Shown: in pieces, positions 1 through 54,978 of the stretch | How the letters are laid out: each line of letters starts with the position of its first letter | How positions within the stretch are numbered: the stretch's first letter is position 1 | DNA from: an uncultured Dehalococcoidia bacterium | GTDB lineage: Bacteria; Chloroflexota; Dehalococcoidia; SZUA-161; SpSt-899 | Direction of reading: 5' to 3' | Length of the DNA: 54,978 nucleotides | Assembly: GCA_964634125.1 (NCBI GenBank) | Contig: CAZWIP010000002.1 | Span: 1-54,978, forward strand | Notes under the pieces: generated by a model | The model's input: the letters and a program-made list of their open reading frames with translations, nothing else | Databases searched by the model: none | Told to the model about the DNA's origin: nothing | Position numbers and translations under genes: made by a program

Positions 1-90
1 CCCTATTGTAATATATTTTCGATGTTTTGTCTAGTATTTAATTGCCGGGTTAATAGTTCAGCTACCCTATTCTCATTTCATAGTAACAGT

Positions 91-2670
91 TTATTTCTTT
101 GTTTCGCTCTTTACTGGTTCAGAAACAAAGACGTGGAGAAGGCTTGGTAATACGAAAAGGGCCATCAACAACGCAAGCACAATCATAATGGCAGTCAGTA
201 TCCCGAACGTTGAAAACATAGGCATCGGTGCGAAAGCGATAACAGCAAATCCGAGCATGGTTGTTAGAGCAGTGCAGAATAGGGCAAATCCGGTGCTTTG
301 AGCCGTCTTCTGTATAGCAGATCGTTTATCCAGTCCGTTGCTGATTTCCTCACGGAAACGTTCCGTGAAGTGTATGGAGAAATCGATACCGACACCGATA
401 GAAATCGCGGCTATGGTTGCCGTGAGCATATTAAGCGAATACCCAGCGATATACATAAACCCGTAAAGCCAGGTCGCCACCAGCAATACGGGAATGATGG
501 TCAGAACCGCATATCGTACGGAGCGGAAAATTATCAGCAGTATCAGCATCACCGCGGCAATAGCGATAATCAAAGAGCTTGTCAGCGCATCGGCGATGGC
601 GTCGAACTGAACAACCCTCACATTCCCGGAACCGGTGATACCATACTTACTGATACTCTCAACGCCACCCAGGGCAATTTCCATATCCTTTTTGAGTTGT
701 TCTTCTGAAAAACGAACAATCGATTGTTCACGCGTTCCCGGCACACCTACAGTCATTGTGGTAGCATAGTCGCCTGAATTCAGCTTTACAAATGTTTCAG
801 CGATCTGTCTGGGCCGATACCTCAACATGCTCTCGTCTTTCGGCAGTCCATTCTCAATCACATAATCATATACTGCCTGTAGCTGCTCCTGTGAATCGGG
901 GATCAGATCACCGTTTTCATCCGAAATCTCCACGCCAGTTGCTTCAGTTATTCGGTCCTGAGCGTATTCATTTTGAATCAGCACTTCCAGGATATCCAGC
1001 AGCAATGAATTTGCGTTTGCTTTACCTGTGATGGGATCGTTCCCAACATACTCTTCTTCGTCTTCGCGGTTCATCTGATTGATGGTTTCGTATATTGCCT
1101 CAATTGCTTCGAGGCGTGTAAGGTCACCTTTAAAATACAATACCGAAGGTTCGCCTCCTTTATCGGCTCCGTGCACGTCCCACTTATCCAGTCCCACCAC
1201 AAAATCAGAATTTGATTTCAGAGCATCCGATGCGTCCATTTTTGTTTCGACGTTGGTCCATCCCCAGGCCGCGAACGCAGTTATGATGATAGCAACCGGC
1301 AGCACGATTTTCCATCGGTCACTGGTTGCGGTGACTGCATTGCCCAGCCACTTTACACGGGAACCGGCACCGGCAGGAATATCTGAAGTTTTGCTTTTTG
1401 ATCTCCATACTCTCCATTTCATATTAAGAGTCGGCACAAACAGACCCAGCAAAACGAACGAGGCAAAAATGGCTATGGATGCCGCAACCGCAAAACCGAT
1501 TACTGATTCGATTTCGGCAGTTGCGTTGGAAATAAAAGCGACGATGGTGGTGAACATAGCCAGTACCAGCGCTCTGCCGACTCGGGAAGTTGAATTTCCC
1601 AGAGCTTTACAAGCATCATCACCACCAGCGCGCTGCTCGCGGTAACGGAACAGTGCCTGTATGGCATAGTCAACGCCAAGCACTACTATTGCCACAGGCA
1701 ATATTATGTCTATAATCATGCTGCCTTTGAGCCCGATGAGATTTGAAAGCCCCTTAAGCCAAATAATCAGCATACCCAGCCCACCAACGGTTAAAACCAT
1801 AATTATGAACGAGCGGAATATAATCAATAGAAGAATGGCCATCAAAATAAGCGCGGCAAACAGCATAATACCGCCAATCATGCCTTCTTCTTCAATTTCG
1901 TGTTCCAGGTCCAGGGCGACACCGAAGACGTCATTTTCAATCTCATTACTCCGCATAATCTCCTGCACTTCCAGCGCAAAGGATTCCCGGGCATAGGTCT
2001 TATCCGCAATATCCGCTTCTTCCGGAGCAGTGCCTTCATCAAGGTAATCTGCCAGTACTCTTTCATCACTCGTTAGCACTGATACGATCAAAGCAGGGGA
2101 AGTCCATATACCGTTTTCCTCGTCATGCTCATACAATGAGGACAGGCCCTCATGGAACTGTTCTGCCCCGGGTCCATTCATCAGGAACTCTATGATCAGC
2201 TTGATCTGTTCATCAGTGATGTCTTCGCTGAAAATATCTTGAGCCCCTCCGCTTTGAATCAGCAGGGCTTCATTAACCGCATCTGCGATGGTATATATTC
2301 CCTCAATCGTCATACCAGCCGCTTCGTCGTAAAAAACATATAGATACTCAGCTAAATCACTTTGTTTGAGTGCTTCTGTCCGTTCATACAATTCGGCCAA
2401 TTTTTCGCGGGTGAGCACATCTCCTTCATGGGCTTCCACAATGAATCCCACCCAGAAAACATCTAGTAAAAAAGTGTCCTCAATATGATCGGATAACTGT
2501 ACTATATCGTTGCCGGTTGGATTGTCACTAGCCTGCTCTTCCGGAGCCATCTGGCTAAATGGGTACATCAGACAAATCGTAATAATAACGATTAAAGCAA
2601 TCACCAATCCTGAACGGTGTTCAAGTGTATTACCAAGCCATCCATAAAATCCTGTTCTTGCTTCACTCAT
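91..2670 (-). CDS. MMPL/RND-superfamily membrane transporter (predicted exporter)
   Basis: 859-aa ORF with a duplicated layout: TM1, a long soluble loop and a hydrophobic block (GGIMLFAALILMAILLLIIFRSF...), then a second loop and second block (IIAIAAVMLILLIIFRSVRY...). This is typical MMPL/SSD architecture. The plus-strand ORFs inside it are antisense shadows. Confidence 0.7.
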   Translation of the reverse strand: MSEARTGFYGWLGNTLEHRSGLVIALIVIITICLMYPFSQMAPEEQASDNPTGNDIVQLSDHIEDTFLLDVFWVGFIVEAHEGDVLTREKLAELYERTEALKQSDLAEYLYVFYDEAAGMTIEGIYTIADAVNEALLIQSGGAQDIFSEDITDEQIKLIIEFLMNGPGAEQFHEGLSSLYEHDEENGIWTSPALIVSVLTSDERVLADYLDEGTAPEEADIADKTYARESFALEVQEIMRSNEIENDVFGVALDLEHEIEEEGMIGGIMLFAALILMAILLLIIFRSFIIMVLTVGGLGMLIIWLKGLSNLIGLKGSMIIDIILPVAIVVLGVDYAIQALFRYREQRAGGDDACKALGNSTSRVGRALVLAMFTTIVAFISNATAEIESVIGFAVAASIAIFASFVLLGLFVPTLNMKWRVWRSKSKTSDIPAGAGSRVKWLGNAVTATSDRWKIVLPVAIIITAFAAWGWTNVETKMDASDALKSNSDFVVGLDKWDVHGADKGGEPSVLYFKGDLTRLEAIEAIYETINQMNREDEEEYVGNDPITGKANANSLLLDILEVLIQNEYAQDRITEATGVEISDENGDLIPDSQEQLQAVYDYVIENGLPKDESMLRYRPRQIAETFVKLNSGDYATTMTVGVPGTREQSIVRFSEEQLKKDMEIALGGVESISKYGITGSGNVRVVQFDAIADALTSSLIIAIAAVMLILLIIFRSVRYAVLTIIPVLLVATWLYGFMYIAGYSLNMLTATIAAISIGVGIDFSIHFTERFREEISNGLDKRSAIQKTAQSTGFALFCTALTTMLGFAVIAFAPMPMFSTFGILTAIMIVLALLMALFVLPSLLHVFVSEPVKSETKK

Positions 2671-2709
2671 TGGTATGCCTCTTGTCCGAAGTAATTCTGG
2701 TAGTCGTCT

Positions 2710-4245
2710 TCAATTTTCCTGGGAAGGTTGTACATCTTTTGGAATGATGATAAATGTCAAGACAGCCGTAATCATCATGATAATAAACGCAACAAAGAAA
2801 GCATCAGTCATTCCGGTAACAAAGGCCTGATCAGCAGTGTCTATGATAGCTTGGGACACAGCGGGATCGGGTATGTTTCCTGCAACAATGTGAGCCCCTT
2901 GAATACTGCTCTCGATACCTTCAAGAGCTTCTTCAGAAAGCATGGGGATTTGTTCTTTCAAGCCTTCGATCTTGTTCAGGTAAATGCCATTTAATACAGT
3001 ACCGAGGATCGCGATACCCAGAGCGCCACCCACTTGTCGTGTAGTATCGTTCATCGCGGACCCTACCCCGGCTTTGTTGACCGGGACCGATCCCATTATT
3101 GAATTGGTAGCCGGGCTCATGGCAGTACCCATGCCCATGGGCAGGACACATAATCCAATAAGAAGTACCCAATAATCTGTATCCACTTCAGGTACTTGCG
3201 ACAGGAACAATAGGCCACATCCTGCCATGAATATTCCTACGCTAACCGTTAATTTGGTGCCGATACGGTGAGCCACTCTCGCCGAATTGATTGCGAAAAT
3301 AAATGACACAATTGACATTGGGAACATATATATCCCTGTCTCCCAGGGCGTATACCCTAAAACCGTCTGAAAATACTGGGTCATGAAGAAGAAGGTTCCA
3401 AACATACTAAACATGACTAGCGTTAAAGCGACATTTGCACCAGTGAAGGACATGTTTCTAAAGAACCTTAACGGTAACATTGGATTCTTAGCATGTAGTT
3501 GCCACCAGCCAAATATACTCAACAGAATCAATCCTATACCCAAGGGGAGTAATACCTCATCATTGGTCCAGCTTCCCTTGCCCGCTTCGATAATGCCGTA
3601 GACCAGTGCAAATAAACCTGCAATAGATAGAACTACACCGGGAATGTCCGGTTTACGCGCCATGTCATCTTTCGATTCCTGAATAAAGAAATAACCGCCG
3701 ATTAAACCGATGACAACAACAGGAATGTTAATGACAAATACGGAAGGCCACTCGAAGTGTTCAAGCAACGCGCCAGATATCATTGGCCCGAAACCCATTC
3801 CCAACGCAAATGATCCTGCCCAGATTGCAATAGCCTGGGCTCTTTCTTTAGGGTCGCGGAAAGTGGCAGTCAGAAGAGACAGTGTGGAGGGCATGATCAT
3901 GGCTGCCCCAATACCAAGAAATGATCGAGCGGCGATCAGCATTATTGTCGACGTCGAAAGCATGGCCCAAACCGAGCCGATTCCAAAAACCAGCAATCCG
4001 GCCTGAAGTACCTTTTTTCGGCCTAATCGATCACCAATAGCTCCCATGGTGAGAAGCAGAGCTGCAAAAACGAGTACGTAGGCATCGACGATCCATTGCA
4101 ATTCGCTGGCGTTGGCGCTTAAGTCTCGGGAGATTGATGGAAGTGCCACATTCAAGACAGTGTTATCCAGCGCAATAATCAACAGAGATACCATTAAAAA
4201 TGCTAGCGCAAACCATCGTTTCTTATATGCCTGTTCTTCATCCAC
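2710..4245 (-). CDS. MFS transporter, DHA2 (EmrB/QacA-like, 14-TMS) family
   Basis: 511 aa with about 14 hydrophobic segments. An MFS motif-A-like GAIGDRLGRKKV follows TM2. Length and TM count fit the DHA2 family. Confidence 0.75.
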   Translation of the reverse strand: MDEEQAYKKRWFALAFLMVSLLIIALDNTVLNVALPSISRDLSANASELQWIVDAYVLVFAALLLTMGAIGDRLGRKKVLQAGLLVFGIGSVWAMLSTSTIMLIAARSFLGIGAAMIMPSTLSLLTATFRDPKERAQAIAIWAGSFALGMGFGPMISGALLEHFEWPSVFVINIPVVVIGLIGGYFFIQESKDDMARKPDIPGVVLSIAGLFALVYGIIEAGKGSWTNDEVLLPLGIGLILLSIFGWWQLHAKNPMLPLRFFRNMSFTGANVALTLVMFSMFGTFFFMTQYFQTVLGYTPWETGIYMFPMSIVSFIFAINSARVAHRIGTKLTVSVGIFMAGCGLLFLSQVPEVDTDYWVLLIGLCVLPMGMGTAMSPATNSIMGSVPVNKAGVGSAMNDTTRQVGGALGIAILGTVLNGIYLNKIEGLKEQIPMLSEEALEGIESSIQGAHIVAGNIPDPAVSQAIIDTADQAFVTGMTDAFFVAFIIMMITAVLTFIIIPKDVQPSQEN

Positions 4246-4300
4246 TATAAATCTTACCTTTCATTATCCGAGTTTCTTTGGCCAAGTGATTAACGAGTAA

Positions 4301-5188
4301 TTACGAGGATATAGCCTTGCCAATCTCCTCTATCCTTGGGACTCCTTTTATCTCATAGGGGAAAAGCGGGACTTCGATTGTCCTCATTCCGCTACAGATA
4401 GAATGAATTTGTTTGATGTACCCTTGTTGTTGTTCCCGTTTGGTGCGTAAGAAATCGGAGTCCTCCGTTTGGATAACATTGTTAATGATAAGTTGACTGA
4501 ATTTGAAACCATGTGCATTAAATTCAGAAAAGACCCCTTCCAGTTGTTGGACGGCAAGCGCTTCTGCAATAGTTACCATAGTAAACTCTACCTCAGTTCG
4601 GAGAAACTCCATATCCTCGGCTGAGATTTCTGACCAGTCTTCCAGTATTTTTAATATTGGGCGTTTGCTCAAACTTCCCAATTTCAATCGAGAATATATC
4701 TTCGGGGCAGGCTTTAGATGTTCACGCAACATTTCCGGCATATTGAGAAGATGCATGGTTTGCCCCAGTGGTGCCGTGTCCCAGACAATTCTCTCGTAGG
4801 TTCCACTTATGGCCAGTTCACGTATGTAATCGACCATGAATTCTTCCTGTAAACCCGGCAGGATCGATGTGACGAAATCGACAAACTCATCATATTCGAT
4901 GGATACAAGTGATGAGAAGACCTCATAAACCTCATGTCCGAACTTTTTATTCCACATCTGTTTGACTTCCTGTGTGCCGAGTTCCGCTAGATGAAGATTG
5001 TCTGTTACCTTAATGGGCTTTTGCCCACCTTCAGCTTCAAAGATATCAGAAAGCGACGGTGTGGGATCAGTGGAAATAACCAGGGTGTTAAGTCCATTGC
5101 GGGCGAAATGTAAAGCAGTTGCCCCGGCACAGGTTGTCTTACCAACCCCGCCCTTGCCACTGAACATGAATACGTTCTTTTCAGGCAA
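4301..5188 (-). CDS. ArsA/GET3-family P-loop ATPase (single-domain)
   Basis: Deviant Walker A FSGKGGVGKTT and switch motif DTAPLGQTMHLL (compare ArsA DTAPTGHTLRLL). Starts 14 nt downstream of the pyrB stop on the same strand. Confidence 0.7.
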   Translation of the reverse strand: MPEKNVFMFSGKGGVGKTTCAGATALHFARNGLNTLVISTDPTPSLSDIFEAEGGQKPIKVTDNLHLAELGTQEVKQMWNKKFGHEVYEVFSSLVSIEYDEFVDFVTSILPGLQEEFMVDYIRELAISGTYERIVWDTAPLGQTMHLLNMPEMLREHLKPAPKIYSRLKLGSLSKRPILKILEDWSEISAEDMEFLRTEVEFTMVTIAEALAVQQLEGVFSEFNAHGFKFSQLIINNVIQTEDSDFLRTKREQQQGYIKQIHSICSGMRTIEVPLFPYEIKGVPRIEEIGKAISS

Positions 5189-5202
5189 TGGTCATGTTCT
5201 CC

Positions 5203-6393
5203 CTAACTCTGTGCCAACCAGTCGCAGTAATAACAACGCAGAAGTTTGGGTGATCCAGGAACTTTGTAGAATTTGGGGATGGAATATTGTTCTTTATTGG
5301 TTATACAGCGTTCGTTGATACACCTGAGGTCGGAAGTGCCTTTGGATATCTTTACAGTAGCTTCATTTTTAAGTAATGTTTTCTTGGGTTCTGCTACTCC
5401 GAGCAGCAGAGCTATCAAAGCCATTCTAACCGGAATTCCGTATCCGGCTTGCCTGAAATAGGCTGCTCGCTTGTCCTGATCAACCTCATAAGCCAGCTCA
5501 TTGATACGAGGCAAGGGGTGCATGATTACAGCATCGTCTCTGGATTTAGCTAGCAATTGCTTGTTGATTCGATAACTTTCCTCACCGGCGACGGAGCTTT
5601 CCTGAGTATCAAATCTCTCCCTCTGCAATCTGGTGAAATACAGCACATCAAGGCTTTCCAAAAGGAAACTCATGAATCCTTCCTGTTGGTTTTGCCCGGT
5701 TTTAGCCTGATGTACTATTAATGAGCCGTCATCGGCGATTTCTTCCAGTGAGCTATACTCCGTTATTTTACATTTGTGACTGTTTAGAATATCGCGAATG
5801 TGATCTGGCAACTCAAAACCTGGAGGTGCGATACAAGTTATTTCGGCTTTAAATCTGGCAAGAGCAACAGCCAGAGAATGCACTGTCCGGCCGTGGCGCA
5901 GATCGCCACATAAAGCCACGTTTTTCCCTTTTATTCCACCCTTCTCTTTGAGTATGGTATACAGATCGAGCAGTGTTTGAGTGGGGTGCTCGTGGGCTCC
6001 ATCACCTCCGCTAATAATGGGAACGTTTGAATGCTCAGCAGCCAGCCTGGTTGAACCGTCAAGTGGGTGGCGCATGACGATTACGTCAGCGTATTTCTCC
6101 AGGGTCCGCACGGTATCAGCAATTGTCTCTCCTTTGGCTACTGAAGAAGTTACCTGCGCCTCGGCATGGCTTACCACTGTACCACCCAGTCTGTGCATGG
6201 CTGTCTCAAATGAGCTGCGTGTACGAGTGCTAGGCTCGTAAAAAATGGTGTACAATTCCTTTCCCTGGCATAGATCGAGCCGTTTCTTTGCCTCAAGGGC
6301 GGAATCCATCTTTTGAGCAAGATCGAGCACTGCCTCGATTTCCTCGTTGGAGAAATCATTAATCGAGATCAGATGTCGGCCTATAAACGTCAT
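5203..6393 (-). CDS. pyrB: Aspartate carbamoyltransferase catalytic chain fused to a PyrI-type zinc domain
   Basis: Carries STRTRSSFE, HPTQ and HPLPR ATCase motifs. At 396 aa it is about 60 aa longer than usual. The tail has Cx4C...Cx2C (LRCINERCITNKEQ...LLRCYYCD), as in the PyrI Zn domain. Confidence 0.85.
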   Translation of the reverse strand: MTFIGRHLISINDFSNEEIEAVLDLAQKMDSALEAKKRLDLCQGKELYTIFYEPSTRTRSSFETAMHRLGGTVVSHAEAQVTSSVAKGETIADTVRTLEKYADVIVMRHPLDGSTRLAAEHSNVPIISGGDGAHEHPTQTLLDLYTILKEKGGIKGKNVALCGDLRHGRTVHSLAVALARFKAEITCIAPPGFELPDHIRDILNSHKCKITEYSSLEEIADDGSLIVHQAKTGQNQQEGFMSFLLESLDVLYFTRLQRERFDTQESSVAGEESYRINKQLLAKSRDDAVIMHPLPRINELAYEVDQDKRAAYFRQAGYGIPVRMALIALLLGVAEPKKTLLKNEATVKISKGTSDLRCINERCITNKEQYSIPKFYKVPGSPKLLRCYYCDWLAQS

Positions 6394-6407
6394 TTTGCCC
6401 TACCTCC

Positions 6408-6956
6408 TCAAGCTGTTGATGAGTTATCCTTGATAATTGCCACTTCGTCTATTTCATCGACTTCTTTTAGTCTCACCTGAACCCTTTCATGAATTGCTGA
6501 AGGGATATTCTTGCCAACGAAATCGGCTTTGATGGGCATTTCACGGTGTCCGCGGTCAATTAGCACTGCAAGCTGAATAGATTTTGGACGTCCCCAATCG
6601 ATGAGGGCATCGATGGCAGCACGAGCACTTCTTCCAGTGAAGAGAACATCATCCACCAGAACCACTCTTTTATCGGCGATCATTGTGGGTATATCGCTAG
6701 GTTCTATAGTGAGGTCTTTTGGCAACGAATCGAGATCATCACGGTAAAGGGTAAAATCCAAGACTCCAACCGGTATTTCTTTGCCTTTTATACCAGCGAT
6801 CTCGGAGGCAATGCGTTGCGCCAGGGGGAATCCGCGAGTACGTACGCCGATGAGGATCAAAGAATCTAATTGATCGTCACTTTCGATGATCTCGTGTGCG
6901 ATACGTGTCAGAGTTCGGCTGATATCCGTTTCCGAGAGAATTATACTCTCAGACAT
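6408..6956 (-). CDS. pyrR: Bifunctional pyrimidine operon regulator / uracil phosphoribosyltransferase PyrR
   Basis: 182 aa with the PRTase PRPP motif [21 protein letters not shown] and a PyrR-like N-terminus ([14 protein letters not shown]). Lies immediately upstream of pyrB. Confidence 0.9.
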
Positions 6957-6988
6957 AAAAAAACCTCTTACCAGTACTCAGCAAGAGG
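6957..6988 (-). terminator. Attenuator terminator hairpin of the pyrR leader (also sequesters the pyrR SD)
   Basis: The minus-strand RNA reads CCUCUUGC-UGAGUACUG-GUAAGAGG-UUUUUUU-AUG. That is an 8-bp stem including one G.U pair, followed by a U7 tract running into the pyrR start. AAGAGG in the 3' arm is the only SD-like sequence. Confidence 0.7.
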
Positions 6989-7043
6989 GATTCGCATTGC
7001 TTCAAGGCAACTATTTGGTGTGTACCCTGAGTCATATTTTGTT

Positions 7044-7077
7044 TCCCCTTGCTGGTCTCTCGGGACTAGCTTAAAGG
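7044..7077 (-). promoter_or_regulatory. PyrR-binding RNA loop (anti-antiterminator), copy 1
   Basis: The minus-strand RNA is CCUUUAAGCUAGUCCCGAGAGACCAGCAAGGGGA. It matches the PyrR binding-loop pattern (CCUUUAA..CAGUCC-GAGAG-GCUG..AAGG) and two other copies at 40796 and 45026, with compensatory stem changes. Confidence 0.8.
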
Positions 7078-7090
7078 CAGCTCTGGATTG

Positions 7091-7119
7091 ATTATAGCAG
7101 GAGAGCTACACATTTCCAA
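7091..7119 (-). promoter_or_regulatory. Sigma70-like promoter of the pyrR leader
   Basis: The minus strand reads TTGGAA-17 nt-TATAAT. The -10 ends 13 nt upstream of the PyrR-binding loop. The promoter overlaps the hisF stop codon. Confidence 0.55.
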
Positions 7120-7921
7120 CATTCCTTATAGGTACGCCTTTTGAGGACAGATAATCCTTTACCTGTCCAATGGAGTAAGTTCCGTAATGAAAAAGACTGG
7201 CGGCCAGCACTGCATCGGCTTTGCCATCAACAACCGCATCATAGAAATGTTCGAACTTCCCAGCACCTCCGCTGGCAATTACAGGGACATTCACCGCCTC
7301 TGATATCGCACGGGTCAGTTCCAGATCGTAACCATCTTGATGTCCATCGCAGTCCATACTGGTAAGAAGTATCTCACCCGAACCTAATCGAACAACTTCT
7401 TCAGCCCATTTGACAGCATCGATCCCAGTGGGTTTGCGACCTCCATGGGTGTAAATCTCCCATCTGGAATCCTTATCGATATCATAAGGGCCCTCTTTGA
7501 CACCCTGAATTTCACCCTCGATTCGCTTGGCATCGATTGCTACCACAATACACTGGTTGCCGAATTTGGCTGCCCCCTCTGCGATTATCTCCGGCGTGAA
7601 CACGGCAGCAGTATTGAGAGAAACCTTGTCAGCTCCGGCCTCCAGAATCTGGCGTATATCTTCGACGTTTCTGAGTCCTCCCCCGACAGTGAAGGGTATG
7701 AAAACCTCATTGGAGACTCGCTCAACCACATCGATCATAATCTGGCGAGCATCGGAGGATGCCGTGATATCGAGAAAAACCAGTTCGTCAGCGCCTTCGC
7801 TATCATACAATGCTGCCAGATCCACCGGGTCGCCAGCATCTTTCAATTGCACGAAACTGATCCCCTTGACCACTCGGCCACCGGTAACATCGAGACAGGG
7901 AATTATGCGTTTTGTTAACAT
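7106..7921 (-). CDS. hisF: Imidazole glycerol phosphate synthase cyclase subunit HisF (canonical)
   Basis: Begins [20 protein letters not shown], with AIDA (second catalytic Asp) and the phosphate sites TVGGG and ASGGAG. The ammonia-gate residues are present (R5; E in ADELVFLD; K in GADKVS; E in GSGEILLTS). Confidence 0.9.
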
Positions 7922-7928
7922 AGGCAGA

Positions 7929-8543
7929 TCATTTTGAGTTCACATTGAGTTTCAGGAAATTGCTGAGTAGTTTTAGCCCTGTTTCACCACTTTTCTCTGG
8001 ATGGAACTGGGTTGCTACCAAGTTGTCTTTGATGATCATACTGCAAAAATCCAAGCCATAGTCTGTCTCGCCGGCGACGATTGATTTGTCAGCAGGATCA
8101 ACATAGTAGCTATGTACGAAATAGAAATTACTTCCGTCCGATATCCCTTCGAAAATTTGGTGGGACAACTTTTGTTTAACCTGGTTCCATCCCATCTCGG
8201 GCACCTTGAGGTCTGGAGGCAATAACCGGACTACCCCCGGAATCAAATTAAAGCACTCATATCCACCACTTTCCTCAGTAGAGGTAAGTAACACCTGAAG
8301 TCCCAGGCAAATCCCGAAGAAAGGTCGGTCTTCCACTATAACCTGTTTGATGGGCTCTACTAATCCCAGTTTTTGCAGACTTTTCATGGTATCCCCGGCA
8401 GCTCCGACGCCGGGCAGGATCACTATATTGGCTTCCAACACTTTATTGGGATCACTGGTGATTTCAGCCTGGTAACCCAGTTTGGCTATGGCTTTGGCCA
8501 CACTCCGAAGGTTTCCAGCACCATAATCTATAATCGCTATCAT
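7929..8543 (-). CDS. hisH: Imidazole glycerol phosphate synthase glutaminase subunit HisH
   Basis: Class I GATase: begins [11 protein letters not shown], has the nucleophile elbow GICLGLQ and a C-terminal FHPEKS. Ends 7 nt upstream of hisF. Confidence 0.9.
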
Positions 8544-8736
8544 CGGTTCAGTATTCCCTTATGGTATGTTGGATCGTGAAATACCTTTGTATTGTAGCAC
8601 ATTCCCAAGTATGGATGAGATCGGGTTTTTCGAAAAACACCCCGTAATTTGAGGGTATATCCCAATGTTGAAGATTTACATGTCTGGTATAATCAAAATA
8701 TAGGTACCAAATTAAAGGTGTGAGCGGTTCGTTAAT

Positions 8737-9195
8737 ATGAATACAAAAGCGGTAATTTTTGCCCTACGTGTGATTATTCTCATGATTGGCATTGTGGGCT
8801 GTGATCGATCTAGTGATGATAGCATCTCTGCACTGACATGGCTACGTGATTGGGACGAAGCTAAACAACAGGCTCAAGAGCAAGATAAACCAATAATGAT
8901 AAACTGCTACACAGATGTGTGTCCGGCGTGCCGGGAACTCGATAGTAAAACTTTTACGGATATTGAATTGGGAGCGTTCTTAAGCGATAATTTTATCAAC
9001 TTGAAAAGCAACGCGAACAAGAGCGGCTTGTGCACAGACTATGATGTCTTCGGAGTTCCAACAACCGTTTTCACTGAACCTGATGGAGAGTACATTGGGG
9101 AGATCAGAGGATACTATCCTCCAAAACAATTCATGATTGGTGTGCAAGAAGCCGTTAATCGCTGGGAAAGCATTGCTGAGTTAGGTAATCAGTAA
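8737..9195 (+). CDS. Thioredoxin-fold lipoprotein (CPAC active site)
   Basis: Signal peptide with lipobox (MIGIVGC), redox motif CYTDVCPACRELD, and a thioredoxin-like tail (VFGVPTTVF). An extended -10 (TGgTATAAT) sits at 8685-8693. Confidence 0.65.
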   Translation: MNTKAVIFALRVIILMIGIVGCDRSSDDSISALTWLRDWDEAKQQAQEQDKPIMINCYTDVCPACRELDSKTFTDIELGAFLSDNFINLKSNANKSGLCTDYDVFGVPTTVFTEPDGEYIGEIRGYYPPKQFMIGVQEAVNRWESIAELGNQ

Positions 9196-9198
9196 AGC

Positions 9199-9366
9199 AT
9201 GTCGAAGAAAAAGTCGTTCTATTTCCGTTTGTTTCTACTAGTCGCATTTTTGGCTTTTGTAGGAACTACCGTGGCTTCTCAGTACGATGATGTTCGCAGC
9301 TCCGTCACTCAGCCCTGCTTTGAGTGTCTAGGAGTTGAGTACAAGCAAGGACCCATCTTCGAATGA
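9199..9366 (+). CDS. Small secreted or membrane-anchored CxxC peptide (55 aa), not in the ORF track
   Basis: Encodes MSKKKSFYFRLFLLVAFLAFVGTTVASQYDDVRSSVTQPCFECLGVEYKQGPIFE: a charged N-terminus, a hydrophobic helix and a CFEC motif. Its stop overlaps the next start (ATGA), which suggests translational coupling. The SD is weak. Confidence 0.4.
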   Translation: MSKKKSFYFRLFLLVAFLAFVGTTVASQYDDVRSSVTQPCFECLGVEYKQGPIFE

Positions 9367-10151
9367 AAAGACTGGGCATTTTCCGGTTGACTACCCAGTT
9401 TCTGGCACTGATAATAGTCAATCTGGGATTTACTCATTCTTTAAAAACCGGGGTCCTTTGCCCCGGCTTCTATTGCTACGGTTGTCCCTGGGCTTTATTT
9501 GCATGTCCAATTGGAGTATTGCAGACCTCAACTTTTTTAGGGCCTTTCCCTTTCTATGCAATTGGATTGCTGGGGTTATTTGGTATTGCATTGGGCAGAA
9601 CATGGTGTGGATGGTTTTGCCCTTTTGGTACAGTTCAGGACCTGATGGCAAGAATCAGAAGGCGAAGAGATGTGATAAGCATACCTTCAGTTCCATGGAT
9701 AAAGTACCTATCGTTGGTTGGAATCCTTGTAGCGGCATGGATCGCCATGGAAACAGTCTTCTGTAAAGTATGCCCGGCGGGGAGCCTCTTTGCAAGTATT
9801 CCCAACCAGTTCACTTCCTCAGCGGACAAGTTTGATATCGGAACGTTTTTCTGGGTGCATCTGATAACACTGGCAGTTTCGCTCGTACTCTTTGTTTTTA
9901 TTGGGCGTTTCTGGTGTCGATATTTGTGTCCCCTTGGAGCAATCTACGGCCTGTTCAACAGGATCAGTATTGTAAAGGTGAAATTGGATTGGGAGAAATG
10001 CACCAATTGTGAACAGTGTCTGGAAGTTTGTCCAACAAATCTTAAGAAGGCCGAGGATATCGGCAATTCCTCAGATTGCATCCAGTGCGGGAAATGTGTT
10101 GAGGCCTGTCCTACTGCTGCTATCAAAATAGCTACCTCTGTTTGCAGCTAG
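9363..10151 (+). CDS. NapH/MauN/NosH-family membrane polyferredoxin (4Fe-4S binding protein)
   Basis: Several TM segments with two CX3CP motifs (CGWFCPFG, CRYLCPLG). The C-terminus has two ferredoxin motifs (CTNCEQCLEVCP, CIQCGKCVEACP). Confidence 0.7.
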   Translation: MKRLGIFRLTTQFLALIIVNLGFTHSLKTGVLCPGFYCYGCPWALFACPIGVLQTSTFLGPFPFYAIGLLGLFGIALGRTWCGWFCPFGTVQDLMARIRRRRDVISIPSVPWIKYLSLVGILVAAWIAMETVFCKVCPAGSLFASIPNQFTSSADKFDIGTFFWVHLITLAVSLVLFVFIGRFWCRYLCPLGAIYGLFNRISIVKVKLDWEKCTNCEQCLEVCPTNLKKAEDIGNSSDCIQCGKCVEACPTAAIKIATSVCS

Positions 10152-10263
10152 TTCATGCTATTGTGTTGTTTATCCAAGTTGAGGTGCTAGTTTAAATAAG
10201 TTATCATCGAGCCGGGGTTAAGCCTGGTTTGAACGATAAGTATGAAGATTTGAGTGTTATGTC

Positions 10264-11262
10264 ATGAACCTGCTGTTGAGTGGTAGATTCCGATTTGCTA
10301 TCTCGGCAACTATTGCCGTTTTCGTCATTGGCACTATCGGCTATATGGCAATCGAGGGATGGTCCTTTTTGGATTCCCTCTTTATGACTGCCATTACCAT
10401 TAGCACGGTAGGATACGACGAAGTGGGAGACCTCTCAAGTGGAGGACAGATATTCAGTATCGTACTTATAGTCGTTGGTGTGGGGATAACGTTCTACACC
10501 ATTGTATTGATCGCCGAATACATCGCTGAAGGGCATTTGGGAAGTACAATAGGGAGACACAGGATGAAGGAACAGATAAAAAAGTTGAAGGATCATTATA
10601 TCGTTTGTGGATATGGCAGAGTTGGAAGAGAAGTTGCATCGACAATCAATGATGAAAATGAGCCATATGTAATTGTTGAGCAGAAAAGCGATCGCATTGA
10701 AATGGCGATTAAAGATGAATGCCTTTATATAGAGGGGAATGTGACGGATGATGAAGTACTAAAAGAGGCTGGTATTGAGCATGCGAGAGCTCTTATTGCT
10801 GCTGTTGGTAATGACGTCGATAATGTATATGTTGTACTCTCAGCTAAAGCATTACGTCCGGATATTATGATAGTCGCCCGTGCTTCTGATAGCGATTCAG
10901 AACGTAAATTGTTAAGGGCAGGTGCTAACCGCGTGATATTCCCTCAAAAACTGGGGGGACGCCGTATGGCCATGGTTACGCTTCATCCTCAACTGATAGA
11001 TTTTATTGACACTACTGTGTCTGGCCGAAGTGGAGAGTATTCTCTTGAAGATATATTGATTACCTCCGATTCGCCAATTGCAGGAATGACACTTAATGAA
11101 GGCCATGACCTGTGTTGTGGAGGTGTCATCGTTGCGATGAAAAAGAAAGATGGATTACTTGTTGCCAACCCTCAACCGGATTCAGTATTAGAAATAGGTG
11201 ATGAAATACTATTCATTGGAACCAGACAACAACTGAGTGTTTTGGATGGTTCCAGCAACTGA
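10264..11262 (+). CDS. Two-TM K+-channel-like protein with RCK (TrkA-N/TrkA-C) gating domains
   Basis: Pore helix and filter read TAITISTVGYDEVGD. A Rossmann motif IVCGYGRVGRE (TrkA-N) and a C-terminal TrkA-C-like segment follow. Confidence 0.75.
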   Translation: MNLLLSGRFRFAISATIAVFVIGTIGYMAIEGWSFLDSLFMTAITISTVGYDEVGDLSSGGQIFSIVLIVVGVGITFYTIVLIAEYIAEGHLGSTIGRHRMKEQIKKLKDHYIVCGYGRVGREVASTINDENEPYVIVEQKSDRIEMAIKDECLYIEGNVTDDEVLKEAGIEHARALIAAVGNDVDNVYVVLSAKALRPDIMIVARASDSDSERKLLRAGANRVIFPQKLGGRRMAMVTLHPQLIDFIDTTVSGRSGEYSLEDILITSDSPIAGMTLNEGHDLCCGGVIVAMKKKDGLLVANPQPDSVLEIGDEILFIGTRQQLSVLDGSSN

Positions 11263-11405
11263 TACTTGTGCCAATATGACATCTGTGAGCATTTTTAGCT
11301 TTTTCAAACGTAAAGCGCACATAGATGTGTTTTTACATTGATTCCCTACTTTCATGATAAGGTAATTCACTGTTATAATAGAGAGTTGACTTCAGGAGGA
11401 TTGTT

Positions 11406-12788
11406 TTGAAAGTATCGTCGGAAAGGCTCGAAGGTTGCCTTGTTGCCCTTACGGTTGAAATCGAGCCAGAGGAAATGGAAAAAGCTCAAGAGGGAGCATA
11501 TCGACGGCTTGTTAAAAAAGTTGCCGTCCCCGGATTCCGCAAAGGCAAAGCGCCACGTGCTTTACTGGAACTCCATATAGGGAAAGGGTCTTTCGATGCT
11601 GAAGCCTTAGATCGATTGGTTCCGGAACTATATGATCAAGCAATTGAACAAGAGAAGGTTATAGCTATTGGCCAACCTGATTTGGAGATGACCCAGGCTG
11701 ACCCACCGATATTCAAGGCCACTGTTCCGGTACGCCCTGAAGTAGAGTTGGGTGACTATCATTCCATCAGGGTAATGAAAGACGAGGTAGAGATCACCGA
11801 TAAGGATGTTGAACAGGGGATTGATAACTTGCGACAAATGCAAGCCACCCACGAACCTGCGGAACGTGATGCAGGCCTGAACGATATAGTGATTATTGAT
11901 GTAGAAGGCATCGTTGAAGAAAAAACTGTTCTCGATTCGAAAGAAAGCCAGTACAGGATAACTGAGAATTCTGTAATGCCGGTAGCGGGATTTGCGGATC
12001 AAATACAAGGGATGAAAGCGGGGGATCAGAAGGAATTCACGTTGCCCTTCCCTGAAGATCATGAGAGTGAAGAACTGGCTGGGAAGGACTGCCTGTTTAA
12101 AGTATCGATGTCTGATGTCAAAGAAGAGAAACTGCCCGAAGTCGATGATGAGTTCGCCAAAAGTATGGGGCAGGGCATCGAAACTGTTGAGCAACTCAAG
12201 GAAAGACTTCGAGAGAACATTACAACTGCTGCAGAACGTGAATCACGATCTAAGCTGGAGAACGAAACAATTGAGGCCGTTGCGGCTATATCAAAGGTGG
12301 AATTCCCTGCCATCTTCACAGAACAGGAAATTGATCGTCTTGGGAATGAGCAGATGATGCGGCTTGGTGGAATGCAGGTACAGGATTTTCTCAAGTATAG
12401 AGGGATTACCGAAGAGGATTTTCGAAACGAACTGAGACCAGCCGCAGAAAAAAGGGTCATGAGCTCGTTGATATTAAACAAAGTCCACGATACTGAAAAC
12501 GTTGAGGTAGATGATGCTGAAATTGATTCAGAGATCGATAAAATTGTGGAAGAGGCGGGAGAAGAACAGGCTGAAGCAATAAAGAAAATGTTTGAGACGG
12601 CAGAGGCTCGAGAATCAATACGTGGGCGTCTTCTAACTGAGAAGACAATTAACTTATTGATTGACATTGCTACTACGGATGAGGTTGCACCTGTAGAAGA
12701 GGCGGTTCCGGAGCAGGAAGTTGCTGAGGAAGTAACTCAGGAAGAGGATCAAAGTGAGCAATCCCCAAACGAGGAGGATAGCGAATGA
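11406..12788 (+). CDS. tig: Trigger factor
   Basis: TTG start 7 nt after AGGAGGA. N-terminal ribosome-binding signature GFRKGKAP, and an acidic C-terminal tail. Followed by clpP, the classical tig-clpP order. Confidence 0.9.
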
Positions 12789-13405
12789 TTGTAAATCCAC
12801 AAAACATTATCCCGATGGTAGTGGAGACTAGCAGCAAGGGAGAGCGTGCCTTTGATATATTCTCGCTTCTCTTGAAAGAGCGGATTATATTCCTTGGTTC
12901 GCCCATCGATGATCACATAGCAAATTTGATCGTGGCTCAACTTCTATATCTCGAACGGGAAGATCCTGATAAAGATATCAGCATGTATATCCATAGCCCC
13001 GGCGGTTATGTATCCTCAGGATTGGCAATTTACGACACGATGCAACTTGTCAGATGCGATATTTCCACAATATGTGTTGGGATGACTGCTAGTTTGGCTG
13101 CTATCCTGCTTTGTGCCGGCGCCAAGGGTAAGCGCTATTCCCTGCCGCACGCGAAGGTCATGATGCACCAGCCTACGGGCGGACTGGGAGGGCAAGCCTC
13201 GGATATCAAGATTCAGGCCGAAGAAATTATAAAGACCAAAACCATGCTCAATGAGATAATTGCTAAGCATAGCGGGCAGAGCATTGAATTTGTTAAGCAG
13301 GAAACTGAACGAGACCGATACTTAAGCGCCGAAGAGGCCAAAGAATGGGGTCTTATCGATGAGATTTTAAGCAGCGAAGTTGCTGAAGGTAAAGAGGCAG
13401 AGTAG
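12785..13405 (+). CDS. clpP: ATP-dependent Clp protease proteolytic subunit (paralogue 1)
   Basis: Contains [12 protein letters not shown], the Ser nucleophile context GMTASLAA and MMHQP (His). Its start overlaps the tig stop by 4 nt. Confidence 0.9.
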
Positions 13406-13424
13406 CGAGAGGGAGGAATCCAAG

Positions 13425-14042
13425 ATGGATAGAGTAGACATGTCTGATTTGCAGCCTGTAGTGATAGAGAGTACCGATGTAGGAGTATTGGGCTATAGCA
13501 TTTACTCACGATTACTTAAAGATCGGATTATCTTTCTTGGGGGTGGTGTTGATGATGAAAAGGCCAACTCCATTGTAGCGCAGATATTGTTTTTAAATAA
13601 TGAAGATCCTAAGACGGATATTCGGTTTTTCATCAATTCTCCTGGTGGATCAGTTTCGGCTGGACTGGCGATATATGACACTATGCAATCTGTGAACTGT
13701 GATGTAAGCACTTGTTGTGTAGGGATGGCAGCGAGCATGGGGGCTGTACTATTGTTGGGTGGCACCAAAGGTAAGCGTCATTTACTACCAAATTCCAGAG
13801 TGTTACTGCATCAGCCATTGATGGGAACAGTGACAGGTCCGGCAACTGATTTGGAAATTCAAGCAGAAGAGATGCTGCGAATTCGTGATCAGCTGTACAA
13901 AATTATTAGCGACCATACCGGCCAAAACATAGAACAGGTCGAGAAAGATTGCGATCGTGATTACTGGATGGATGCCGGGCAGTCACTTGAATACGGTGTA
14001 GTTGACAGTATCCTGGAAAAACTGCCTAGTAGCGGTAAGTAA
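13425..14042 (+). CDS. clpP: ATP-dependent Clp protease proteolytic subunit (paralogue 2)
   Basis: Contains DRIIFLGGGVDD, GMAASMGA and LLHQP. I place the start at the ATG at 13425, preceded by GAGGGAGGA. The 13380 start in the ORF track is an upstream extension. Confidence 0.85.
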   Translation: MDRVDMSDLQPVVIESTDVGVLGYSIYSRLLKDRIIFLGGGVDDEKANSIVAQILFLNNEDPKTDIRFFINSPGGSVSAGLAIYDTMQSVNCDVSTCCVGMAASMGAVLLLGGTKGKRHLLPNSRVLLHQPLMGTVTGPATDLEIQAEEMLRIRDQLYKIISDHTGQNIEQVEKDCDRDYWMDAGQSLEYGVVDSILEKLPSSGK

Positions 14043-14067
14043 AGTAGGCGAATATTCGGTGAACTTG

Positions 14068-14105
14068 AAAGCTGCGTGATCGTAAGAGGTCATGCAGCTT
14101 TTTCT
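14068..14105 (+). terminator. Rho-independent terminator after clpP2 (between convergent genes)
   Basis: AAAGCUGCGUGA-ucguaagagg-UCAUGCAGCUUU followed by UUUCU. The stem has one G.U pair. It abuts the stop of the convergent gene at 14104. Confidence 0.65.
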
Positions 14106-14898
14106 ATTCCACTACCTGGTCTATTTCTTCAGACAGGTCATATCCTGTAATTGTGTTGCCACTGTTATCAATGATATTGCCACTTTTCACTTTCACCCGG
14201 CCTTCACTAAATGCCTTCACGGTGCTCACAATCAGCGGGAACTCCCGTTTCAGCCCGTGTTGACGTATAAGCTTGAAAAGTTCTATTTCCTCGCCTTCTT
14301 GTTTTTTTATGGCGGCGATTGACTGGGCTTGGAGTATTTTCCAATGTTCATCGAAGGGTTCACCACAGATTCTGAATCTGCAATAAGTAACTGGTGGGCC
14401 CTCATCCAATTCCGGAGTTGCCAAATGCATCATGACACCGGTATGTTCTGTTCTGGATTCTATTAGTTCCCATATCACTTCGCGCCAGGTACCTTTTGGT
14501 CCACCTGGTTCTGCGGGATGCAGGTTGACCATGGTGTATTGCTGGCACATTTCAGGACCCACAACGAGCATGTATCCGGCCAACACAGAGAGTTCGACCT
14601 CGAAATCGGCGAGCCGCTTCATTATTTCCCTGTCGTACTCAATTCGCCAGTTTGCCAGTCGGTCATTGTCCAGTGTATCTCGGAATTTCAGTGAAGAAAA
14701 ACAAACTAGTGGAATTCCATACGATCTAATTTGTTCGAGGAATTTATCGGTCTCTTCGAATTGTCCCGGCTCTCTATTACAGAAAACAAAGGCAATCTCA
14801 GCCTTGACGTTACCGTTCTCAATGTTCTCATACATTGTTTTCAGCAAGTCGCGGGAACCTTCCCCTCGCCCGCTTGAGAACCATCCGATCTTATACAC
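14104..14898 (-). CDS. Formyltransferase-family protein (PurN-like)
   Basis: N-terminal Formyl_trans_N-like fold (KIGWFSSGRGEGSRDLL ... VNLHPAEPGG, corresponding to the NxHPS motif). Atypical length of 264 aa. Confidence 0.55.
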   Translation of the reverse strand: MYKIGWFSSGRGEGSRDLLKTMYENIENGNVKAEIAFVFCNREPGQFEETDKFLEQIRSYGIPLVCFSSLKFRDTLDNDRLANWRIEYDREIMKRLADFEVELSVLAGYMLVVGPEMCQQYTMVNLHPAEPGGPKGTWREVIWELIESRTEHTGVMMHLATPELDEGPPVTYCRFRICGEPFDEHWKILQAQSIAAIKKQEGEEIELFKLIRQHGLKREFPLIVSTVKAFSEGRVKVKSGNIIDNSGNTITGYDLSEEIDQVVE

Positions 14899-15550
14899 CG
14901 CGGTAACTCCTCAACCTCTTTGGTAAAGTGCTAATGCCAGTGGCCACACGATCGATAATACTGTTTTTTCTTCCAAATATCTGGCCTTTCCCCAATGCGA
15001 TTTTGAATTCATCCGGGCCATCGAAACTCGGCATATCTACATATGCGTTGCCAACTTCCCTTGCAGAATGAGCATCGCTGCCGGCACTGCACAGAAACCC
15101 ATGTTGTTTGGCGAACAGGCGGGCCTGATCGGAGAAATTATTCCTGATGGAACGGGCATTGAATACCTCGATAATATCGATTTGGGATAAAAGCTCTTCT
15201 CGATACTCTGCTTTGAGGGGATACCTGCCAAAACTGTCGAACGGATGTGGGAGGCATACCAGTCCTCCCTGGCCCTTAATACTAGTCACTACTTCCTGTG
15301 GTGAAATACCTTTCGGTATTTCCTTTTTAAGAAAATATCCAATAATTTCCCCGGCTGAACTCATGACTTCTTCACCGACGATGATGGGGAAAGGGGATAT
15401 CGCTTGCATCCTGAGAGCCCCTTCGATAGTGTTGTGATCGGTAATGGCTAAACAATCAATCCCGATTCGTTTACAGCGTTCAATGATATTTTCAAGGGAG
15501 GCATTGGAATCCGGGGAGTAGATGGTATGCAGATGCAAATCTACTTTCAT
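14891..15550 (-). CDS. PHP-domain metal-dependent phosphoesterase
   Basis: Begins MKVDLHLHTIYSPDS, with downstream His/Asp metal ligands (ITDHNT, GSDAHS). Confidence 0.7.
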   Translation of the reverse strand: MKVDLHLHTIYSPDSNASLENIIERCKRIGIDCLAITDHNTIEGALRMQAISPFPIIVGEEVMSSAGEIIGYFLKKEIPKGISPQEVVTSIKGQGGLVCLPHPFDSFGRYPLKAEYREELLSQIDIIEVFNARSIRNNFSDQARLFAKQHGFLCSAGSDAHSAREVGNAYVDMPSFDGPDEFKIALGKGQIFGRKNSIIDRVATGISTLPKRLRSYRGV

Positions 15551-15612
15551 ATCTGAAACGATTTGGTGAGAATGATTTTAACAATCAACCGCGTACCAAC
15601 AGGATAACGAAA

Positions 15613-15636
15613 CATAGGATGCATTTACATCCTATG
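15613..15636 (-). terminator. Hairpin at the end of efp
   Basis: 9-bp perfect inverted repeat CATAGGATG-N6-CATCCTATG overlapping the efp stop codon. On the minus strand it is followed by UUUCGUUAU. Confidence 0.45.
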
Positions 15637-16189
15637 CCCTTTCAACATATGTGCCGGTACGGGTATCAACCTTTATCATTTCACCGGTATTGAGAAACAT
15701 TGGAACTTGGACAGTGATGCCAGTTTCCATTACAGCTGGTTTTGTTCCACCCTGCGCAGTGTCTCCTTTGAAGCTTGGGCCGGTCTCAGCAATCTCAAGT
15801 TCAACTGAGATGGGGAGTTCCAATCCTATCGCATCCCCTTCATATGTGGAAAGCTGTATGACCATTCCTTCTTTGAGATAGTTCAGAGCATCTCCCAATT
15901 GATCTCTATTCATTGGAGTTTGATCAAACGTTTCCTGATCCATGAAATAGAAAAAGTCGTCGTCATTGTACAGGTATTGAGCGGAACGTTGCAAAACCTG
16001 CACATCATTTAGTCTGTCGCCAGACTGGAAAGTTTTTTCAGTGGTATGTTTGCCACGGATATTGCGGAGTTTGAGTTTAACCGTTGCAGAGCCGCGGCCA
16101 ATTTTAATGTGTTGGTATTCAATGACAGAGAAAAGGTGCCCATCCATCTCGAACGTTGTGCCTTTTCGTGCATCGGTGACTTCTTTCAT
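15632..16189 (-). CDS. efp: Elongation factor P (Arg32 type)
   Basis: Start taken at MKEVTDARKG (ATG at 16189, preceded by GGAGGATCC). The loop reads HIKIGRGSA where the Lys-type has VKPGKGQA. C-terminal OB domains are present. Confidence 0.85.
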   Translation of the reverse strand: MKEVTDARKGTTFEMDGHLFSVIEYQHIKIGRGSATVKLKLRNIRGKHTTEKTFQSGDRLNDVQVLQRSAQYLYNDDDFFYFMDQETFDQTPMNRDQLGDALNYLKEGMVIQLSTYEGDAIGLELPISVELEIAETGPSFKGDTAQGGTKPAVMETGITVQVPMFLNTGEMIKVDTRTGTYVERA

Positions 16190-16197
16190 GGATCCTC

Positions 16198-17277
16198 CTA
16201 GAGATTTGCCTTTTTTGAAGTGGTGAGTATGTGCGATCCCTTCTCTTTCAATAATACCATATCTTCGATTCTTACACCTCCCCATCCCTCGATGTAAATT
16301 CCTGGTTCCACCGTGAAGACCATGTTTGGTTCCAAAATGTCTTTTGAGTATGGCCCGAGCCTGGGATATTCATGCTCGTCAATTCCTACACCGTGGCCGA
16401 GGCTGTGTCCGAATGAGTTGCCATAGCCAGCCTTTTCAATAACGTCCCTCGCTATTTGGTCAGCCTCCTCTCCTTTCAATCCCACATGGATACTTTCCAT
16501 TGCTGTAGCCTGTGCTTTGTGAACTATGCGGTAAATGCGAGAAAGATCATCGCTGGGCTTGCCACAACAAATAGTGCGAGTGATGTCACTGCAATAACCA
16601 TTTACCCGAGCACCAAGATCTATTACAACCGGTTCTCCCTCCTGAATAGGTCGATCGGTTGGTTGAGCATGAGGAAGTGCCGAGTTTGGCCCGGATGCCA
16701 CGATAACAGGGAATGGCAGGCTTTCGCTGCCTTCCTCCCTAAGGAACCTCTCCAAAACCCAAGCAAGCTCTTTCTCAGTCATTCCGGGCTTCAATTGACT
16801 GCTGGCGTGATCCTCTGCAGCATCAGCAAGTGCAGCAGCCTTATTAATTGATTCCATTTCTTGATTGTTTTTGATGGAACGAAGACGTTCAATGATTCCT
16901 TGTGTAGAGATGAGCCGAGGGCGGGATTTTGGAGGAGCTTTCCTGATTGCTTTTACCAGTTGGTGATATGTAATCAGGGAAATATCATCACCCTCGAAGC
17001 CGAGAGTTTTTGATTGAATCTCGGATATTAGTTTTGGAAGCCAGCCATCAAACGGCCCGCTTATATGAAATATCTGAAAATCCAGTGCTTGTTCTCTAGC
17101 CTGTTCAACGTAACGAAAATCAGTGGCCAATATGGCATCGTTGTGTGTTACCAGCAGAAAACCTGCTGATCCTGTAAATCCGGATATATAGCATCGGTTT
17201 GTATCTTGAGAAACGAAGAGAGCATCGAGCTGTTGTTCAGAGAGTGCGTGACGGAGATTTTCGAGGCGGGAGGGCAT
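16198..17277 (-). CDS. pepP: Xaa-Pro aminopeptidase (M24B family)
   Basis: Creatinase-like N-terminal domain plus a pita-bread fold with metal ligands (VIDLGARVNGYCSDITRT; GHSLGHGVG; EPGIY; RIED). Shows the classical pepP-efp linkage. Confidence 0.8.
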   Translation of the reverse strand: MPSRLENLRHALSEQQLDALFVSQDTNRCYISGFTGSAGFLLVTHNDAILATDFRYVEQAREQALDFQIFHISGPFDGWLPKLISEIQSKTLGFEGDDISLITYHQLVKAIRKAPPKSRPRLISTQGIIERLRSIKNNQEMESINKAAALADAAEDHASSQLKPGMTEKELAWVLERFLREEGSESLPFPVIVASGPNSALPHAQPTDRPIQEGEPVVIDLGARVNGYCSDITRTICCGKPSDDLSRIYRIVHKAQATAMESIHVGLKGEEADQIARDVIEKAGYGNSFGHSLGHGVGIDEHEYPRLGPYSKDILEPNMVFTVEPGIYIEGWGGVRIEDMVLLKEKGSHILTTSKKANL

Positions 17278-17279
17278 TT

Positions 17280-17720
17280 TTAATTCTCGTTTGAAAGTTC
17301 GCGAGCCAAGACTTCAAGGGCCGTGATATAACCTTCCCAACCCTTACCGCTGATTTGATGCCTGGCTATGGGTTCGATAACCGACTTTTGCCGGAATTCC
17401 TCACGGAAATGAATATCAGAGATATGAACCTCAATTATTGGCAGGCTGGCATCAATCAGGGCGTCCATTAGTGAGAGACCATAGTGGGTAAGTGCACCAG
17501 GATTAATGATAATTCCATTAGCTTCAGGTGCCTGCTCTTGAATAAAATCGATCAGTGCCCCTTCATGATTAGATTGAAATGTGCGTATTTCTATTTCAAG
17601 CTTTTCGGACAGTTTCTTAAGCGAGGCGTTGATGTCGTCGAGCGTCTTGCTACCATAGAGCGATTGATCTCGCTTACCGAGCATATTCAGATTCGGTCCG
17701 TTGATCACTAAAACTCGCAT
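17280..17720 (-). CDS. aroQ: 3-dehydroquinate dehydratase, type II
   Basis: Contains MRVLVINGPNLNMLGKRD and NPGALTHY...IEVHISDIH. Confidence 0.9.
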   Translation of the reverse strand: MRVLVINGPNLNMLGKRDQSLYGSKTLDDINASLKKLSEKLEIEIRTFQSNHEGALIDFIQEQAPEANGIIINPGALTHYGLSLMDALIDASLPIIEVHISDIHFREEFRQKSVIEPIARHQISGKGWEGYITALEVLARELSNEN

Positions 17721-17776
17721 GATTTTTCATAGTATATCAGCAGAGATTGGACATCACAAGAACGAGGTGTGAAAGA

Positions 17777-18706
17777 TCAGTTATCTGAAGAGACAGAAGA
17801 TGCGGTATTCTTTGATTCACTGCTACGAGGGTGTGCCTCAAGATATCTGCTGCGCATTTGGTTTCGGGTCACATGGGTATAGACTTGGGTGCTTGCCAGA
17901 TTAGAATGCCCAAGAAGCTCCTGCACTACTCTCAGATCTGCTCCACCATCGAGCATGTGTGTGGCAAACGTATGACGCAACATGTGGGGATACACTCGTG
18001 TCTTTATACCTGCTTTTTCGGCATATGTCTTAATACTATATTGTATTCGCCGTTCGGCAATGCGCTTACCGTACCGATTCAGAAAAAGAGCATCCGTACT
18101 ATTTTGACCGAGAAGTTGTTCCCGTCCAAAGTTGAGATATTGCTCCAATACGAGAGCTGCCGGCTGGCCCATAAGAACCATTCTCTCTTTTGACCCTTTC
18201 CCCCATACACGGATTTGACGTGTCTCCATATCTACACTATCTGTATTGAGCGATGAAAGCTCGCTAATACGTAGTCCTGAAGCATACATCAACTCTAACA
18301 TGGCCAGATCGCGAATACCTTGTGGAGTTGAAGTATCCGGCGCGCTCAGAAGGCTAATGATCTCTTCTGAGGTTAAGAAAGAGGGCAAGCGCTTTTCGCG
18401 CTTTGGACCGGATATATTACTTACGGGATCTTCAAGCAAAATACCCTGATTTTTAAGATAGCGGAAAAACGAACGAAGGGCACTCATCTTACGGGAGATA
18501 CTTGCCCGTACTGTACCGTTATCCAGTAGTTGTCCGAGGTAATTCCGTATGGATGAGTGATCAACATTAACCAGTGAATTGATCTCTTCCCGCTTGAGGA
18601 AGTCGTAAAAACCGAGGATATCAGTGGAATAATTCCTGATAGTGTATGGTGACAAATTCCGCTCTACCCTAAGGTGGCGAATATACTCGTCAAGATATTC
18701 CTCCAT
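17777..18706 (-). CDS. xerC: Tyrosine recombinase XerC/XerD
   Basis: SAM-like N-terminal domain. Catalytic residues sit in GLRISEL, HMLRHTFATHML, LLGHSNLASTQVYTHV. Confidence 0.85.
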   Translation of the reverse strand: MEEYLDEYIRHLRVERNLSPYTIRNYSTDILGFYDFLKREEINSLVNVDHSSIRNYLGQLLDNGTVRASISRKMSALRSFFRYLKNQGILLEDPVSNISGPKREKRLPSFLTSEEIISLLSAPDTSTPQGIRDLAMLELMYASGLRISELSSLNTDSVDMETRQIRVWGKGSKERMVLMGQPAALVLEQYLNFGREQLLGQNSTDALFLNRYGKRIAERRIQYSIKTYAEKAGIKTRVYPHMLRHTFATHMLDGGADLRVVQELLGHSNLASTQVYTHVTRNQMRSRYLEAHPRSSESKNTASSVSSDN

Positions 18707-18720
18707 GGAGCCCCGCTTTC

Positions 18721-20835
18721 TCAGGCCGATACTGGTTCTTTTTCGGTGAACTCCTCAACACTTCCCTCATGTCCGCATTTAGCACATTTGACCATCGCCT
18801 GGCCTTTTGGAACCAAGATGCCACCACATTCAGGGCATGGGACAGAGAGAGGTTTCTCCCAGACTGCGAAATCACAATTTGGATAGCTGCTGCAACCGTA
18901 AAATACACGTTTGCGCTTGGTGCGTCGCTCTACGAGTTTGGATCCGCATTTCGGACAATCAGCTTCGATATGAGTCTGTAATGGCTTAGCATTCTTACAT
19001 GTTGGGAAATCACTACATGATAGGAATCTGCCAAATCGACCACGCTTGATCACCATTGGGTTTCCGCACTGTTCACACACCTGGTCAGTAGGCTCTGGGG
19101 CAGGTTTAACCTTTGGCATATTAGTGGAGGCATTCTCTAATTCTATAGCGAATGTTTCATAGAATGCCTCTAACGTAGGTATCCACTCACGGTTTCCGGA
19201 GGAAATTTCATCTAGTTTCTCTTCTAAACGAGCCGTGAAACTGGTATTGACTATTTCCGGGAAATGATCCGCGAGAAGATCGGTGACGACGAATCCCATC
19301 TCGTTAGGTATGAAGTGAGACTTTTCTTTTTGGACGTAATCCCGGTCTTGAATCGTCGAAAGGATTGGGGCATAGGTACTTGGTCGGCCAATGCCATTTT
19401 CCTCAAGCGCTTTGATCAATGTGGCTTCGGTATAACGTGATGGAGGCTTAGTAAAGTGCTGTTCAGGGATGATCTTCATAAGTTCTAGAGCATCACCCTG
19501 AGCCAATTCAGGGAGGGATGTCTTCTTGTCTTCGTTTTCTTCTTCGTCCTTTCCTTCACGGTAAAGAGTAAGGAATCCAGGGAATGCAAGGGTCGAATTT
19601 GTAGCCCGAAGAAGGTGTTTTTTGGTATTAGCACTAGCTTGAATATCCACCATAATACCATCATACATGGCCGCTGCCATCTGGCTGGCGACCATTCGCT
19701 TCCAAATTAGGTCATACAGTTTAAACTGATCTGATGTTAGATGGGGCCGCATATTGGCAGGTTCTCTCCTCACTGATGTGGGCCGAATGGCTTCATGGGC
19801 CTCTTGTGCCCCTTTCACTTTCTTTTTAAATAGCCGTGGCGATTTGGGAACATAATTGGCTCCGTATGTCTCTTTTATGTAATCTCTTGTTTCATTCAAT
19901 GCCTGAGTGGCCACATGAGTTGAATCTGTACGCATGTAGGTAATCAATCCCTCGGGTTCTTCTTCACCAATGGGAATTCCTTCATAGAGGGCCTGTGCCG
20001 CTGACATCGTACGTTTGGCGCTGAAACGGAGCTTACGCCAGGCTTCCTGCTGCAGAGTACTGGTGATAAATGGTGCTACGGGCTGTCTGAGAGTAGACTT
20101 TTGCTGGATTTTGGATACCACATAATCTGCTTGTTGGAGATCTGCACAGAGCTTATTGGATTCTTCTTCATTTTCGATGGAGAGTTTTTTATCCTTTCCA
20201 ATCCCTATAAGTTCTGCTCGAAAGGACTCCTTGTTTTTCTTGAGTTCGGCTTCAATTGACCAGTATTCCACTGAAACAAAACTTTCGATTGCCCGTTCCC
20301 GTTCAACGACCATTCGCACTGCCACTGATTGCACTCTGCCGGCCGATAGACCTTTCATGACTTTACGCCACAGAATAGGGCTTATTTTATAACCGACCAG
20401 TCTATCAAGTATGCGACGTGCCTGTTGGGCGTCGACCAGTTTCATATTGAGTTTCTTTGGATGACGAAATGCCTCCTCCACAGCTTCTTTGGTGATTTCG
20501 TGGAAGACCACACGTTTGGCAGGTAGATCCTGCAATTTGGCAGCTTGAACAATGTGCCAGGATATGGCTTCTCCCTCTCGGTCCGGGTCAGTGGCGAGAT
20601 ATACAACTGAAGCATCCTTAGCAGCAGCTTTTATCTCATTAATAACTTTTTGTTTGCCTTTGGAAGTAACGTATTTCGGGTCAAACCCTTTTTCCGGATC
20701 GACACCCAGTTCCTTTTCCGGCAGATCACGAACGTGCCCAAGAGTAGCTTTTATTATGTAGTTGTCCTTCAGGATACGTCCGATAGTCCTTGCTTTAGCT
20801 GGTGATTCAACAATTACTAGATTCTTTGACATCAT
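18721..20835 (-). CDS. topA: DNA topoisomerase I
   Basis: TOPRIM N-terminus LVIVESPAKARTI, the active-site Tyr region and C-terminal Cys4 zinc ribbons (CEQCG...CPKCG...CPECG). Confidence 0.9.
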   Translation of the reverse strand: MMSKNLVIVESPAKARTIGRILKDNYIIKATLGHVRDLPEKELGVDPEKGFDPKYVTSKGKQKVINEIKAAAKDASVVYLATDPDREGEAISWHIVQAAKLQDLPAKRVVFHEITKEAVEEAFRHPKKLNMKLVDAQQARRILDRLVGYKISPILWRKVMKGLSAGRVQSVAVRMVVERERAIESFVSVEYWSIEAELKKNKESFRAELIGIGKDKKLSIENEEESNKLCADLQQADYVVSKIQQKSTLRQPVAPFITSTLQQEAWRKLRFSAKRTMSAAQALYEGIPIGEEEPEGLITYMRTDSTHVATQALNETRDYIKETYGANYVPKSPRLFKKKVKGAQEAHEAIRPTSVRREPANMRPHLTSDQFKLYDLIWKRMVASQMAAAMYDGIMVDIQASANTKKHLLRATNSTLAFPGFLTLYREGKDEEENEDKKTSLPELAQGDALELMKIIPEQHFTKPPSRYTEATLIKALEENGIGRPSTYAPILSTIQDRDYVQKEKSHFIPNEMGFVVTDLLADHFPEIVNTSFTARLEEKLDEISSGNREWIPTLEAFYETFAIELENASTNMPKVKPAPEPTDQVCEQCGNPMVIKRGRFGRFLSCSDFPTCKNAKPLQTHIEADCPKCGSKLVERRTKRKRVFYGCSSYPNCDFAVWEKPLSVPCPECGGILVPKGQAMVKCAKCGHEGSVEEFTEKEPVSA

Positions 20836-21920
20836 ATTCCTCGTACTGCAACGTAATTCATGGCGCCCAATTGATTTACCATACCTTTAAGTTCCATCAT
20901 TGTCAAGGCGCTGCTTACAGTGGAAATAGGAAGGGATGAAGAGCGACATAATTCGTCGATATGTACCGGTCCCTCTGATAGATGCTTAATTAGCAGGGAT
21001 TCAATGTCATTCTCGGGAAGAAGCTCGGTTAGTTCCAGTTGTTGGGGAATTGTGCTCAAATTCAGTTCTTCGAGAATATCAGCTACATCAAGTACTGTTT
21101 TTGCACCGTCATGGATCAGGAGGTTGCTACCTTTGCTTGCTGCTGAGAGAATACTGCCAGGTACAGCAAATACCTCACGATCTTGTTCCAATGCCATTCT
21201 AGCGGTGATGAGAGCCCCGCTTTTCTCGGTTGCTTCAATTACCAGAGTTCCCAAGCTCAGACCGCTCATAATGCGGTTGCGCCGGGGAAAGTGTTCTGGT
21301 TTGGGTTTGGTTCCTAGTGGATAATCACTAACAAGTACTCCATGCTCTATGATTTCCTGGGCCAGTCTCTGATTCTCTGCAGGATAGATAATATCCAATC
21401 CGGATGCCAATACCGCTATGGTTTTGCCATCGGTAGCCAGCGCTGTTCTGTGAGCGACCGTATCGATTCCTCGGGCCAGCCCGCTTACGATTGTTACCTT
21501 GTTTCTCACGAGATCGGTCACCAGTCGCTCTGTTACTTCTCGTCCATATGATGTTGCACGCCGTGAGCCGACCACTGCGAGAGACCATTTCTCGTCGGGC
21601 ATGAGCGCTCCGCGAACGTAGAATACTGGTGGGGCGTCATAGATTTCTTTGAGTCTTGCGGGATATGAGGGATCATCTTGAATGAGAGCTTTGACCTTAT
21701 ATCGATCGAGTTTTTCCATCTCGGAATCGAGGTCTATAGTAGGTCGCCGATTCACGATGGCTTGAACCGACTTGGGTTCAAGTCCAGCAGCTTTGAGTTC
21801 AGATGCATCAGCGTCCCAGGCCTCGTGCAAATCACCGAAATACTCGAGGAGTCGGCCGAACTTGGCTCGGCCTATGCCCGGAATAACATTAAATCCAACC
21901 CAATACTTAATCTTGGACAT
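20832..21920 (-). CDS. dprA: DNA processing protein DprA (Smf)
   Basis: Rossmann-like DprA core GLARGIDTVAHRTAL with a C-terminal winged-helix extension. Its stop overlaps the topA start by 4 nt. Confidence 0.85.
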   Translation of the reverse strand: MSKIKYWVGFNVIPGIGRAKFGRLLEYFGDLHEAWDADASELKAAGLEPKSVQAIVNRRPTIDLDSEMEKLDRYKVKALIQDDPSYPARLKEIYDAPPVFYVRGALMPDEKWSLAVVGSRRATSYGREVTERLVTDLVRNKVTIVSGLARGIDTVAHRTALATDGKTIAVLASGLDIIYPAENQRLAQEIIEHGVLVSDYPLGTKPKPEHFPRRNRIMSGLSLGTLVIEATEKSGALITARMALEQDREVFAVPGSILSAASKGSNLLIHDGAKTVLDVADILEELNLSTIPQQLELTELLPENDIESLLIKHLSEGPVHIDELCRSSSLPISTVSSALTMMELKGMVNQLGAMNYVAVRGI

Positions 21921-21973
21921 TGTCGTTCTATCGGGAAAACCAGGTACGGAAGGGGAGTGTGACTACGTGGAGG

Positions 21974-22729
21974 TCAATCTTCGTTGGCTTTTGCAAGGGC
22001 CGTTTTCAATTTCTTGAAGAACTGAGCAAGCTGATCTGTATCCATTGCTGCCATTTCAGGCGTTAATGCTAAAATTAGTGGCAATTGGTTTGGCGGGCCT
22101 GTTTGAATTTGGATTTGTCCCGGTTCCTGCTTCCGGCCGCCATTCAGGCTTCTAGCTGATCCGTTTGACGTCTTTCCATTGCCGTTAAATCCAAGATCAA
22201 TTTCAGCGAGCTGGCAGAGCTGTATAAAGAAACGAGTTGTTTTGGCGGCCATCTCGGCACCAAGGTAATGCTCGGTAACAAAGTGGTTATAGACGTCTTC
22301 ATGAGAGTATTTACTACCATTGAATCGATGAAAAAGATCTTTATAGGCGGTTCGAATTATGTCCTGCAGTGCGGTTGTAAAAGGAGCTCCCTTTGTCTTA
22401 AGAAGACGGCTCTTGTCTGTTGGTTTTCCATCCTCATCTATGATTCCTAAAAATCTGAGTGCTCCAATGACTTTGTATTCATTTCCAGGAGCTATTTTGT
22501 TCAGACGAAGGAAATTACCGTCAACTTTAGCAGGGGTGCTTTTACGCATCAGCTGCAATGCTTGCATCATACCTTTTGTGGGCCCATAGGGTAGAGTTAG
22601 TCCCTGATCTCCGTTTTTCGATGATTCTGACACGCGTTTTCTCTCCAGTCCGTACTCGCAGTAGTCCGTGTAGCCGAAAGTATAGCATTGCAATTTTGGA
22701 CTGTCAACCAGTCCTGCGGTCAATTGCAC
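21974..22729 (-). CDS. Hypothetical protein (DUF5343-like by recollection)
   Basis: The segment LPYGPTKGMMQALQLMRKSTPAKVDGNFL...IGALRFLGIIDEDGKPTDK resembles the DUF5343 family pattern. The start codon is uncertain and no catalytic motif is seen. Confidence 0.35.
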   Translation of the reverse strand: MQLTAGLVDSPKLQCYTFGYTDYCEYGLERKRVSESSKNGDQGLTLPYGPTKGMMQALQLMRKSTPAKVDGNFLRLNKIAPGNEYKVIGALRFLGIIDEDGKPTDKSRLLKTKGAPFTTALQDIIRTAYKDLFHRFNGSKYSHEDVYNHFVTEHYLGAEMAAKTTRFFIQLCQLAEIDLGFNGNGKTSNGSARSLNGGRKQEPGQIQIQTGPPNQLPLILALTPEMAAMDTDQLAQFFKKLKTALAKANED

Positions 22730-22903
22730 AGTGCGGACTGCCGTTGAGGTCGGTATATCACGTATAAAATTATTGTGAACCTTCTGATACAGTCCCTGTG
22801 GAATAGTGCAGATTTAGTCCGGTGCGGAGATGGTGACTCGTGACAAGGATGCCAGTATTTACTTCACGGACTGCCACTTAGGAGTGTTATGTGAAGAGGG
22901 TTA

Positions 22904-24022
22904 TCAGTTAATGATGTCGAGGGCCATAGTAGATACTAGCCTTGCTATAGCTGGTGAAGCGGTTAGTCCAGGGGATTCGATACCGACCAAATTGATCAGG
23001 CCACAAAGGCCTGCCTGATTTTCATGTTCGATGACAAAATCACGAAACACATCATCCTGAGCCTGCAATTTGGGTCGAATGCCTGCGAAATCGGGCTGAA
23101 GGTCGTTTAAATCGATAAATGGTAGCAAACGCTTGGCTGATTCAAAAAACGCTTCCCTTTGGGTCTTGTCGACTTTATAGTCGATTGTATCAACATAAGT
23201 AGCATTGGGGCCAAGACGCATCATTCCGTCTAACGACAGGACCACATGAACTCCCAGGCTCGCTTGCTCTGGCGTAGGATAGACCAGCCTGTTGACACTG
23301 CCCCGATGTTTTGCGCTCAGGCTGAAGTACTCACCTTTACAATAATGGATTCGATACTCTTTATTCTCGATCCCGGCCAGGCAGGCGATTCTATCGGAAT
23401 TCAGCCCGGCACAATTTATCACTACCTGCGCAAAGAGTTCAGATATCCCTTCCCAGTCACGGATGCTGACTTTCCATCCATCACTTGACGTATCCAACTC
23501 TACTACCTCAGCCTCAAAAAGGAATTCCGCACCATTTTCAACAGCTTTTTTGTAAAAGAACGCCATCAGTGAATGGGTATCGATGATCCCGGTAGAAGGA
23601 GATAGAATCCCTGCTCTTCCTTCTACATTAGGTTCCAGTTTTTTGATATCAGCTTGTGATAAAAGCTCAAGATCATCTACACCGTTCTTTGCTGCTTGTT
23701 CATAAATATTTTCCAACTTCGGGATTTGTTCCTCTTTCGTCGCTATAACAGCTTTACCCAATCTCCTGTGAGGAATGTCGTGTTCTGCACAAAGCTCATA
23801 GAGCAATCGATTTCCTTCAACGCAAAGCTTTGCTTTAAGTGAATCTTCCGGATAATAAATACCTGCATGGATAACCTCGCTGTTTCGGCTACTGGTCTCT
23901 TGCCCGAAAGTGCTGTTCCGTTCAAAGACAAAGACGCTTCTGCCTTGTTCTGCAACTTTGGCTGCTATGGCCAGGCCTACGACCCCGGCACCAATAATCG
24001 CTACGTCAACTTCAATCGCCAT
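22904..24022 (-). CDS. FAD-dependent oxidoreductase, L-2-hydroxyglutarate oxidase (LhgO)-like
   Basis: Start taken at MAIEVDVAIIGAGVVGLA (dinucleotide fold). SRNSEVIHAGIYYPEDSLKAKLC closely parallels E. coli LhgO SGVIHAGVYYTPGSLKAQFC. Confidence 0.65.
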   Translation of the reverse strand: MAIEVDVAIIGAGVVGLAIAAKVAEQGRSVFVFERNSTFGQETSSRNSEVIHAGIYYPEDSLKAKLCVEGNRLLYELCAEHDIPHRRLGKAVIATKEEQIPKLENIYEQAAKNGVDDLELLSQADIKKLEPNVEGRAGILSPSTGIIDTHSLMAFFYKKAVENGAEFLFEAEVVELDTSSDGWKVSIRDWEGISELFAQVVINCAGLNSDRIACLAGIENKEYRIHYCKGEYFSLSAKHRGSVNRLVYPTPEQASLGVHVVLSLDGMMRLGPNATYVDTIDYKVDKTQREAFFESAKRLLPFIDLNDLQPDFAGIRPKLQAQDDVFRDFVIEHENQAGLCGLINLVGIESPGLTASPAIARLVSTMALDIIN

Positions 24023-24105
24023 ATTTATCTCATTGCCATTATATAACAAAACGGGCCCCGGTTTCCCAGGACCCGTCCAGATTAAATTCACTTGTAAATA
24101 GTCTG

Positions 24106-25698
24106 CTAACCGTTGAGAATCTTCAGGGCCTCATCACGAGAGTGCTCCATGAGATACGGAATACCCGTAACCTTGGCGCATTCATCAGTCAGGGACATCA
24201 GATCCTTTCTGGCAATCGCAGGCAGGCTGAAACAGCGGGCGCCGGCCATTAGCTGCTGCAGGCCAACAGTCAGTTTCTGAGCATAACTGTACATGCCAAT
24301 AGCACCCAGCGGGATATTATTGATTTCGCTGGAACCAACTAAATCTTTTACATCTTCGTAGTTGACGAAGATTTCTTCGACTGTCGAACCGAACCGACCA
24401 ACAGTGTTCGGCAGCTTGCCGTCTTTCATCCACTGATCGATGTTCTTGCCGACCATGCCCGGAATCATCATCGCCCGGCCCATGCAAACGGCTTTGACAT
24501 ACGGAGCACCAAGCGCGAGTGCTTTAAAGATGCCGTCTTCACTGCTGAATCCGCCTGCAAAAGCAAGGTCGGGTACGCGTTCGCCCTTGTCATCCATTAT
24601 CTTGGCGAATTCATAGGAAGCTGCATGCAAATATATACTGGGCATACCCCATTCTTCCATCATGCGCCACGGACTCATGCCGGTTCCGCCGGGAGCGCCA
24701 TCGATGGTTAGAAGGTCAATTTTGGCCTTTGAGCACCACTTGATGGCCATAGCCAGCTCACGCAGGCCGTAGGCTCCGGTTTTAAGGGTAACGCGTTTGA
24801 AGCCAAGGTCACGCAGACGCTGGACTTCGGCATAGAAGCCTTCCTCATCAATGAAGCCAAGTCGGCTGTGACGCTCGAATTCCTTGATAGCCCCACTCTT
24901 GTAGGCTGCCTGGTTGATCGGGGCGGAAGGGTCAGGTGTTACGATATATCCGCGCTTCTGAAGCTCCTGGGCACGTTCAAGGCTGTTTACTTTGATTTCG
25001 CCACCGATACACTTGGCGCCTTGTCCCCACTTGAGCTCAATGGTGTCAAGTCCATGTTTCTTGGAAACGTATTCAGCTACACCCAGTCGAGTATCCTCGA
25101 CGTTCATCTGGACGAGGATTTCACCATAACCTTGGTGATAGCGTCGATACTGCTCGATTCTACGATCCATATCCGGGGCAAGGGTAATTTTGCCATTAGA
25201 ATCCAGTTCAAGCTGAGGATCAATGCCGCATACGTTTTCACCGCACACACAGGTGATACCGGATATGGCTGCACCCACAGCGAAATGGTCCCAGTTTTTA
25301 CGAGCAATTTCAGTTGAACCTAATGCACCGGTGAAGACCGGGGTCTTCATCTTAACTTTGATGTCCCAGCCATAATCCGTTTCTGTATTCACCGAAGGGA
25401 AAGTGGCAGTATCCGGATCACCGGTAACTCCGGCAGGCATCCCCTCGGCACCTAGGGCATATCCCTGAATATTGAGATGGGAGTAATCGATGGGATAATC
25501 CTTGTCTCCACCGGCAGTAATATCGCCAAATGGACCCGGATAGATCAGTTCCCTGCCACGAAATGTTGCCTTGAACACCTCGCAGTTTCCGGTACACCCA
25601 TCAATGCAACGGGTGCAGAGTCCACTCATAGGCACAACGCTCTTGGAGCGATTAGCAGTCCTGGTGGCATCGTTTGAATTTGGTCTTTGAAGATTCAC
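24106..25698 (-). CDS. Glutamate synthase-family FMN/Fe-S protein (GltB domain-2-like, stand-alone)
   Basis: 530 aa with an N-terminal Cys cluster CTRCIDGCTGNCEV. A TIM-barrel region carries IDGAPGGTGMSP and GGFSSEDG, typical of the Glu_synthase FMN domain. Confidence 0.7.
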   Translation of the reverse strand: MNLQRPNSNDATRTANRSKSVVPMSGLCTRCIDGCTGNCEVFKATFRGRELIYPGPFGDITAGGDKDYPIDYSHLNIQGYALGAEGMPAGVTGDPDTATFPSVNTETDYGWDIKVKMKTPVFTGALGSTEIARKNWDHFAVGAAISGITCVCGENVCGIDPQLELDSNGKITLAPDMDRRIEQYRRYHQGYGEILVQMNVEDTRLGVAEYVSKKHGLDTIELKWGQGAKCIGGEIKVNSLERAQELQKRGYIVTPDPSAPINQAAYKSGAIKEFERHSRLGFIDEEGFYAEVQRLRDLGFKRVTLKTGAYGLRELAMAIKWCSKAKIDLLTIDGAPGGTGMSPWRMMEEWGMPSIYLHAASYEFAKIMDDKGERVPDLAFAGGFSSEDGIFKALALGAPYVKAVCMGRAMMIPGMVGKNIDQWMKDGKLPNTVGRFGSTVEEIFVNYEDVKDLVGSSEINNIPLGAIGMYSYAQKLTVGLQQLMAGARCFSLPAIARKDLMSLTDECAKVTGIPYLMEHSRDEALKILNG

Positions 25699-25716
25699 TC
25701 TTCCTCCCCCTTTAAA

Positions 25717-26727
25717 TTATTTTTCTTTGTTTAGCAGGTCCTCGAATTTAATGAGGTCCTGATATTCAACAGTTGTGCTCATGGCCTGATTCTCAGCTTC
25801 AATGCCTGCTTCTTCAGCAGCAGCAATAGGGTTCATACCCCCAATCAGGATCATTCCTATCTTATTCAATTCCACCGGAATCTCGCAAACAGACTCGCTG
25901 GTGCTACCCATCAAAGCGATTGTTCCAAGGCCAGCCTGATTCATTCCCGAGACGGCCTCTTCAACGATAGGCCGGCAAATAGCAGGGATTTCACGGAAAT
26001 TGGCCAGTATCTTTCCATTTCCTTCACGGGAGGCTTTGCGCACCGATGTCATCTTTCCCCTTATAAAGACCTCAGACGGATCAAGTGACGATCCTGAGTA
26101 ATGTATGAGTTCGACAAACCGGCGGGGCTGCTTGTTTCTAATTTGCAGGATGCCCCCAAAGCGCGAATCCATGGGTACACCGGCTTTGAGCAATACTCCG
26201 TTCATTAGAACACTGCAGACTGTAGCTAAAGCGATCTTACCCTCCGGGATAACCATGTCTCCGATTTTATCTCCTTCATTGACTACCGCTACACGATCCC
26301 CTGCACAAAGGCCTGCTTTGAAAACCGGCGCCATGGCAGTTAGAGCCTTGCTGAATTTCTCTTGCGGAAAGAAGGAGATATTTACCGGTATCGATCCTGT
26401 ACGGACTTTCCAATCAAAGTTCGTCTGGAAAGCCTGCATCTCGATTTTGGAAAGTACCAGCCCAACCTTATCCTGAACCAGGGCGTTTTTGAGTTCCTCA
26501 ACACCCTGTTCAGTAATGATTCTACCGTCTCGACCAACCAGTTCAGTGAGCCCACGCTCATCCATAAGTTTTAAATGGTATCTAACCGCTCTCTCAGTGA
26601 GATCGATTCCATGATCCTGCAAACGACGAGCGATTATTCGAGCTCCAACAGGGTCCTGAGATTCATGCACAATTCTCAGAATAAGGAGCACTTTTCTCTC
26701 TACTTCCTGCGATTCGGTTCCAATCAT
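25717..26727 (-). CDS. NrpR-like nitrogen regulator (winged helix + one DUF128/NRD domain)
   Basis: The N-terminus ERKVLLILRIVHESQDPVGARIIARRLQDHGIDLTERAVRYHLKLMDERGLTELVGRDGRIITEQG matches the archaeal NrpR pattern. At 336 aa it equals an HTH plus a single NRD. Confidence 0.7.
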   Translation of the reverse strand: MIGTESQEVERKVLLILRIVHESQDPVGARIIARRLQDHGIDLTERAVRYHLKLMDERGLTELVGRDGRIITEQGVEELKNALVQDKVGLVLSKIEMQAFQTNFDWKVRTGSIPVNISFFPQEKFSKALTAMAPVFKAGLCAGDRVAVVNEGDKIGDMVIPEGKIALATVCSVLMNGVLLKAGVPMDSRFGGILQIRNKQPRRFVELIHYSGSSLDPSEVFIRGKMTSVRKASREGNGKILANFREIPAICRPIVEEAVSGMNQAGLGTIALMGSTSESVCEIPVELNKIGMILIGGMNPIAAAEEAGIEAENQAMSTTVEYQDLIKFEDLLNKEK

Positions 26728-26756
26728 AATTCACTCACCGCTCGTTGAATAAGGTC

Positions 26757-26773
26757 GTAGGTAACTGTTTACC
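26757..26773 (-). promoter_or_regulatory. 17-nt box A, copy 1 (palindromic core GGTAA-N4-TTACC); candidate operator
   Basis: The minus strand reads GGTAAACAGTTACCTAC, identical to the box at 40631-40647. It lies 18 nt downstream of the -10 of the nrpR promoter, and a half-copy (GGTAACAGTT) lies between the two. Confidence 0.6.
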
Positions 26774-26791
26774 GTCCTCCAACTGTTACCC

Positions 26792-26820
26792 ATGATACGC
26801 AACAGAAAAAGGTTTGTCAA
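26792..26820 (-). promoter_or_regulatory. Sigma70-like promoter of the nrpR operon
   Basis: The minus strand reads TTGACA-17 nt-TATCAT. Confidence 0.6.
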
Positions 26821-26938
26821 GAGGGAATTTATTCTAGGTATACATTTTGCGGTTATGGACTTAACGGCCTGCGTGGAAACTTGTAGCAATCTGAACAAAG
26901 TCCGCAACAATGAAGCGGGTGATGAATGACCCTCAATT

Positions 26939-27913
26939 TCAATTTACTTCCTGCATACTCGACTGCAGGAAAGTCGCCAGATTAACGTCCTGATTGGTAA
27001 TATTGAGTTTTCGTCGAATCTTTTCCCGATGGCGATTGATAGTGGCCGCGGATACGCCCCGGGCCTCTGCGATTTCTTTGGTCTGCGTTCCGTTACGAAT
27101 CATATTGCAGATTGCGATTTCTGTTGGAGTCAATGACTGAAAGGAACGGGACAATTGGTTGATGAATGGTGAGGTGATTTCTTCGAGATTAGTCTGGAGT
27201 ATTTCCCCATATTTTTTCTGGGATGGTGATAATTGCAGAGTCAAGGCTTGAAGGATCGGCATAAGGACTTTTTCAACGTTCATATTGATATCCCGGTAGA
27301 TTTCCTGTTTCTCCTGTTCAATTCGGGCCATGACTATTCGCAGTGCTGTGTTCGATTCCTGTATGGCCTCGCGCTCCAGCGTCAATTGACGGTTAGTCTC
27401 CTGCAACTCCAGGTCTGATGATATTCGGGTGGTGATGGTGCCGATCTGTTCGGCTACCGCATCCAGTAGAGCTCGCTCCTCTGCCAGAAAAGGCCCTTCC
27501 TCTGCCGGAGGACATTCTTCCAGGTAAAAAATTCCAACCTCACCCACTGCCTCGTGATACATGTAAATCCGTGACGACTGTCTCCAGTTAGTCACCTCAA
27601 ATCTCTTACTGGTGTATGTTTTTCCCTTATGAATGATTCGGGCGCAGGTAATCTCGGGATATTGCCATGAATGGGGCAAAAAGTTGACAATCTCCTTCAA
27701 AAGATTATCCAGAGAATAGAGATTGCGATCAGCCAACTGGGAAACCCCGTAAAGGCAGTTTAATTCTTTGATACGCTCTCGCAGAGCGTATTCCATTTTG
27801 TCGGGCTCAATTTCGGTAGGAAACGGGATTCGCCACAAAAGAGCCAGTTCTTTCGAGGGGAATGGCAACGCGTGACTTTCGGTTTGAGCCGGAATGTTTT
27901 CTATATTCTCCAT
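26939..27913 (-). CDS. LuxR/GerE-family transcriptional regulator with uncharacterised N-terminal sensor region
   Basis: C-terminal HTH LTPTEIAICNMIRNGTQTKEIAEARGVSAATINRHREKIRRKLNI. Start taken at MENIENIP (ATG at 27913, preceded by GAGGAAGGA). Confidence 0.75.
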   Translation of the reverse strand: MENIENIPAQTESHALPFPSKELALLWRIPFPTEIEPDKMEYALRERIKELNCLYGVSQLADRNLYSLDNLLKEIVNFLPHSWQYPEITCARIIHKGKTYTSKRFEVTNWRQSSRIYMYHEAVGEVGIFYLEECPPAEEGPFLAEERALLDAVAEQIGTITTRISSDLELQETNRQLTLEREAIQESNTALRIVMARIEQEKQEIYRDINMNVEKVLMPILQALTLQLSPSQKKYGEILQTNLEEITSPFINQLSRSFQSLTPTEIAICNMIRNGTQTKEIAEARGVSAATINRHREKIRRKLNITNQDVNLATFLQSSMQEVN

Positions 27914-27929
27914 TGAATCCTTCCTCATT

Positions 27930-27952
27930 AATGCCTATTTATTATAGGCATT
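27930..27952. promoter_or_regulatory. Perfect 9-bp inverted repeat in the luxR / nuoE-like divergent intergenic region; candidate operator
   Basis: AATGCCTAT-ttatt-ATAGGCATT, 17 nt upstream of the preferred luxR start. Confidence 0.4.
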
Positions 27953-28041
27953 ATCAGTGCATTTATTCCGTATTTACCGCAATAATTCTATCAAGTATTC
28001 TAAAAGACATCAAGCGGAAGTCCGTATCTAAGGAGGTCAAT

Positions 28042-28515
28042 ATGCCACTCTTGGCACTCGATCAAATTCTGGAAGGCCGTCGAAGTCAACCGGATCAACT
28101 CATTGAGGTGCTTCAGGATATTCAGGAAAGCGATGGATATGTTTCAGAGGAGTCTATGAAAGCCGTATCTCAGGGTCTCGGAGTGCCGATTATTGAAGTC
28201 TACCGTGCGGCTTCTTTTTACAAGGCTTTTCGGCTCAAACCAGCCGGGAAGAATGTAATTACCATGTGTATGGGTACAGCGTGCCATGTCCGGGGCGCTC
28301 GTCTTCTTCTTGACCAGGCCACCGGGCAACTGGAAGTTGAACCCGGTGATGTAACTCCGGATGGACTCTTCTCCGTTGAACATGTCAATTGCCTGGGAGC
28401 TTGCGCCCTGGGACCGATTGTTACGGAAAACGAATCCAGCCATCACCACATGACGCCCGGAAAGCTTCGCAAACTTATTAATAAACTTAGTGAAAAGCAA
28501 CCGGAGGAGAAATAA
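28042..28515 (+). CDS. NuoE/HoxE-like [2Fe-2S] thioredoxin-fold subunit
   Basis: ATG at 28042 lies after AAGGAGG. Carries the Cys pattern MGTACHVRGA...NCLGACALGP typical of NuoE/HydC. Confidence 0.8.
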   Translation: MPLLALDQILEGRRSQPDQLIEVLQDIQESDGYVSEESMKAVSQGLGVPIIEVYRAASFYKAFRLKPAGKNVITMCMGTACHVRGARLLLDQATGQLEVEPGDVTPDGLFSVEHVNCLGACALGPIVTENESSHHHMTPGKLRKLINKLSEKQPEEK

Positions 28516-28516
28516 G

Positions 28517-30373
28517 ATGTCCAGGCTTAATAGTAATCGTGAACTGGAACACCTGCGTGAACAGATTCGCAAGCAAAGAGAAAACATTACCACAACCATA
28601 ATGATATGTGGTGGAACCGGCTGTCAGGCCTCACAATCGCAGGTCGTTATTGAAGCTCTCGGGCAAGAATTATCCCAACAAGGATTGGATTCCAGCGTGC
28701 GCTTGTGCGTCACCGGGTGCCACGGCTTTTGCGAGCAAGGTCCGGTTATGGTCATCGAACCAGAAAATTTGTTCTATTGCCATATTTCGCCGGAGGACGC
28801 TTTCGAAATCGTACATCTTACCATTATGAAGGGCGAGGTGATTGAGCGACTGCTTTACACCGACCCTGTTTCCGGCCAGAAGGTTAAGACCGAATCAGAG
28901 ATTCCTTTTTACCAATCGCAGGATCGGCAAATCCTCTCTCAGAACCGAGGTGTTGATCCTTGCTCGATCGAGGATTACATCGTAGCAGGCGGGTATTCCG
29001 CACTGAACAAGGCAATTAATAATGGCTTATCTCCAGATAACATTATTAGTGAAATCAACGCCTCAGGACTGCGGGGACGTGGTGGTGGCGGATTCCCGAC
29101 CGGCCATAAATGGAACGAGTGTAAAGAGGCTTTTGGGGATGAGAAGTACGTCATCTGTAACGCGGATGAAGGTGATCCCGGGGCCTATATGGACCGATGT
29201 GTACTTGAGGGCAACCCTCACCTGGTCCTGGAAGGCATGATGATTGGCGCTCGGGCAGTCGGCGCTCAAAAAGGATATATCTACGTTCGCAACGAATATC
29301 CTCTGGCTGTAAAGCATTCCAAGATTGCCGTCGAGCAGGCTCGCGAACTGGGTCTTCTTGGCAATAATATTCTAGGCTCATCATTCTCGTTTGACGTGAA
29401 AATTTCCCGTGGAGGAGGAGCTTTTGTCTGTGGAGAATCAACTGCTCTTATGGCTTCCATAGAAGGTAAAGTCGGCGAGCCCCGCGCCAAAGACGTGCAC
29501 ACTGTAGTGGATGGTCTTTATCACAAACCAACAGTACTCAACAATGTCGAGACCTGGGCCAATGTTCCCTCCATCATTTTGAATGGCTCCTCAACGTTTG
29601 CTTCCAAGGGAACACAAGGTAGCAAGGGCACCAAGATTATCGCGCTGACTGGCCGCATCAAAAACACCGGACTGGTTGAAGTAGCGATGGGCACATCCAT
29701 TCGCGAGGTAGTGTTTGATATCGGTGGCGGCGGAATCAACGGCAAAGCAGTAAAAGCAGTCCAGACCGGCGGGCCATCGGGTGGCTGTCTGCCGGTAGAG
29801 AAGTTCGACCTCCCGCTAGACTTTGACGTTCTCTCCGAAGCTGGCTCGATGATCGGCTCAGGCGGTATGGTGGTAATGGATGAAGAGTCCTGCATGGTGG
29901 ACGTTGCCAAGTATTTCCTGACATTCCTACAGGATGAATCATGCGGTAAATGTCTGCCCTGCCGGGTGGGGATCGACCGCATGCTCGAAATAATTACAGC
30001 TGTCACCGATGGTCGAGGAACACCGGAGCAGCTTGACCTCCTGGAAGAATTAGGTGACACCATATCCCAGACTGCTCTATGCGGATTGGGCAAAACCGCG
30101 CCCAATCCGGTTCTTTCCACCTTACGTTATTTCCGTTCGGAATACGAGGCGCATATCACTGAAAAGAAATGTCCTTCCGGAGTTTGTAAAGCTCTGATAA
30201 CATACTCGATTGATCCCGAAAAATGCAACGGATGCGGCGTTTGTTTGAAAGGGTGTGTGTATAATGCCATTACCGGCGAGAAGAAGCAATCGCATGTTAT
30301 TGACGCCCAACTCTGTCAGAAATGCGGGATTTGCCGAAGCGAGTGCAAGTTTGATGCTATTACAGTCATTTGA
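28517..30373 (+). CDS. NuoF/HydB-like NAD(P)H-binding FMN/Fe-S subunit with C-terminal 2x[4Fe-4S] ferredoxin
   Basis: GLRGRGGGGFPTG (FMN/NADH site), ESCGKCLPCR (N3 cluster), an N-terminal extra 2Fe-2S-like domain (CGGTGC...CHGFCEQGP) and a C-terminal CNGCGVCLKGC...CQKCGICRSEC. Confidence 0.8.
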   Translation: MSRLNSNRELEHLREQIRKQRENITTTIMICGGTGCQASQSQVVIEALGQELSQQGLDSSVRLCVTGCHGFCEQGPVMVIEPENLFYCHISPEDAFEIVHLTIMKGEVIERLLYTDPVSGQKVKTESEIPFYQSQDRQILSQNRGVDPCSIEDYIVAGGYSALNKAINNGLSPDNIISEINASGLRGRGGGGFPTGHKWNECKEAFGDEKYVICNADEGDPGAYMDRCVLEGNPHLVLEGMMIGARAVGAQKGYIYVRNEYPLAVKHSKIAVEQARELGLLGNNILGSSFSFDVKISRGGGAFVCGESTALMASIEGKVGEPRAKDVHTVVDGLYHKPTVLNNVETWANVPSIILNGSSTFASKGTQGSKGTKIIALTGRIKNTGLVEVAMGTSIREVVFDIGGGGINGKAVKAVQTGGPSGGCLPVEKFDLPLDFDVLSEAGSMIGSGGMVVMDEESCMVDVAKYFLTFLQDESCGKCLPCRVGIDRMLEIITAVTDGRGTPEQLDLLEELGDTISQTALCGLGKTAPNPVLSTLRYFRSEYEAHITEKKCPSGVCKALITYSIDPEKCNGCGVCLKGCVYNAITGEKKQSHVIDAQLCQKCGICRSECKFDAITVI

Positions 30374-30390
30374 TAAAAAGAGGTGCTAAG

Positions 30391-31077
30391 ATGGAACAAT
30401 ATGTAAATGTTAATATAGATGGAGCCATCATTCGTGCTGTCAAGGGCACCAGTGTGCTCGATACTGCGATCGAATACGGTATCTGCATTCCCCATCTGTG
30501 TCATGTTCCCAATCTATCCGATATTGGCGCGTGTCGGCTATGCATTGTCGAACATGTGGTTAATGGCCGTTCCAAAGTCACCACCTCTTGTACATTGAAC
30601 GTGGAAGAGGGTATGGTGGTACTGACGAGTACGGATAAGATCCGGAAACTGCGCCACAACCTTGCGGAATTACTGGTTGCTCAGGCACCCAATTCTCGTG
30701 CCATTCAGGATATTGCCGTACGTTGCGGAGTCACCGAAGTTCGCTACCCGTTCCGTAATGAGGATTGTGTGTTATGTGGCCGCTGCGTTCGGGTTTGTGA
30801 AGAAATCTGGAAAGCCCGAGCCATCGGGTTTGTAGGAAGAGGAAAGGACCGCCATGTGGATCACCCCTTCGGCATCAGACCTGAGTTCTGCAAGCAATGT
30901 GATAATTGCGTCCAGATTTGTCCTATGACCATCCCCCCCTGTAACGGGCCCATGAAACCCGGGGAGGAGCAACTTTGCGGTCAATGTGAATCGCAGCTCA
31001 TTATTTCTGAGCAAGCACCTGGTGGTTGCGTCTGGTGCGAACTGGGTGAAGGATTTGCCTGCGGACGATACGCCTAG
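30391..31077 (+). CDS. NuoG N-terminal-like Fe-S protein (2Fe-2S plus 4Fe-4S clusters) with no catalytic domain
   Basis: Begins NIDGAIIRAVKGTSVLDTAIEYGICIPHLCH, then CRLC, then CVLCGRCVRVC and CKQCDNCVQICP. It ends after about 228 aa with no hydrogenase, FDH or Mo domain. Confidence 0.7.
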   Translation: MEQYVNVNIDGAIIRAVKGTSVLDTAIEYGICIPHLCHVPNLSDIGACRLCIVEHVVNGRSKVTTSCTLNVEEGMVVLTSTDKIRKLRHNLAELLVAQAPNSRAIQDIAVRCGVTEVRYPFRNEDCVLCGRCVRVCEEIWKARAIGFVGRGKDRHVDHPFGIRPEFCKQCDNCVQICPMTIPPCNGPMKPGEEQLCGQCESQLIISEQAPGGCVWCELGEGFACGRYA

Positions 31078-31218
31078 AAATTCTTCGAGACAGCCTATTC
31101 ATATGCCGTTGCTTGAAATGATTGTTGGAACACAATTGTAAAAACCAGTTTGCACACTACAATACGGCCAGAAATCACCAAGATGATGCAACGAAATTCT
31201 ATGGGGAGGTCATAACTC

Positions 31219-31476
31219 ATGAGTGAGCGAGCTTACGTACTAATCAAGGCAGAAAAGGGCCAGGAGCCTACCGCAGTTACTGAATTGGGCAATAGGCCAG
31301 AATTATTGGCAGTGGATCGCGTGTTTGGTCAGTACGATATTGTGGCATTGATTGAAGCAGAAGATCTTGACGAATTGATTAGAATTGTGGGTGAAGACAT
31401 TGCATCAGCAGAACACGTTATGCGTACAGAAACACTAGTTATAACATCCGGAAGGAAGCCTAGGCCCAAGAGCTGA
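31219..31476 (+). CDS. Stand-alone Lrp/AsnC ligand-binding (RAM) domain protein
   Basis: 85 aa. AYVLIKAEKG...VDRVFGQYDIVALIEAEDLDEL...RTETLVI fits the RAM fold pattern. A possible promoter TTGTAA-16-TACAAT sits at 31136-31163. Confidence 0.6.
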   Translation: MSERAYVLIKAEKGQEPTAVTELGNRPELLAVDRVFGQYDIVALIEAEDLDELIRIVGEDIASAEHVMRTETLVITSGRKPRPKS

Positions 31477-31486
31477 TAAATAGAGA

Positions 31487-31520
31487 AGAGAGGCTTGCAG
31501 ACAATACCACAAGCCTCTCT
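31487..31520. terminator. Bidirectional hairpin between convergent RAM-domain gene and glnA
   Basis: 11-bp perfect inverted repeat AGAGAGGCTTG-N12-CAAGCCTCTCT. The flanking U tracts are weak. Confidence 0.5.
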
Positions 31521-31545
31521 CAGCCGCTTCGATACAGTTTCAAAT

Positions 31546-32880
31546 TTACAGGATCGGCAAATACCTGTTCACTTCATAATCGGTGACCTGCGTTCGGTAT
31601 TGATCCCATTCGATCTTCTTGTTGGCAATGAAGTTTTTGAAAACGTGGTCGCCAAGTGCATCCCGGACCAGTTCACTCTTCTCGGTTAGGAGTATTGCCT
31701 CCTTCAAGGTGCCTGGAAGCATTCCGATTCCCCTGCGCTCCCTTTCTTCATCACTCATTGTATAGACATTTTCCTCCACCGGATCGGGAGCCTTCAATCC
31801 CTTTTCGATGCCATCAAGTCCAGCTGCCAGCATCACCGCAAAAGTAAGGTATGGGTTGCATGCCGGATCCGGAGATCGCATCTCAAGACGGGTAGACTTC
31901 TCTCGGCCGACCCTGTATTCCGGGATCCTGATAAGATCAGATCGATTGCGCTGGGCCCACGAGAGATAAACCGGGGCCTCATATCCCGGAACCAGTCGCT
32001 TGTATGAATTGACCCACTGGTTGCAGATGGAGGTAATTGCCGGCGCATGTTCAAGCAATCCTGCGCAATAGCTCTTGGCCAAATCCGAAAGATGGAAAAG
32101 CGCATCTTTTTCGAAGAAAGCATTGGAATCCCCTTTGAATAATGACTGATGAACGTGCATGCCGCTTCCATTGACGCCGAAAACCGGCTTGGGCATGAAA
32201 GTGGCATATACTCCATACTTCTGTGCCGTTTGTTTTACAACAAGCCGATAAGTCATTACGTTATCTGCCATTGAAAGAGCATCTGTGTATCGCATATCTA
32301 TTTCATGCTGGCTACCGGCTACTTCGTGGTGAGAATATTCAACGCCAATCCCCATCTCTTCAAGGGTAATAACTGTATCCCGTCTGTATTCGGTGGCAGC
32401 ATCTGCGGTCAGATCGAAATACCCAGCCGTATCAAGCATTTCAGTTCCGACAGAATCCTTGAAATAAAAATATTCCAGCTCAGGGCCAACATAAAAGGTA
32501 TAACCCATGTCGGATGCACGCTTTAGCATTTTTTTCAATACGTATCTGGGATCGCCCTCATAAGGCTCACCGGAAGGTTTCACCACATCACAGAACATTC
32601 GGGCCGCGGCACGGTGTTCTTTTGGCCGCCAGGGGAGGAGGCACCAGGTATCAGGATCAGGGAAAGCCATCATGTCACTTTCATCAATTCGGGCATATCC
32701 CTCAATAGAGGATCCGTCAAAGCCCATCCCTTCCTCTAGTGCTCCTTCCAGTTCTTCCACAGTAATGGTGAAGCTCTTCAGGAAACCCAGAATATCCGTG
32801 AACCACATCCTGATGAATTTCACATCATGCTCTTTGGCCATCTGGAGCACATATTCTTTACCTTTTTGTTTGTCAGTCAT
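31546..32880 (-). CDS. glnA: Glutamine synthetase, type I (444 aa, short GSI-alpha-like form)
   Basis: Contains FTDILGFLKSF, GSSIEGY, FMPKPVFGVNGSGMHVHQSLF and NRSDLIRIP, with AGGAGGAGAA as the SD. Confidence 0.9.
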   Translation of the reverse strand: MTDKQKGKEYVLQMAKEHDVKFIRMWFTDILGFLKSFTITVEELEGALEEGMGFDGSSIEGYARIDESDMMAFPDPDTWCLLPWRPKEHRAAARMFCDVVKPSGEPYEGDPRYVLKKMLKRASDMGYTFYVGPELEYFYFKDSVGTEMLDTAGYFDLTADAATEYRRDTVITLEEMGIGVEYSHHEVAGSQHEIDMRYTDALSMADNVMTYRLVVKQTAQKYGVYATFMPKPVFGVNGSGMHVHQSLFKGDSNAFFEKDALFHLSDLAKSYCAGLLEHAPAITSICNQWVNSYKRLVPGYEAPVYLSWAQRNRSDLIRIPEYRVGREKSTRLEMRSPDPACNPYLTFAVMLAAGLDGIEKGLKAPDPVEENVYTMSDEERERRGIGMLPGTLKEAILLTEKSELVRDALGDHVFKNFIANKKIEWDQYRTQVTDYEVNRYLPIL

Positions 32881-32903
32881 TTCTCCTCCTTATTTGCTTG
32901 ACA

Positions 32904-32940
32904 GTATTAGCGTAACAACCAAATGTTACAAACAGATTAC
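32904..32940 (-). promoter_or_regulatory. glnA promoter region with phased GTnAC boxes (box B)
   Basis: The minus strand reads GTAAT-ctgttt-GTAACA-tttggt-TGTTAC-gc-TAATAC. This is an 18-bp perfect palindrome (32912-32929) abutting a -10-like hexamer. Confidence 0.6.
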
Positions 32941-32956
32941 ATCGTTTTTCCAGTTT

Positions 32957-34515
<1,559 letters not shown>

Positions 34516-34554
34516 TGTCAAGCACCTCTTTCTCAAATTTGCTTATCACTGGAG

Positions 34555-34611
34555 ACGATAGTAACAAGCGGATGTTACCATCAAATTACCGTTAGGTTAC
34601 GGTTGTGTTAC
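34555..34611 (-). promoter_or_regulatory. amt promoter region with four phased GTnAC/GTAAT boxes plus an inverted box (box B array)
   Basis: The minus strand reads GTAACA-caacc-GTAACC-taacg-GTAAT-ttgatg-GTAACA-tccgct-TGTTAC-TATCGT. Box starts are spaced 11, 11, 11 and then 13 nt. The palindrome at 34561-34578 has the same form as the one at glnA. Confidence 0.6.
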
Positions 34612-34646
34612 AAGAAAGAAGTTTGAAGGGGGCAAAATGATTGAGG

Positions 34647-35399
34647 TTAAACTTTGAATTTATATCCGACACTCCGCACCGTCTCAATGAATGAATGTCC
34701 GGCATCCTCGATCTTGCTGCGAAGTCGGCGAATATGAACATCAACAGTGCGGTCACCGCCAAAGTAATCGTATCCCCAGATTTCATTGAGCAGGGTATCG
34801 CGGGTAAAAGCAATCCCTTTGCTGCTTGCCAGGAATCTTAGTAATTCATATTCCCTGAAGGATAGATTGACCGTCTTTCCGGCAACAGATACCTCATACT
34901 TGGCCAGGTCGATAACAAGGTCTCCGTGCTTAATCAGGCTATCGCTGTCAATATCTCTTATCCGCCATAAGACCTGTTTGATGCGCATAGCCAGTTCCAC
35001 CGGATCGCATGGTTTAAGGAGGAAATCTTCGATACCGCGGGTGACATCGAATTCAGTCAGGGTATCTTCTGTGATAAGAGCGATTACCGGCAAACCGACT
35101 TCGCTCTTTAGCATTCGGACAAATCCGTATTCACCAGCGTCAGGGGAGGAAAACTCTATATCCGTCAGCAATAGATCAGGTTGGTATTCTTCTATTGCCT
35201 CGATGGCTCCTTTACCGTACGGCACAACAGAACTGCCATAACCTCTAGAAGCCAGTTCAATACATAGCTCCTCCAAAGCATCGCTACCACTGGTGATAAA
35301 CAGTACCTTTGTCCGAACAGTTTGACCCTTGGAGTCGTTCAACTCACTCGAAAACGGAGTTACGGCGCTTCCAGTATTCCGAGTTTTTATGTTAATCAT
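34647..35399 (-). CDS. OmpR/PhoB-family response regulator with atypical receiver (orphan in this window)
   Basis: C-terminal winged helix (LSFREYELLRFLASSKGIAFTRDTLLNEIWG...TVDVHIRRLRSKI). The receiver keeps Asp (LLLTDIEF) and Lys (FLLKPC). It reads FITSGSD where typical receivers have the acidic pair. Confidence 0.8.
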   Translation of the reverse strand: MINIKTRNTGSAVTPFSSELNDSKGQTVRTKVLFITSGSDALEELCIELASRGYGSSVVPYGKGAIEAIEEYQPDLLLTDIEFSSPDAGEYGFVRMLKSEVGLPVIALITEDTLTEFDVTRGIEDFLLKPCDPVELAMRIKQVLWRIRDIDSDSLIKHGDLVIDLAKYEVSVAGKTVNLSFREYELLRFLASSKGIAFTRDTLLNEIWGYDYFGGDRTVDVHIRRLRSKIEDAGHSFIETVRSVGYKFKV

Positions 35400-35417
35400 G
35401 ATGCGTCCTATTCTACA

Positions 35418-36179
35418 CTAAATAGCATATAATCTGCCATAGGGTCTAAGAGAAAGCGCTGAAAGTTTGGAAAATTCACCTCGCCCGATTATTTCCTCTG
35501 CATCGGCACCAAAATAGCTTGCATATTCTTCAATAAGTGGTATTAACACTCTCCAGTCATTTTCATCCAATTCTGCCACGCCGACTTCCTTGCCTAGTTG
35601 ATAATCATTGATCTTCCCTCTCAAGTAAATCACTCCGCCATGCATACCGGTGCCCACAAAATTCGCCCGGTGATATTCTCCTTCAGAGAGATCAAGCCCG
35701 AGCACCACCAAAACCCCTCCAGCCATATATTCACCGAGGAAATCCTGGGAGGAATCTCCAATCACAATAGTCGGTTTTTTGCCTTTGTATTCTTTCATGT
35801 GGATTCCGTTACGATATCCAACGTAATCACGAATAAATATCTTGCCACCTCTGGCAGAAAGACCGGTAATATCCCCGGCATGGCCATGAATGACTATTAG
35901 ACCTTCATCCATGGTATTGCCGGTGCCGTCCTGTGCATTACCATGTACCGTAATTCGGGGTCCTTTCATGAAAGACCCCAATGCGCCACCCGGAGTCCCA
36001 TGTATTTCTATCTCCACCGATGTGTTGAGATTCGTACCGATATACTTCTGACCGTAACAGTTCCGAAGTGTTATGTGCTGTGAGCCATCTGCTACCAATT
36101 CCCTTAGCCGAGCATTCATTTGTCGATGGGTTAGGCCCATAGCATCAATTTCAACTGTTGATTTGGTTGCTGTTACCAT
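35418..36179 (-). CDS. Glutamate synthase domain-3-like protein (GXGXG beta-helix)
   Basis: Repeated GxGxG-type turns (IEIHGTPGGALGSFMKGPRITVHGNAQDGTGNTMDEGLIVIHGHAGD...). Confidence 0.75.
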   Translation of the reverse strand: MVTATKSTVEIDAMGLTHRQMNARLRELVADGSQHITLRNCYGQKYIGTNLNTSVEIEIHGTPGGALGSFMKGPRITVHGNAQDGTGNTMDEGLIVIHGHAGDITGLSARGGKIFIRDYVGYRNGIHMKEYKGKKPTIVIGDSSQDFLGEYMAGGVLVVLGLDLSEGEYHRANFVGTGMHGGVIYLRGKINDYQLGKEVGVAELDENDWRVLIPLIEEYASYFGADAEEIIGRGEFSKLSALSLRPYGRLYAI

Positions 36180-36191
36180 TTTAAACTCCTT

Positions 36192-37697
36192 TCAGTTTCC
36201 AGCCTGCCGGACGCCAAGAACTTCCAGTTCGGTATCGGTCAAGTGAACTCCCCTCAGATGCAATCGATTGCCGCGTACGCTTTCCAGCGCGTTGATCCCC
36301 ATGCCTCCCAGCATGTCTTTTATTTCCAGGCTCCAGCCACGCAGGAGATTGGTAAGCCGTTCAGCTCCAATTTCCGGATTGATCCGTTTGGTCAGAATCG
36401 GATCGGTAGTGCATATACCCCAGGCACATTTCCCCGTAGGACACTGCTGACAAGTAGTGCACCCCAGCGCAACCAGCGCCGAAGTGGCAATGTAAACGGC
36501 ATCCGCACCCAAAATGACCGCTTTCAGGACATCGGTGCTCCGACGAATTCCCCCTGCAACTACCAGTGAAGCTCTGTTACGTATTCCCTCTTCTCTCAAA
36601 CGGGTATCCACTGCTGCCAGGGCCAGTTCAATCGGAATGCCAACATTATCCCGAATTACTTTCGGTGCTGCGCCCGTCGACCCCCTCAGTCCGTCGAGAA
36701 CGATCATGTCTGCCCCGGCGCGAACCATTCCACTGGCGATGGCTGCCGCATTGTGAACCGCTGCTATTTTCACCGAAACTGGCTTAGTGTAGTTTGTTGC
36801 CTCTTTTATCGCATAAACCAGTTGTGCCAGGTCCTCAATTGAATAGATGTCATGCTGTGGAGCCGGGGAGATCGCGTCTGATCCCTGCGGAATCATGCGC
36901 GTCATGGCCACGTCTTCACTCACTTTTTCACCCGGCAAATGCCCACCGATTCCCGGCTTCGCGCCCTGCCCAATTTTTATTTCCGCTATTCTAGCGGCAT
37001 CCAGATATTCAGGATGCACACCGAACCTGCCAGAAGCCACCTGAACAATGGTATTATCGGCATATTTTTGTAGACTACGATGAAACCCACCCTCTCCCGT
37101 GTTCCACATTACACCTGCGGCCGTAGCTGCCCGCGCCAGCGATTCCTGAACATTGAGACTGACCGCACCGTAAGACATGGCAGAAAACATCACCGGAAGG
37201 GCAAGCTCAACCTGAGGCGCAAGGATGGTCTTGAGGTCCATCGTGACCGGATCCAACTCTACCCGCTCCGGTTTGCGCCCAATGAAAGTTGTAAGCTCCA
37301 TCGGCTCACGAAGGGGATCGATGGAAGGATTGCTAACCTGAGCGGCATTCAACAACAGATGATCCCAGTAAACAGGGTATTCCTTATCATTACCCATACC
37401 GGTGAGCAGGATACTCCCCGTTTCAGCCTGCTTCTTGATATCCTCGATAACCTCCGGACGCCAGTTGTAGTTCTGCCGGTAATTGCGGGGATTCTCCCGA
37501 ATTGTAATAGCATTGGTGGGGCAGAATAACATGCATCGATGGCATCCCACGCAATTGTGTTCCCGACTGCATACTTCGTCATCTTCGGGATCGTAATAAT
37601 GTGTTTCAAAGCTGCACTGATTGACGCATACCTGGCATTGAATACAGCGAGTTTGGTCGCGTTCCACTATGAATTTTGCCGGCAAATATGTTTTCAT
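36192..37697 (-). CDS. Glutamate synthase FMN-binding domain (GltB domain 2) with N-terminal 2x[4Fe-4S] ferredoxin (archaeal-type)
   Basis: CIQCQVCVNQC and CVGCHRCMLFCP at the N-terminus, then GEGG, KIGQGAKPGIGGHLPG, DGLRGSTGAAP and the 3Fe-4S-like CTTCQQCPTGKC. Confidence 0.85.
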   Translation of the reverse strand: MKTYLPAKFIVERDQTRCIQCQVCVNQCSFETHYYDPEDDEVCSREHNCVGCHRCMLFCPTNAITIRENPRNYRQNYNWRPEVIEDIKKQAETGSILLTGMGNDKEYPVYWDHLLLNAAQVSNPSIDPLREPMELTTFIGRKPERVELDPVTMDLKTILAPQVELALPVMFSAMSYGAVSLNVQESLARAATAAGVMWNTGEGGFHRSLQKYADNTIVQVASGRFGVHPEYLDAARIAEIKIGQGAKPGIGGHLPGEKVSEDVAMTRMIPQGSDAISPAPQHDIYSIEDLAQLVYAIKEATNYTKPVSVKIAAVHNAAAIASGMVRAGADMIVLDGLRGSTGAAPKVIRDNVGIPIELALAAVDTRLREEGIRNRASLVVAGGIRRSTDVLKAVILGADAVYIATSALVALGCTTCQQCPTGKCAWGICTTDPILTKRINPEIGAERLTNLLRGWSLEIKDMLGGMGINALESVRGNRLHLRGVHLTDTELEVLGVRQAGN

Positions 37698-37709
37698 AAT
37701 AGTTATCCT

Positions 37710-38858
37710 TTACGCCTGTAAGACTTTTTCAGGTGACTGCAATCTCCCAATCACCGGCTGTCCTCCTGTGGGAATCCATGCCCTGTCAAGGTCAGGTTCG
37801 ACAAGCCGAATAGCCGATTCCTCACTGGAAAGATACAACATGCTGCCCTTTTCTCCTACGGTTAACGGACGAAGCCGTATGCGATCCGTGAGGCCGATCA
37901 TTTCACCCTTGTGCGCAATGATTACAGTGAATGGCCCGTTGAGCAAGAGGCCGGAATAAACCTGCCGCAAGGTGCAGCACAGTTCCTGTTCGCCTGCCGG
38001 CATCCGCTTTATATGTTCCCAGAAAGGAGGAGCAAATACTTTTGCGGCTATCTCCATTGGAAGATTGTGTTTTCGAACCAGTAGGTCAATTGCATAGATG
38101 ATGACCTCGGTATCAGTATGCATGGTGCACACATAACCGCGCTCCTCAAGATAGCGCCGATTGGTTCCATAGGAAGATATCTCCCCATTATGAACTACCG
38201 TCCAATCGAGTATGCTGAACGGATGGGCTCCACCCCACCATGCTTGAGTGTTTGTCGGAAATCTGCCGTGGGCGGTCCACAGGTGTCCTTCGTAGTCCTC
38301 AAGCCCGAAATGCTCGGCGATATCTTCCGGGTATCCGACCCCTTTGAAAACACCCATATTTTTCCCGCTGGAGAAAACGAATGCACCTTCGATAAGGGTG
38401 TTGATTTCCATCACCCGGTCTACAACGTAATCATCATCGGATTGGCTTTCGTGTTTGGAACTGCCGACGGTAAGGAAATAGCGCCAGAGTTTCGGTGGAT
38501 TGGAAATTCTGGGAGCTTTGAAAGTCGGAACCTCTTCGACATGATCCCAGTGGAATCTCTCTTTCAGAAAGGATTCCGTCTTTTCCCGCGCCTCGTTGCT
38601 CATGTACATGATATGGAATGCATAGTGATCGAGATGCTTGGGATAGATGCCATAAATGGCGAATCCACCGCCAAGTCCGTTTCCCCGCACATGCATGTTC
38701 CGAATGGCATCGATCACGCGTTTGCCGGAAAAGGGGTTTCCCGAAGTGTCCATTGCCCCAAAGATGGAGCAGGCAGACATCAATTTGTCGTCATTGTATG
38801 GGTTATTGATTGCTGAAAGATTTCTCATTTCATTATCCCTCGTCTGATACATCTTCAA
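37710..38858 (-). CDS. Class II (Ntn) glutamine amidotransferase, glutamate synthase domain-1-like
   Basis: The ACSIFGAMD nucleophile-Cys context follows a short leader, and the GATase_2 core has WTAHGRFPTNT and HNGEISSY. The start may instead be the ATG at 38828, which removes the overlap with the upstream gene. Confidence 0.75.
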   Translation of the reverse strand: MKMYQTRDNEMRNLSAINNPYNDDKLMSACSIFGAMDTSGNPFSGKRVIDAIRNMHVRGNGLGGGFAIYGIYPKHLDHYAFHIMYMSNEAREKTESFLKERFHWDHVEEVPTFKAPRISNPPKLWRYFLTVGSSKHESQSDDDYVVDRVMEINTLIEGAFVFSSGKNMGVFKGVGYPEDIAEHFGLEDYEGHLWTAHGRFPTNTQAWWGGAHPFSILDWTVVHNGEISSYGTNRRYLEERGYVCTMHTDTEVIIYAIDLLVRKHNLPMEIAAKVFAPPFWEHIKRMPAGEQELCCTLRQVYSGLLLNGPFTVIIAHKGEMIGLTDRIRLRPLTVGEKGSMLYLSSEESAIRLVEPDLDRAWIPTGGQPVIGRLQSPEKVLQA

Positions 38859-40161
38859 TTTCTTCAGGCACGGTAATGGAACTCAATTTACTGAGATCGG
38901 GCAATTCCAGCCGACTTCGCAGCACCTCTTCAGGGAGCGAAATAATCCCGAACTCTTCGCTCAGCAGCGAATCCTTGAAATCGCTCACATCCACCCCATC
39001 CCGCAGCAAACCGAAGTATATTCCGGCTTTCTCAATATCTCGAACCAGCACCATTCCCACCAGTTTGCCATTTTGGAGCACGAATTTTTGATAGCGACCG
39101 TCATCTCGCTGGCTCAGCACTTCACATTCGATATCTCTCATCGGATTGACCATTCCCGCAGAGGCAATCGACAAGCCAAAATATTTCAACGAGTTCATCG
39201 CAGTACCGCCAGGGTATTCCGCCTCTCTTCCGGCCATGTTATAGCCAGCAATCCTCCCGCCGATATGCGCATTGGGCCAGATGGGAACTACCCGATCACC
39301 ATCAATGATGAAATCATATGATTCCGCTACATCGCCGCAGGCATACACATCCGGGTTGCTCGTTGCCATATGACAATCTACTAGAATTCCCCGGTTCACT
39401 TTTATATCGGTATCCTTGACCAAATCGATTCTTGGCACGACGCCAATGGCCACGATGACCAGGTCGCACTCTATCTCTTCCCCATCATCCAGAATTACGC
39501 CACTTACGATTCCATCATCTCCGACTATGGTTTTGACGGTATGCCTGGTACGGAATTGCACTCCCGTAGCTTCCACCACTTCTTGTGCCATCAGTGAGGC
39601 TTCCTCATCCAGCACTATGCCAAGGATTCTATCCATCAACTCAACAACAATCACATTAATGCCAAGCTTCTTAAGCGCATCCGTAACACTAATCCCAATT
39701 AAGCCTCCACCAATAACCACAGCTTTCTGAGCACCATCCTTAACCATTTCGGCGATCCCTTTGGCATTATCGAGTGTGGTGAAAGTAAAGACGCCGCGCT
39801 TTTCAGCCCCATCCATAGTGGGAAAGATGGGATTGCCGCCAGTGGATAATAGCAGTTTTTGGTAGGAAATCTTTTCCGTATCGGCCAGTTCCACCTCACC
39901 CGCAGCAATGTCGAGGCGGACAACTTCCTTCCCCAAAATTGTCTGAACCTTATTCACTGTGTAAAAATCATTCGAACGGTAGAGCATTCCGTTCAAATCC
40001 CTTTCCCCTGCCAAATGCTCTGAAATGAGCGGTCTCGAATACACCGGATAGGGCTCATCGGAAATGATCGTGATTGCCCCTTCCAAATCGATCAATCGAA
40101 TGGTTTCGACTGCGCCGATGCCACCGGCAGAATTACCAATAATCAAGTAATCAGTTCTCAT
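38833..40161 (-). CDS. FAD/NAD(P)-dependent pyridine nucleotide-disulfide-family oxidoreductase
   Basis: Start taken at MRTDYLIIGNSAGGIGA (FAD fold). Second Rossmann fold AVVIGGGLIGISVTDAL, plus ACGDVAE. The start overlaps the upstream ferredoxin stop. Confidence 0.75.
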   Translation of the reverse strand: MRTDYLIIGNSAGGIGAVETIRLIDLEGAITIISDEPYPVYSRPLISEHLAGERDLNGMLYRSNDFYTVNKVQTILGKEVVRLDIAAGEVELADTEKISYQKLLLSTGGNPIFPTMDGAEKRGVFTFTTLDNAKGIAEMVKDGAQKAVVIGGGLIGISVTDALKKLGINVIVVELMDRILGIVLDEEASLMAQEVVEATGVQFRTRHTVKTIVGDDGIVSGVILDDGEEIECDLVIVAIGVVPRIDLVKDTDIKVNRGILVDCHMATSNPDVYACGDVAESYDFIIDGDRVVPIWPNAHIGGRIAGYNMAGREAEYPGGTAMNSLKYFGLSIASAGMVNPMRDIECEVLSQRDDGRYQKFVLQNGKLVGMVLVRDIEKAGIYFGLLRDGVDVSDFKDSLLSEEFGIISLPEEVLRSRLELPDLSKLSSITVPEEIEDVSDEG

Positions 40162-40609
40162 TGATCTCCCCCCAGAGCAATGCCTCGTTGGGGCAGTTGG
40201 CCACACATGCAGGCGTTTCTAAATGGAAACAAAGATCGCATTTGCTGGCTTTCTTCCTATTCACATCTGGCGAAATAGCCCCGTACGGGCATGCAATAAC
40301 GCAAGTCCAGCAACCGACGCACTTATCGATATCAACGGCAACAATGCCGGTTACAGGATCCTTGGTAAGCGCTCCTGTCAAACATGAATACACACATAAA
40401 GGCTCATCGCAATGGCGGCATCCCAGCGCGAATGACATGGGCCCCTTCTCTTCGACGTGCAATCGCGGCATTGGCCTCGGCTTCTCTCGCTTGAATGTTT
40501 TTATCATATCGCCTGACTTTGAATGAGCTGTAATACAATGCACCTCGCACAACCGACAGGCCATGCAAACTTCCGGTTTGGGATAAACTTTTCTGGTAAT
40601 CATCTTCAT
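40151..40609 (-). CDS. Multi-cluster 4Fe-4S ferredoxin
   Basis: 152 aa with CMACRLCEVHC, CRHCDEPLCVYSC, CVGCWTCVIACP and CDLC...CVANCP. Confidence 0.8.
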   Translation of the reverse strand: MKMITRKVYPKPEVCMACRLCEVHCITAHSKSGDMIKTFKREKPRPMPRLHVEEKGPMSFALGCRHCDEPLCVYSCLTGALTKDPVTGIVAVDIDKCVGCWTCVIACPYGAISPDVNRKKASKCDLCFHLETPACVANCPNEALLWGEINEN

Positions 40610-40630
40610 TTCCCCAACATTTACTAGGTT

Positions 40631-40647
40631 GTAGGTAACTGTTTACC
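40631..40647 (-). promoter_or_regulatory. 17-nt box A, copy 2; candidate operator
   Basis: The minus strand reads GGTAAACAGTTACCTAC, identical to 26757-26773, and the next 4 nt match 3/4. It lies 14 nt downstream of the -10 and 21 nt upstream of the ferredoxin ATG. Confidence 0.6.
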
Positions 40648-40661
40648 CATCTACTTAGCTT

Positions 40662-40690
40662 AGATTACCACTCATATATTCACCTGTCAA
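40662..40690 (-). promoter_or_regulatory. Sigma70-like promoter of the ferredoxin/GOGAT operon
   Basis: The minus strand reads TTGACA-17 nt-TAATCT. Confidence 0.55.
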
Positions 40691-40751
40691 GGGGGCATAC
40701 GTCTCTTTTAATAGGTAAATTAGTAGGTAAATTGCATCAGTTAAGAAGGGG

Positions 40752-40780
40752 TTGGAAAATGTTTTTTGGCCTGTTATAAT
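40752..40780 (+). promoter_or_regulatory. Sigma70-like promoter of the hisF2-carB leader
   Basis: TTGGAA-17 nt-TATAAT, the same hexamers as the pyrR promoter. The -10 ends 15 nt before the PyrR-binding loop. Confidence 0.6.
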
Positions 40781-40795
40781 GTCAAGGAACAAAGA

Positions 40796-40828
40796 CCTTT
40801 AAGCCAGTTCTGTGAGACCGGCAAGGGA
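40796..40828 (+). promoter_or_regulatory. PyrR-binding RNA loop, copy 2
   Basis: CCUUUAAGCCAGUUCUGUGAGACCGGCAAGGGA. It has the same fold as copies 1 and 3: outer CCUU/AAGG, inner GCCAGU/ACCGGC. Confidence 0.8.
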
Positions 40829-40890
40829 GAAGAAAACATATGTGCTCTCTGGCGATGCAAAATCGAAAGAGTCGATGTAAAGCATAAATT

Positions 40891-40925
40891 CCTCTTGTTG
40901 AGTAATAGCAAGAGGAGTTTTTTTG
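40891..40925 (+). terminator. Attenuator terminator of the hisF2-carB leader
   Basis: CCUCUUG-uugaguaauag-CAAGAGG followed by AGUUUUUUUG. It lies 54 nt upstream of the hisF2 ATG. Confidence 0.75.
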
Positions 40926-40978
40926 TGCCCAAATATCGGTAAACCATGTTTGGCTAAGAAAAAAATTGGAGGTCTGCA

Positions 40979-41743
40979 ATGGATATAGTCAAAGTCATTC
41001 CCTGCCTGGACATGTTGAAGGGGAGAGTCGTAAAGGGAGTACATTTCGTTGAGTTGCGTGATGCAGCCGATCCTGTCGAAACGGCAAAAGCCTATTCCGA
41101 AGGAGGGGCAGACGTAATCGCATTTCTGGATATCACCGCAACCATAGAAGACAGACGGACAATGTTCGATGTGCTTGAAAAGGTGGCGGCAGTGGTGAAA
41201 ACACCGCTAACAGTTGGCGGGGGAATAAAGTCTATCGACGACATCGAACAGGCCATGAAATCGGGGGCAAGCTGTGTTTCCATTTCCAGTGCGGCTTACC
41301 GGGATGCGGACCTGGTCAAAGAGGCTGTGAAGCAATTCGGGGCCGGGAAGATCATGATAGCCATTGACGCCGATGAGAACAAGTCACTGCCCTCCGAACG
41401 CGAGGTCTACATCGATGGGGGCCGTACCGCCACAGGCAAGGATGCCGTGGAATTTGCCAAAGAGATGGCTACCATCGGAGTCGGACAGATACTGCCCACC
41501 AGCAAGGCCACTGACGGCACCAAAGCTGGATTTGACATTCACCTGACCCGATCCATCGCTGACGCGACCGGGCTGCCGGTGATCGCCAGCGGAGGCGCCG
41601 GCACCCTGGAACACTTTTACGAAGCTGTCGCCGAAGGGCACGCCCAATCTGTGCTGGGTGCTTCGGTGTTCCACTTTGGAACATTCACTATCAAAGAGGT
41701 AAAGGAATACCTTAAATCGCGCGGGATCGCGGTCAGCTTGTAA
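40979..41743 (+). CDS. HisF paralogue (cyclase-like TIM barrel) with altered glutaminase-docking and ammonia-gate residues
   Basis: MDIVKVIPCLDMLKGRVVKG, AIDA, TVGGG and ASGGAG are retained. The gate/dock positions read K, V (ADVIAFLD), S-C (GASCVS) and Q (GVGQILPTS). Confidence 0.8.
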   Translation: MDIVKVIPCLDMLKGRVVKGVHFVELRDAADPVETAKAYSEGGADVIAFLDITATIEDRRTMFDVLEKVAAVVKTPLTVGGGIKSIDDIEQAMKSGASCVSISSAAYRDADLVKEAVKQFGAGKIMIAIDADENKSLPSEREVYIDGGRTATGKDAVEFAKEMATIGVGQILPTSKATDGTKAGFDIHLTRSIADATGLPVIASGGAGTLEHFYEAVAEGHAQSVLGASVFHFGTFTIKEVKEYLKSRGIAVSL

Positions 41744-41767
41744 TAAAAAACAGGAGGGAGTTCTTCA

Positions 41768-44700
41768 ATGCCGAGACGGGATGATATCAAAAAGGTAATG
41801 ATAATAGGGTCCGGACCAATTGTGATCGGGCAAGCTTGTGAGTTCGACTATTCGGGAACACAGGCGTGCAAGGCACTCCGAGGGCTGGGATACGAAATTG
41901 TGCTGGTGAACTCCAATCCCGCTACTATAATGACTGACCCCGGAATGGCGGATGTTACATATATTGAGCCGTTGAACATGGAAACGATGGAACGCATCAT
42001 CGAAAAAGAACGGCCTGACGCGTTGCTTCCAAACCTGGGGGGTCAAACTGCGCTGAACCTCAGTTCTGCGCTTGCCAAAGCAGGGGTACTCGACAAGTAC
42101 GGAGTCAAAATCATCGGTGTTGATATTGATGCTATCGAACGTGGAGAGGACCGAATCGCGTTTAAGAATATGATGGATAAGCTGGGCATTGAAATGCCCG
42201 AGAGTACAGCCGTTTACAATGTAGAAGATGCTGAGAATGTTGCCGCCGAGCTTGGCTACCCGGTGGTTATTCGCCCGGCATATACGATGGGCGGAACCGG
42301 CGGCGGCCTAGTATACAACGTGGAAGAATTGCGTGTAGTTGCCAGCCGAGGCATTTCGGCAAGCCTTATCGGGCAGATTCTGGTTGAGGAATCCGTGCTG
42401 GGCTGGGAGGAACTGGAGCTTGAAGTAGTGCGCGATGCCAAGAATCAGATGATCACTGTATGCTTCATCGAAAATGTCGATGCGATGGGTGTGCACACCG
42501 GCGATTCATACTGCACAGCTCCCATGCTCACCATCAGTCCTGAACTGCAAAAACGCTTGCAAGAGTATTCTTATAAGATTGTAGAATCGATCCAGGTAAT
42601 CGGCGGCACTAACGTTCAGTTCGCGCATGATCCGAAAACAGACCGAGTAGTAGTAATCGAGATCAATCCGCGTACATCTCGATCATCCGCTCTGGCCTCT
42701 AAAGCTACCGGGTTCCCAATCGCGCTGATTTCATCCCTGCTGGCCGGTGGATTGACCATGGACGAGATTCCCTATTGGCGTGACGGAACATTAGAAAAAT
42801 ATACGCCGTCCGGTGACTACGTGGTCGTGAAGTTCTCACGCTGGGCTTTCGAGAAATTTAAAGATGCCGAAGACAAGCTGGGCACCCAGATGCGGGCAGT
42901 TGGCGAGGTGATGAGCATCGGGAAGAATTACAAGGAAGCCTTCCTGAAAGCCATTCGTTCACTGGAAAAAGGACGCTACGGCCTCGGATTCGCCAAGGAT
43001 TTTAATGAAAAATCTCTCGAAGAACTCATGGAGATGCTAAACGAGCCCTCCAGTGAACGCCAGTTCATTATGTACGAGGCCCTGCGTAAAGGCGCTGACA
43101 TTCAGGAACTCCACCAGAAAACCTACATCAAAGCCTGGTTCATCGAGCAAATGAAGGAGCTGGTGGAACTTGAAGAGAAGGTTCTTACATACAAAGGAAA
43201 AGTTTTACCGGACGATTTGCTCATTCAAGCCAAAAAAGATGGATTTGCCGATAGATATCTGGCGCAAATTCTTGTAATTGCCGAAAAGGAAATCCGTGAA
43301 AAGAGAATCGGACTGGGTATGACAGAAGGCTGGGAACCCGTTCCAGTCAGTGGCGTGGAAAACGCCGCCTACTACTTCTCCACCTACAATGCGCCTGACA
43401 AGACTACAGCCACGAGCAACAGGAAGATCATGGTACTTGGCGGTGGACCCAACCGAATCGGGCAGGGAATCGAATTCGACTACTGCTGTGTTCACGCGGC
43501 ATTCGCACTACGCGATGAAGGCTACGAGACGATCATGGTTAACTGCAATCCCGAAACCGTCTCTACAGATTACGACACCTCAGATAAACTCTATTTCGAG
43601 CCATTGACAGTTGAAGACATCCTGAGCATCTATGAAAAGGAAAAACCGGAAGGAGTCGTGGCTCAGTTCGGAGGGCAGACACCACTCAATATTGCCGCTG
43701 AACTGGAAGCAGTCGGAGTGAAGATTCTGGGCACTTCACCAGATACTATTGACCTGGCCGAAGACCGTGATCGTTTTAGCGCGATGATGGCTAAACTTGG
43801 CATCCCAATGGCAGAATCCGGCATGGCCAGCAAGTTGGAAGATGCTCTGGCTATAGCGAACCGAATCGGATATCCCCTCATGGTTCGGCCATCTTACGTG
43901 CTTGGCGGACGCGGCATGGAAGTGGTTCACGATGAAGAAATGCTCGAAGAGTACTTTGCCGCTGCTGTGGGAGTTACCCCTGATCGTCCAATCCTGATCG
44001 ACAGGTTCCTCGATAACGCTATTGAGGCCGAAGCGGATGCCATTGCCGACGGAACCGATGCCTTCGTTCCCGCCATCATGGAGCACATCGAACTGGCCGG
44101 AGTTCATTCCGGTGACTCGGCCTGTGTTATTCCGCCAGTCAGCATTCCCGAAAAACACATAGATACAATCTATGAATACACCAAAAAGATAGCCAAAGAA
44201 CTTCACGTGGTAGGCCTGATGAATATGCAGTATGCCATCTGCAATGACATCGTGTATGTTCTGGAAGCTAACCCGAGGGCATCTCGAACCGTGCCCATCG
44301 TTTCCAAAGTGTGCGGCCTTTCCATGGCCCGGATTGCGATGCAGATCATGATGGGTAAAAAGCTTGCCGATCTCGACCTCAAACCACAATCAATCCCTCA
44401 TTTCGGAGTCAAGCAGGCTATATTCCCCTTCCCCATGTTCCCCGAGGTTGATCCTGTTCTGGGACCGGAGATGAGATCCACCGGCGAGGTTCTCGGGATG
44501 GCCGATTCCTTCGGACTGGCCCTCTTCAAATCTGAGGAAGCCGGACAGCAGTGTCTCCCGGATGAGGGGGCTGTTTTGCTTACCGTGGTAGACAAGAACG
44601 AGGATACCGTATTACCAACGGCCCGGCAATTTGTAGAACTCGGTTTCAAGATTAAAGCAACCGAAGGCACACGCGAGTTCCTGACCCAAAACGGCATTGA

Positions 44701-44968
44701 ATCCGAACTCATTCTCAAAATGCATGAAGGTCGGCCCAACATCGTTGACGGCATAATGAACGGAGAGATTCAACTAGTCATCAATACTCCGGTTGGCAAA
44801 CGAAGTCAATATGACGATTCTTACATTCGCAAAGCAGCGATCAAACACAAAATCCCGTATATCACGACTCTGGCCGGAGCGGCTGCGGCAGTCAGAGGAA
44901 TCGCGGCACATCGCAGAGGCGCTGCAGGGGTCAGGTCGTTACAGAGCTATCATGCCGATATTAAGTAA
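41768..44968 (+). CDS. carB: Carbamoyl-phosphate synthase large subunit, copy 1
   Basis: 1066 aa with two ATP-grasp halves (IGSGPIVIGQACEFDYSG; LGGGPNRIGQGIEFDYC), an oligomerisation domain and an MGS-like allosteric domain. The SD is AGGAGGGA. Confidence 0.9.
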   Translation: MPRRDDIKKVMIIGSGPIVIGQACEFDYSGTQACKALRGLGYEIVLVNSNPATIMTDPGMADVTYIEPLNMETMERIIEKERPDALLPNLGGQTALNLSSALAKAGVLDKYGVKIIGVDIDAIERGEDRIAFKNMMDKLGIEMPESTAVYNVEDAENVAAELGYPVVIRPAYTMGGTGGGLVYNVEELRVVASRGISASLIGQILVEESVLGWEELELEVVRDAKNQMITVCFIENVDAMGVHTGDSYCTAPMLTISPELQKRLQEYSYKIVESIQVIGGTNVQFAHDPKTDRVVVIEINPRTSRSSALASKATGFPIALISSLLAGGLTMDEIPYWRDGTLEKYTPSGDYVVVKFSRWAFEKFKDAEDKLGTQMRAVGEVMSIGKNYKEAFLKAIRSLEKGRYGLGFAKDFNEKSLEELMEMLNEPSSERQFIMYEALRKGADIQELHQKTYIKAWFIEQMKELVELEEKVLTYKGKVLPDDLLIQAKKDGFADRYLAQILVIAEKEIREKRIGLGMTEGWEPVPVSGVENAAYYFSTYNAPDKTTATSNRKIMVLGGGPNRIGQGIEFDYCCVHAAFALRDEGYETIMVNCNPETVSTDYDTSDKLYFEPLTVEDILSIYEKEKPEGVVAQFGGQTPLNIAAELEAVGVKILGTSPDTIDLAEDRDRFSAMMAKLGIPMAESGMASKLEDALAIANRIGYPLMVRPSYVLGGRGMEVVHDEEMLEEYFAAAVGVTPDRPILIDRFLDNAIEAEADAIADGTDAFVPAIMEHIELAGVHSGDSACVIPPVSIPEKHIDTIYEYTKKIAKELHVVGLMNMQYAICNDIVYVLEANPRASRTVPIVSKVCGLSMARIAMQIMMGKKLADLDLKPQSIPHFGVKQAIFPFPMFPEVDPVLGPEMRSTGEVLGMADSFGLALFKSEEAGQQCLPDEGAVLLTVVDKNEDTVLPTARQFVELGFKIKATEGTREFLTQNGIESELILKMHEGRPNIVDGIMNGEIQLVINTPVGKRSQYDDSYIRKAAIKHKIPYITTLAGAAAAVRGIAAHRRGAAGVRSLQSYHADIK

Positions 44969-44974
44969 TTTTCT

Positions 44975-45011
44975 GTAATATGTTTGTAACATTTCAGTAG
45001 TACGATATAAA
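44975..45011 (+). promoter_or_regulatory. carA promoter region with phased GTnAC boxes (box B)
   Basis: GTAAT-atgttt-GTAACA-tttcag-TAGTAC-ga-TATAAA. 19 of the first 20 nt are identical to the glnA site read on its own strand. Confidence 0.55.
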
Positions 45012-45025
45012 CTAGTCTGGTTAAA

Positions 45026-45058
45026 CCTTTAAGCCAATCCCGTGAGATCGGCAAGGGA
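45026..45058 (+). promoter_or_regulatory. PyrR-binding RNA loop, copy 3
   Basis: CCUUUAAGCCAAUCCCGUGAGAUCGGCAAGGGA. The inner-stem G-C pair of copy 2 is replaced by A-U, which is a compensatory change. Confidence 0.8.
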
Positions 45059-45091
45059 AACACAAATGAATCGAATAAAGAAATTCAACGA

Positions 45092-45131
45092 ATGCCTCTT
45101 GCCAATTTATTGGTAAGAGGCATTCTTATAT
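45092..45131 (+). terminator. Attenuator hairpin of the carA leader
   Basis: AUGCCUCUUGCCAA-uuua-UUGGUAAGAGGCAU, a 14-bp stem followed by UCUUAUAU, which is a weaker U tract than in the other two leaders. Confidence 0.6.
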
Positions 45132-45166
45132 GCGATAAGAGAGCTATTCAAAAAAGAGTCGATAGG

Positions 45167-46254
45167 GTGAATAAACAAAAGGCATTTCTGGCACTGGAAG
45201 ACGGATCATTCTACGAAGGTCATTCCTTCGGGGCTGAGTTACAGACCTCCGGTGAAGTTGTCTTCACCACCAGCATGACAGGGTATCAGGAGGTTTTAAC
45301 CGACCCGTCATTTGCAGGGCAGTAATCCCCACCTACCCAATGATCGGCAACTACGGCATCAACGATCAGGATTACGAATCAAAAAGAATACAGGTTGCCG
45401 GATTTGTGGTTCGTGAGGAATGTGAGGTTCCCAGTCATGGGTTAAGCACTCGCACTTTGCATGAGTATTTGCTGTCACAGAATATCCCCGGACTGAGTGG
45501 CATCGATACCCGATCACTGGTTCGAAAGCTTCGCTCCCACGGTGTTATGATGGGAATCCTTTCACAGGGAATTGATCCGCAAGAAGCACTGGCGCAGCTC
45601 GAATCCATACCTCGCTATGACAGCATCGATTTCGTTAAGGAAGTAACCACAAGGGAAGCTTTCGAGTGGGAGCCTTCAATGGATCAAACCGGACCCAGAA
45701 TTGCCCTGCTCGATTCGGGCACCAAATTCAACATCCTGCGGAGTTTGCATCGCCTGGGATGCTCGATCACAGCGCTTCCTTGCACGACCAGCGCGGAAGA
45801 CGTGATGAAATTAAACCCGGACGGCATCTTCTTTTCGCCCGGCCCTGGCGATCCCGCCTTGCTTGATTATCTGATTGGTACCATTCGGGAATTGGTAGAA
45901 AAGAAACCGGTAATGGGTATTTGCCTGGGACATCAGTTGATCGGACGGGCATTCGGAGCTGAAACGTTCAAGCTCAAATTCGGGCATCGAGGTGCGAATC
46001 ACCCGGTGAAGGATATGGAAACAGGTCGCGTGTATATCACTGCCCAGAACCATGGTTATGCCATCGATGCTGACACGGTGAAGAGTGGGCTGGAAGTTTC
46101 GCATATCAATTTAAATGACGGTACGGTTGAGGGACTAAGACACCGCGAACTGCCGCTCTTTACTATCCAATACCATTCGGAAGCCTCTCCAGGCCCGCTG
46201 GATAATATGTATCTATTTGAGCGATTTGTAGAGATGGTTAAGGAGAACATGTGA
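45167..46254 (+). pseudogene. carA: Carbamoyl-phosphate synthase small (glutaminase) subunit, reading frame disrupted at about 45322
   Basis: A GTG start at 45167 gives [22 protein letters not shown]...LTDPSFAGQ, then TAA at 45323. Homology resumes in another frame from 45322 ([14 protein letters not shown]...). The rest is intact, including GICLGHQL and YHSEASPGP. Confidence 0.75.
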
Positions 46255-46305
46255 TATGATTCACCCTCACCCAGCCTCTCCCTCAAGGGAGAGGGGCTAA
46301 GTACA

Positions 46306-49300
46306 ATGTCTGAAATATCTAAAGTTCTAGTCATAGGATCAGGCCCGATAATCATCGGGCAAGCGGCGGAGTTCGACTATTCCGGCAGCCAGGCGTGTCG
46401 TGCTTTGCGCGAAGAGGGAATAACTACGGTATTAGTGAACTCCAATCCGGCCACAATCATGACCGACGAAGGTATCGCTGATACTGTCTACATCGAACCT
46501 CTCACGGTAGAAATCGTAAAAAAGATAATCGAAAAGGAACGCCCCGACGGTCTATTGCCTACTCTTGGCGGTCAAACCGGACTCAATTTAGCTGTAGATT
46601 TAGCCAAAGCAGGAATATTGGATGAGTACGGTGTTCGTACATTAGGCACCTCCATAGAAACCATACAGATTGCTGAAGACCGAGGATTATTCAAACAACT
46701 GCTAATCGATATTGGCGAACCAGTGCCTGATAGTGCAACCGTGACCAATATGGATGAGGCCCGAGAAGTGGCACAATCCATCGGCCTACCACTCGTAATT
46801 CGACCCGCATACACCCTCGGTGGAACAGGTGGAGGTATTCCCAGGACCGAGGAAGAGTTCGAATTAATAACCTCCCATGGCATTGCTATGAGTCCTATTC
46901 ATCAAGTTCTCTTGGAAAAGTGTCTCATCGGTTGGAAGGAGATGGAGTACGAGGTGATGCGTGATGGTGATGACAACTGCATCACCATCTGTAATATGGA
47001 GAATATCGATCCGATGGGTATCCATACCGGCGAGAGTATCGTGGTGGCTCCCAGCCAGACACTCACGGACAAAGAATATCAGATGCTTCGCTCTGCAAGC
47101 CTGCGGATTATTCGGGCTTTGGGGATCGAAGGTGGATGTAATGTGCAATTTGCACTCGAACCCCATCCTATCGTTGGAACGCGTCGAGAAGGTGAAAGTC
47201 CATACTATGTAATTGAAGTAAACCCCCGTGTGAGCCGTAGTTCTGCGCTGGCAAGTAAGGCTACAGGCTATCCCATCGCTCGTGTGGCTGCCAAGATCGC
47301 GGTGGGAAAAACACTCGACGAAATCGCGAACAAAGTGACCGGCAAGACCACTGCCGCTTTTGAGCCCGCATTGGATTACTGTGTGGTTAAAATCCCGCGC
47401 TGGCCGTTCGATAAGTTCACCAAAGGGAATCGTAATTTGGGTACGCAAATGAAATCCACAGGCGAAACCATGGCCATCGAGCGCACCTTTGAAGCGGCAT
47501 TGAAGAAAGCGGTGCGATCGTTGGAAGTAGACACTAGGACCATGCTTTGGGAGGATCCGACGTGGAGAGACGGATACTTTCCGCTCGAACCCACTGACCA
47601 GCGTTTATGGGCAGTTTTTGCTGCGCTCAGACAGGGCATGATCACAGAAGAGTTGTGCCACAGAACCGGCGGCATCGATCCATGGTTTCTGTATAAGTTC
47701 CAAAATATTGTCGATATGGAAAACCGACTACGTTCCGAACCGCTGGCTGCTAAGCTTATGCGAGATGCCAAGCGAATGGGTTTCTCTGATAGAGAAATCG
47801 GCATCCTTGCGAGTCATTCTGCCGAGGAAATTCGAAAAATGCGGCATCAATGGGGTCTGCGCCCGGTATACAAAATGGTGGACACCTGTGCGGCTGAATT
47901 CGCCGCAGAAACCCCCTATTTTTATAGTACATATGAACAGGAAAATGAAGCTATTCCAATAACAGGGGAAAAGGCGCTAGTCGTTGGTAGTGGGCCTATT
48001 AGAATCGGGCAGGGTATTGAGTTCGATTACTGTAGCATTCATTCTGCCTGGGCTCTGCAGGAGAATGGAGTGAAGGCCATCATGGTCAACTCGAATCCAG
48101 AGACCGTTTCTACCGACTTCGATACCAGCGATCGCCTTTATTTCGAACCTCTTGACGAAGAAAGCATCCGCGATATCTTGGAAAATGAGACAGCAGAGTC
48201 AGCCAGTCCTTCGGCATCGATTGTACAATTTGGAGGGCAGACATCGATAAACCTGGCGGAACCACTAACACGTAGCGGTTTGACACTCTTGGGATCGAGT
48301 TTCGATAGCATCGATCTGGCTGAAGACCGGGATCGTTTCCAGGATATGATGAACAAGCTTGGCATTCCGATGGCCGAATCTGGAATGGCCAGTAGTCTGG
48401 ATGAAGCGTTAGTCATTGCTGAGAGAATCGGGTATCCGCTAATGGTACGGCCTTCTTATGTGCTCGGTGGACGGGGCATGGAGATAGTCTATGATGAAGA
48501 GATGCTCACGGAGTACTTTGTTGCTGCCATCGATGTTACCCCGGATCGACCGATACTAATCGACAGATTTTTAGAGAATGCTATCGAGGTTGAAGCAGAC
48601 GCTATTGCTGATGGAACCGATGCATTCGTACCAGCGATCATGGAGCACATCGAACCGGCGGGGATTCATTCGGGCGATTCCGCCTGCGTCATCCCGCCGG
48701 TCAGCCTTCCCCAGAAGCACATTGATACTATTAATGAATACACCAAGAAGATAGCAAAAGAGCTTAATGTAATTGGATTGATGAACATCCAATATGCCAT
48801 TTGCGAGGATAAGGTCTACGTCATTGAAGCGAATCCGCGTGCCTCGCGTACTGTGCCAATTGTATCCAAGGTTTGTGGGCTGTCTATGGCTCGGCTGGCG
48901 ACGGAAGTAATGTTAGGAAAGAAAATTGCCGATCTGGGACTGAAGCAGCGTACAATTCCACACTACGGGGTTAAACAAGCGGTATTTCCATTTCCCATGT
49001 TTCCTGAGATGGACCCGATACTAGGCCCCGAAATGAGGTCCACCGGTGAAGTTTTGGGGATATCGGATTCCTTTGGGATGGCACTTTTCAAGGCAGAGGA
49101 AGCTACGCGTCAACCGCTTCCAACTGAAGGATGCGTACTCTTTACTGTCGCGGATAAAGACAAAACAACATTAACGGCAGTAGCTAAACAATTTGCAGAT
49201 CTGGGATTCAACTTCAAAGCAACACAGGGTACAGGCGAATTATTGTCCAAAAGCGGCATTGATGCCGAGTCTATACTAAAAATGCATGAGGGCCAGCCAA

Positions 49301-49530
49301 ACATCGTTGATGGAATTATTAATGGGGATATCCAACTGATCATCAACACACCGGCTGGTAAAACAAGCAAGCATGATGATTCCTATATTCGCAAGACTGC
49401 GATCAAATATAGAGTTCCTTATATCACCACTATGGCCGGAGCGGCCGCTGCTGCTAAGGGAATCGCTGCGTACTGTCAAGGGCACGTAGAGGTCAAATCC
49501 CTCAAAGAGCATCATGCTGGTATTAAGTAG
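46306..49530 (+). CDS. carB: Carbamoyl-phosphate synthase large subunit, copy 2
   Basis: 1074 aa with the same domain order as copy 1. The C-terminal ~40% is much closer to copy 1 than the N-terminal part is. Confidence 0.9.
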   Translation: MSEISKVLVIGSGPIIIGQAAEFDYSGSQACRALREEGITTVLVNSNPATIMTDEGIADTVYIEPLTVEIVKKIIEKERPDGLLPTLGGQTGLNLAVDLAKAGILDEYGVRTLGTSIETIQIAEDRGLFKQLLIDIGEPVPDSATVTNMDEAREVAQSIGLPLVIRPAYTLGGTGGGIPRTEEEFELITSHGIAMSPIHQVLLEKCLIGWKEMEYEVMRDGDDNCITICNMENIDPMGIHTGESIVVAPSQTLTDKEYQMLRSASLRIIRALGIEGGCNVQFALEPHPIVGTRREGESPYYVIEVNPRVSRSSALASKATGYPIARVAAKIAVGKTLDEIANKVTGKTTAAFEPALDYCVVKIPRWPFDKFTKGNRNLGTQMKSTGETMAIERTFEAALKKAVRSLEVDTRTMLWEDPTWRDGYFPLEPTDQRLWAVFAALRQGMITEELCHRTGGIDPWFLYKFQNIVDMENRLRSEPLAAKLMRDAKRMGFSDREIGILASHSAEEIRKMRHQWGLRPVYKMVDTCAAEFAAETPYFYSTYEQENEAIPITGEKALVVGSGPIRIGQGIEFDYCSIHSAWALQENGVKAIMVNSNPETVSTDFDTSDRLYFEPLDEESIRDILENETAESASPSASIVQFGGQTSINLAEPLTRSGLTLLGSSFDSIDLAEDRDRFQDMMNKLGIPMAESGMASSLDEALVIAERIGYPLMVRPSYVLGGRGMEIVYDEEMLTEYFVAAIDVTPDRPILIDRFLENAIEVEADAIADGTDAFVPAIMEHIEPAGIHSGDSACVIPPVSLPQKHIDTINEYTKKIAKELNVIGLMNIQYAICEDKVYVIEANPRASRTVPIVSKVCGLSMARLATEVMLGKKIADLGLKQRTIPHYGVKQAVFPFPMFPEMDPILGPEMRSTGEVLGISDSFGMALFKAEEATRQPLPTEGCVLFTVADKDKTTLTAVAKQFADLGFNFKATQGTGELLSKSGIDAESILKMHEGQPNIVDGIINGDIQLIINTPAGKTSKHDDSYIRKTAIKYRVPYITTMAGAAAAAKGIAAYCQGHVEVKSLKEHHAGIK

Positions 49531-49611
49531 CAGAATACCGCAATTTCGACTATAATGCATTCATCTCCTTCCGATACCGGGGGGATACGTCAAAATACAA
49601 GGGATGAACTT

Positions 49612-50013
49612 ATGACTGAACAGAAACTCGAATATGGCCAATTGGAGGTAGGGCAGGAATTCCCTGCCGTAAGTTTTAGTCTGGATTCTGATTCGGTTAC
49701 CTCATATTTGAAGGCGACTGGCGAAACAGATAGTCTCTATGAAGGCACAGGAATCGTGCCGCCAACGGCGGTAGCTGCATGGGCTTTAATATCATTACTG
49801 GAACATGTTGTATTGCCTGAAGGTACAATACACCTTTCGCAGGAGTTACAATGTCTCTCCATGGCAACAAAAGGAGACACCATAAACTGCCGCGCTCGCG
49901 TCAGCCGTAAACAGGAGCGTAGTCGGCTACGATTGCTTGATATCGAATTTGATGTTGTGGATAAAGAAGGGACACCTCTAATTTCAGGGAAAAGCAGTTT
50001 CAATTTCCCCTAG
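49612..50013 (+). CDS. MaoC-like hotdog-fold protein (non-catalytic half)
   Basis: Start taken at MTEQKLEYGQLEVGQEFP (ATG at 49612 after AAGGGA). Hotdog-fold length, with no hydratase motif. Confidence 0.55.
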   Translation: MTEQKLEYGQLEVGQEFPAVSFSLDSDSVTSYLKATGETDSLYEGTGIVPPTAVAAWALISLLEHVVLPEGTIHLSQELQCLSMATKGDTINCRARVSRKQERSRLRLLDIEFDVVDKEGTPLISGKSSFNFP

Positions 50014-50033
50014 ACGCATTATCGAGGATTATT

Positions 50034-50471
50034 ATGGGAACAGAAAAGAGAATAGACGTATCATCACTACAAGAGGGAACATCTCTCTATGAAATGAAGA
50101 AGGAAGTTGTTCAGGAGAATATCAATCTCTATGCAGAGGCGAGTAAGGATTTTAATCCGATTCATATTAATGAGGAATTCGCCAGGAACACACCTCTGGG
50201 CGGCACCATAGCGCACGGTATGTTGATTCTTGCGTACGTTTCACAAATGATGACAGCCAACTTTGGCCAAGCCTGGCTCACAAGCGGAAAACTCAACACT
50301 CGATTCAAAGCTCCCGCTCGGCCCGGTGATACCGTGACTATCAGTGGCACTGTGAAAAAGCTTGAAACAACCGAGGAAGGGACATCAGTTAAATGCAATG
50401 TCCTTTGCCTGAATCAGTCTGGTGAAACCGTCATTTCGGGTGATGCTTCGATAATTCTGGGTGGTTGCTAG
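50034..50471 (+). CDS. MaoC-domain (R)-specific enoyl-CoA hydratase/dehydratase subunit
   Basis: Hydratase-2 motif region FNPIHINEEFARNTPLGGTIAHGML. It is paired with the preceding hotdog gene, as in heterodimeric dehydratases. Confidence 0.7.
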   Translation: MGTEKRIDVSSLQEGTSLYEMKKEVVQENINLYAEASKDFNPIHINEEFARNTPLGGTIAHGMLILAYVSQMMTANFGQAWLTSGKLNTRFKAPARPGDTVTISGTVKKLETTEEGTSVKCNVLCLNQSGETVISGDASIILGGC

Positions 50472-50498
50472 TATTAAGTCAACCCTGATCTGACGCAT

Positions 50499-50580
50499 TG
50501 TCATTCTGAGGGAATCCGTATGGATGACCGAAGAATCTCTCTGATTGGTATTGAGATTCTTCGCTTCGCTCAGAATGACA
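50499..50580. repeat. Nested-hairpin repeat element E1 (REP/MITE-like)
   Basis: Outer arms TGTCATTCTGAG / CTCAGAATGACA (12 bp, perfect) and inner arms CGAAGAATCTC / GAGATTCTTCG (11 bp, perfect). Its right end is related to the left end of E2 in inverted orientation. Confidence 0.7.
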
Positions 50581-50742
50581 TTTAAAATGTGACATAACAC
50601 TATCCTTCTTCTTTTTCCTCATTATCGCTCAATATTCGTTGAATGTGTGCTGTTGCGTTAGGTTCGTCATCACAAACTATTCAAATGCTTGAGTTGCCGG
50701 ACTACGTGATGTATGCTGAGTGCAAATAGCAAGGAAAACGAA

Positions 50743-51015
50743 ATGGACAGCATAGGCTCATTCATAATTGGTGTGGTCATTATTCATCTGATACTGGTGG
50801 TATTTGCTCTTCGAGATTTATTCACATTATCAACTATAAAAAACAAGTTCGGGAAAGGGGTGTGGGGGCTGTTGATAGTAGTGTTCCCGATAACTGGGCC
50901 CATCGTCTATCTCAATTATGGGAGAGGTGAACGTTCATGGAGCCAGAAGGTTAAAGAATTGCAGCAGCGTGCGCTTGAAAAGCATGCTGAAAATGAAGAG
51001 TCCGTAGATAAATAA
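50743..51015 (+). CDS. PLDc_N-family small two-TM membrane protein
   Basis: IIGVVIIHLILVVFALRDLF...GKGVWGLLIVVFPITGPIVYLNYGRG fits the PLD-nuclease-N-terminal-domain small-protein pattern. Start taken at the ATG at 50743 after AAGGA. Confidence 0.6.
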   Translation: MDSIGSFIIGVVIIHLILVVFALRDLFTLSTIKNKFGKGVWGLLIVVFPITGPIVYLNYGRGERSWSQKVKELQQRALEKHAENEESVDK

Positions 51016-51031
51016 TGTCTCAGAGGTACCT

Positions 51032-52246
51032 GTGGCCAGGAAAGATCATTATACGTTACATCCATCAAACAGTTCGCTTCAAGAGGAATTCTATTACGGA
51101 AATATGTCCGTGAAACGAAAATCTCTTGCAGATGAATCGAAGCATACCAAGAGGATGGTTACGATCTTTGATTCATACTTAAAAGCAGGAATATTTCCCG
51201 CAGGAACCTGTTTGATTGGGGATTATCTGGAACATACGTTGACCAAAAACTCGCGTGATGAGCAGGAAATTGCTGGACGCTATCTCGGATTGGCACTTCC
51301 AAATGACAACTACCAATATGTACGGTTAGAGGGTGAAAGTATCGGAATCGAAAAGCATAAACTGAATCCTCCTGATGAGATAAACATCTTGACCGATACT
51401 TGTCTGTTCTGCGCATCAAATGCAACTGCCACTTTGGAAAATGGTGAAGTCGTTTCAATAGTAGCTCCCAAGACAAGAATCATAAGCCGGATAAAATCAC
51501 TGGAAATATCAGAAAATCTATGCTTATATGAAATGGACGCTGTAGTTCGGCTTACAGATATAATTGCCGCAATGAAAGAGGGGAATACATCTTTTGCAAA
51601 GGCGATTGTAGCCATGCCAACGGTTGAGTATTGTTTCTATCTTATGGAGGCTTACAATAAGGGATTTGTTGAAAAAGAGATGATGATTCACTGGATTGCT
51701 CAGGTAAATAAGCATGCCGAGAAGATAATTGCTGTCATGAGAAAAAGGATTGGTTTGCCAATAATAACCTGCCAGCCACTGGATAGTGTTGAATACTACA
51801 TTAAAGAGACCGTTGATTTAGGAAAACCGGCTGATTTTGAAAAAGTGAAAGAAATACTCTCAGAAGCGAGCCATCTGTGGAAAGAAGTACTTTCGATCAC
51901 AAAGCCCCGAGAATGGAAGCAGTTAAACTACACCAATTATGCTATCGCTGTTTTGAAATCCGCCATGGCGAACGGAAACAGTAACCGACTCACGATTGAT
52001 ATTGAGAATCCATCAGAACAAAGGATTTTGAGAAATGCGGCCAAAATCGCAAAAACGCTTGGAAAGCAAGGTTCCTCTGACAATTTTCGAGTTATCGGTA
52101 TCTATCCCCATGAAAAAGTATTCATTCCAAATATGGCAGAGTGTTCCCAATCATTTCCCCGACTTTACTACTTAGAGCAGACTCAGCTGGCTGGCAAATG
52201 TTATTACAGAGAGATCGTGGAGTCAAATCGTAGCAAAGTAACATGA
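51032..52246 (+). CDS. Hypothetical protein, 404 aa, no recognisable family
   Basis: GTG start 6 nt after AGAGGT, 16 nt after the preceding stop. Soluble, with no TM segment and no P-loop, DxD, HxH or Cys-cluster motif that I can identify. Lower G+C than the flanking genes. Confidence 0.5.
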   Translation: MARKDHYTLHPSNSSLQEEFYYGNMSVKRKSLADESKHTKRMVTIFDSYLKAGIFPAGTCLIGDYLEHTLTKNSRDEQEIAGRYLGLALPNDNYQYVRLEGESIGIEKHKLNPPDEINILTDTCLFCASNATATLENGEVVSIVAPKTRIISRIKSLEISENLCLYEMDAVVRLTDIIAAMKEGNTSFAKAIVAMPTVEYCFYLMEAYNKGFVEKEMMIHWIAQVNKHAEKIIAVMRKRIGLPIITCQPLDSVEYYIKETVDLGKPADFEKVKEILSEASHLWKEVLSITKPREWKQLNYTNYAIAVLKSAMANGNSNRLTIDIENPSEQRILRNAAKIAKTLGKQGSSDNFRVIGIYPHEKVFIPNMAECSQSFPRLYYLEQTQLAGKCYYREIVESNRSKVT

Positions 52247-52289
52247 TGCATAGTCTTTTTAGAGAACAAAATGGCGAGGAGGTGGCAAA

Positions 52290-52757
52290 ATGGTATCTTC
52301 CGAGATAGTCGATGCTTTACGAAGATGCGAGCTGTTTAGTAGTGTGGATCAAGAAGATGTCGAGCGGATTGCTACTCTGTGTCGTGTTGAAGAGTTCAAT
52401 GCCGGAGATACTGTAATTGCACAAGGGGAGTTCGGGCGAAGGATTTATCTCATTGCGGAAGGCCAAGTAGCGGTAATGAGGTCTGTCAGTCTTGGTGGGC
52501 GTCAAGGATCGATGACAATTGATCTGTTGGGCAAAGGCAGAGGATTAGGATGGTCATCAATGCTGTGTGATCCTTGTAGCGCATCCGCATCAGCAGTTTG
52601 CCAGAGACAAACGACGATTGTGTCTCTCGCAGGAGAAGATCTGAGAGCGTGGTTAGAAACCAGACCTGAAGTAGGATATAAAGTGATGGATAGGCTAGCC
52701 CAGATATTGGGGAACCGATTGCGAGCTGCATATGGGGCCATGGATACCTTCAGGTAG
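52290..52757 (+). CDS. Stand-alone cyclic-nucleotide-binding (CAP effector-type) domain protein with no output domain
   Basis: 155 aa. LFSSVDQEDVERIATLCRVEEFNAGDTVIAQGEFGRRIYLIAEGQVAV... is a beta-barrel followed by a C-helix (GYKVMDRLAQILGNRLRAA). The SD is GAGGAGG. Confidence 0.7.
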   Translation: MVSSEIVDALRRCELFSSVDQEDVERIATLCRVEEFNAGDTVIAQGEFGRRIYLIAEGQVAVMRSVSLGGRQGSMTIDLLGKGRGLGWSSMLCDPCSASASAVCQRQTTIVSLAGEDLRAWLETRPEVGYKVMDRLAQILGNRLRAAYGAMDTFR

Positions 52758-52776
52758 GAGTAGTTAAAGGAGTTGT

Positions 52777-53784
52777 ATGCCTAATTTAACACGTATTCTT
52801 TCTATTGATGGGGGAGGAATTAGAGGGATTATTCCGGGTCAAGTGCTGGTATCTCTTGAGCGGAAGCTTCAGGAGCATACAAAAAATCCCGATGCGAAAA
52901 TAGCTGACTTTTTTGATCTTATAGCTGGAACCAGTACCGGGGGAATTTTAACCTGCATATACTTGTGTCCAGATATAAAGGGCAATCCATCACGACCCAG
53001 ATTTTCTGCTCAGGAAGCTGTTGACCTATATTTGCTAAAAGGCGGAAAAATATTTGATACGTCCCTCTGGCAAAAGATACGAACGGGCGGGGGTATAAGC
53101 GATGAGAAATACGATGAGAGAGAACTTGAGGAGACACTTAAAAGTTATCTGGATGACTTGAAGCTCAGTCAGCTTTTGAAGCCCTGCCTTATAACTGCTT
53201 ACGATATTGAATTTAGACGAGCCAAGTTTTTCACCCAACACGATGCGAAACAAAAGGAAATGCACGATTATTTGGTAAAGGACGTAGCTAGGGCCACTTC
53301 AGCGGCACCAACGTATTTTGAAGCTGAACGCTTGCTATCGGTGACAGGGGTACCATACCCGTGCATAGATGGTGGGGTATTCGCGAATAACCCTTCTCTT
53401 TGTGCGTATGCTGAAGTAAGGAAGAAATTCGAAGGCAATCCTGCTGCAAAAGATATGGCGATTCTCTCTATTGGCACTGGTTATGTCAAGAAATCTTATG
53501 AATATAAAGATGCCAAGGACTGGGGAACGGTGGAATGGATTAAGCCCTTAATAGACATCATGATGTCAGGTGTTTCAGAAACTGTGGATTATCAAATGGC
53601 ACAGATTTACGATGCAGTTGGTCAGCCCAACCAATATTTAAGGGTCAATGGTGAACTACAGTTCGCCGATCCAGATATGGATAACGCTTCGCAGGAGAAT
53701 CTTCTAGCTTTGAAACAGGATGACACCAAGATTGCTGAAAAGTTCGATAGTCAGTTGGATTCCTTTATAGAATTTCTCTTATAA
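52777..53784 (+). CDS. Patatin-like phospholipase (CapV-sized, all catalytic motifs intact)
   Basis: ILSIDGGGIRG (oxyanion hole), AGTSTGG (GxSxG nucleophile) and IDGGVFANNP (catalytic Asp). 335 aa, with AAGGAG as the SD. Confidence 0.85.
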   Translation: MPNLTRILSIDGGGIRGIIPGQVLVSLERKLQEHTKNPDAKIADFFDLIAGTSTGGILTCIYLCPDIKGNPSRPRFSAQEAVDLYLLKGGKIFDTSLWQKIRTGGGISDEKYDERELEETLKSYLDDLKLSQLLKPCLITAYDIEFRRAKFFTQHDAKQKEMHDYLVKDVARATSAAPTYFEAERLLSVTGVPYPCIDGGVFANNPSLCAYAEVRKKFEGNPAAKDMAILSIGTGYVKKSYEYKDAKDWGTVEWIKPLIDIMMSGVSETVDYQMAQIYDAVGQPNQYLRVNGELQFADPDMDNASQENLLALKQDDTKIAEKFDSQLDSFIEFLL

Positions 53785-53798
53785 AAACATTTGAACAG

Positions 53799-53881
53799 TG
53801 TCATCGCGAGCGAAGCGCGGCGATCTTCCTGCCTTCCGAGGAGATTGTCGCGTCGGTCCTCCTGACCTCCTCGCAATGACA
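53799..53881. repeat. Nested-hairpin repeat element E2 (REP/MITE-like)
   Basis: Outer arms TGTCATCGCGAG / CTCGCAATGACA (1 mismatch) and inner GCGGCGATCT / AGATTGTCGC (imperfect). It shares TGTCAT-NNN-GAGCGAAGCG with the reverse complement of the right end of E1. Confidence 0.65.
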
Positions 53882-53903
53882 TTCCATAACATATCTTCGA
53901 ACA

Positions 53904-54978
53904 ATGACTGATTTCAATTCTAAGGGCGAATCAAGAGTTCCTGAAAGCCTGCTTTCTCAGATATGGAAAGGCCAGTGGCTTAAGCAAGGACCTTTCCCTG
54001 CTAGTGACGGTAGGGTTGTCAGAGTGAAATGGGCGGGAAGGGAAAACAAGGATAGCGGCCCCGATTTTCTCAATGCAGCAATCATTCTTGATGATGAAAT
54101 AGTTACTGGCGATATCGAGCTTCATGTCAGGTCGAGTGACTGGCGCTCTCACGGCCACCATCTCGATCCTCATTTCAACAACGTCATTCTGCAGGTGGTT
54201 TTTTGGGACGATTCGAAAAAACCTGCTCAACTTGAAAATGGCGACCATATCCCTACCCTGCCGCTCCGTGAATTTCTCAACGGATCGATGGATGATCTCG
54301 CTGTAAAAGCGGAATCTCATCAGATACCATCATTGCCCTGCCGAAATATCGGAAAAGTTTTAGGTGAGAAAAGGATAGGCGAAATCCTGGATGAGTATGG
54401 TATCGAGCGGTTTTATTTGAAATCAGCGTCCTTTGAAATCGACCTAATAATTGAAGAACCGGAGCAAGTTCTCTACCAGCGCATGATGGGAGCTTTGGGC
54501 TATACCAAGAACAAGAAAGCTTTTGAGGAATTGGCGCGGCGATTGCCATATCGAGTTATTGAAAACATCATACAAGAACAAGAACTCGTAAATAGAACGC
54601 TCATGCTGCAAGCACTGCTTCTGGGTTCTGCAGGTCTGTTGCCTTCACAGTGTGATGGAAAATCGAAACTGAGTCGTTCTGTTGAAGTGGGTAACTTGGA
54701 GAGAGCATGGGATTCATTGAACGTCAGTGATTCCATGAGTTATGCGGATTGGCACTTTTTCCGAATGCATCCCAAGAATTTCCCCACTTCTCGGCTTTTC
54801 GCTGCTGGGTATCTTCTCGATCGTTATCTTGAAGAAGGATTGTTAAAGCAAGTGCTTGAACTTGTAAGAGAGGCAAATCCTGGCAAAGGTGCAACTATGA
54901 TTGAGAGAGGTTTCGTTGTTCCCGACTGTGCGTCTTCAGCAAAAGTGGGACAAATGGGCCCGATAATTAAAGGACACA
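53904..54978 (+). CDS. DUF2851-family protein (3' end outside the window; absent from the ORF track because no stop is reached)
   Basis: Open frame from the ATG at 53904 to the window edge. ESLLSQIWKGQW...GRENKDSGPDFLNAAIILDDEIVTGDIELHVRSSDWRSHGHH...NNVILQVVFWDD matches the DUF2851 pattern. The minus-strand ORFs over it are shadows. Confidence 0.7.
   Translation, partial: MTDFNSKGESRVPESLLSQIWKGQWLKQGPFPASDGRVVRVKWAGRENKDSGPDFLNAAIILDDEIVTGDIELHVRSSDWRSHGHHLDPHFNNVILQVVFWDDSKKPAQLENGDHIPTLPLREFLNGSMDDLAVKAESHQIPSLPCRNIGKVLGEKRIGEILDEYGIERFYLKSASFEIDLIIEEPEQVLYQRMMGALGYTKNKKAFEELARRLPYRVIENIIQEQELVNRTLMLQALLLGSAGLLPSQCDGKSKLSRSVEVGNLERAWDSLNVSDSMSYADWHFFRMHPKNFPTSRLFAAGYLLDRYLEEGLLKQVLELVREANPGKGATMIERGFVVPDCASSAKVGQMGPIIKGH

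Follow-up and report, generated by a model that had tools for sequence, protein, structure and literature searches.

GlnR, an orphan regulator of the OmpR type with an atypical receiver domain, has been treated in the open-access literature as the actinobacterial master regulator of nitrogen, its targets including amtB-glnK and glnA. The boxes bound by GlnR have been described as gTnAc/GaAAC half-sites with six bases between them, four sites forming an array, and activation involves four protomers arranged head-to-tail, the b2 site being positioned downstream of the −35 element (PMC10235972). The DNA present in the GlnR crystal reads GTAACATCGCGGTAACA, i.e. GTAACA-n5-GTAACA, and its bases are contacted by the residues R186, V190, R193 and R194 of SaeGlnR; the structures 8HIG, 8HIH and 8HML represent GlnR from Saccharopolyspora erythraea and Mycobacterium tuberculosis (PMC10235972). 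Nitrogen regulators acting on glnA and amt genes also include TnrA and GlnR of Bacillus (both of the MerR family) and NtcA of cyanobacteria, all of them belonging to other protein families and recognizing other sites; the corresponding patterns, TGTNAN7TNACA and GTAN8TAC, gave no match at the amt, glnA and carA promoters described below. In methanogens, NrpR binds the operator GGAA-n6-TTCC, from which it is released by 2-oxoglutarate.

The DNA analysed here—the whole stretch of 54,978 nt from an uncultured marine Dehalococcoidia bacterium, referred to as the window—has a G+C content of 47%, the nearest relatives of its genes being found in metagenome-assembled genomes (MAGs) of Dehalococcoidia (Chloroflexota). 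Its minus strand carries a nitrogen supercluster in the order ferredoxin, flavoprotein, three split glutamate synthase genes, OmpR-family regulator, amt, glnK and glnA. The three glutamate synthase genes (35418–40609) are of the archaeal type, and the final gene of their operon encodes a GlnR-like orphan regulator of the OmpR/PhoB family (34647–35399; P0001, 250 amino acid residues), recognized from both Pfam and PDB matches. Further along the same strand lie the amt-glnK operon (32957–34515, glnK itself at 32957–33295), assigned by Pfam and by the gene call in the related locus L081, with amt of the window starting at the ATG at 34515 and preceded by the ribosome site GAGGTG, then the glutamine synthetase gene glnA (31546–32880; Pfam) and nrpR (25717–26727), the latter coding for a full-length homologue with the Pfam domains HTH_12 and NRD1_2. 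The plus strand contains hisF2-carB1 (40979–44968) and carA-carB2 (45168–49530; Pfam), the carA start being the GTG at 45168; it should be noted that carA is frameshifted in the window by a 4-nt deletion, as its comparison with L081 and L082 shows. A search with the aligned regulator family led to 80 related loci, nearly all of them from Dehalococcoidia MAGs, with amt following the regulator within 1.2 kb in 43 and the last glutamate synthase gene (gltGXGXG) preceding it in 36; nrpR is found directly upstream of the OmpR-type regulator gene in 16 of the 80.

Phased boxes of the GTAAC type are present at three promoters of the window, those of amt, glnA and carA. The amt site, read on the minus strand, is GTAACA-caacc-GTAACC-taacg-GTAAT-ttgatg-GTAACA-tccgct-TGTTAC-TATCGT, its boxes starting at 34611, 34600, 34589 and 34578, i.e. 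in steps of 11 nt, with a further 13 nt to GTTAC. Box 1 (GTAAC, 34607–34611) corresponds to positions 3–7 of the 56-nt match to the position weight matrix (PWM) described below (34558–34613); box 2 (GTAAC, 34596–34600), 11 nt from box 1, is mostly TTAAC in the relatives; box 3 (GTAAT, 34585–34589) equals the consensus of the relatives; and the promoter-proximal box 4 (GTAACA, 34573–34578) is represented in them by GAAACA or GTAACA, always 9 nt before the −10 element. The glnA site, likewise on the minus strand (32940–32904), is GTAAT-ctgttt-GTAACA-tttggt-TGTTAC-gc-TAATAC, with a distal box GTAAT (32936–32940) and a proximal box GTAACA (32924–32929) that is GTAATA in L089. The carA site, on the plus strand (44975–45011), is GTAAT-atgttt-GTAACA-tttcag-TAGTAC-ga-TATAAA, its distal box GTAAT (44975–44979) being GTAAC, GAAAC or GTAAT in the loci L095–L099 and its proximal box GTAACA (44986–44991) being invariant in them. 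Counted as direct repeats with an 11-bp period, there are four boxes at amt and two each at glnA and carA. The phased boxes had already been pointed out in an initial annotation of this DNA, the strings of which are exact, and so had the near-identity of the glnA and carA sites over the first 20 nt (19 positions in common), which was confirmed. The pattern GTAA[CT]-N6-GTAAC occurs 4 times in the entire window, each time on the sense strand and at one of these three promoters, against ~0.2 occurrences expected by chance according to our own estimate. That the arrays represent a real cis-element can be regarded as practically certain.

Across Dehalococcoidia, the arrays are a conserved part of nitrogen-gene promoters and are strand-specific. 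Expectation-maximisation applied to 51 amt upstream regions of the related Dehalococcoidia loci, with the window used neither for seeding nor for training, yielded de novo a motif of 56 nt, ctGTAACAcaaatTTAACaTnnctGTAATaTgntnGAAACAatnccCcncTAaAcT, in which four boxes are repeated directly every 11 bp and are followed, after a 9-nt spacer, by a −10 element TAnAnT. The three highest scores of the 34-nt proximal matrix in the window belong to glnA (25.3 bits; 32909–32942), carA (23.8 bits) and amt (19.5 bits), the best score in 200 Markov-shuffled windows being 17.7 bits and the mean maximum 9.7 bits, whereas the 56-nt four-box matrix gives 37.8 bits for amt, 14.3 bits for glnA and less than 8 bits for carA, the best of 200 shuffles reaching 13.7 bits. 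Across 820 kb of the related loci, 77 matches of at least 17 bits were found against ~0.1 expected (0–1 in shuffles), all 77 of them on the gene strand. They precede amt, second copies of amt, glnK, glnA, the gene for a second-type glutamine synthetase and, in one case, the regulator gene itself; a match is present in 51 of the 57 loci that contain such nitrogen genes. Over dozens of genomes the boxes are conserved, the spacers vary and the distance to the −10 element is fixed.

Concerning the regulator encoded next to the amt array, P0001 is matched by the Pfam family Trans_reg_C, the C-terminal winged-helix domain of the OmpR/PhoB type, with 91.5 bits, the match to Response_reg remaining below the cut-off and that to GlnR_1st being weak. 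Trans_reg_C matches all 23 aligned members of the family, and GlnR_1st gives a weak match in 21 of them. The acidic pair is replaced in the receiver of P0001 (KVLFITSGSD), and across the 23 members the acceptor position is occupied by D, A or E, with K, E or S at the position of the Lys; among the adjacent genes looked at, both in the window and in the relatives, no kinase gene flanks the regulator. With the single sequence of P0001, the best PDB matches are the GlnR entries 8HIG and 8HIH (E ~1e-35), ahead of MtrA, RegX3 and 8HML. Its DNA-binding domain aligns with those of GlnR without gaps at 52% and 51% identity, the values for MtrA and RegX3 being 39–41%, with a gap of two residues. The four base-contacting residues of SaeGlnR, R186, V190, R193 and R194, have their counterparts in R217, V221, R224 and R225 of P0001, which are invariant in the family. 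Since the residues of the GlnR recognition helix are common to PhoB-type regulators, this conservation does not discriminate GlnR from them. Over the full length, the family profile scores RegX3 slightly higher, with 160 bits, than GlnR, with 154 bits, and in the tree of the DNA-binding domains GlnR, RegX3 and the Dehalococcoidia family form a polytomy.

The likeness to actinobacterial GlnR boxes, proposed in the initial annotation, is borne out by the half-site and the 6-nt spacing, both of which match the published definition as well as the crystal DNA (PMC10235972). The shared features comprise G(T/A)AAC half-sites, typically four in number, in head-to-tail orientation and with the proximal site past the −35 position, as well as the targets, the orphan character of the regulator and its atypical receiver. 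Beyond the box sequences, a GlnR-type reading of the arrays finds support in their conservation across Dehalococcoidia, in the 11-bp repeats characteristic of the OmpR/PhoB mode, in the similarity of the regulator and in its synteny with amt. The differences from actinobacterial GlnR concern, in addition to the host phylum Chloroflexota, the receiver, which is more degenerate in Dehalococcoidia with neither the acceptor Asp nor the Lys conserved in the family, and the genomic setting, the gene being here the final cistron of an archaeal-type split glutamate synthase operon, often located just after nrpR, and apparently under a candidate NrpR operator. Moreover, box 2 is mostly TTAAC here and the regulon would include carA-carB2 with its PyrR attenuator.

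The promoter anatomy is where our results depart from the initial annotation, in which TGTTAC (amt, glnA) and TAGTAC (carA) had been counted as a last box, with TATCGT, TAATAC and TATAAA as the respective −10 hexamers. The hexamers TGTTAC and TAGTAC were rejected as boxes, being conserved neither in distant nor in closer relatives, where the dinucleotide TA alone is fixed. Judged from the alignments, such a stretch is the spacer plus the start of a TAnnnT-type −10 element located 9 nt downstream of the proximal box, which leaves four boxes at amt and two each at glnA and carA, instead of five and three. The most economical reading thus predicts an extended −10 element TGT-TACTAT at amt (34558–34566, minus strand), which includes the supposed fifth box and aligns with the TAaAcT column of the motif, an extended −10 element TGT-TACGCT at glnA (32909–32917, minus strand), beginning 9 nt past the proximal box, and a −10 element TACGAT at carA (45001–45006, plus strand), 9 nt past GTAACA and overlapping TAGTAC. 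At the amt −10 place, TGTTAnnnT is present in a subset of the relatives; at carA, the loci L095–L099 have TATAGT, TATAAT, TACTAT or TACCGT exactly 9 nt past GTAACA. In the close relative L089, the regulator of which is 90% identical to that in the window, amt and the greater part of glnK have been lost, yet the two promoters are still there. The one in front of glnA, GTAATatgtttGTAATAtttacTTGTTACATT, retains TGT-TACATT, whereas TAATAC is gone. Because TAnnnT begins exactly 9 nt past the last true box, the −10 hexamers assigned previously are probably 3–8 nt too far downstream. The appearance of an inverted repeat, GTAACA-n6-TGTTAC, would then be a by-product, since TGTTAC belongs to the predicted extended −10 element. 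Metatranscriptomes of the same studies gave no match to this locus.

With the predicted −10 elements set at −12 to −7, the boxes fall at approximately −27/−23, −38/−34, −49/−45 and −60/−56. No −35-type sigma-70 promoter was found at the amt, glnA or carA site, the promoters of nrpR and of the glutamate synthase (glt) operon both carrying TTGACA; given that the last box lies 9 nt upstream of TAnnnT, the boxes straddle the −35 position rather than simply substituting for it, as they do in the GlnR activation complex.

The carA site is kept in five loci, L095–L099, the carA of which is 85–89% identical to that in the window, the spacers varying and the geometry being fixed: GTAACatgactGTAACAtaattgcggTATAGT in L095 and L096, GAAACatatttGTAACAttgctggagTATAAT in L097, GTAATatggttGTAACAtttaagtagTACTAT in L098 and GTAACatggctGTAACAtttttgcgaTACCGT in L099. 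The site was not found in those more remote relatives that have carA close to the cluster (L026, L028, L032, L043, L052 and L053) and is therefore clade-specific. It is followed by a leader of the PyrR-type attenuator (45022–45130, plus strand), matching the full length of the Rfam model RF00515 with 47.8 bits, i.e. below the gathering score of 54, and E=1e-5; at the gathering threshold, Rfam gave no match in the whole window. The same leader follows the carA site in L095–L099. With both the site and the leader kept in five closer relatives, carA-carB2 is, as far as can be judged from these sequences, a clade-specific member of the regulon, in which a predicted nitrogen control at initiation is stacked with a pyrimidine control by attenuation. 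As a separate observation, a PyrR-sized protein with a phosphoribosyltransferase fold is encoded at 6408–6956.

Taken as a whole, the arrays are likely to work in the manner of a GlnR box array, with the adjacent orphan regulator as the likeliest binder. The protein encoded at 34647–35399 would bind head-to-tail, one protomer per G(T/A)AA(C/T) box, the protomers being 11 bp apart, with the proximal box at about −27 to −22, 9 nt upstream of the TAnnnT −10 element, and the further boxes at about −38, −49 and −60. As these promoters are devoid of a −35 hexamer, the bound protomers are proposed to recruit RNA polymerase, similarly to the actinobacterial GlnR complex. The presumed targets in this genome are amt-glnK with four boxes, glnA with two and carA-carB2 with two boxes followed by the PyrR attenuator. 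Owing to its degenerate receiver, the regulator would not be switched by aspartate phosphorylation; its supply is probably set by NrpR, for which a candidate operator lies on the promoter of the operon ending in the regulator gene. Since repeats matching those of GlnR stand next to a gene for a GlnR-like protein, GlnR-type control probably exists also outside Actinobacteria.

Among the other candidates, the one deserving most attention, although unlikely, is a different OmpR/PhoB-family regulator—a canonical PhoB/PhoP or an MtrA-like protein—acting as the main binder or as a competitor on boxes that would be of the Pho type or shared. The pho boxes of Escherichia coli PhoB and Bacillus subtilis PhoP, TT(A/T/C)ACA in the latter, resemble the present arrays in being direct repeats with an 11-bp period that end ~10 nt before the −10 element of promoters without a −35 element. 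The recognition helix RTVDVHIRRLR is common to PhoB/PhoP and is not specific to GlnR. A metagenome scan with the four-box pattern, the matches of which included many 11-bp simple tandem repeats and were filtered by the PWM score, revealed that near-identical arrays, GTAACA-n5-TTAACA-n5-GTAAC-n6-GTAACA, also precede pstS, PHO4 and genes of Na/Pi cotransporters. PhoP and GlnR are reported to be competitors at glnA and amtB of Streptomyces coelicolor (PMC3561978). On the other hand, the named homologues, ~80% identical, of the one pstS product checked (L130) come from Nitrospirota and not from Dehalococcoidia, and the amt promoters returned by the scan, in 13 loci, include all of its matches above 44 bits with an identified downstream gene. 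The look-alike arrays before phosphate-uptake genes in Nitrospirota mean that the box type alone does not say nitrogen, and the nitrogen assignment rests on gene context and synteny: in the Dehalococcoidia loci all the strong matches precede nitrogen genes, phosphate genes are present in none of the 80 related loci, and synteny links the orphan regulator to the arrays. Unlike in the PhoB/PhoP systems, the arrays here precede nitrogen genes only, and the neighbouring regulator has neither an acidic pocket nor a PhoR partner nearby.

A slightly less probable alternative keeps the GlnR-like protein as the binder but makes it a repressor, at all or some of the sites, occluding the core promoter with boxes that reach −22. 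The proximal box is indeed placed between the −35 and −10 positions, and there is no obvious logic in activating carAB when nitrogen is limiting; as to precedents, actinobacterial GlnR is reported to repress some of its targets, such as ald in Amycolatopsis mediterranei (PMC4140684). Nevertheless, a −35 hexamer is missing from the array promoters, whereas those promoters of these loci that are under repressor control possess a perfect TTGACA; a fixed 9-nt gap to the −10 element and a single orientation at 77 sites are typical of activator sites; and the geometry is that of the GlnR activation complex with its b2 site downstream of −35. We infer, on this basis, that the regulator activates rather than represses.

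It seems very improbable that the arrays are bound by the NrpR homologue (25717–26727), for example through the inverted repeat GTAACA-n6-TGTTAC. The nrpR gene does belong to the same nitrogen supercluster and, as given above, stands directly before the regulator gene in 16 of the 80 related loci, and the amt and glnA sites of the window both contain that 18-bp inverted repeat. The repeat, however, is not conserved, the TA of the −10 element being all that is kept in the relatives, and two to four direct repeats at 11 bp are unsuited to a dimer that binds palindromes. Moreover, NrpR has a candidate operator of its own at promoters of the TTGACA type. The 14-bp palindrome GGTAAACAGTTACC, of the type GG(T/A)AA-n4-TT(T/A)CC, occurs at 40634–40647, past the TTGACA-17-TAATCT promoter of the ferredoxin-glutamate synthase-regulator operon, and in a second copy at 26760–26773, past TTGACA-17-TATCAT, the promoter of nrpR. 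Palindromes of the same type are found in the same place in L025, L030, L034, L046, L095, L097 and L098, and L074 has one ahead of its regulator gene; the palindrome of L046, GGAAATAGGTTTCC, is identical to the NrpR consensus of methanogens, GGAA-n6-TTCC. At the amt, glnA and carA promoters, no NrpR-type palindrome, including the methanogen consensus, was present. The window resembles methanogens in having a full-length NrpR homologue and a palindrome of the same length and outline (GGTAA-n4-TTACC) over the start regions of the nrpR and glt promoters, but this palindrome lies at promoters containing a −35 element, the arrays being direct repeats. That the repeats could be a chance or structural feature of DNA without a dedicated protein is hardly credible: although 11-bp tandem simple repeats of the GTAACA type do exist in unrelated metagenome contigs, they would not account for 77 gene-oriented matches against ~0.1 expected, with a fixed −10 distance and conserved boxes amid variable spacers in dozens of genomes.

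Searches of the open-access literature gave no description of a GlnR regulon of the OmpR type for Chloroflexota, Dehalococcoidia included, and the GlnR-like arrays therefore apparently represent a known regulatory system in a phylum where it has been unpublished. What the window itself adds is the carA target with the PyrR attenuator, the re-assigned predicted −10 elements and the candidate NrpR operators. Marine water columns, sediments and aquifers harbour Dehalococcoidia in abundance, almost none of them being cultured, and the motif, the geometry and the targets of their nitrogen regulon can be read straight from metagenomes. A regulon defined in this way offers a handle on the responses to nitrogen limitation in situ and a guide to reading metatranscriptomes; it also allows one to ask whether GlnR-type control is ancient or has moved between phyla. 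Concrete additions that lend themselves to testing are the proposed link with NrpR and, for carA, a control by both nitrogen and pyrimidines.

With regard to that link, the glutamate synthase operon carrying the candidate NrpR palindrome has the regulator gene as its last member. This suggests a cascade of two tiers, in which NrpR probably stands above the GlnR-like protein and controls its supply. The complete hybrid circuit can be offered only tentatively, as a possibility somewhat short of even. In it, an archaeal-type NrpR, presumably sensing 2-oxoglutarate, would repress the glt operon via GGTAAACAGTTACC, and the GlnR-like activator below would drive amt-glnK, glnA and carA-carB2. Lifting the repression by NrpR would raise the level of the activator, its gene being the last one in the repressed operon, and the activator would function independently of phosphorylation. 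The glutamine-dependent carbamoyl-phosphate synthetase encoded by carA-carB2 would be turned on as well in this marine clade, the paralogous hisF2-carB1 keeping a promoter of the constitutive type and both car operons keeping their PyrR attenuators. If this were the case, the nitrogen status would select which of the two carbamoyl-phosphate synthetases is made.

In a sister lineage (loci L089-L094, e.g. L089:1700-2115), whose regulator is 90% identical, amt is gone and glnK mostly so, a remnant of the glnK 3'-end being left, and both promoters—the four-box one of amt and the two-box one of glnA—have been retained in tandem upstream of glnA. It should be pointed out that arrays of almost the same look as the GlnR-type ones are Pho boxes: the metagenome contigs L101, L130, L146, L193, L219, L195 and L206 exhibit four-box GTAACA/TTAACA arrays, also with an 11-bp period, the genes that follow being pstS, PHO4 and the Na/Pi-cotransporter. 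The named homologues of the pstS product from L130 belong to Nitrospirota.

Concerning the regulator gene itself, one of two elements precedes it where it is located outside the glutamate-synthase operon, as in L072 and L074. The former has a box array 5' of the gene (L072:5953-5986), from which autoregulation is possible there, and the latter an NrpR-type palindrome (L074:5865-5878), positioned after TTGACA-17-TACTAT. In the window, the palindrome GGTAAACAGTTACC, a candidate NrpR operator, is present in two identical copies (26760-26773 and 40634-40647), each placed after a TTGACA promoter and flanked by CTAC(A/G)ACCT, and it is kept in at least eight related loci. The two genes 3' of nrpR (22904-25698, minus strand) encode a 530-aa protein, with a partial Glu_synthase match only, and a DAO-family FAD oxidoreductase; together with nrpR they apparently form a single operon sharing the upstream palindrome.

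Of the window's two carbamoyl-phosphate synthetase operons, just one is equipped with nitrogen boxes. The promoter and leader region of hisF2-carB1 (40752-40926, plus strand) contains no GTAAC boxes, its promoter (TTGGAA-17-TATAAT with TG) being sigma-70-like and its leader (40792-40926, plus strand; RF00515, 46.4 bits, E=1.3e-5) the second one of the PyrR type. An aspartate carbamoyltransferase with a fused C-terminal PyrI regulatory-chain metal-binding domain (5203-6393, minus strand; 396 aa) is adjoined by a protein (6408-6956) that has the phosphoribosyltransferase fold and is as large as PyrR. As for carA, a 4-nt deletion (AGAT, after ...TTTGCAGGGC) at 45310-45325 shifts its frame; two JGI metagenome contigs (L081 and L082), otherwise identical to the window over 20.7 kb, have an intact carA called at 388 aa. 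The deletion is a mistake of the assembly or else a variant at strain level.

Within the nitrogen clusters, a conserved small protein with the N-terminus MSY(N/D)WGPH(F/Y)(I/L)VP is found repeatedly. In L002 (6879-7259; 126 aa, without any Pfam match) its gene is immediately preceded by a box array, and in L008, L029 and L045 it lies between the ferredoxin gene and gltOx. Another small protein of the window (31219-31476, plus strand; 85 aa) consists of an AsnC/Lrp ligand-binding (RAM) domain on its own, with no DNA-binding part attached; its gene is convergent to glnA and kept in L081-L091.

Follow-up and report, generated by a model that had tools for sequence, protein, structure and literature searches.

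The window analysed here, that is, the whole stretch of 54,978 nucleotides from an uncultured Dehalococcoidia bacterium (contig CAZWIP010000002.1), carries a cassette of four co-directional genes, for which a preliminary description had indicated short gaps and an individual SD for each gene. The four ORFs, all on the + strand, were confirmed together with their intergenic gaps (16, 43, and 19 nt), their domain assignments, and the SD-like sequences read upstream of them (AAGGAA, AGAGG, GGAGG, and AAGGAG). The first gene (50743..51015) encodes a PLDc_N-type membrane protein of 90 aa with two TM segments (PF13396, E 4.6e-7); an alternative start exists at 50713, and the orthologues begin at the Met of 50743. 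It is followed by a gene with a GTG start encoding a 404-aa protein (51032..52246) matchless in Pfam, NCBIfam, and PADLOC, designated here as the orphan, by the gene of a 155-aa CRP/FNR-fold (cNMP_binding) protein (52290..52757; PF00027, 49.2 bits vs a cut-off of 27.5), and by the gene of a 335-aa patatin-like phospholipase (52777..53784; PF01734, E 2.4e-23). On the same strand, a FAS1_DH/hotdog-fold hydratase-like gene (49555..50013; PF13452, E 9e-6), which is a syntenic neighbour outside the cassette, and a MaoC-like (R)-hydratase gene (50034..50471; PF01575, E 3e-21), which is conserved and anchors the locus on its upstream side, precede the cassette. The downstream neighbour is, as previously proposed, a DUF2851 gene (53904..54978, + strand; PF11013, E 7e-58), whose 5′ part only is included, since it extends past the window end. 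In agreement with the preliminary description, no cyclase was recognised within the cassette; nor was one found in the region from 20.8 to 45 kb, where 20 genes were tested. These 20 genes correspond to nitrogen-assimilation, his, and car genes, with no integrase or defence gene among them, and no tRNA was found in the window.

The cassette had also been described as bracketed by inverted copies of a repeat element. Two palindromic elements of ~82 nt are indeed present, neither with an assigned strand: copy 1, MITE/REP-like, lies in the MaoC-PLDc_N spacer (50499..50580; termini GTCATTCTGAG / CTCAGAATGAC) and copy 2 in the patatin-DUF2851 spacer (53799..53881; termini GTCATCGCGAG / CTCGCAATGAC). 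The GTCATYSYGAG motif occurs in the window only at their four termini, against a chance expectation of 0.23, and the predicted RNA folds reach −39.1 kcal/mol (z −5.6) for copy 1 and −44.5 kcal/mol (z −5.1) for copy 2. Because each element is itself a palindrome, the inverted disposition is uninformative on orientation. The elements are shared only with the 93% relative, lineage L010, where copy 1 is found at the same spot. Copy 1 is absent from lineages L005, L001, L011, and L014, the repeats are missing from the cassette-bearing 88% and 69% relatives, and the patatin-DUF2851 spacer of L001 has only 15 nt and no element. Regarding composition, the claim that the cassette is AT-richer than its neighbours was true, by a small difference, for the orphan, PLDc_N, and patatin genes (40.7%, 42.1%, and 42.7% GC, respectively, below all 37 other window genes, with 43.0-55.3%, mean 47.7, sd 2.8), but not for the cNMP gene, whose 48.7% GC is average for the window.

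Comparison with related lineages revealed that the order carA-carB-(FAS1_DH)-MaoC-(PLDc_N)-orphan-cNMP-(patatin)-DUF2851, with optional genes in parentheses, is kept at 93%, 88%, 69%, 54%, and 49% orphan identity. The divergence of the cassette runs in step with that of its neighbours: identities with L001 are 69% for the orphan, 71% for the cNMP-fold protein, 75% for the patatin, 71% for MaoC, and 66% for carB, and the dS values of the cassette vs L010 and L005 are in the same range as those of carB and MaoC. Furthermore, cassette GC tracks that of the host, with 57-61% in L015, a 58.5%-GC contig. The accessory insertion put forward in the preliminary description was not borne out by these data nor by the distribution of the repeats, and relatives show a locus that is fixed and a pattern that is vertical, which that description had itself regarded as contrary to its proposal. 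A mobile defence cassette was rejected in view of the fixed locus, the vertical divergence, the host-like GC, and the lack of island hallmarks (repeats missing from cassette-bearing relatives, no tRNA in the window, and no integrase or defence gene among the 20 genes tested).

The proposal that the four genes form a unit fared better. Each of them is under purifying selection (dN/dS 0.06-0.27), which argues for a genuine selected unit, and four lineages at 66-93% identity share the four-gene order. In L015, which is among these, both this order and the tight spacing are retained although the surroundings are different and lack car, MaoC, and DUF2851 genes, indicating that the whole unit is able to relocate as a block. 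The orphan and cNMP-fold genes are adjacent or near each other in 9 of the 10 lineages with the downstream side visible: they are contiguous in window/L010, L005, L001, L015, L016, L023, L031, and L004/L020, and separated by one radical-SAM gene in L032. This pair is the stable unit of the operon. The DUF2851 gene, a conserved partner on the downstream side, follows the patatin gene in L001, L005, and L010 and comes directly after the cNMP-fold gene in L004, L016, L020, L023, and L031, with a gap to the preceding gene of ~15-140 nt.

The patatin motifs, DGGGIRG (residue 11), GTSTG (Ser53), and DGGV (Asp198), were found as previously reported and are kept in all five orthologues; the predicted catalytic apparatus, a Ser-Asp dyad, is intact. 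The protein shares with CapV of type I/II CBASS the patatin fold, the GGGxRG oxyanion loop, the GxSxG serine, the DGG aspartate, and a similar size, and scores highly on anti-phage lipase models, with 220 bits on the PADLOC phospholipase-effector model PDLC00758 and 185.1 bits on the NCBIfam CBASS_lipase model. Models of this type (PADLOC, NCBIfam) are still its best family-level matches. On the other hand, the second score is under the 200-bit equivalog cut-off, and in the PDB the protein is closer to potato patatin (1oxw, best match, 1.2e-42) than to the solved CapV structures (1e-22 to 1e-25). Stand-alone bacterial patatins, among them its best plasmid-borne relatives, are also nearer to it, at 38-44% identity, than the annotated CBASS lipases, at only 28-31%. 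No CD-NTase was annotated beside the two plasmid-borne relatives checked, and none accompanies the patatin at the loci of five lineages. The score below the cut-off and the stand-alone nature of the nearest relatives speak against the CapV-like effector initially envisaged.

The patatin gene is present in 4/9 informative lineages (window/L010, L005, L001, and L015), which do not form a monophyletic group in the cNMP tree, and absent from L004, L016, L020, L023, L031, and L032; close lineages differ in this respect, as L001 has the gene and L023 does not. Patchy presence among close lineages is the pattern expected of an accessory or defence gene. The gene for PLDc_N, the fastest-evolving of the four (dN 0.24 vs L010), has orthologues in L010, L005, L001, L015, and L031 and is missing in L003, L004, L016, and L022. 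These distributions bear on the possibility that no four-way unit exists, that only the orphan and the cNMP-fold protein, perhaps with DUF2851, cooperate, and that the PLDc_N and patatin genes were inserted or retained independently at a permissive spot within a syntenic region, the patatin being an ordinary stand-alone lipid hydrolase. The absence of patatin in 5/9 informative lineages while orphan, cNMP, and DUF2851 remain would be in line with it, as would PLDc_N without patatin in L031, the insertion of other genes into the array (MscS in L005 and radical-SAM in L003/L032), and the nearest patatin relatives standing alone. However, this reading fits poorly with the conserved arrangement of L015 and with the fact that patatin in this clade is always found alongside the other three genes, and the gaps of 16-43 nt suggest co-transcription. 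We regard it as somewhat unlikely.

In the 155-aa protein, the putative sensor, cNMP_binding (PF00027) was the sole domain found. Its PBC region (GKGRGLGW88SSMLCDPCSA98SASAVC) was aligned to FGE...RSAT of PKG and GEL...PRTAT of 2pqq, and two independent HMMER alignments placed Trp88 at the position of the ribose-binding Glu and Ala98 at that of the phosphate-binding Arg. Both residues are kept in 10 aligned orthologues and in L031, and the same set has five invariant Cys (C13, C31, C93, C96, and C104). As judged from these alignments, the phosphate-binding cassette is degenerate. Non-canonical binding of an unusual nucleotide would still be conceivable for a CRP-fold domain devoid of these two residues. 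CRP/FNR-superfamily sensors use the cNMP fold for other ligands, as in FNR (Fe-S), CooA (haem), CprK, and NtcA. The 155-aa protein resembles them in its fold, in the loss of the canonical phosphate-binding residues, and in its conserved cysteines, but it lacks the DNA-binding helix-turn-helix, its Cys pattern is not that of FNR, and its partner appears to be an enzyme rather than DNA. Proteins of the neuropathy target esterase/PNPLA6 type carry cNMP-binding domains fused to a patatin domain, thus bringing both domain types into one functional context as in this locus; here, in contrast, the domains are encoded by separate genes, their pairing is optional, and the patatin is of the plant-patatin/CapV type, with no NTE-type model matched. 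Pycsar effectors share with the 155-aa protein the CRP-type beta-barrel and C-helix, and PADLOC PycTIR-type models match it with E 1e-8, but it is a stand-alone domain with no fused TIR or TM output, and no PycC cyclase is present at the locus. In PsPycTIR, E87 and R97 contact the ribose and phosphate of cUMP (PMC11224242); these are the residues replaced by Trp88 and Ala98.

These observations are relevant to the idea of a nucleotide-sensing defence of the abortive-infection type, in which the cNMP-fold protein would bind a cyclic nucleotide, produced either by the orphan or by a cyclase encoded elsewhere, and license a CapV-like patatin to destroy the membrane. The high scores of the patatin on anti-phage models, the likeness to the Pycsar sensor domain, the patchy presence of the lipase, and the movement of the four-gene block as a unit in L015 would all agree with it. 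Against it, none of the orthologues retains the PBC Glu and Arg, no cyclase was found in any of the loci, and the orphan has no resemblance to CD-NTase, class III, or PycC cyclases by Pfam, PADLOC, or Foldseek. Moreover, IMG/VR contains no relatives of the orphan family, no defence gene was found among the neighbours tested, and the locus is fixed, with vertical inheritance and host-like composition. The cNMP-fold gene is also retained without patatin in L004/L020, L016, L023, L031, and L032, which, together with the replaced residues, argues against the earlier suggestion of a sensor that licenses the lipase. Nucleotide-triggered phage defence is unsupported, given an old vertical operon, a sensor devoid of the residues contacting cyclic nucleotides, and an optional lipase, and we consider it very unlikely.

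The orphan belongs to a narrow family of 19 proteins and, more widely, to a superfamily of 346 representatives/clusters (E<=1e-3). In searches of Pfam, NCBIfam, PADLOC, and PDB the orphan had no sequence relative, and the superfamily, which is enzyme-like, is, by the sequence comparisons with Pfam, NCBIfam, and PDB, undescribed. The AF2 model (pLDDT 87.8, pTM 0.88) predicts that residues 1-112 form an alpha+beta domain at the N-terminus and residues 113-404 a Rossmann-like core, with Cys124 located immediately past the first core strand. C124, E167, P196, and Y200 are invariant across the superfamily, and E167, Y200, E329, and a YPHE motif at 358-361 are the invariant or near-invariant acidic/aromatic residues. 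The wider superfamily occurs in unrelated gene contexts, and the linkage of the orphan to patatin that had been anticipated was not upheld.

The best Foldseek matches of the orphan were CDPS and TrpRS, which ranked first in two libraries and with two models (PDB entries 5ocd, 9i5m, 9iam, 2x9q, 4q24, and 3a04, probability up to 0.97; TrpRS in BFVD, probability 0.90), with E ~1e-2, TM 0.26-0.45, and rmsd of 8-16 Å. This predicted likeness, which extends to a conserved nucleophile-type residue past the first core strand, is reproducible, although it falls short of significance. It could suggest a non-nucleotide signalling system, with the orphan as a new class-Ic-aaRS/CDPS-like synthase that would produce a small cyclic compound (cyclodipeptide or hydantoin-like) with Cys124 acting as the nucleophile, the Cys-rich CRP-fold protein as its receptor, and the patatin as an optional output. 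The degenerate PBC, implying a ligand other than a cNMP, would be consistent with such a system, and so would some gene contexts: in two Patescibacteria the orphan homologue overlaps by 4 nt a DUF917 gene, and a homologue on S. clavuligerus pSCL4 has a P450 and a terpene synthase downstream of it. The products of DUF917 genes are predicted to be ring-opening hydrolases, and these genes are over-represented in cyclodipeptide-oxidase clusters without CDPS (bioRxiv 10.1101/2023.09.25.559410). However, this context evidence comes from three or four loci, and neither DUF917 nor P450 genes neighbour members of the narrow family. In addition, hhalign of the superfamily vs the CDPS profile gave a probability of 0.15%, none of the superfamily members matched the CDPS or tRNA-synthetase models of Pfam at E<=1, the orphan sequence contains no readable HIGH or KMSKS motif, and the orphan has an additional N-terminal domain and a long helical insertion. 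To this reading we assign the lowest probability of all.

The low-probability fold matches also include fatty-acid-binding FakB/DegV proteins (probability 0.10-0.18). A lipid-metabolism operon might also be envisaged, in which the lipase would free acyl chains for the hydratases (FAS1_DH-like and MaoC) and for an acyl-activating or acyl-transferring orphan, with PLDc_N taking part and the CRP-fold protein as regulator. Apart from the intact dyad of the patatin, this would fit with MaoC lying on the same strand directly upstream of the orphan or PLDc_N genes in most lineages, including the patatin-free L003, L004, L022, and L032. The FAS1_DH-like gene is conserved upstream in L001, L005, L010, L011, L014, and L022. 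Yet the cassette occurs without MaoC/FAS1_DH in L015, L016, and L031, the MaoC-to-cassette spacer spans ~240-270 nt, where a repeat element may be located, the FakB matches are insignificant, and the superfamily members of Patescibacteria and Streptomyces do not adjoin lipid genes. Such an operon appears improbable.

Altogether, we tentatively favour, with a probability of roughly 0.45, an operon that is inherited vertically, is restricted to one Dehalococcoidia-type clade of the Chloroflexota, and would encode an enzyme paired with a sensor, to which a membrane-lipid module is optionally added. The core pair would consist of the 404-aa protein, as a putative uncharacterised enzyme with a Rossmann-like core, and the stand-alone CRP/FNR-fold protein as its ligand-binding partner. 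From the absence of the Glu and Arg and the presence of five invariant Cys in the latter, we infer a ligand other than a 3′,5′-cyclic nucleotide; candidate inputs are redox state, a metal or Fe-S cluster, or another small ligand, and the protein may act on its neighbour via protein-protein contact. To this pair, PLDc_N is added upstream in some lineages and patatin downstream as well in fewer. Where present, the lipase is probably the membrane output, through regulated phospholipid deacylation that would serve to remodel the membrane or to respond to stress, and PLDc_N is its possible membrane partner. The significance of the locus would rest mainly on the uncharacterised enzyme family to which the orphan belongs.

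The four co-directional reading frames of the preliminary description were recovered by ORF calling and by reading of the sequence, all of them on the + strand: a gene for a PLDc_N protein (PF13396; 50743-51015), a GTG-started gene for a 404-aa orphan protein (51032-52246), a gene for a 155-aa protein with a cNMP-binding fold (PF00027 as sole domain; 52290-52757) and a gene for a 335-aa patatin (PF01734; 52777-53784). The spacers between them measure 16, 43 and 19 nt, and an SD-like sequence is present before each of the four starts. For the PLDc_N protein a longer ORF opens at 50713; its orthologues begin at the Met of 50743. Family scans agreed with the domains assigned earlier, and the 404-aa protein indeed had no match in Pfam, NCBIfam or PADLOC. 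The gene downstream of the cassette encodes a DUF2851 protein, as proposed, and a search of the literature on DUF2851 and PLDc_N yielded nothing of use.

The patatin (PF01734, E 2.4e-23) carries intact motifs, again as described: DGGGIRG (residue 11), GTSTG (residue 51, with Ser53) and DGGV (residue 198), the catalytic elements of a CapV lipase, were found in the window protein and in four orthologues. It scored 220 bits against the PADLOC lipase-effector model and 185.1 bits against NCBIfam NF041079 (CBASS_lipase), below the cut-off of 200 that marks an equivalog. The window patatin matches potato patatin at 1.2e-42 and the solved structures of CapV at 1e-22 to 1e-25. Identity is 38-44% with stand-alone patatin-like proteins from Bacteroidota and Fusobacteria and just 28-31% with annotated CBASS lipases, so in sequence it stands nearer to other patatins than to the lipases of CBASS; at two loci inspected, no CD-NTase is annotated beside the stand-alone relatives. 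Unlike CBASS, the cassette has no adjoining CD-NTase, whether in the window, in four loci of other genomes bearing orphan relatives (L001, L005, L010 and L015) or among 20 window genes (20.8-45 kb). A domain-centric defence-discovery paper mentions patatin within CBASS only. In sequence type the patatin is CapV-like, yet it falls outside CBASS in score and in gene context.

The 155-aa protein belongs to the CRP/FNR fold, with 49.2 bits against PF00027 (gathering score 27.5) and relatives in the PDB (2pqq, 3d0s and 4ev0) at E 1e-11 to 1e-13. The cNMP_binding domain spans residues 34-124, and no other domain was found. In cyclic-nucleotide-binding domains, the Glu and Arg of the phosphate-binding cassette hold the ribose 2'-OH and the cyclic phosphate, respectively, as do E87 and R97 in the Pycsar effector PsPycTIR (PMC11224242). 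When aligned by HMMER with PKG and with the CRP-family structure 2pqq, the 155-aa protein has Trp88 at the Glu position (FGE) and Ala98 at the Arg position (RSA/RTA), so that the ribose Glu and phosphate Arg of a canonical domain are both replaced, and the two replacements are identical in all orthologues. The orthologues keep the surrounding segment GKGRGLGWSSxLC[DE]PCSxSASAxC, except for one or two changes in L015 and L020/L004, which diverge most, and five cysteines (C13, C31, C93, C96 and C104) are invariant in all of them. Since the ribose- and phosphate-holding residues are replaced and the cysteines kept, canonical cNMP sensing by this protein seems unlikely. Other CRP/FNR-fold sensors read non-cNMP inputs; by analogy with them, it is reasonable to infer that the 155-aa protein may sense a different ligand, a metal, an Fe-S cluster or the redox state.

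The comparison with other architectures that use a cNMP domain gave a similar outcome. Pycsar systems encode the PycC cyclase alongside; the cassette has no adjoining PycC, and no cyclase domain was found among its neighbours. The one PADLOC match to PycC was spurious, with 11.9 bits, and fell on the cNMP-fold protein itself. Pycsar effectors fuse the cNMP domain to a TIR or TM module, whereas the 155-aa protein has no domain besides cNMP_binding. In NTE/PNPLA6-like proteins the cNMP and patatin domains share one polypeptide, and here two ORFs encode them, 19 nt apart and each with its own SD site. The preliminary description had read the cassette as a nucleotide-sensing defence system, which, had it held, would have been CBASS/Pycsar-like with a split sensor and no cyclase. 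Although the CapV-like patatin and the cNMP fold are both present, the NCBIfam score, the CD-NTase, the PycC, the domain fusion and the residues of the phosphate-binding cassette all came out against this reading; the defence framing is not supported, and we regard it as very unlikely.

To examine the inheritance of the cassette, about 30 loci around orphan relatives were recovered and the window proteins were mapped onto each. Close relatives of the orphan are rare, 19 among 5.8 billion proteins, and those with a named source come from Chloroflexota/Dehalococcoidia-type MAGs, except for one binned as Planctomycetes. The gene order carA-carB-FAS1_DH-MaoC-PLDc_N-orphan-cNMP-patatin-DUF2851, in which FAS1_DH and MaoC are hotdog-fold hydratase-like genes, recurs in full at three levels of orphan identity: 93% (L010), 88% (L005/L006) and 69% (L001/L002/L011/L014). 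In comparison with L001, identities were 69% for the orphan, 71% for the cNMP-fold protein, 75% for the patatin, 71% for MaoC and 66% for CarB, that is, the cassette has diverged to the level of its housekeeping flanks. The dS values of the cassette genes lie within the range of carB and MaoC, and selection acts on all four cassette genes (dN/dS 0.06-0.27). Their GC content tracks the host, with 57-61% for the four genes in the L015 contig of 58.5% GC. In the window, a slightly AT-rich composition was confirmed for three of the genes, whose 40.7-42.7% GC is below that of each of the 37 other window genes (43.0-55.3%); the cNMP-fold gene is average for the window. The region at 20.8-45 kb consists of core genes (glutamine synthetase, Amt, archaeal-type glutamate synthase, NrpR, HisF, DprA and a second carB-type gene), and none of the 20 genes examined there encodes an integrase, a cyclase or a defence protein. 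No tRNA and no Rfam family was found in the window, and promoter and terminator scans gave no signal above chance. In a test for a genomic island, only the patatin itself varied in presence. The proposal of an accessory insertion thus gives way to a fixed locus with a vertical pattern, which the preliminary description had itself named as grounds for refutation, given the shared position in relatives, the dS and identity values matching those of carB and MaoC, and the GC content matching that of the hosts.

The repeats noted on either side of the cassette are two palindromic elements of about 82 nt (50499-50580 and 53799-53881), the sole copies in the window. Among the relatives, only L010 (93%) has them in these two spacers (at 7391 and 10685); the 88% and 69% relatives bear the cassette without them. 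These small elements thus entered the intergenic DNA recently, and their role as cassette boundaries was rejected. The palindromes fold strongly, have GTCATYSYGAG termini and look like a young MITE/REP-like family.

Some additional features of the region were recorded. The carA gene of the window (45167-46254) seems to contain a frameshift: residues 1-57 of its 363-aa orthologue align in frame 2 (45167-45337) and the remainder in frame 1 (45316-46251), which leaves just 304 aa for the longest ORF. The cause is an error in sequencing or assembly, or else the gene is a true pseudogene. Two full-length carB-type genes (41768-44968 and 46306-49530; 1066 and 1074 aa) with the same CPSase domain architecture flank carA, an arrangement kept in L001, L003, L005 and L010. 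Further upstream, at 20832-41743, this Chloroflexota contig carries a nitrogen-assimilation block that adjoins DprA and HisF. It comprises glutamine synthetase, Amt, a regulator of the NrpR type and an archaeal-type glutamate synthase, which is split into GXGXG, Glu_synthase and GATase subunits and has an Fe-S/FAD partner. The otherwise identical array of the 88% relative has a gene for an MscS-type mechanosensitive channel (L005 8467-9108) inserted between the FAS1_DH-like gene and MaoC. In L010 (10756-12090), the DUF2851 orthologue is listed as two same-frame ORFs (105 and 319 aa), although tblastn aligns it in one piece; this points to a stop within the frame, to a recoded codon or to an error.

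Linkage among the four genes differed from lineage to lineage. The complete block PLDc_N-orphan-cNMP-patatin is present in the window/L010, L005, L001 and L015. In L031 the order is PLDc_N-orphan-cNMP-DUF2851, without patatin, and in L016, L023 and L020/L004 it is orphan-cNMP-DUF2851, without patatin and, where the upstream side is visible, without PLDc_N. L003/L032 show MaoC-orphan-(radical SAM, opposite strand)-cNMP; the inserted gene between orphan and cNMP-fold gene was seen in this one lineage (L003 9327-10337; L032 8345-9355 and 9777-10064). The apparent lack of a cNMP-fold gene in L003 is accounted for by the contig ending before the position where its sister contig L032 carries it, beyond the radical-SAM gene. 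In L009/L018 a TPR protein gene precedes the orphan and the contig then ends. L007/L008/L021 have an ArsR-type regulator, a small zinc-ribbon-like ORF with Cys motifs, the orphan and a 113-aa unknown protein, with no cNMP gene; in this 58% lineage (L007 7283-9582 and L021) the orphan mini-operon, with its ArsR/HTH_5 regulator and CxxC...CxxC protein, has neither cNMP-fold gene nor patatin. Altogether, orphan and cNMP-fold gene are adjacent or near each other in nine of the ten lineages whose downstream side is visible, and the patatin is present in four of nine. In the tree of the cNMP-fold protein the lineages with patatin do not form one clade: L001 groups with L023, which has none, and L015 is the deepest branch. 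This implies repeated loss or gain. Strict co-variation of PLDc_N and patatin was ruled out by L031, and the linkage rule that survives runs in one direction only, patatin implying PLDc_N.

We consider that these genes form a lineage-specific, vertically inherited operon, with a core enzyme and a non-cNMP CRP-fold sensor to which PLDc_N and patatin are optional additions, a reading to which we assign a probability of about 0.45. That the four genes make up no four-way functional unit would agree with the patchy presence of the patatin and is possible, if rather unlikely; the strongest sign that they do belong together where all are present comes from L015, in which the complete block lies in another neighbourhood, without car, MaoC or DUF2851 and with a glycyl-radical enzyme downstream, so that the four genes can travel as a block. 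The same locus speaks against a lipid-turnover operon shared with the MaoC-type hydratases, which the recurrent MaoC-PLDc_N-orphan-cNMP-patatin order would suit and which we judge distinctly unlikely.

The putative core enzyme, the orphan, is strongly conserved in its narrow family of close relatives, with about 90 invariant positions. An exhaustive HMM search extended this family to a superfamily of 346 representatives at E<=1e-3 (61 at E<=1e-30), or at least 346 clusters at 50% identity, from Chloroflexota, Patescibacteria and Streptomyces. Its members are mostly of about 400 aa and are matched over orphan residues ~110-400. Profile searches of the 5.8-billion-protein set with two wide alignments, capped at 8000 candidates, gave hardly anything beyond the narrow family. 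C124, E167, P196 and Y200 are invariant across 64 diverse members, and the motifs GxCLFS, YExE, PRVEYY, ENPxE and YPHE recur. None of these 64 members matched a Pfam family (E<=1), no relative was found among PDB sequences, also with the superfamily profile, and none of the orphan in IMG/VR. The AF2 model of the orphan (pLDDT 87.8, pTM 0.88) predicts an N-terminal alpha+beta domain and a Rossmann-like core, with Cys124 directly after the first core strand and YPHE at the last. In Foldseek searches of PDB and BFVD with full-length and core-only models, CDPS and TrpRS ranked first with no significant match (E 7e-3 to 5e-2, probability up to 0.97, TM 0.26-0.45, rmsd 8-16 A). Unlike CDPS and class Ic aaRS, the orphan has no Pfam CDPS match or profile similarity, and CDPS homology at the sequence level found no support in hhalign, with a probability of 0.15% for the wide superfamily alignment against a profile of AlbC (sequence 100% identical to 3oqv), Rv2275, YvmC and BtCDPS. 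The modelled resemblance to CDPS/aaRS may therefore be taken as a lead only.

More distant homologues of the orphan were found in other contexts. In two Patescibacteria loci (L025 6001-8246 and L026 6001-8270), the homologue and a DUF917/S-Me-THD gene (PF06032+PF20906) share a 4-nt overlap, directly upstream of genes for aminoacyl-tRNA synthetases (thrS-infC-rpmI-rplT-pheST, or an AspRS-like gene); in a third locus (L027 2221-3267 and 6001-7968), the DUF917 gene is 3 kb away. DUF917 genes are reported to be enriched in cyclodipeptide-oxidase clusters without CDPS (bioRxiv 10.1101/2023.09.25.559410). The secondary-metabolite-rich S. clavuligerus megaplasmid pSCL4 (L033, NZ_CP045850.1; 8560-9912, 10527-11714 and 12611-14089) carries an unannotated homologue (tblastn E 1e-12) upstream of genes for a cytochrome P450 and a terpene synthase. 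No cNMP-fold or patatin gene was found in the Patescibacteria and pSCL4 contexts, so the superfamily is not tied to either.

These contexts fit the CDPS lead, but they are few. They could point to a non-nucleotide messenger system: the orphan would be the founding example of an undescribed superfamily with a class-Ic-aaRS/CDPS-like core and an invariant Cys nucleophile, making a small non-nucleotide cyclic molecule that the adjacent Cys-rich CRP-fold protein reads to gate the patatin lipase. If true, this would be a new kind of second-messenger-to-lipase module, for defence or physiology; with the profile comparison against it, we hold it to be highly improbable.

In the vertically inherited operon that we favour, the orphan would act as an uncharacterised Cys-dependent enzyme, and the stand-alone CRP-fold protein, a sensor of something other than cNMP, probably regulates it; the optional PLDc_N membrane protein and patatin lipase would give the module a membrane-lipid output. 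Gene content, linkage, selection, vertical descent, the degenerate binding cassette and the failure to qualify as CBASS or Pycsar are shown by the data; what the sensor binds, which proteins make contact and what the module does for the cell are inferred. As a pairing of domains the cassette is a variation on patatin lipases, CRP-fold sensors and NTE-type cNMP-plus-patatin architectures, all of them familiar; what is new is the enzyme superfamily without annotation and its partner, the Cys-rich CRP-fold protein. For domain-based defence mining the locus is a caution: a defence-looking pair of cNMP fold and CapV-like patatin can sit in an old syntenic operon whose 'sensor' has no canonical means of binding cNMP. 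Its value lies in a compact and strongly conserved enzyme superfamily that lacks any annotation, yet has a confident AF2 model and clear candidates for catalytic residues, and in a stand-alone Cys-rich CRP-fold protein that is a near-obligate neighbour of the orphan in one clade. Both lend themselves to work on the function of dark-matter proteins in Dehalococcoidia and Patescibacteria.
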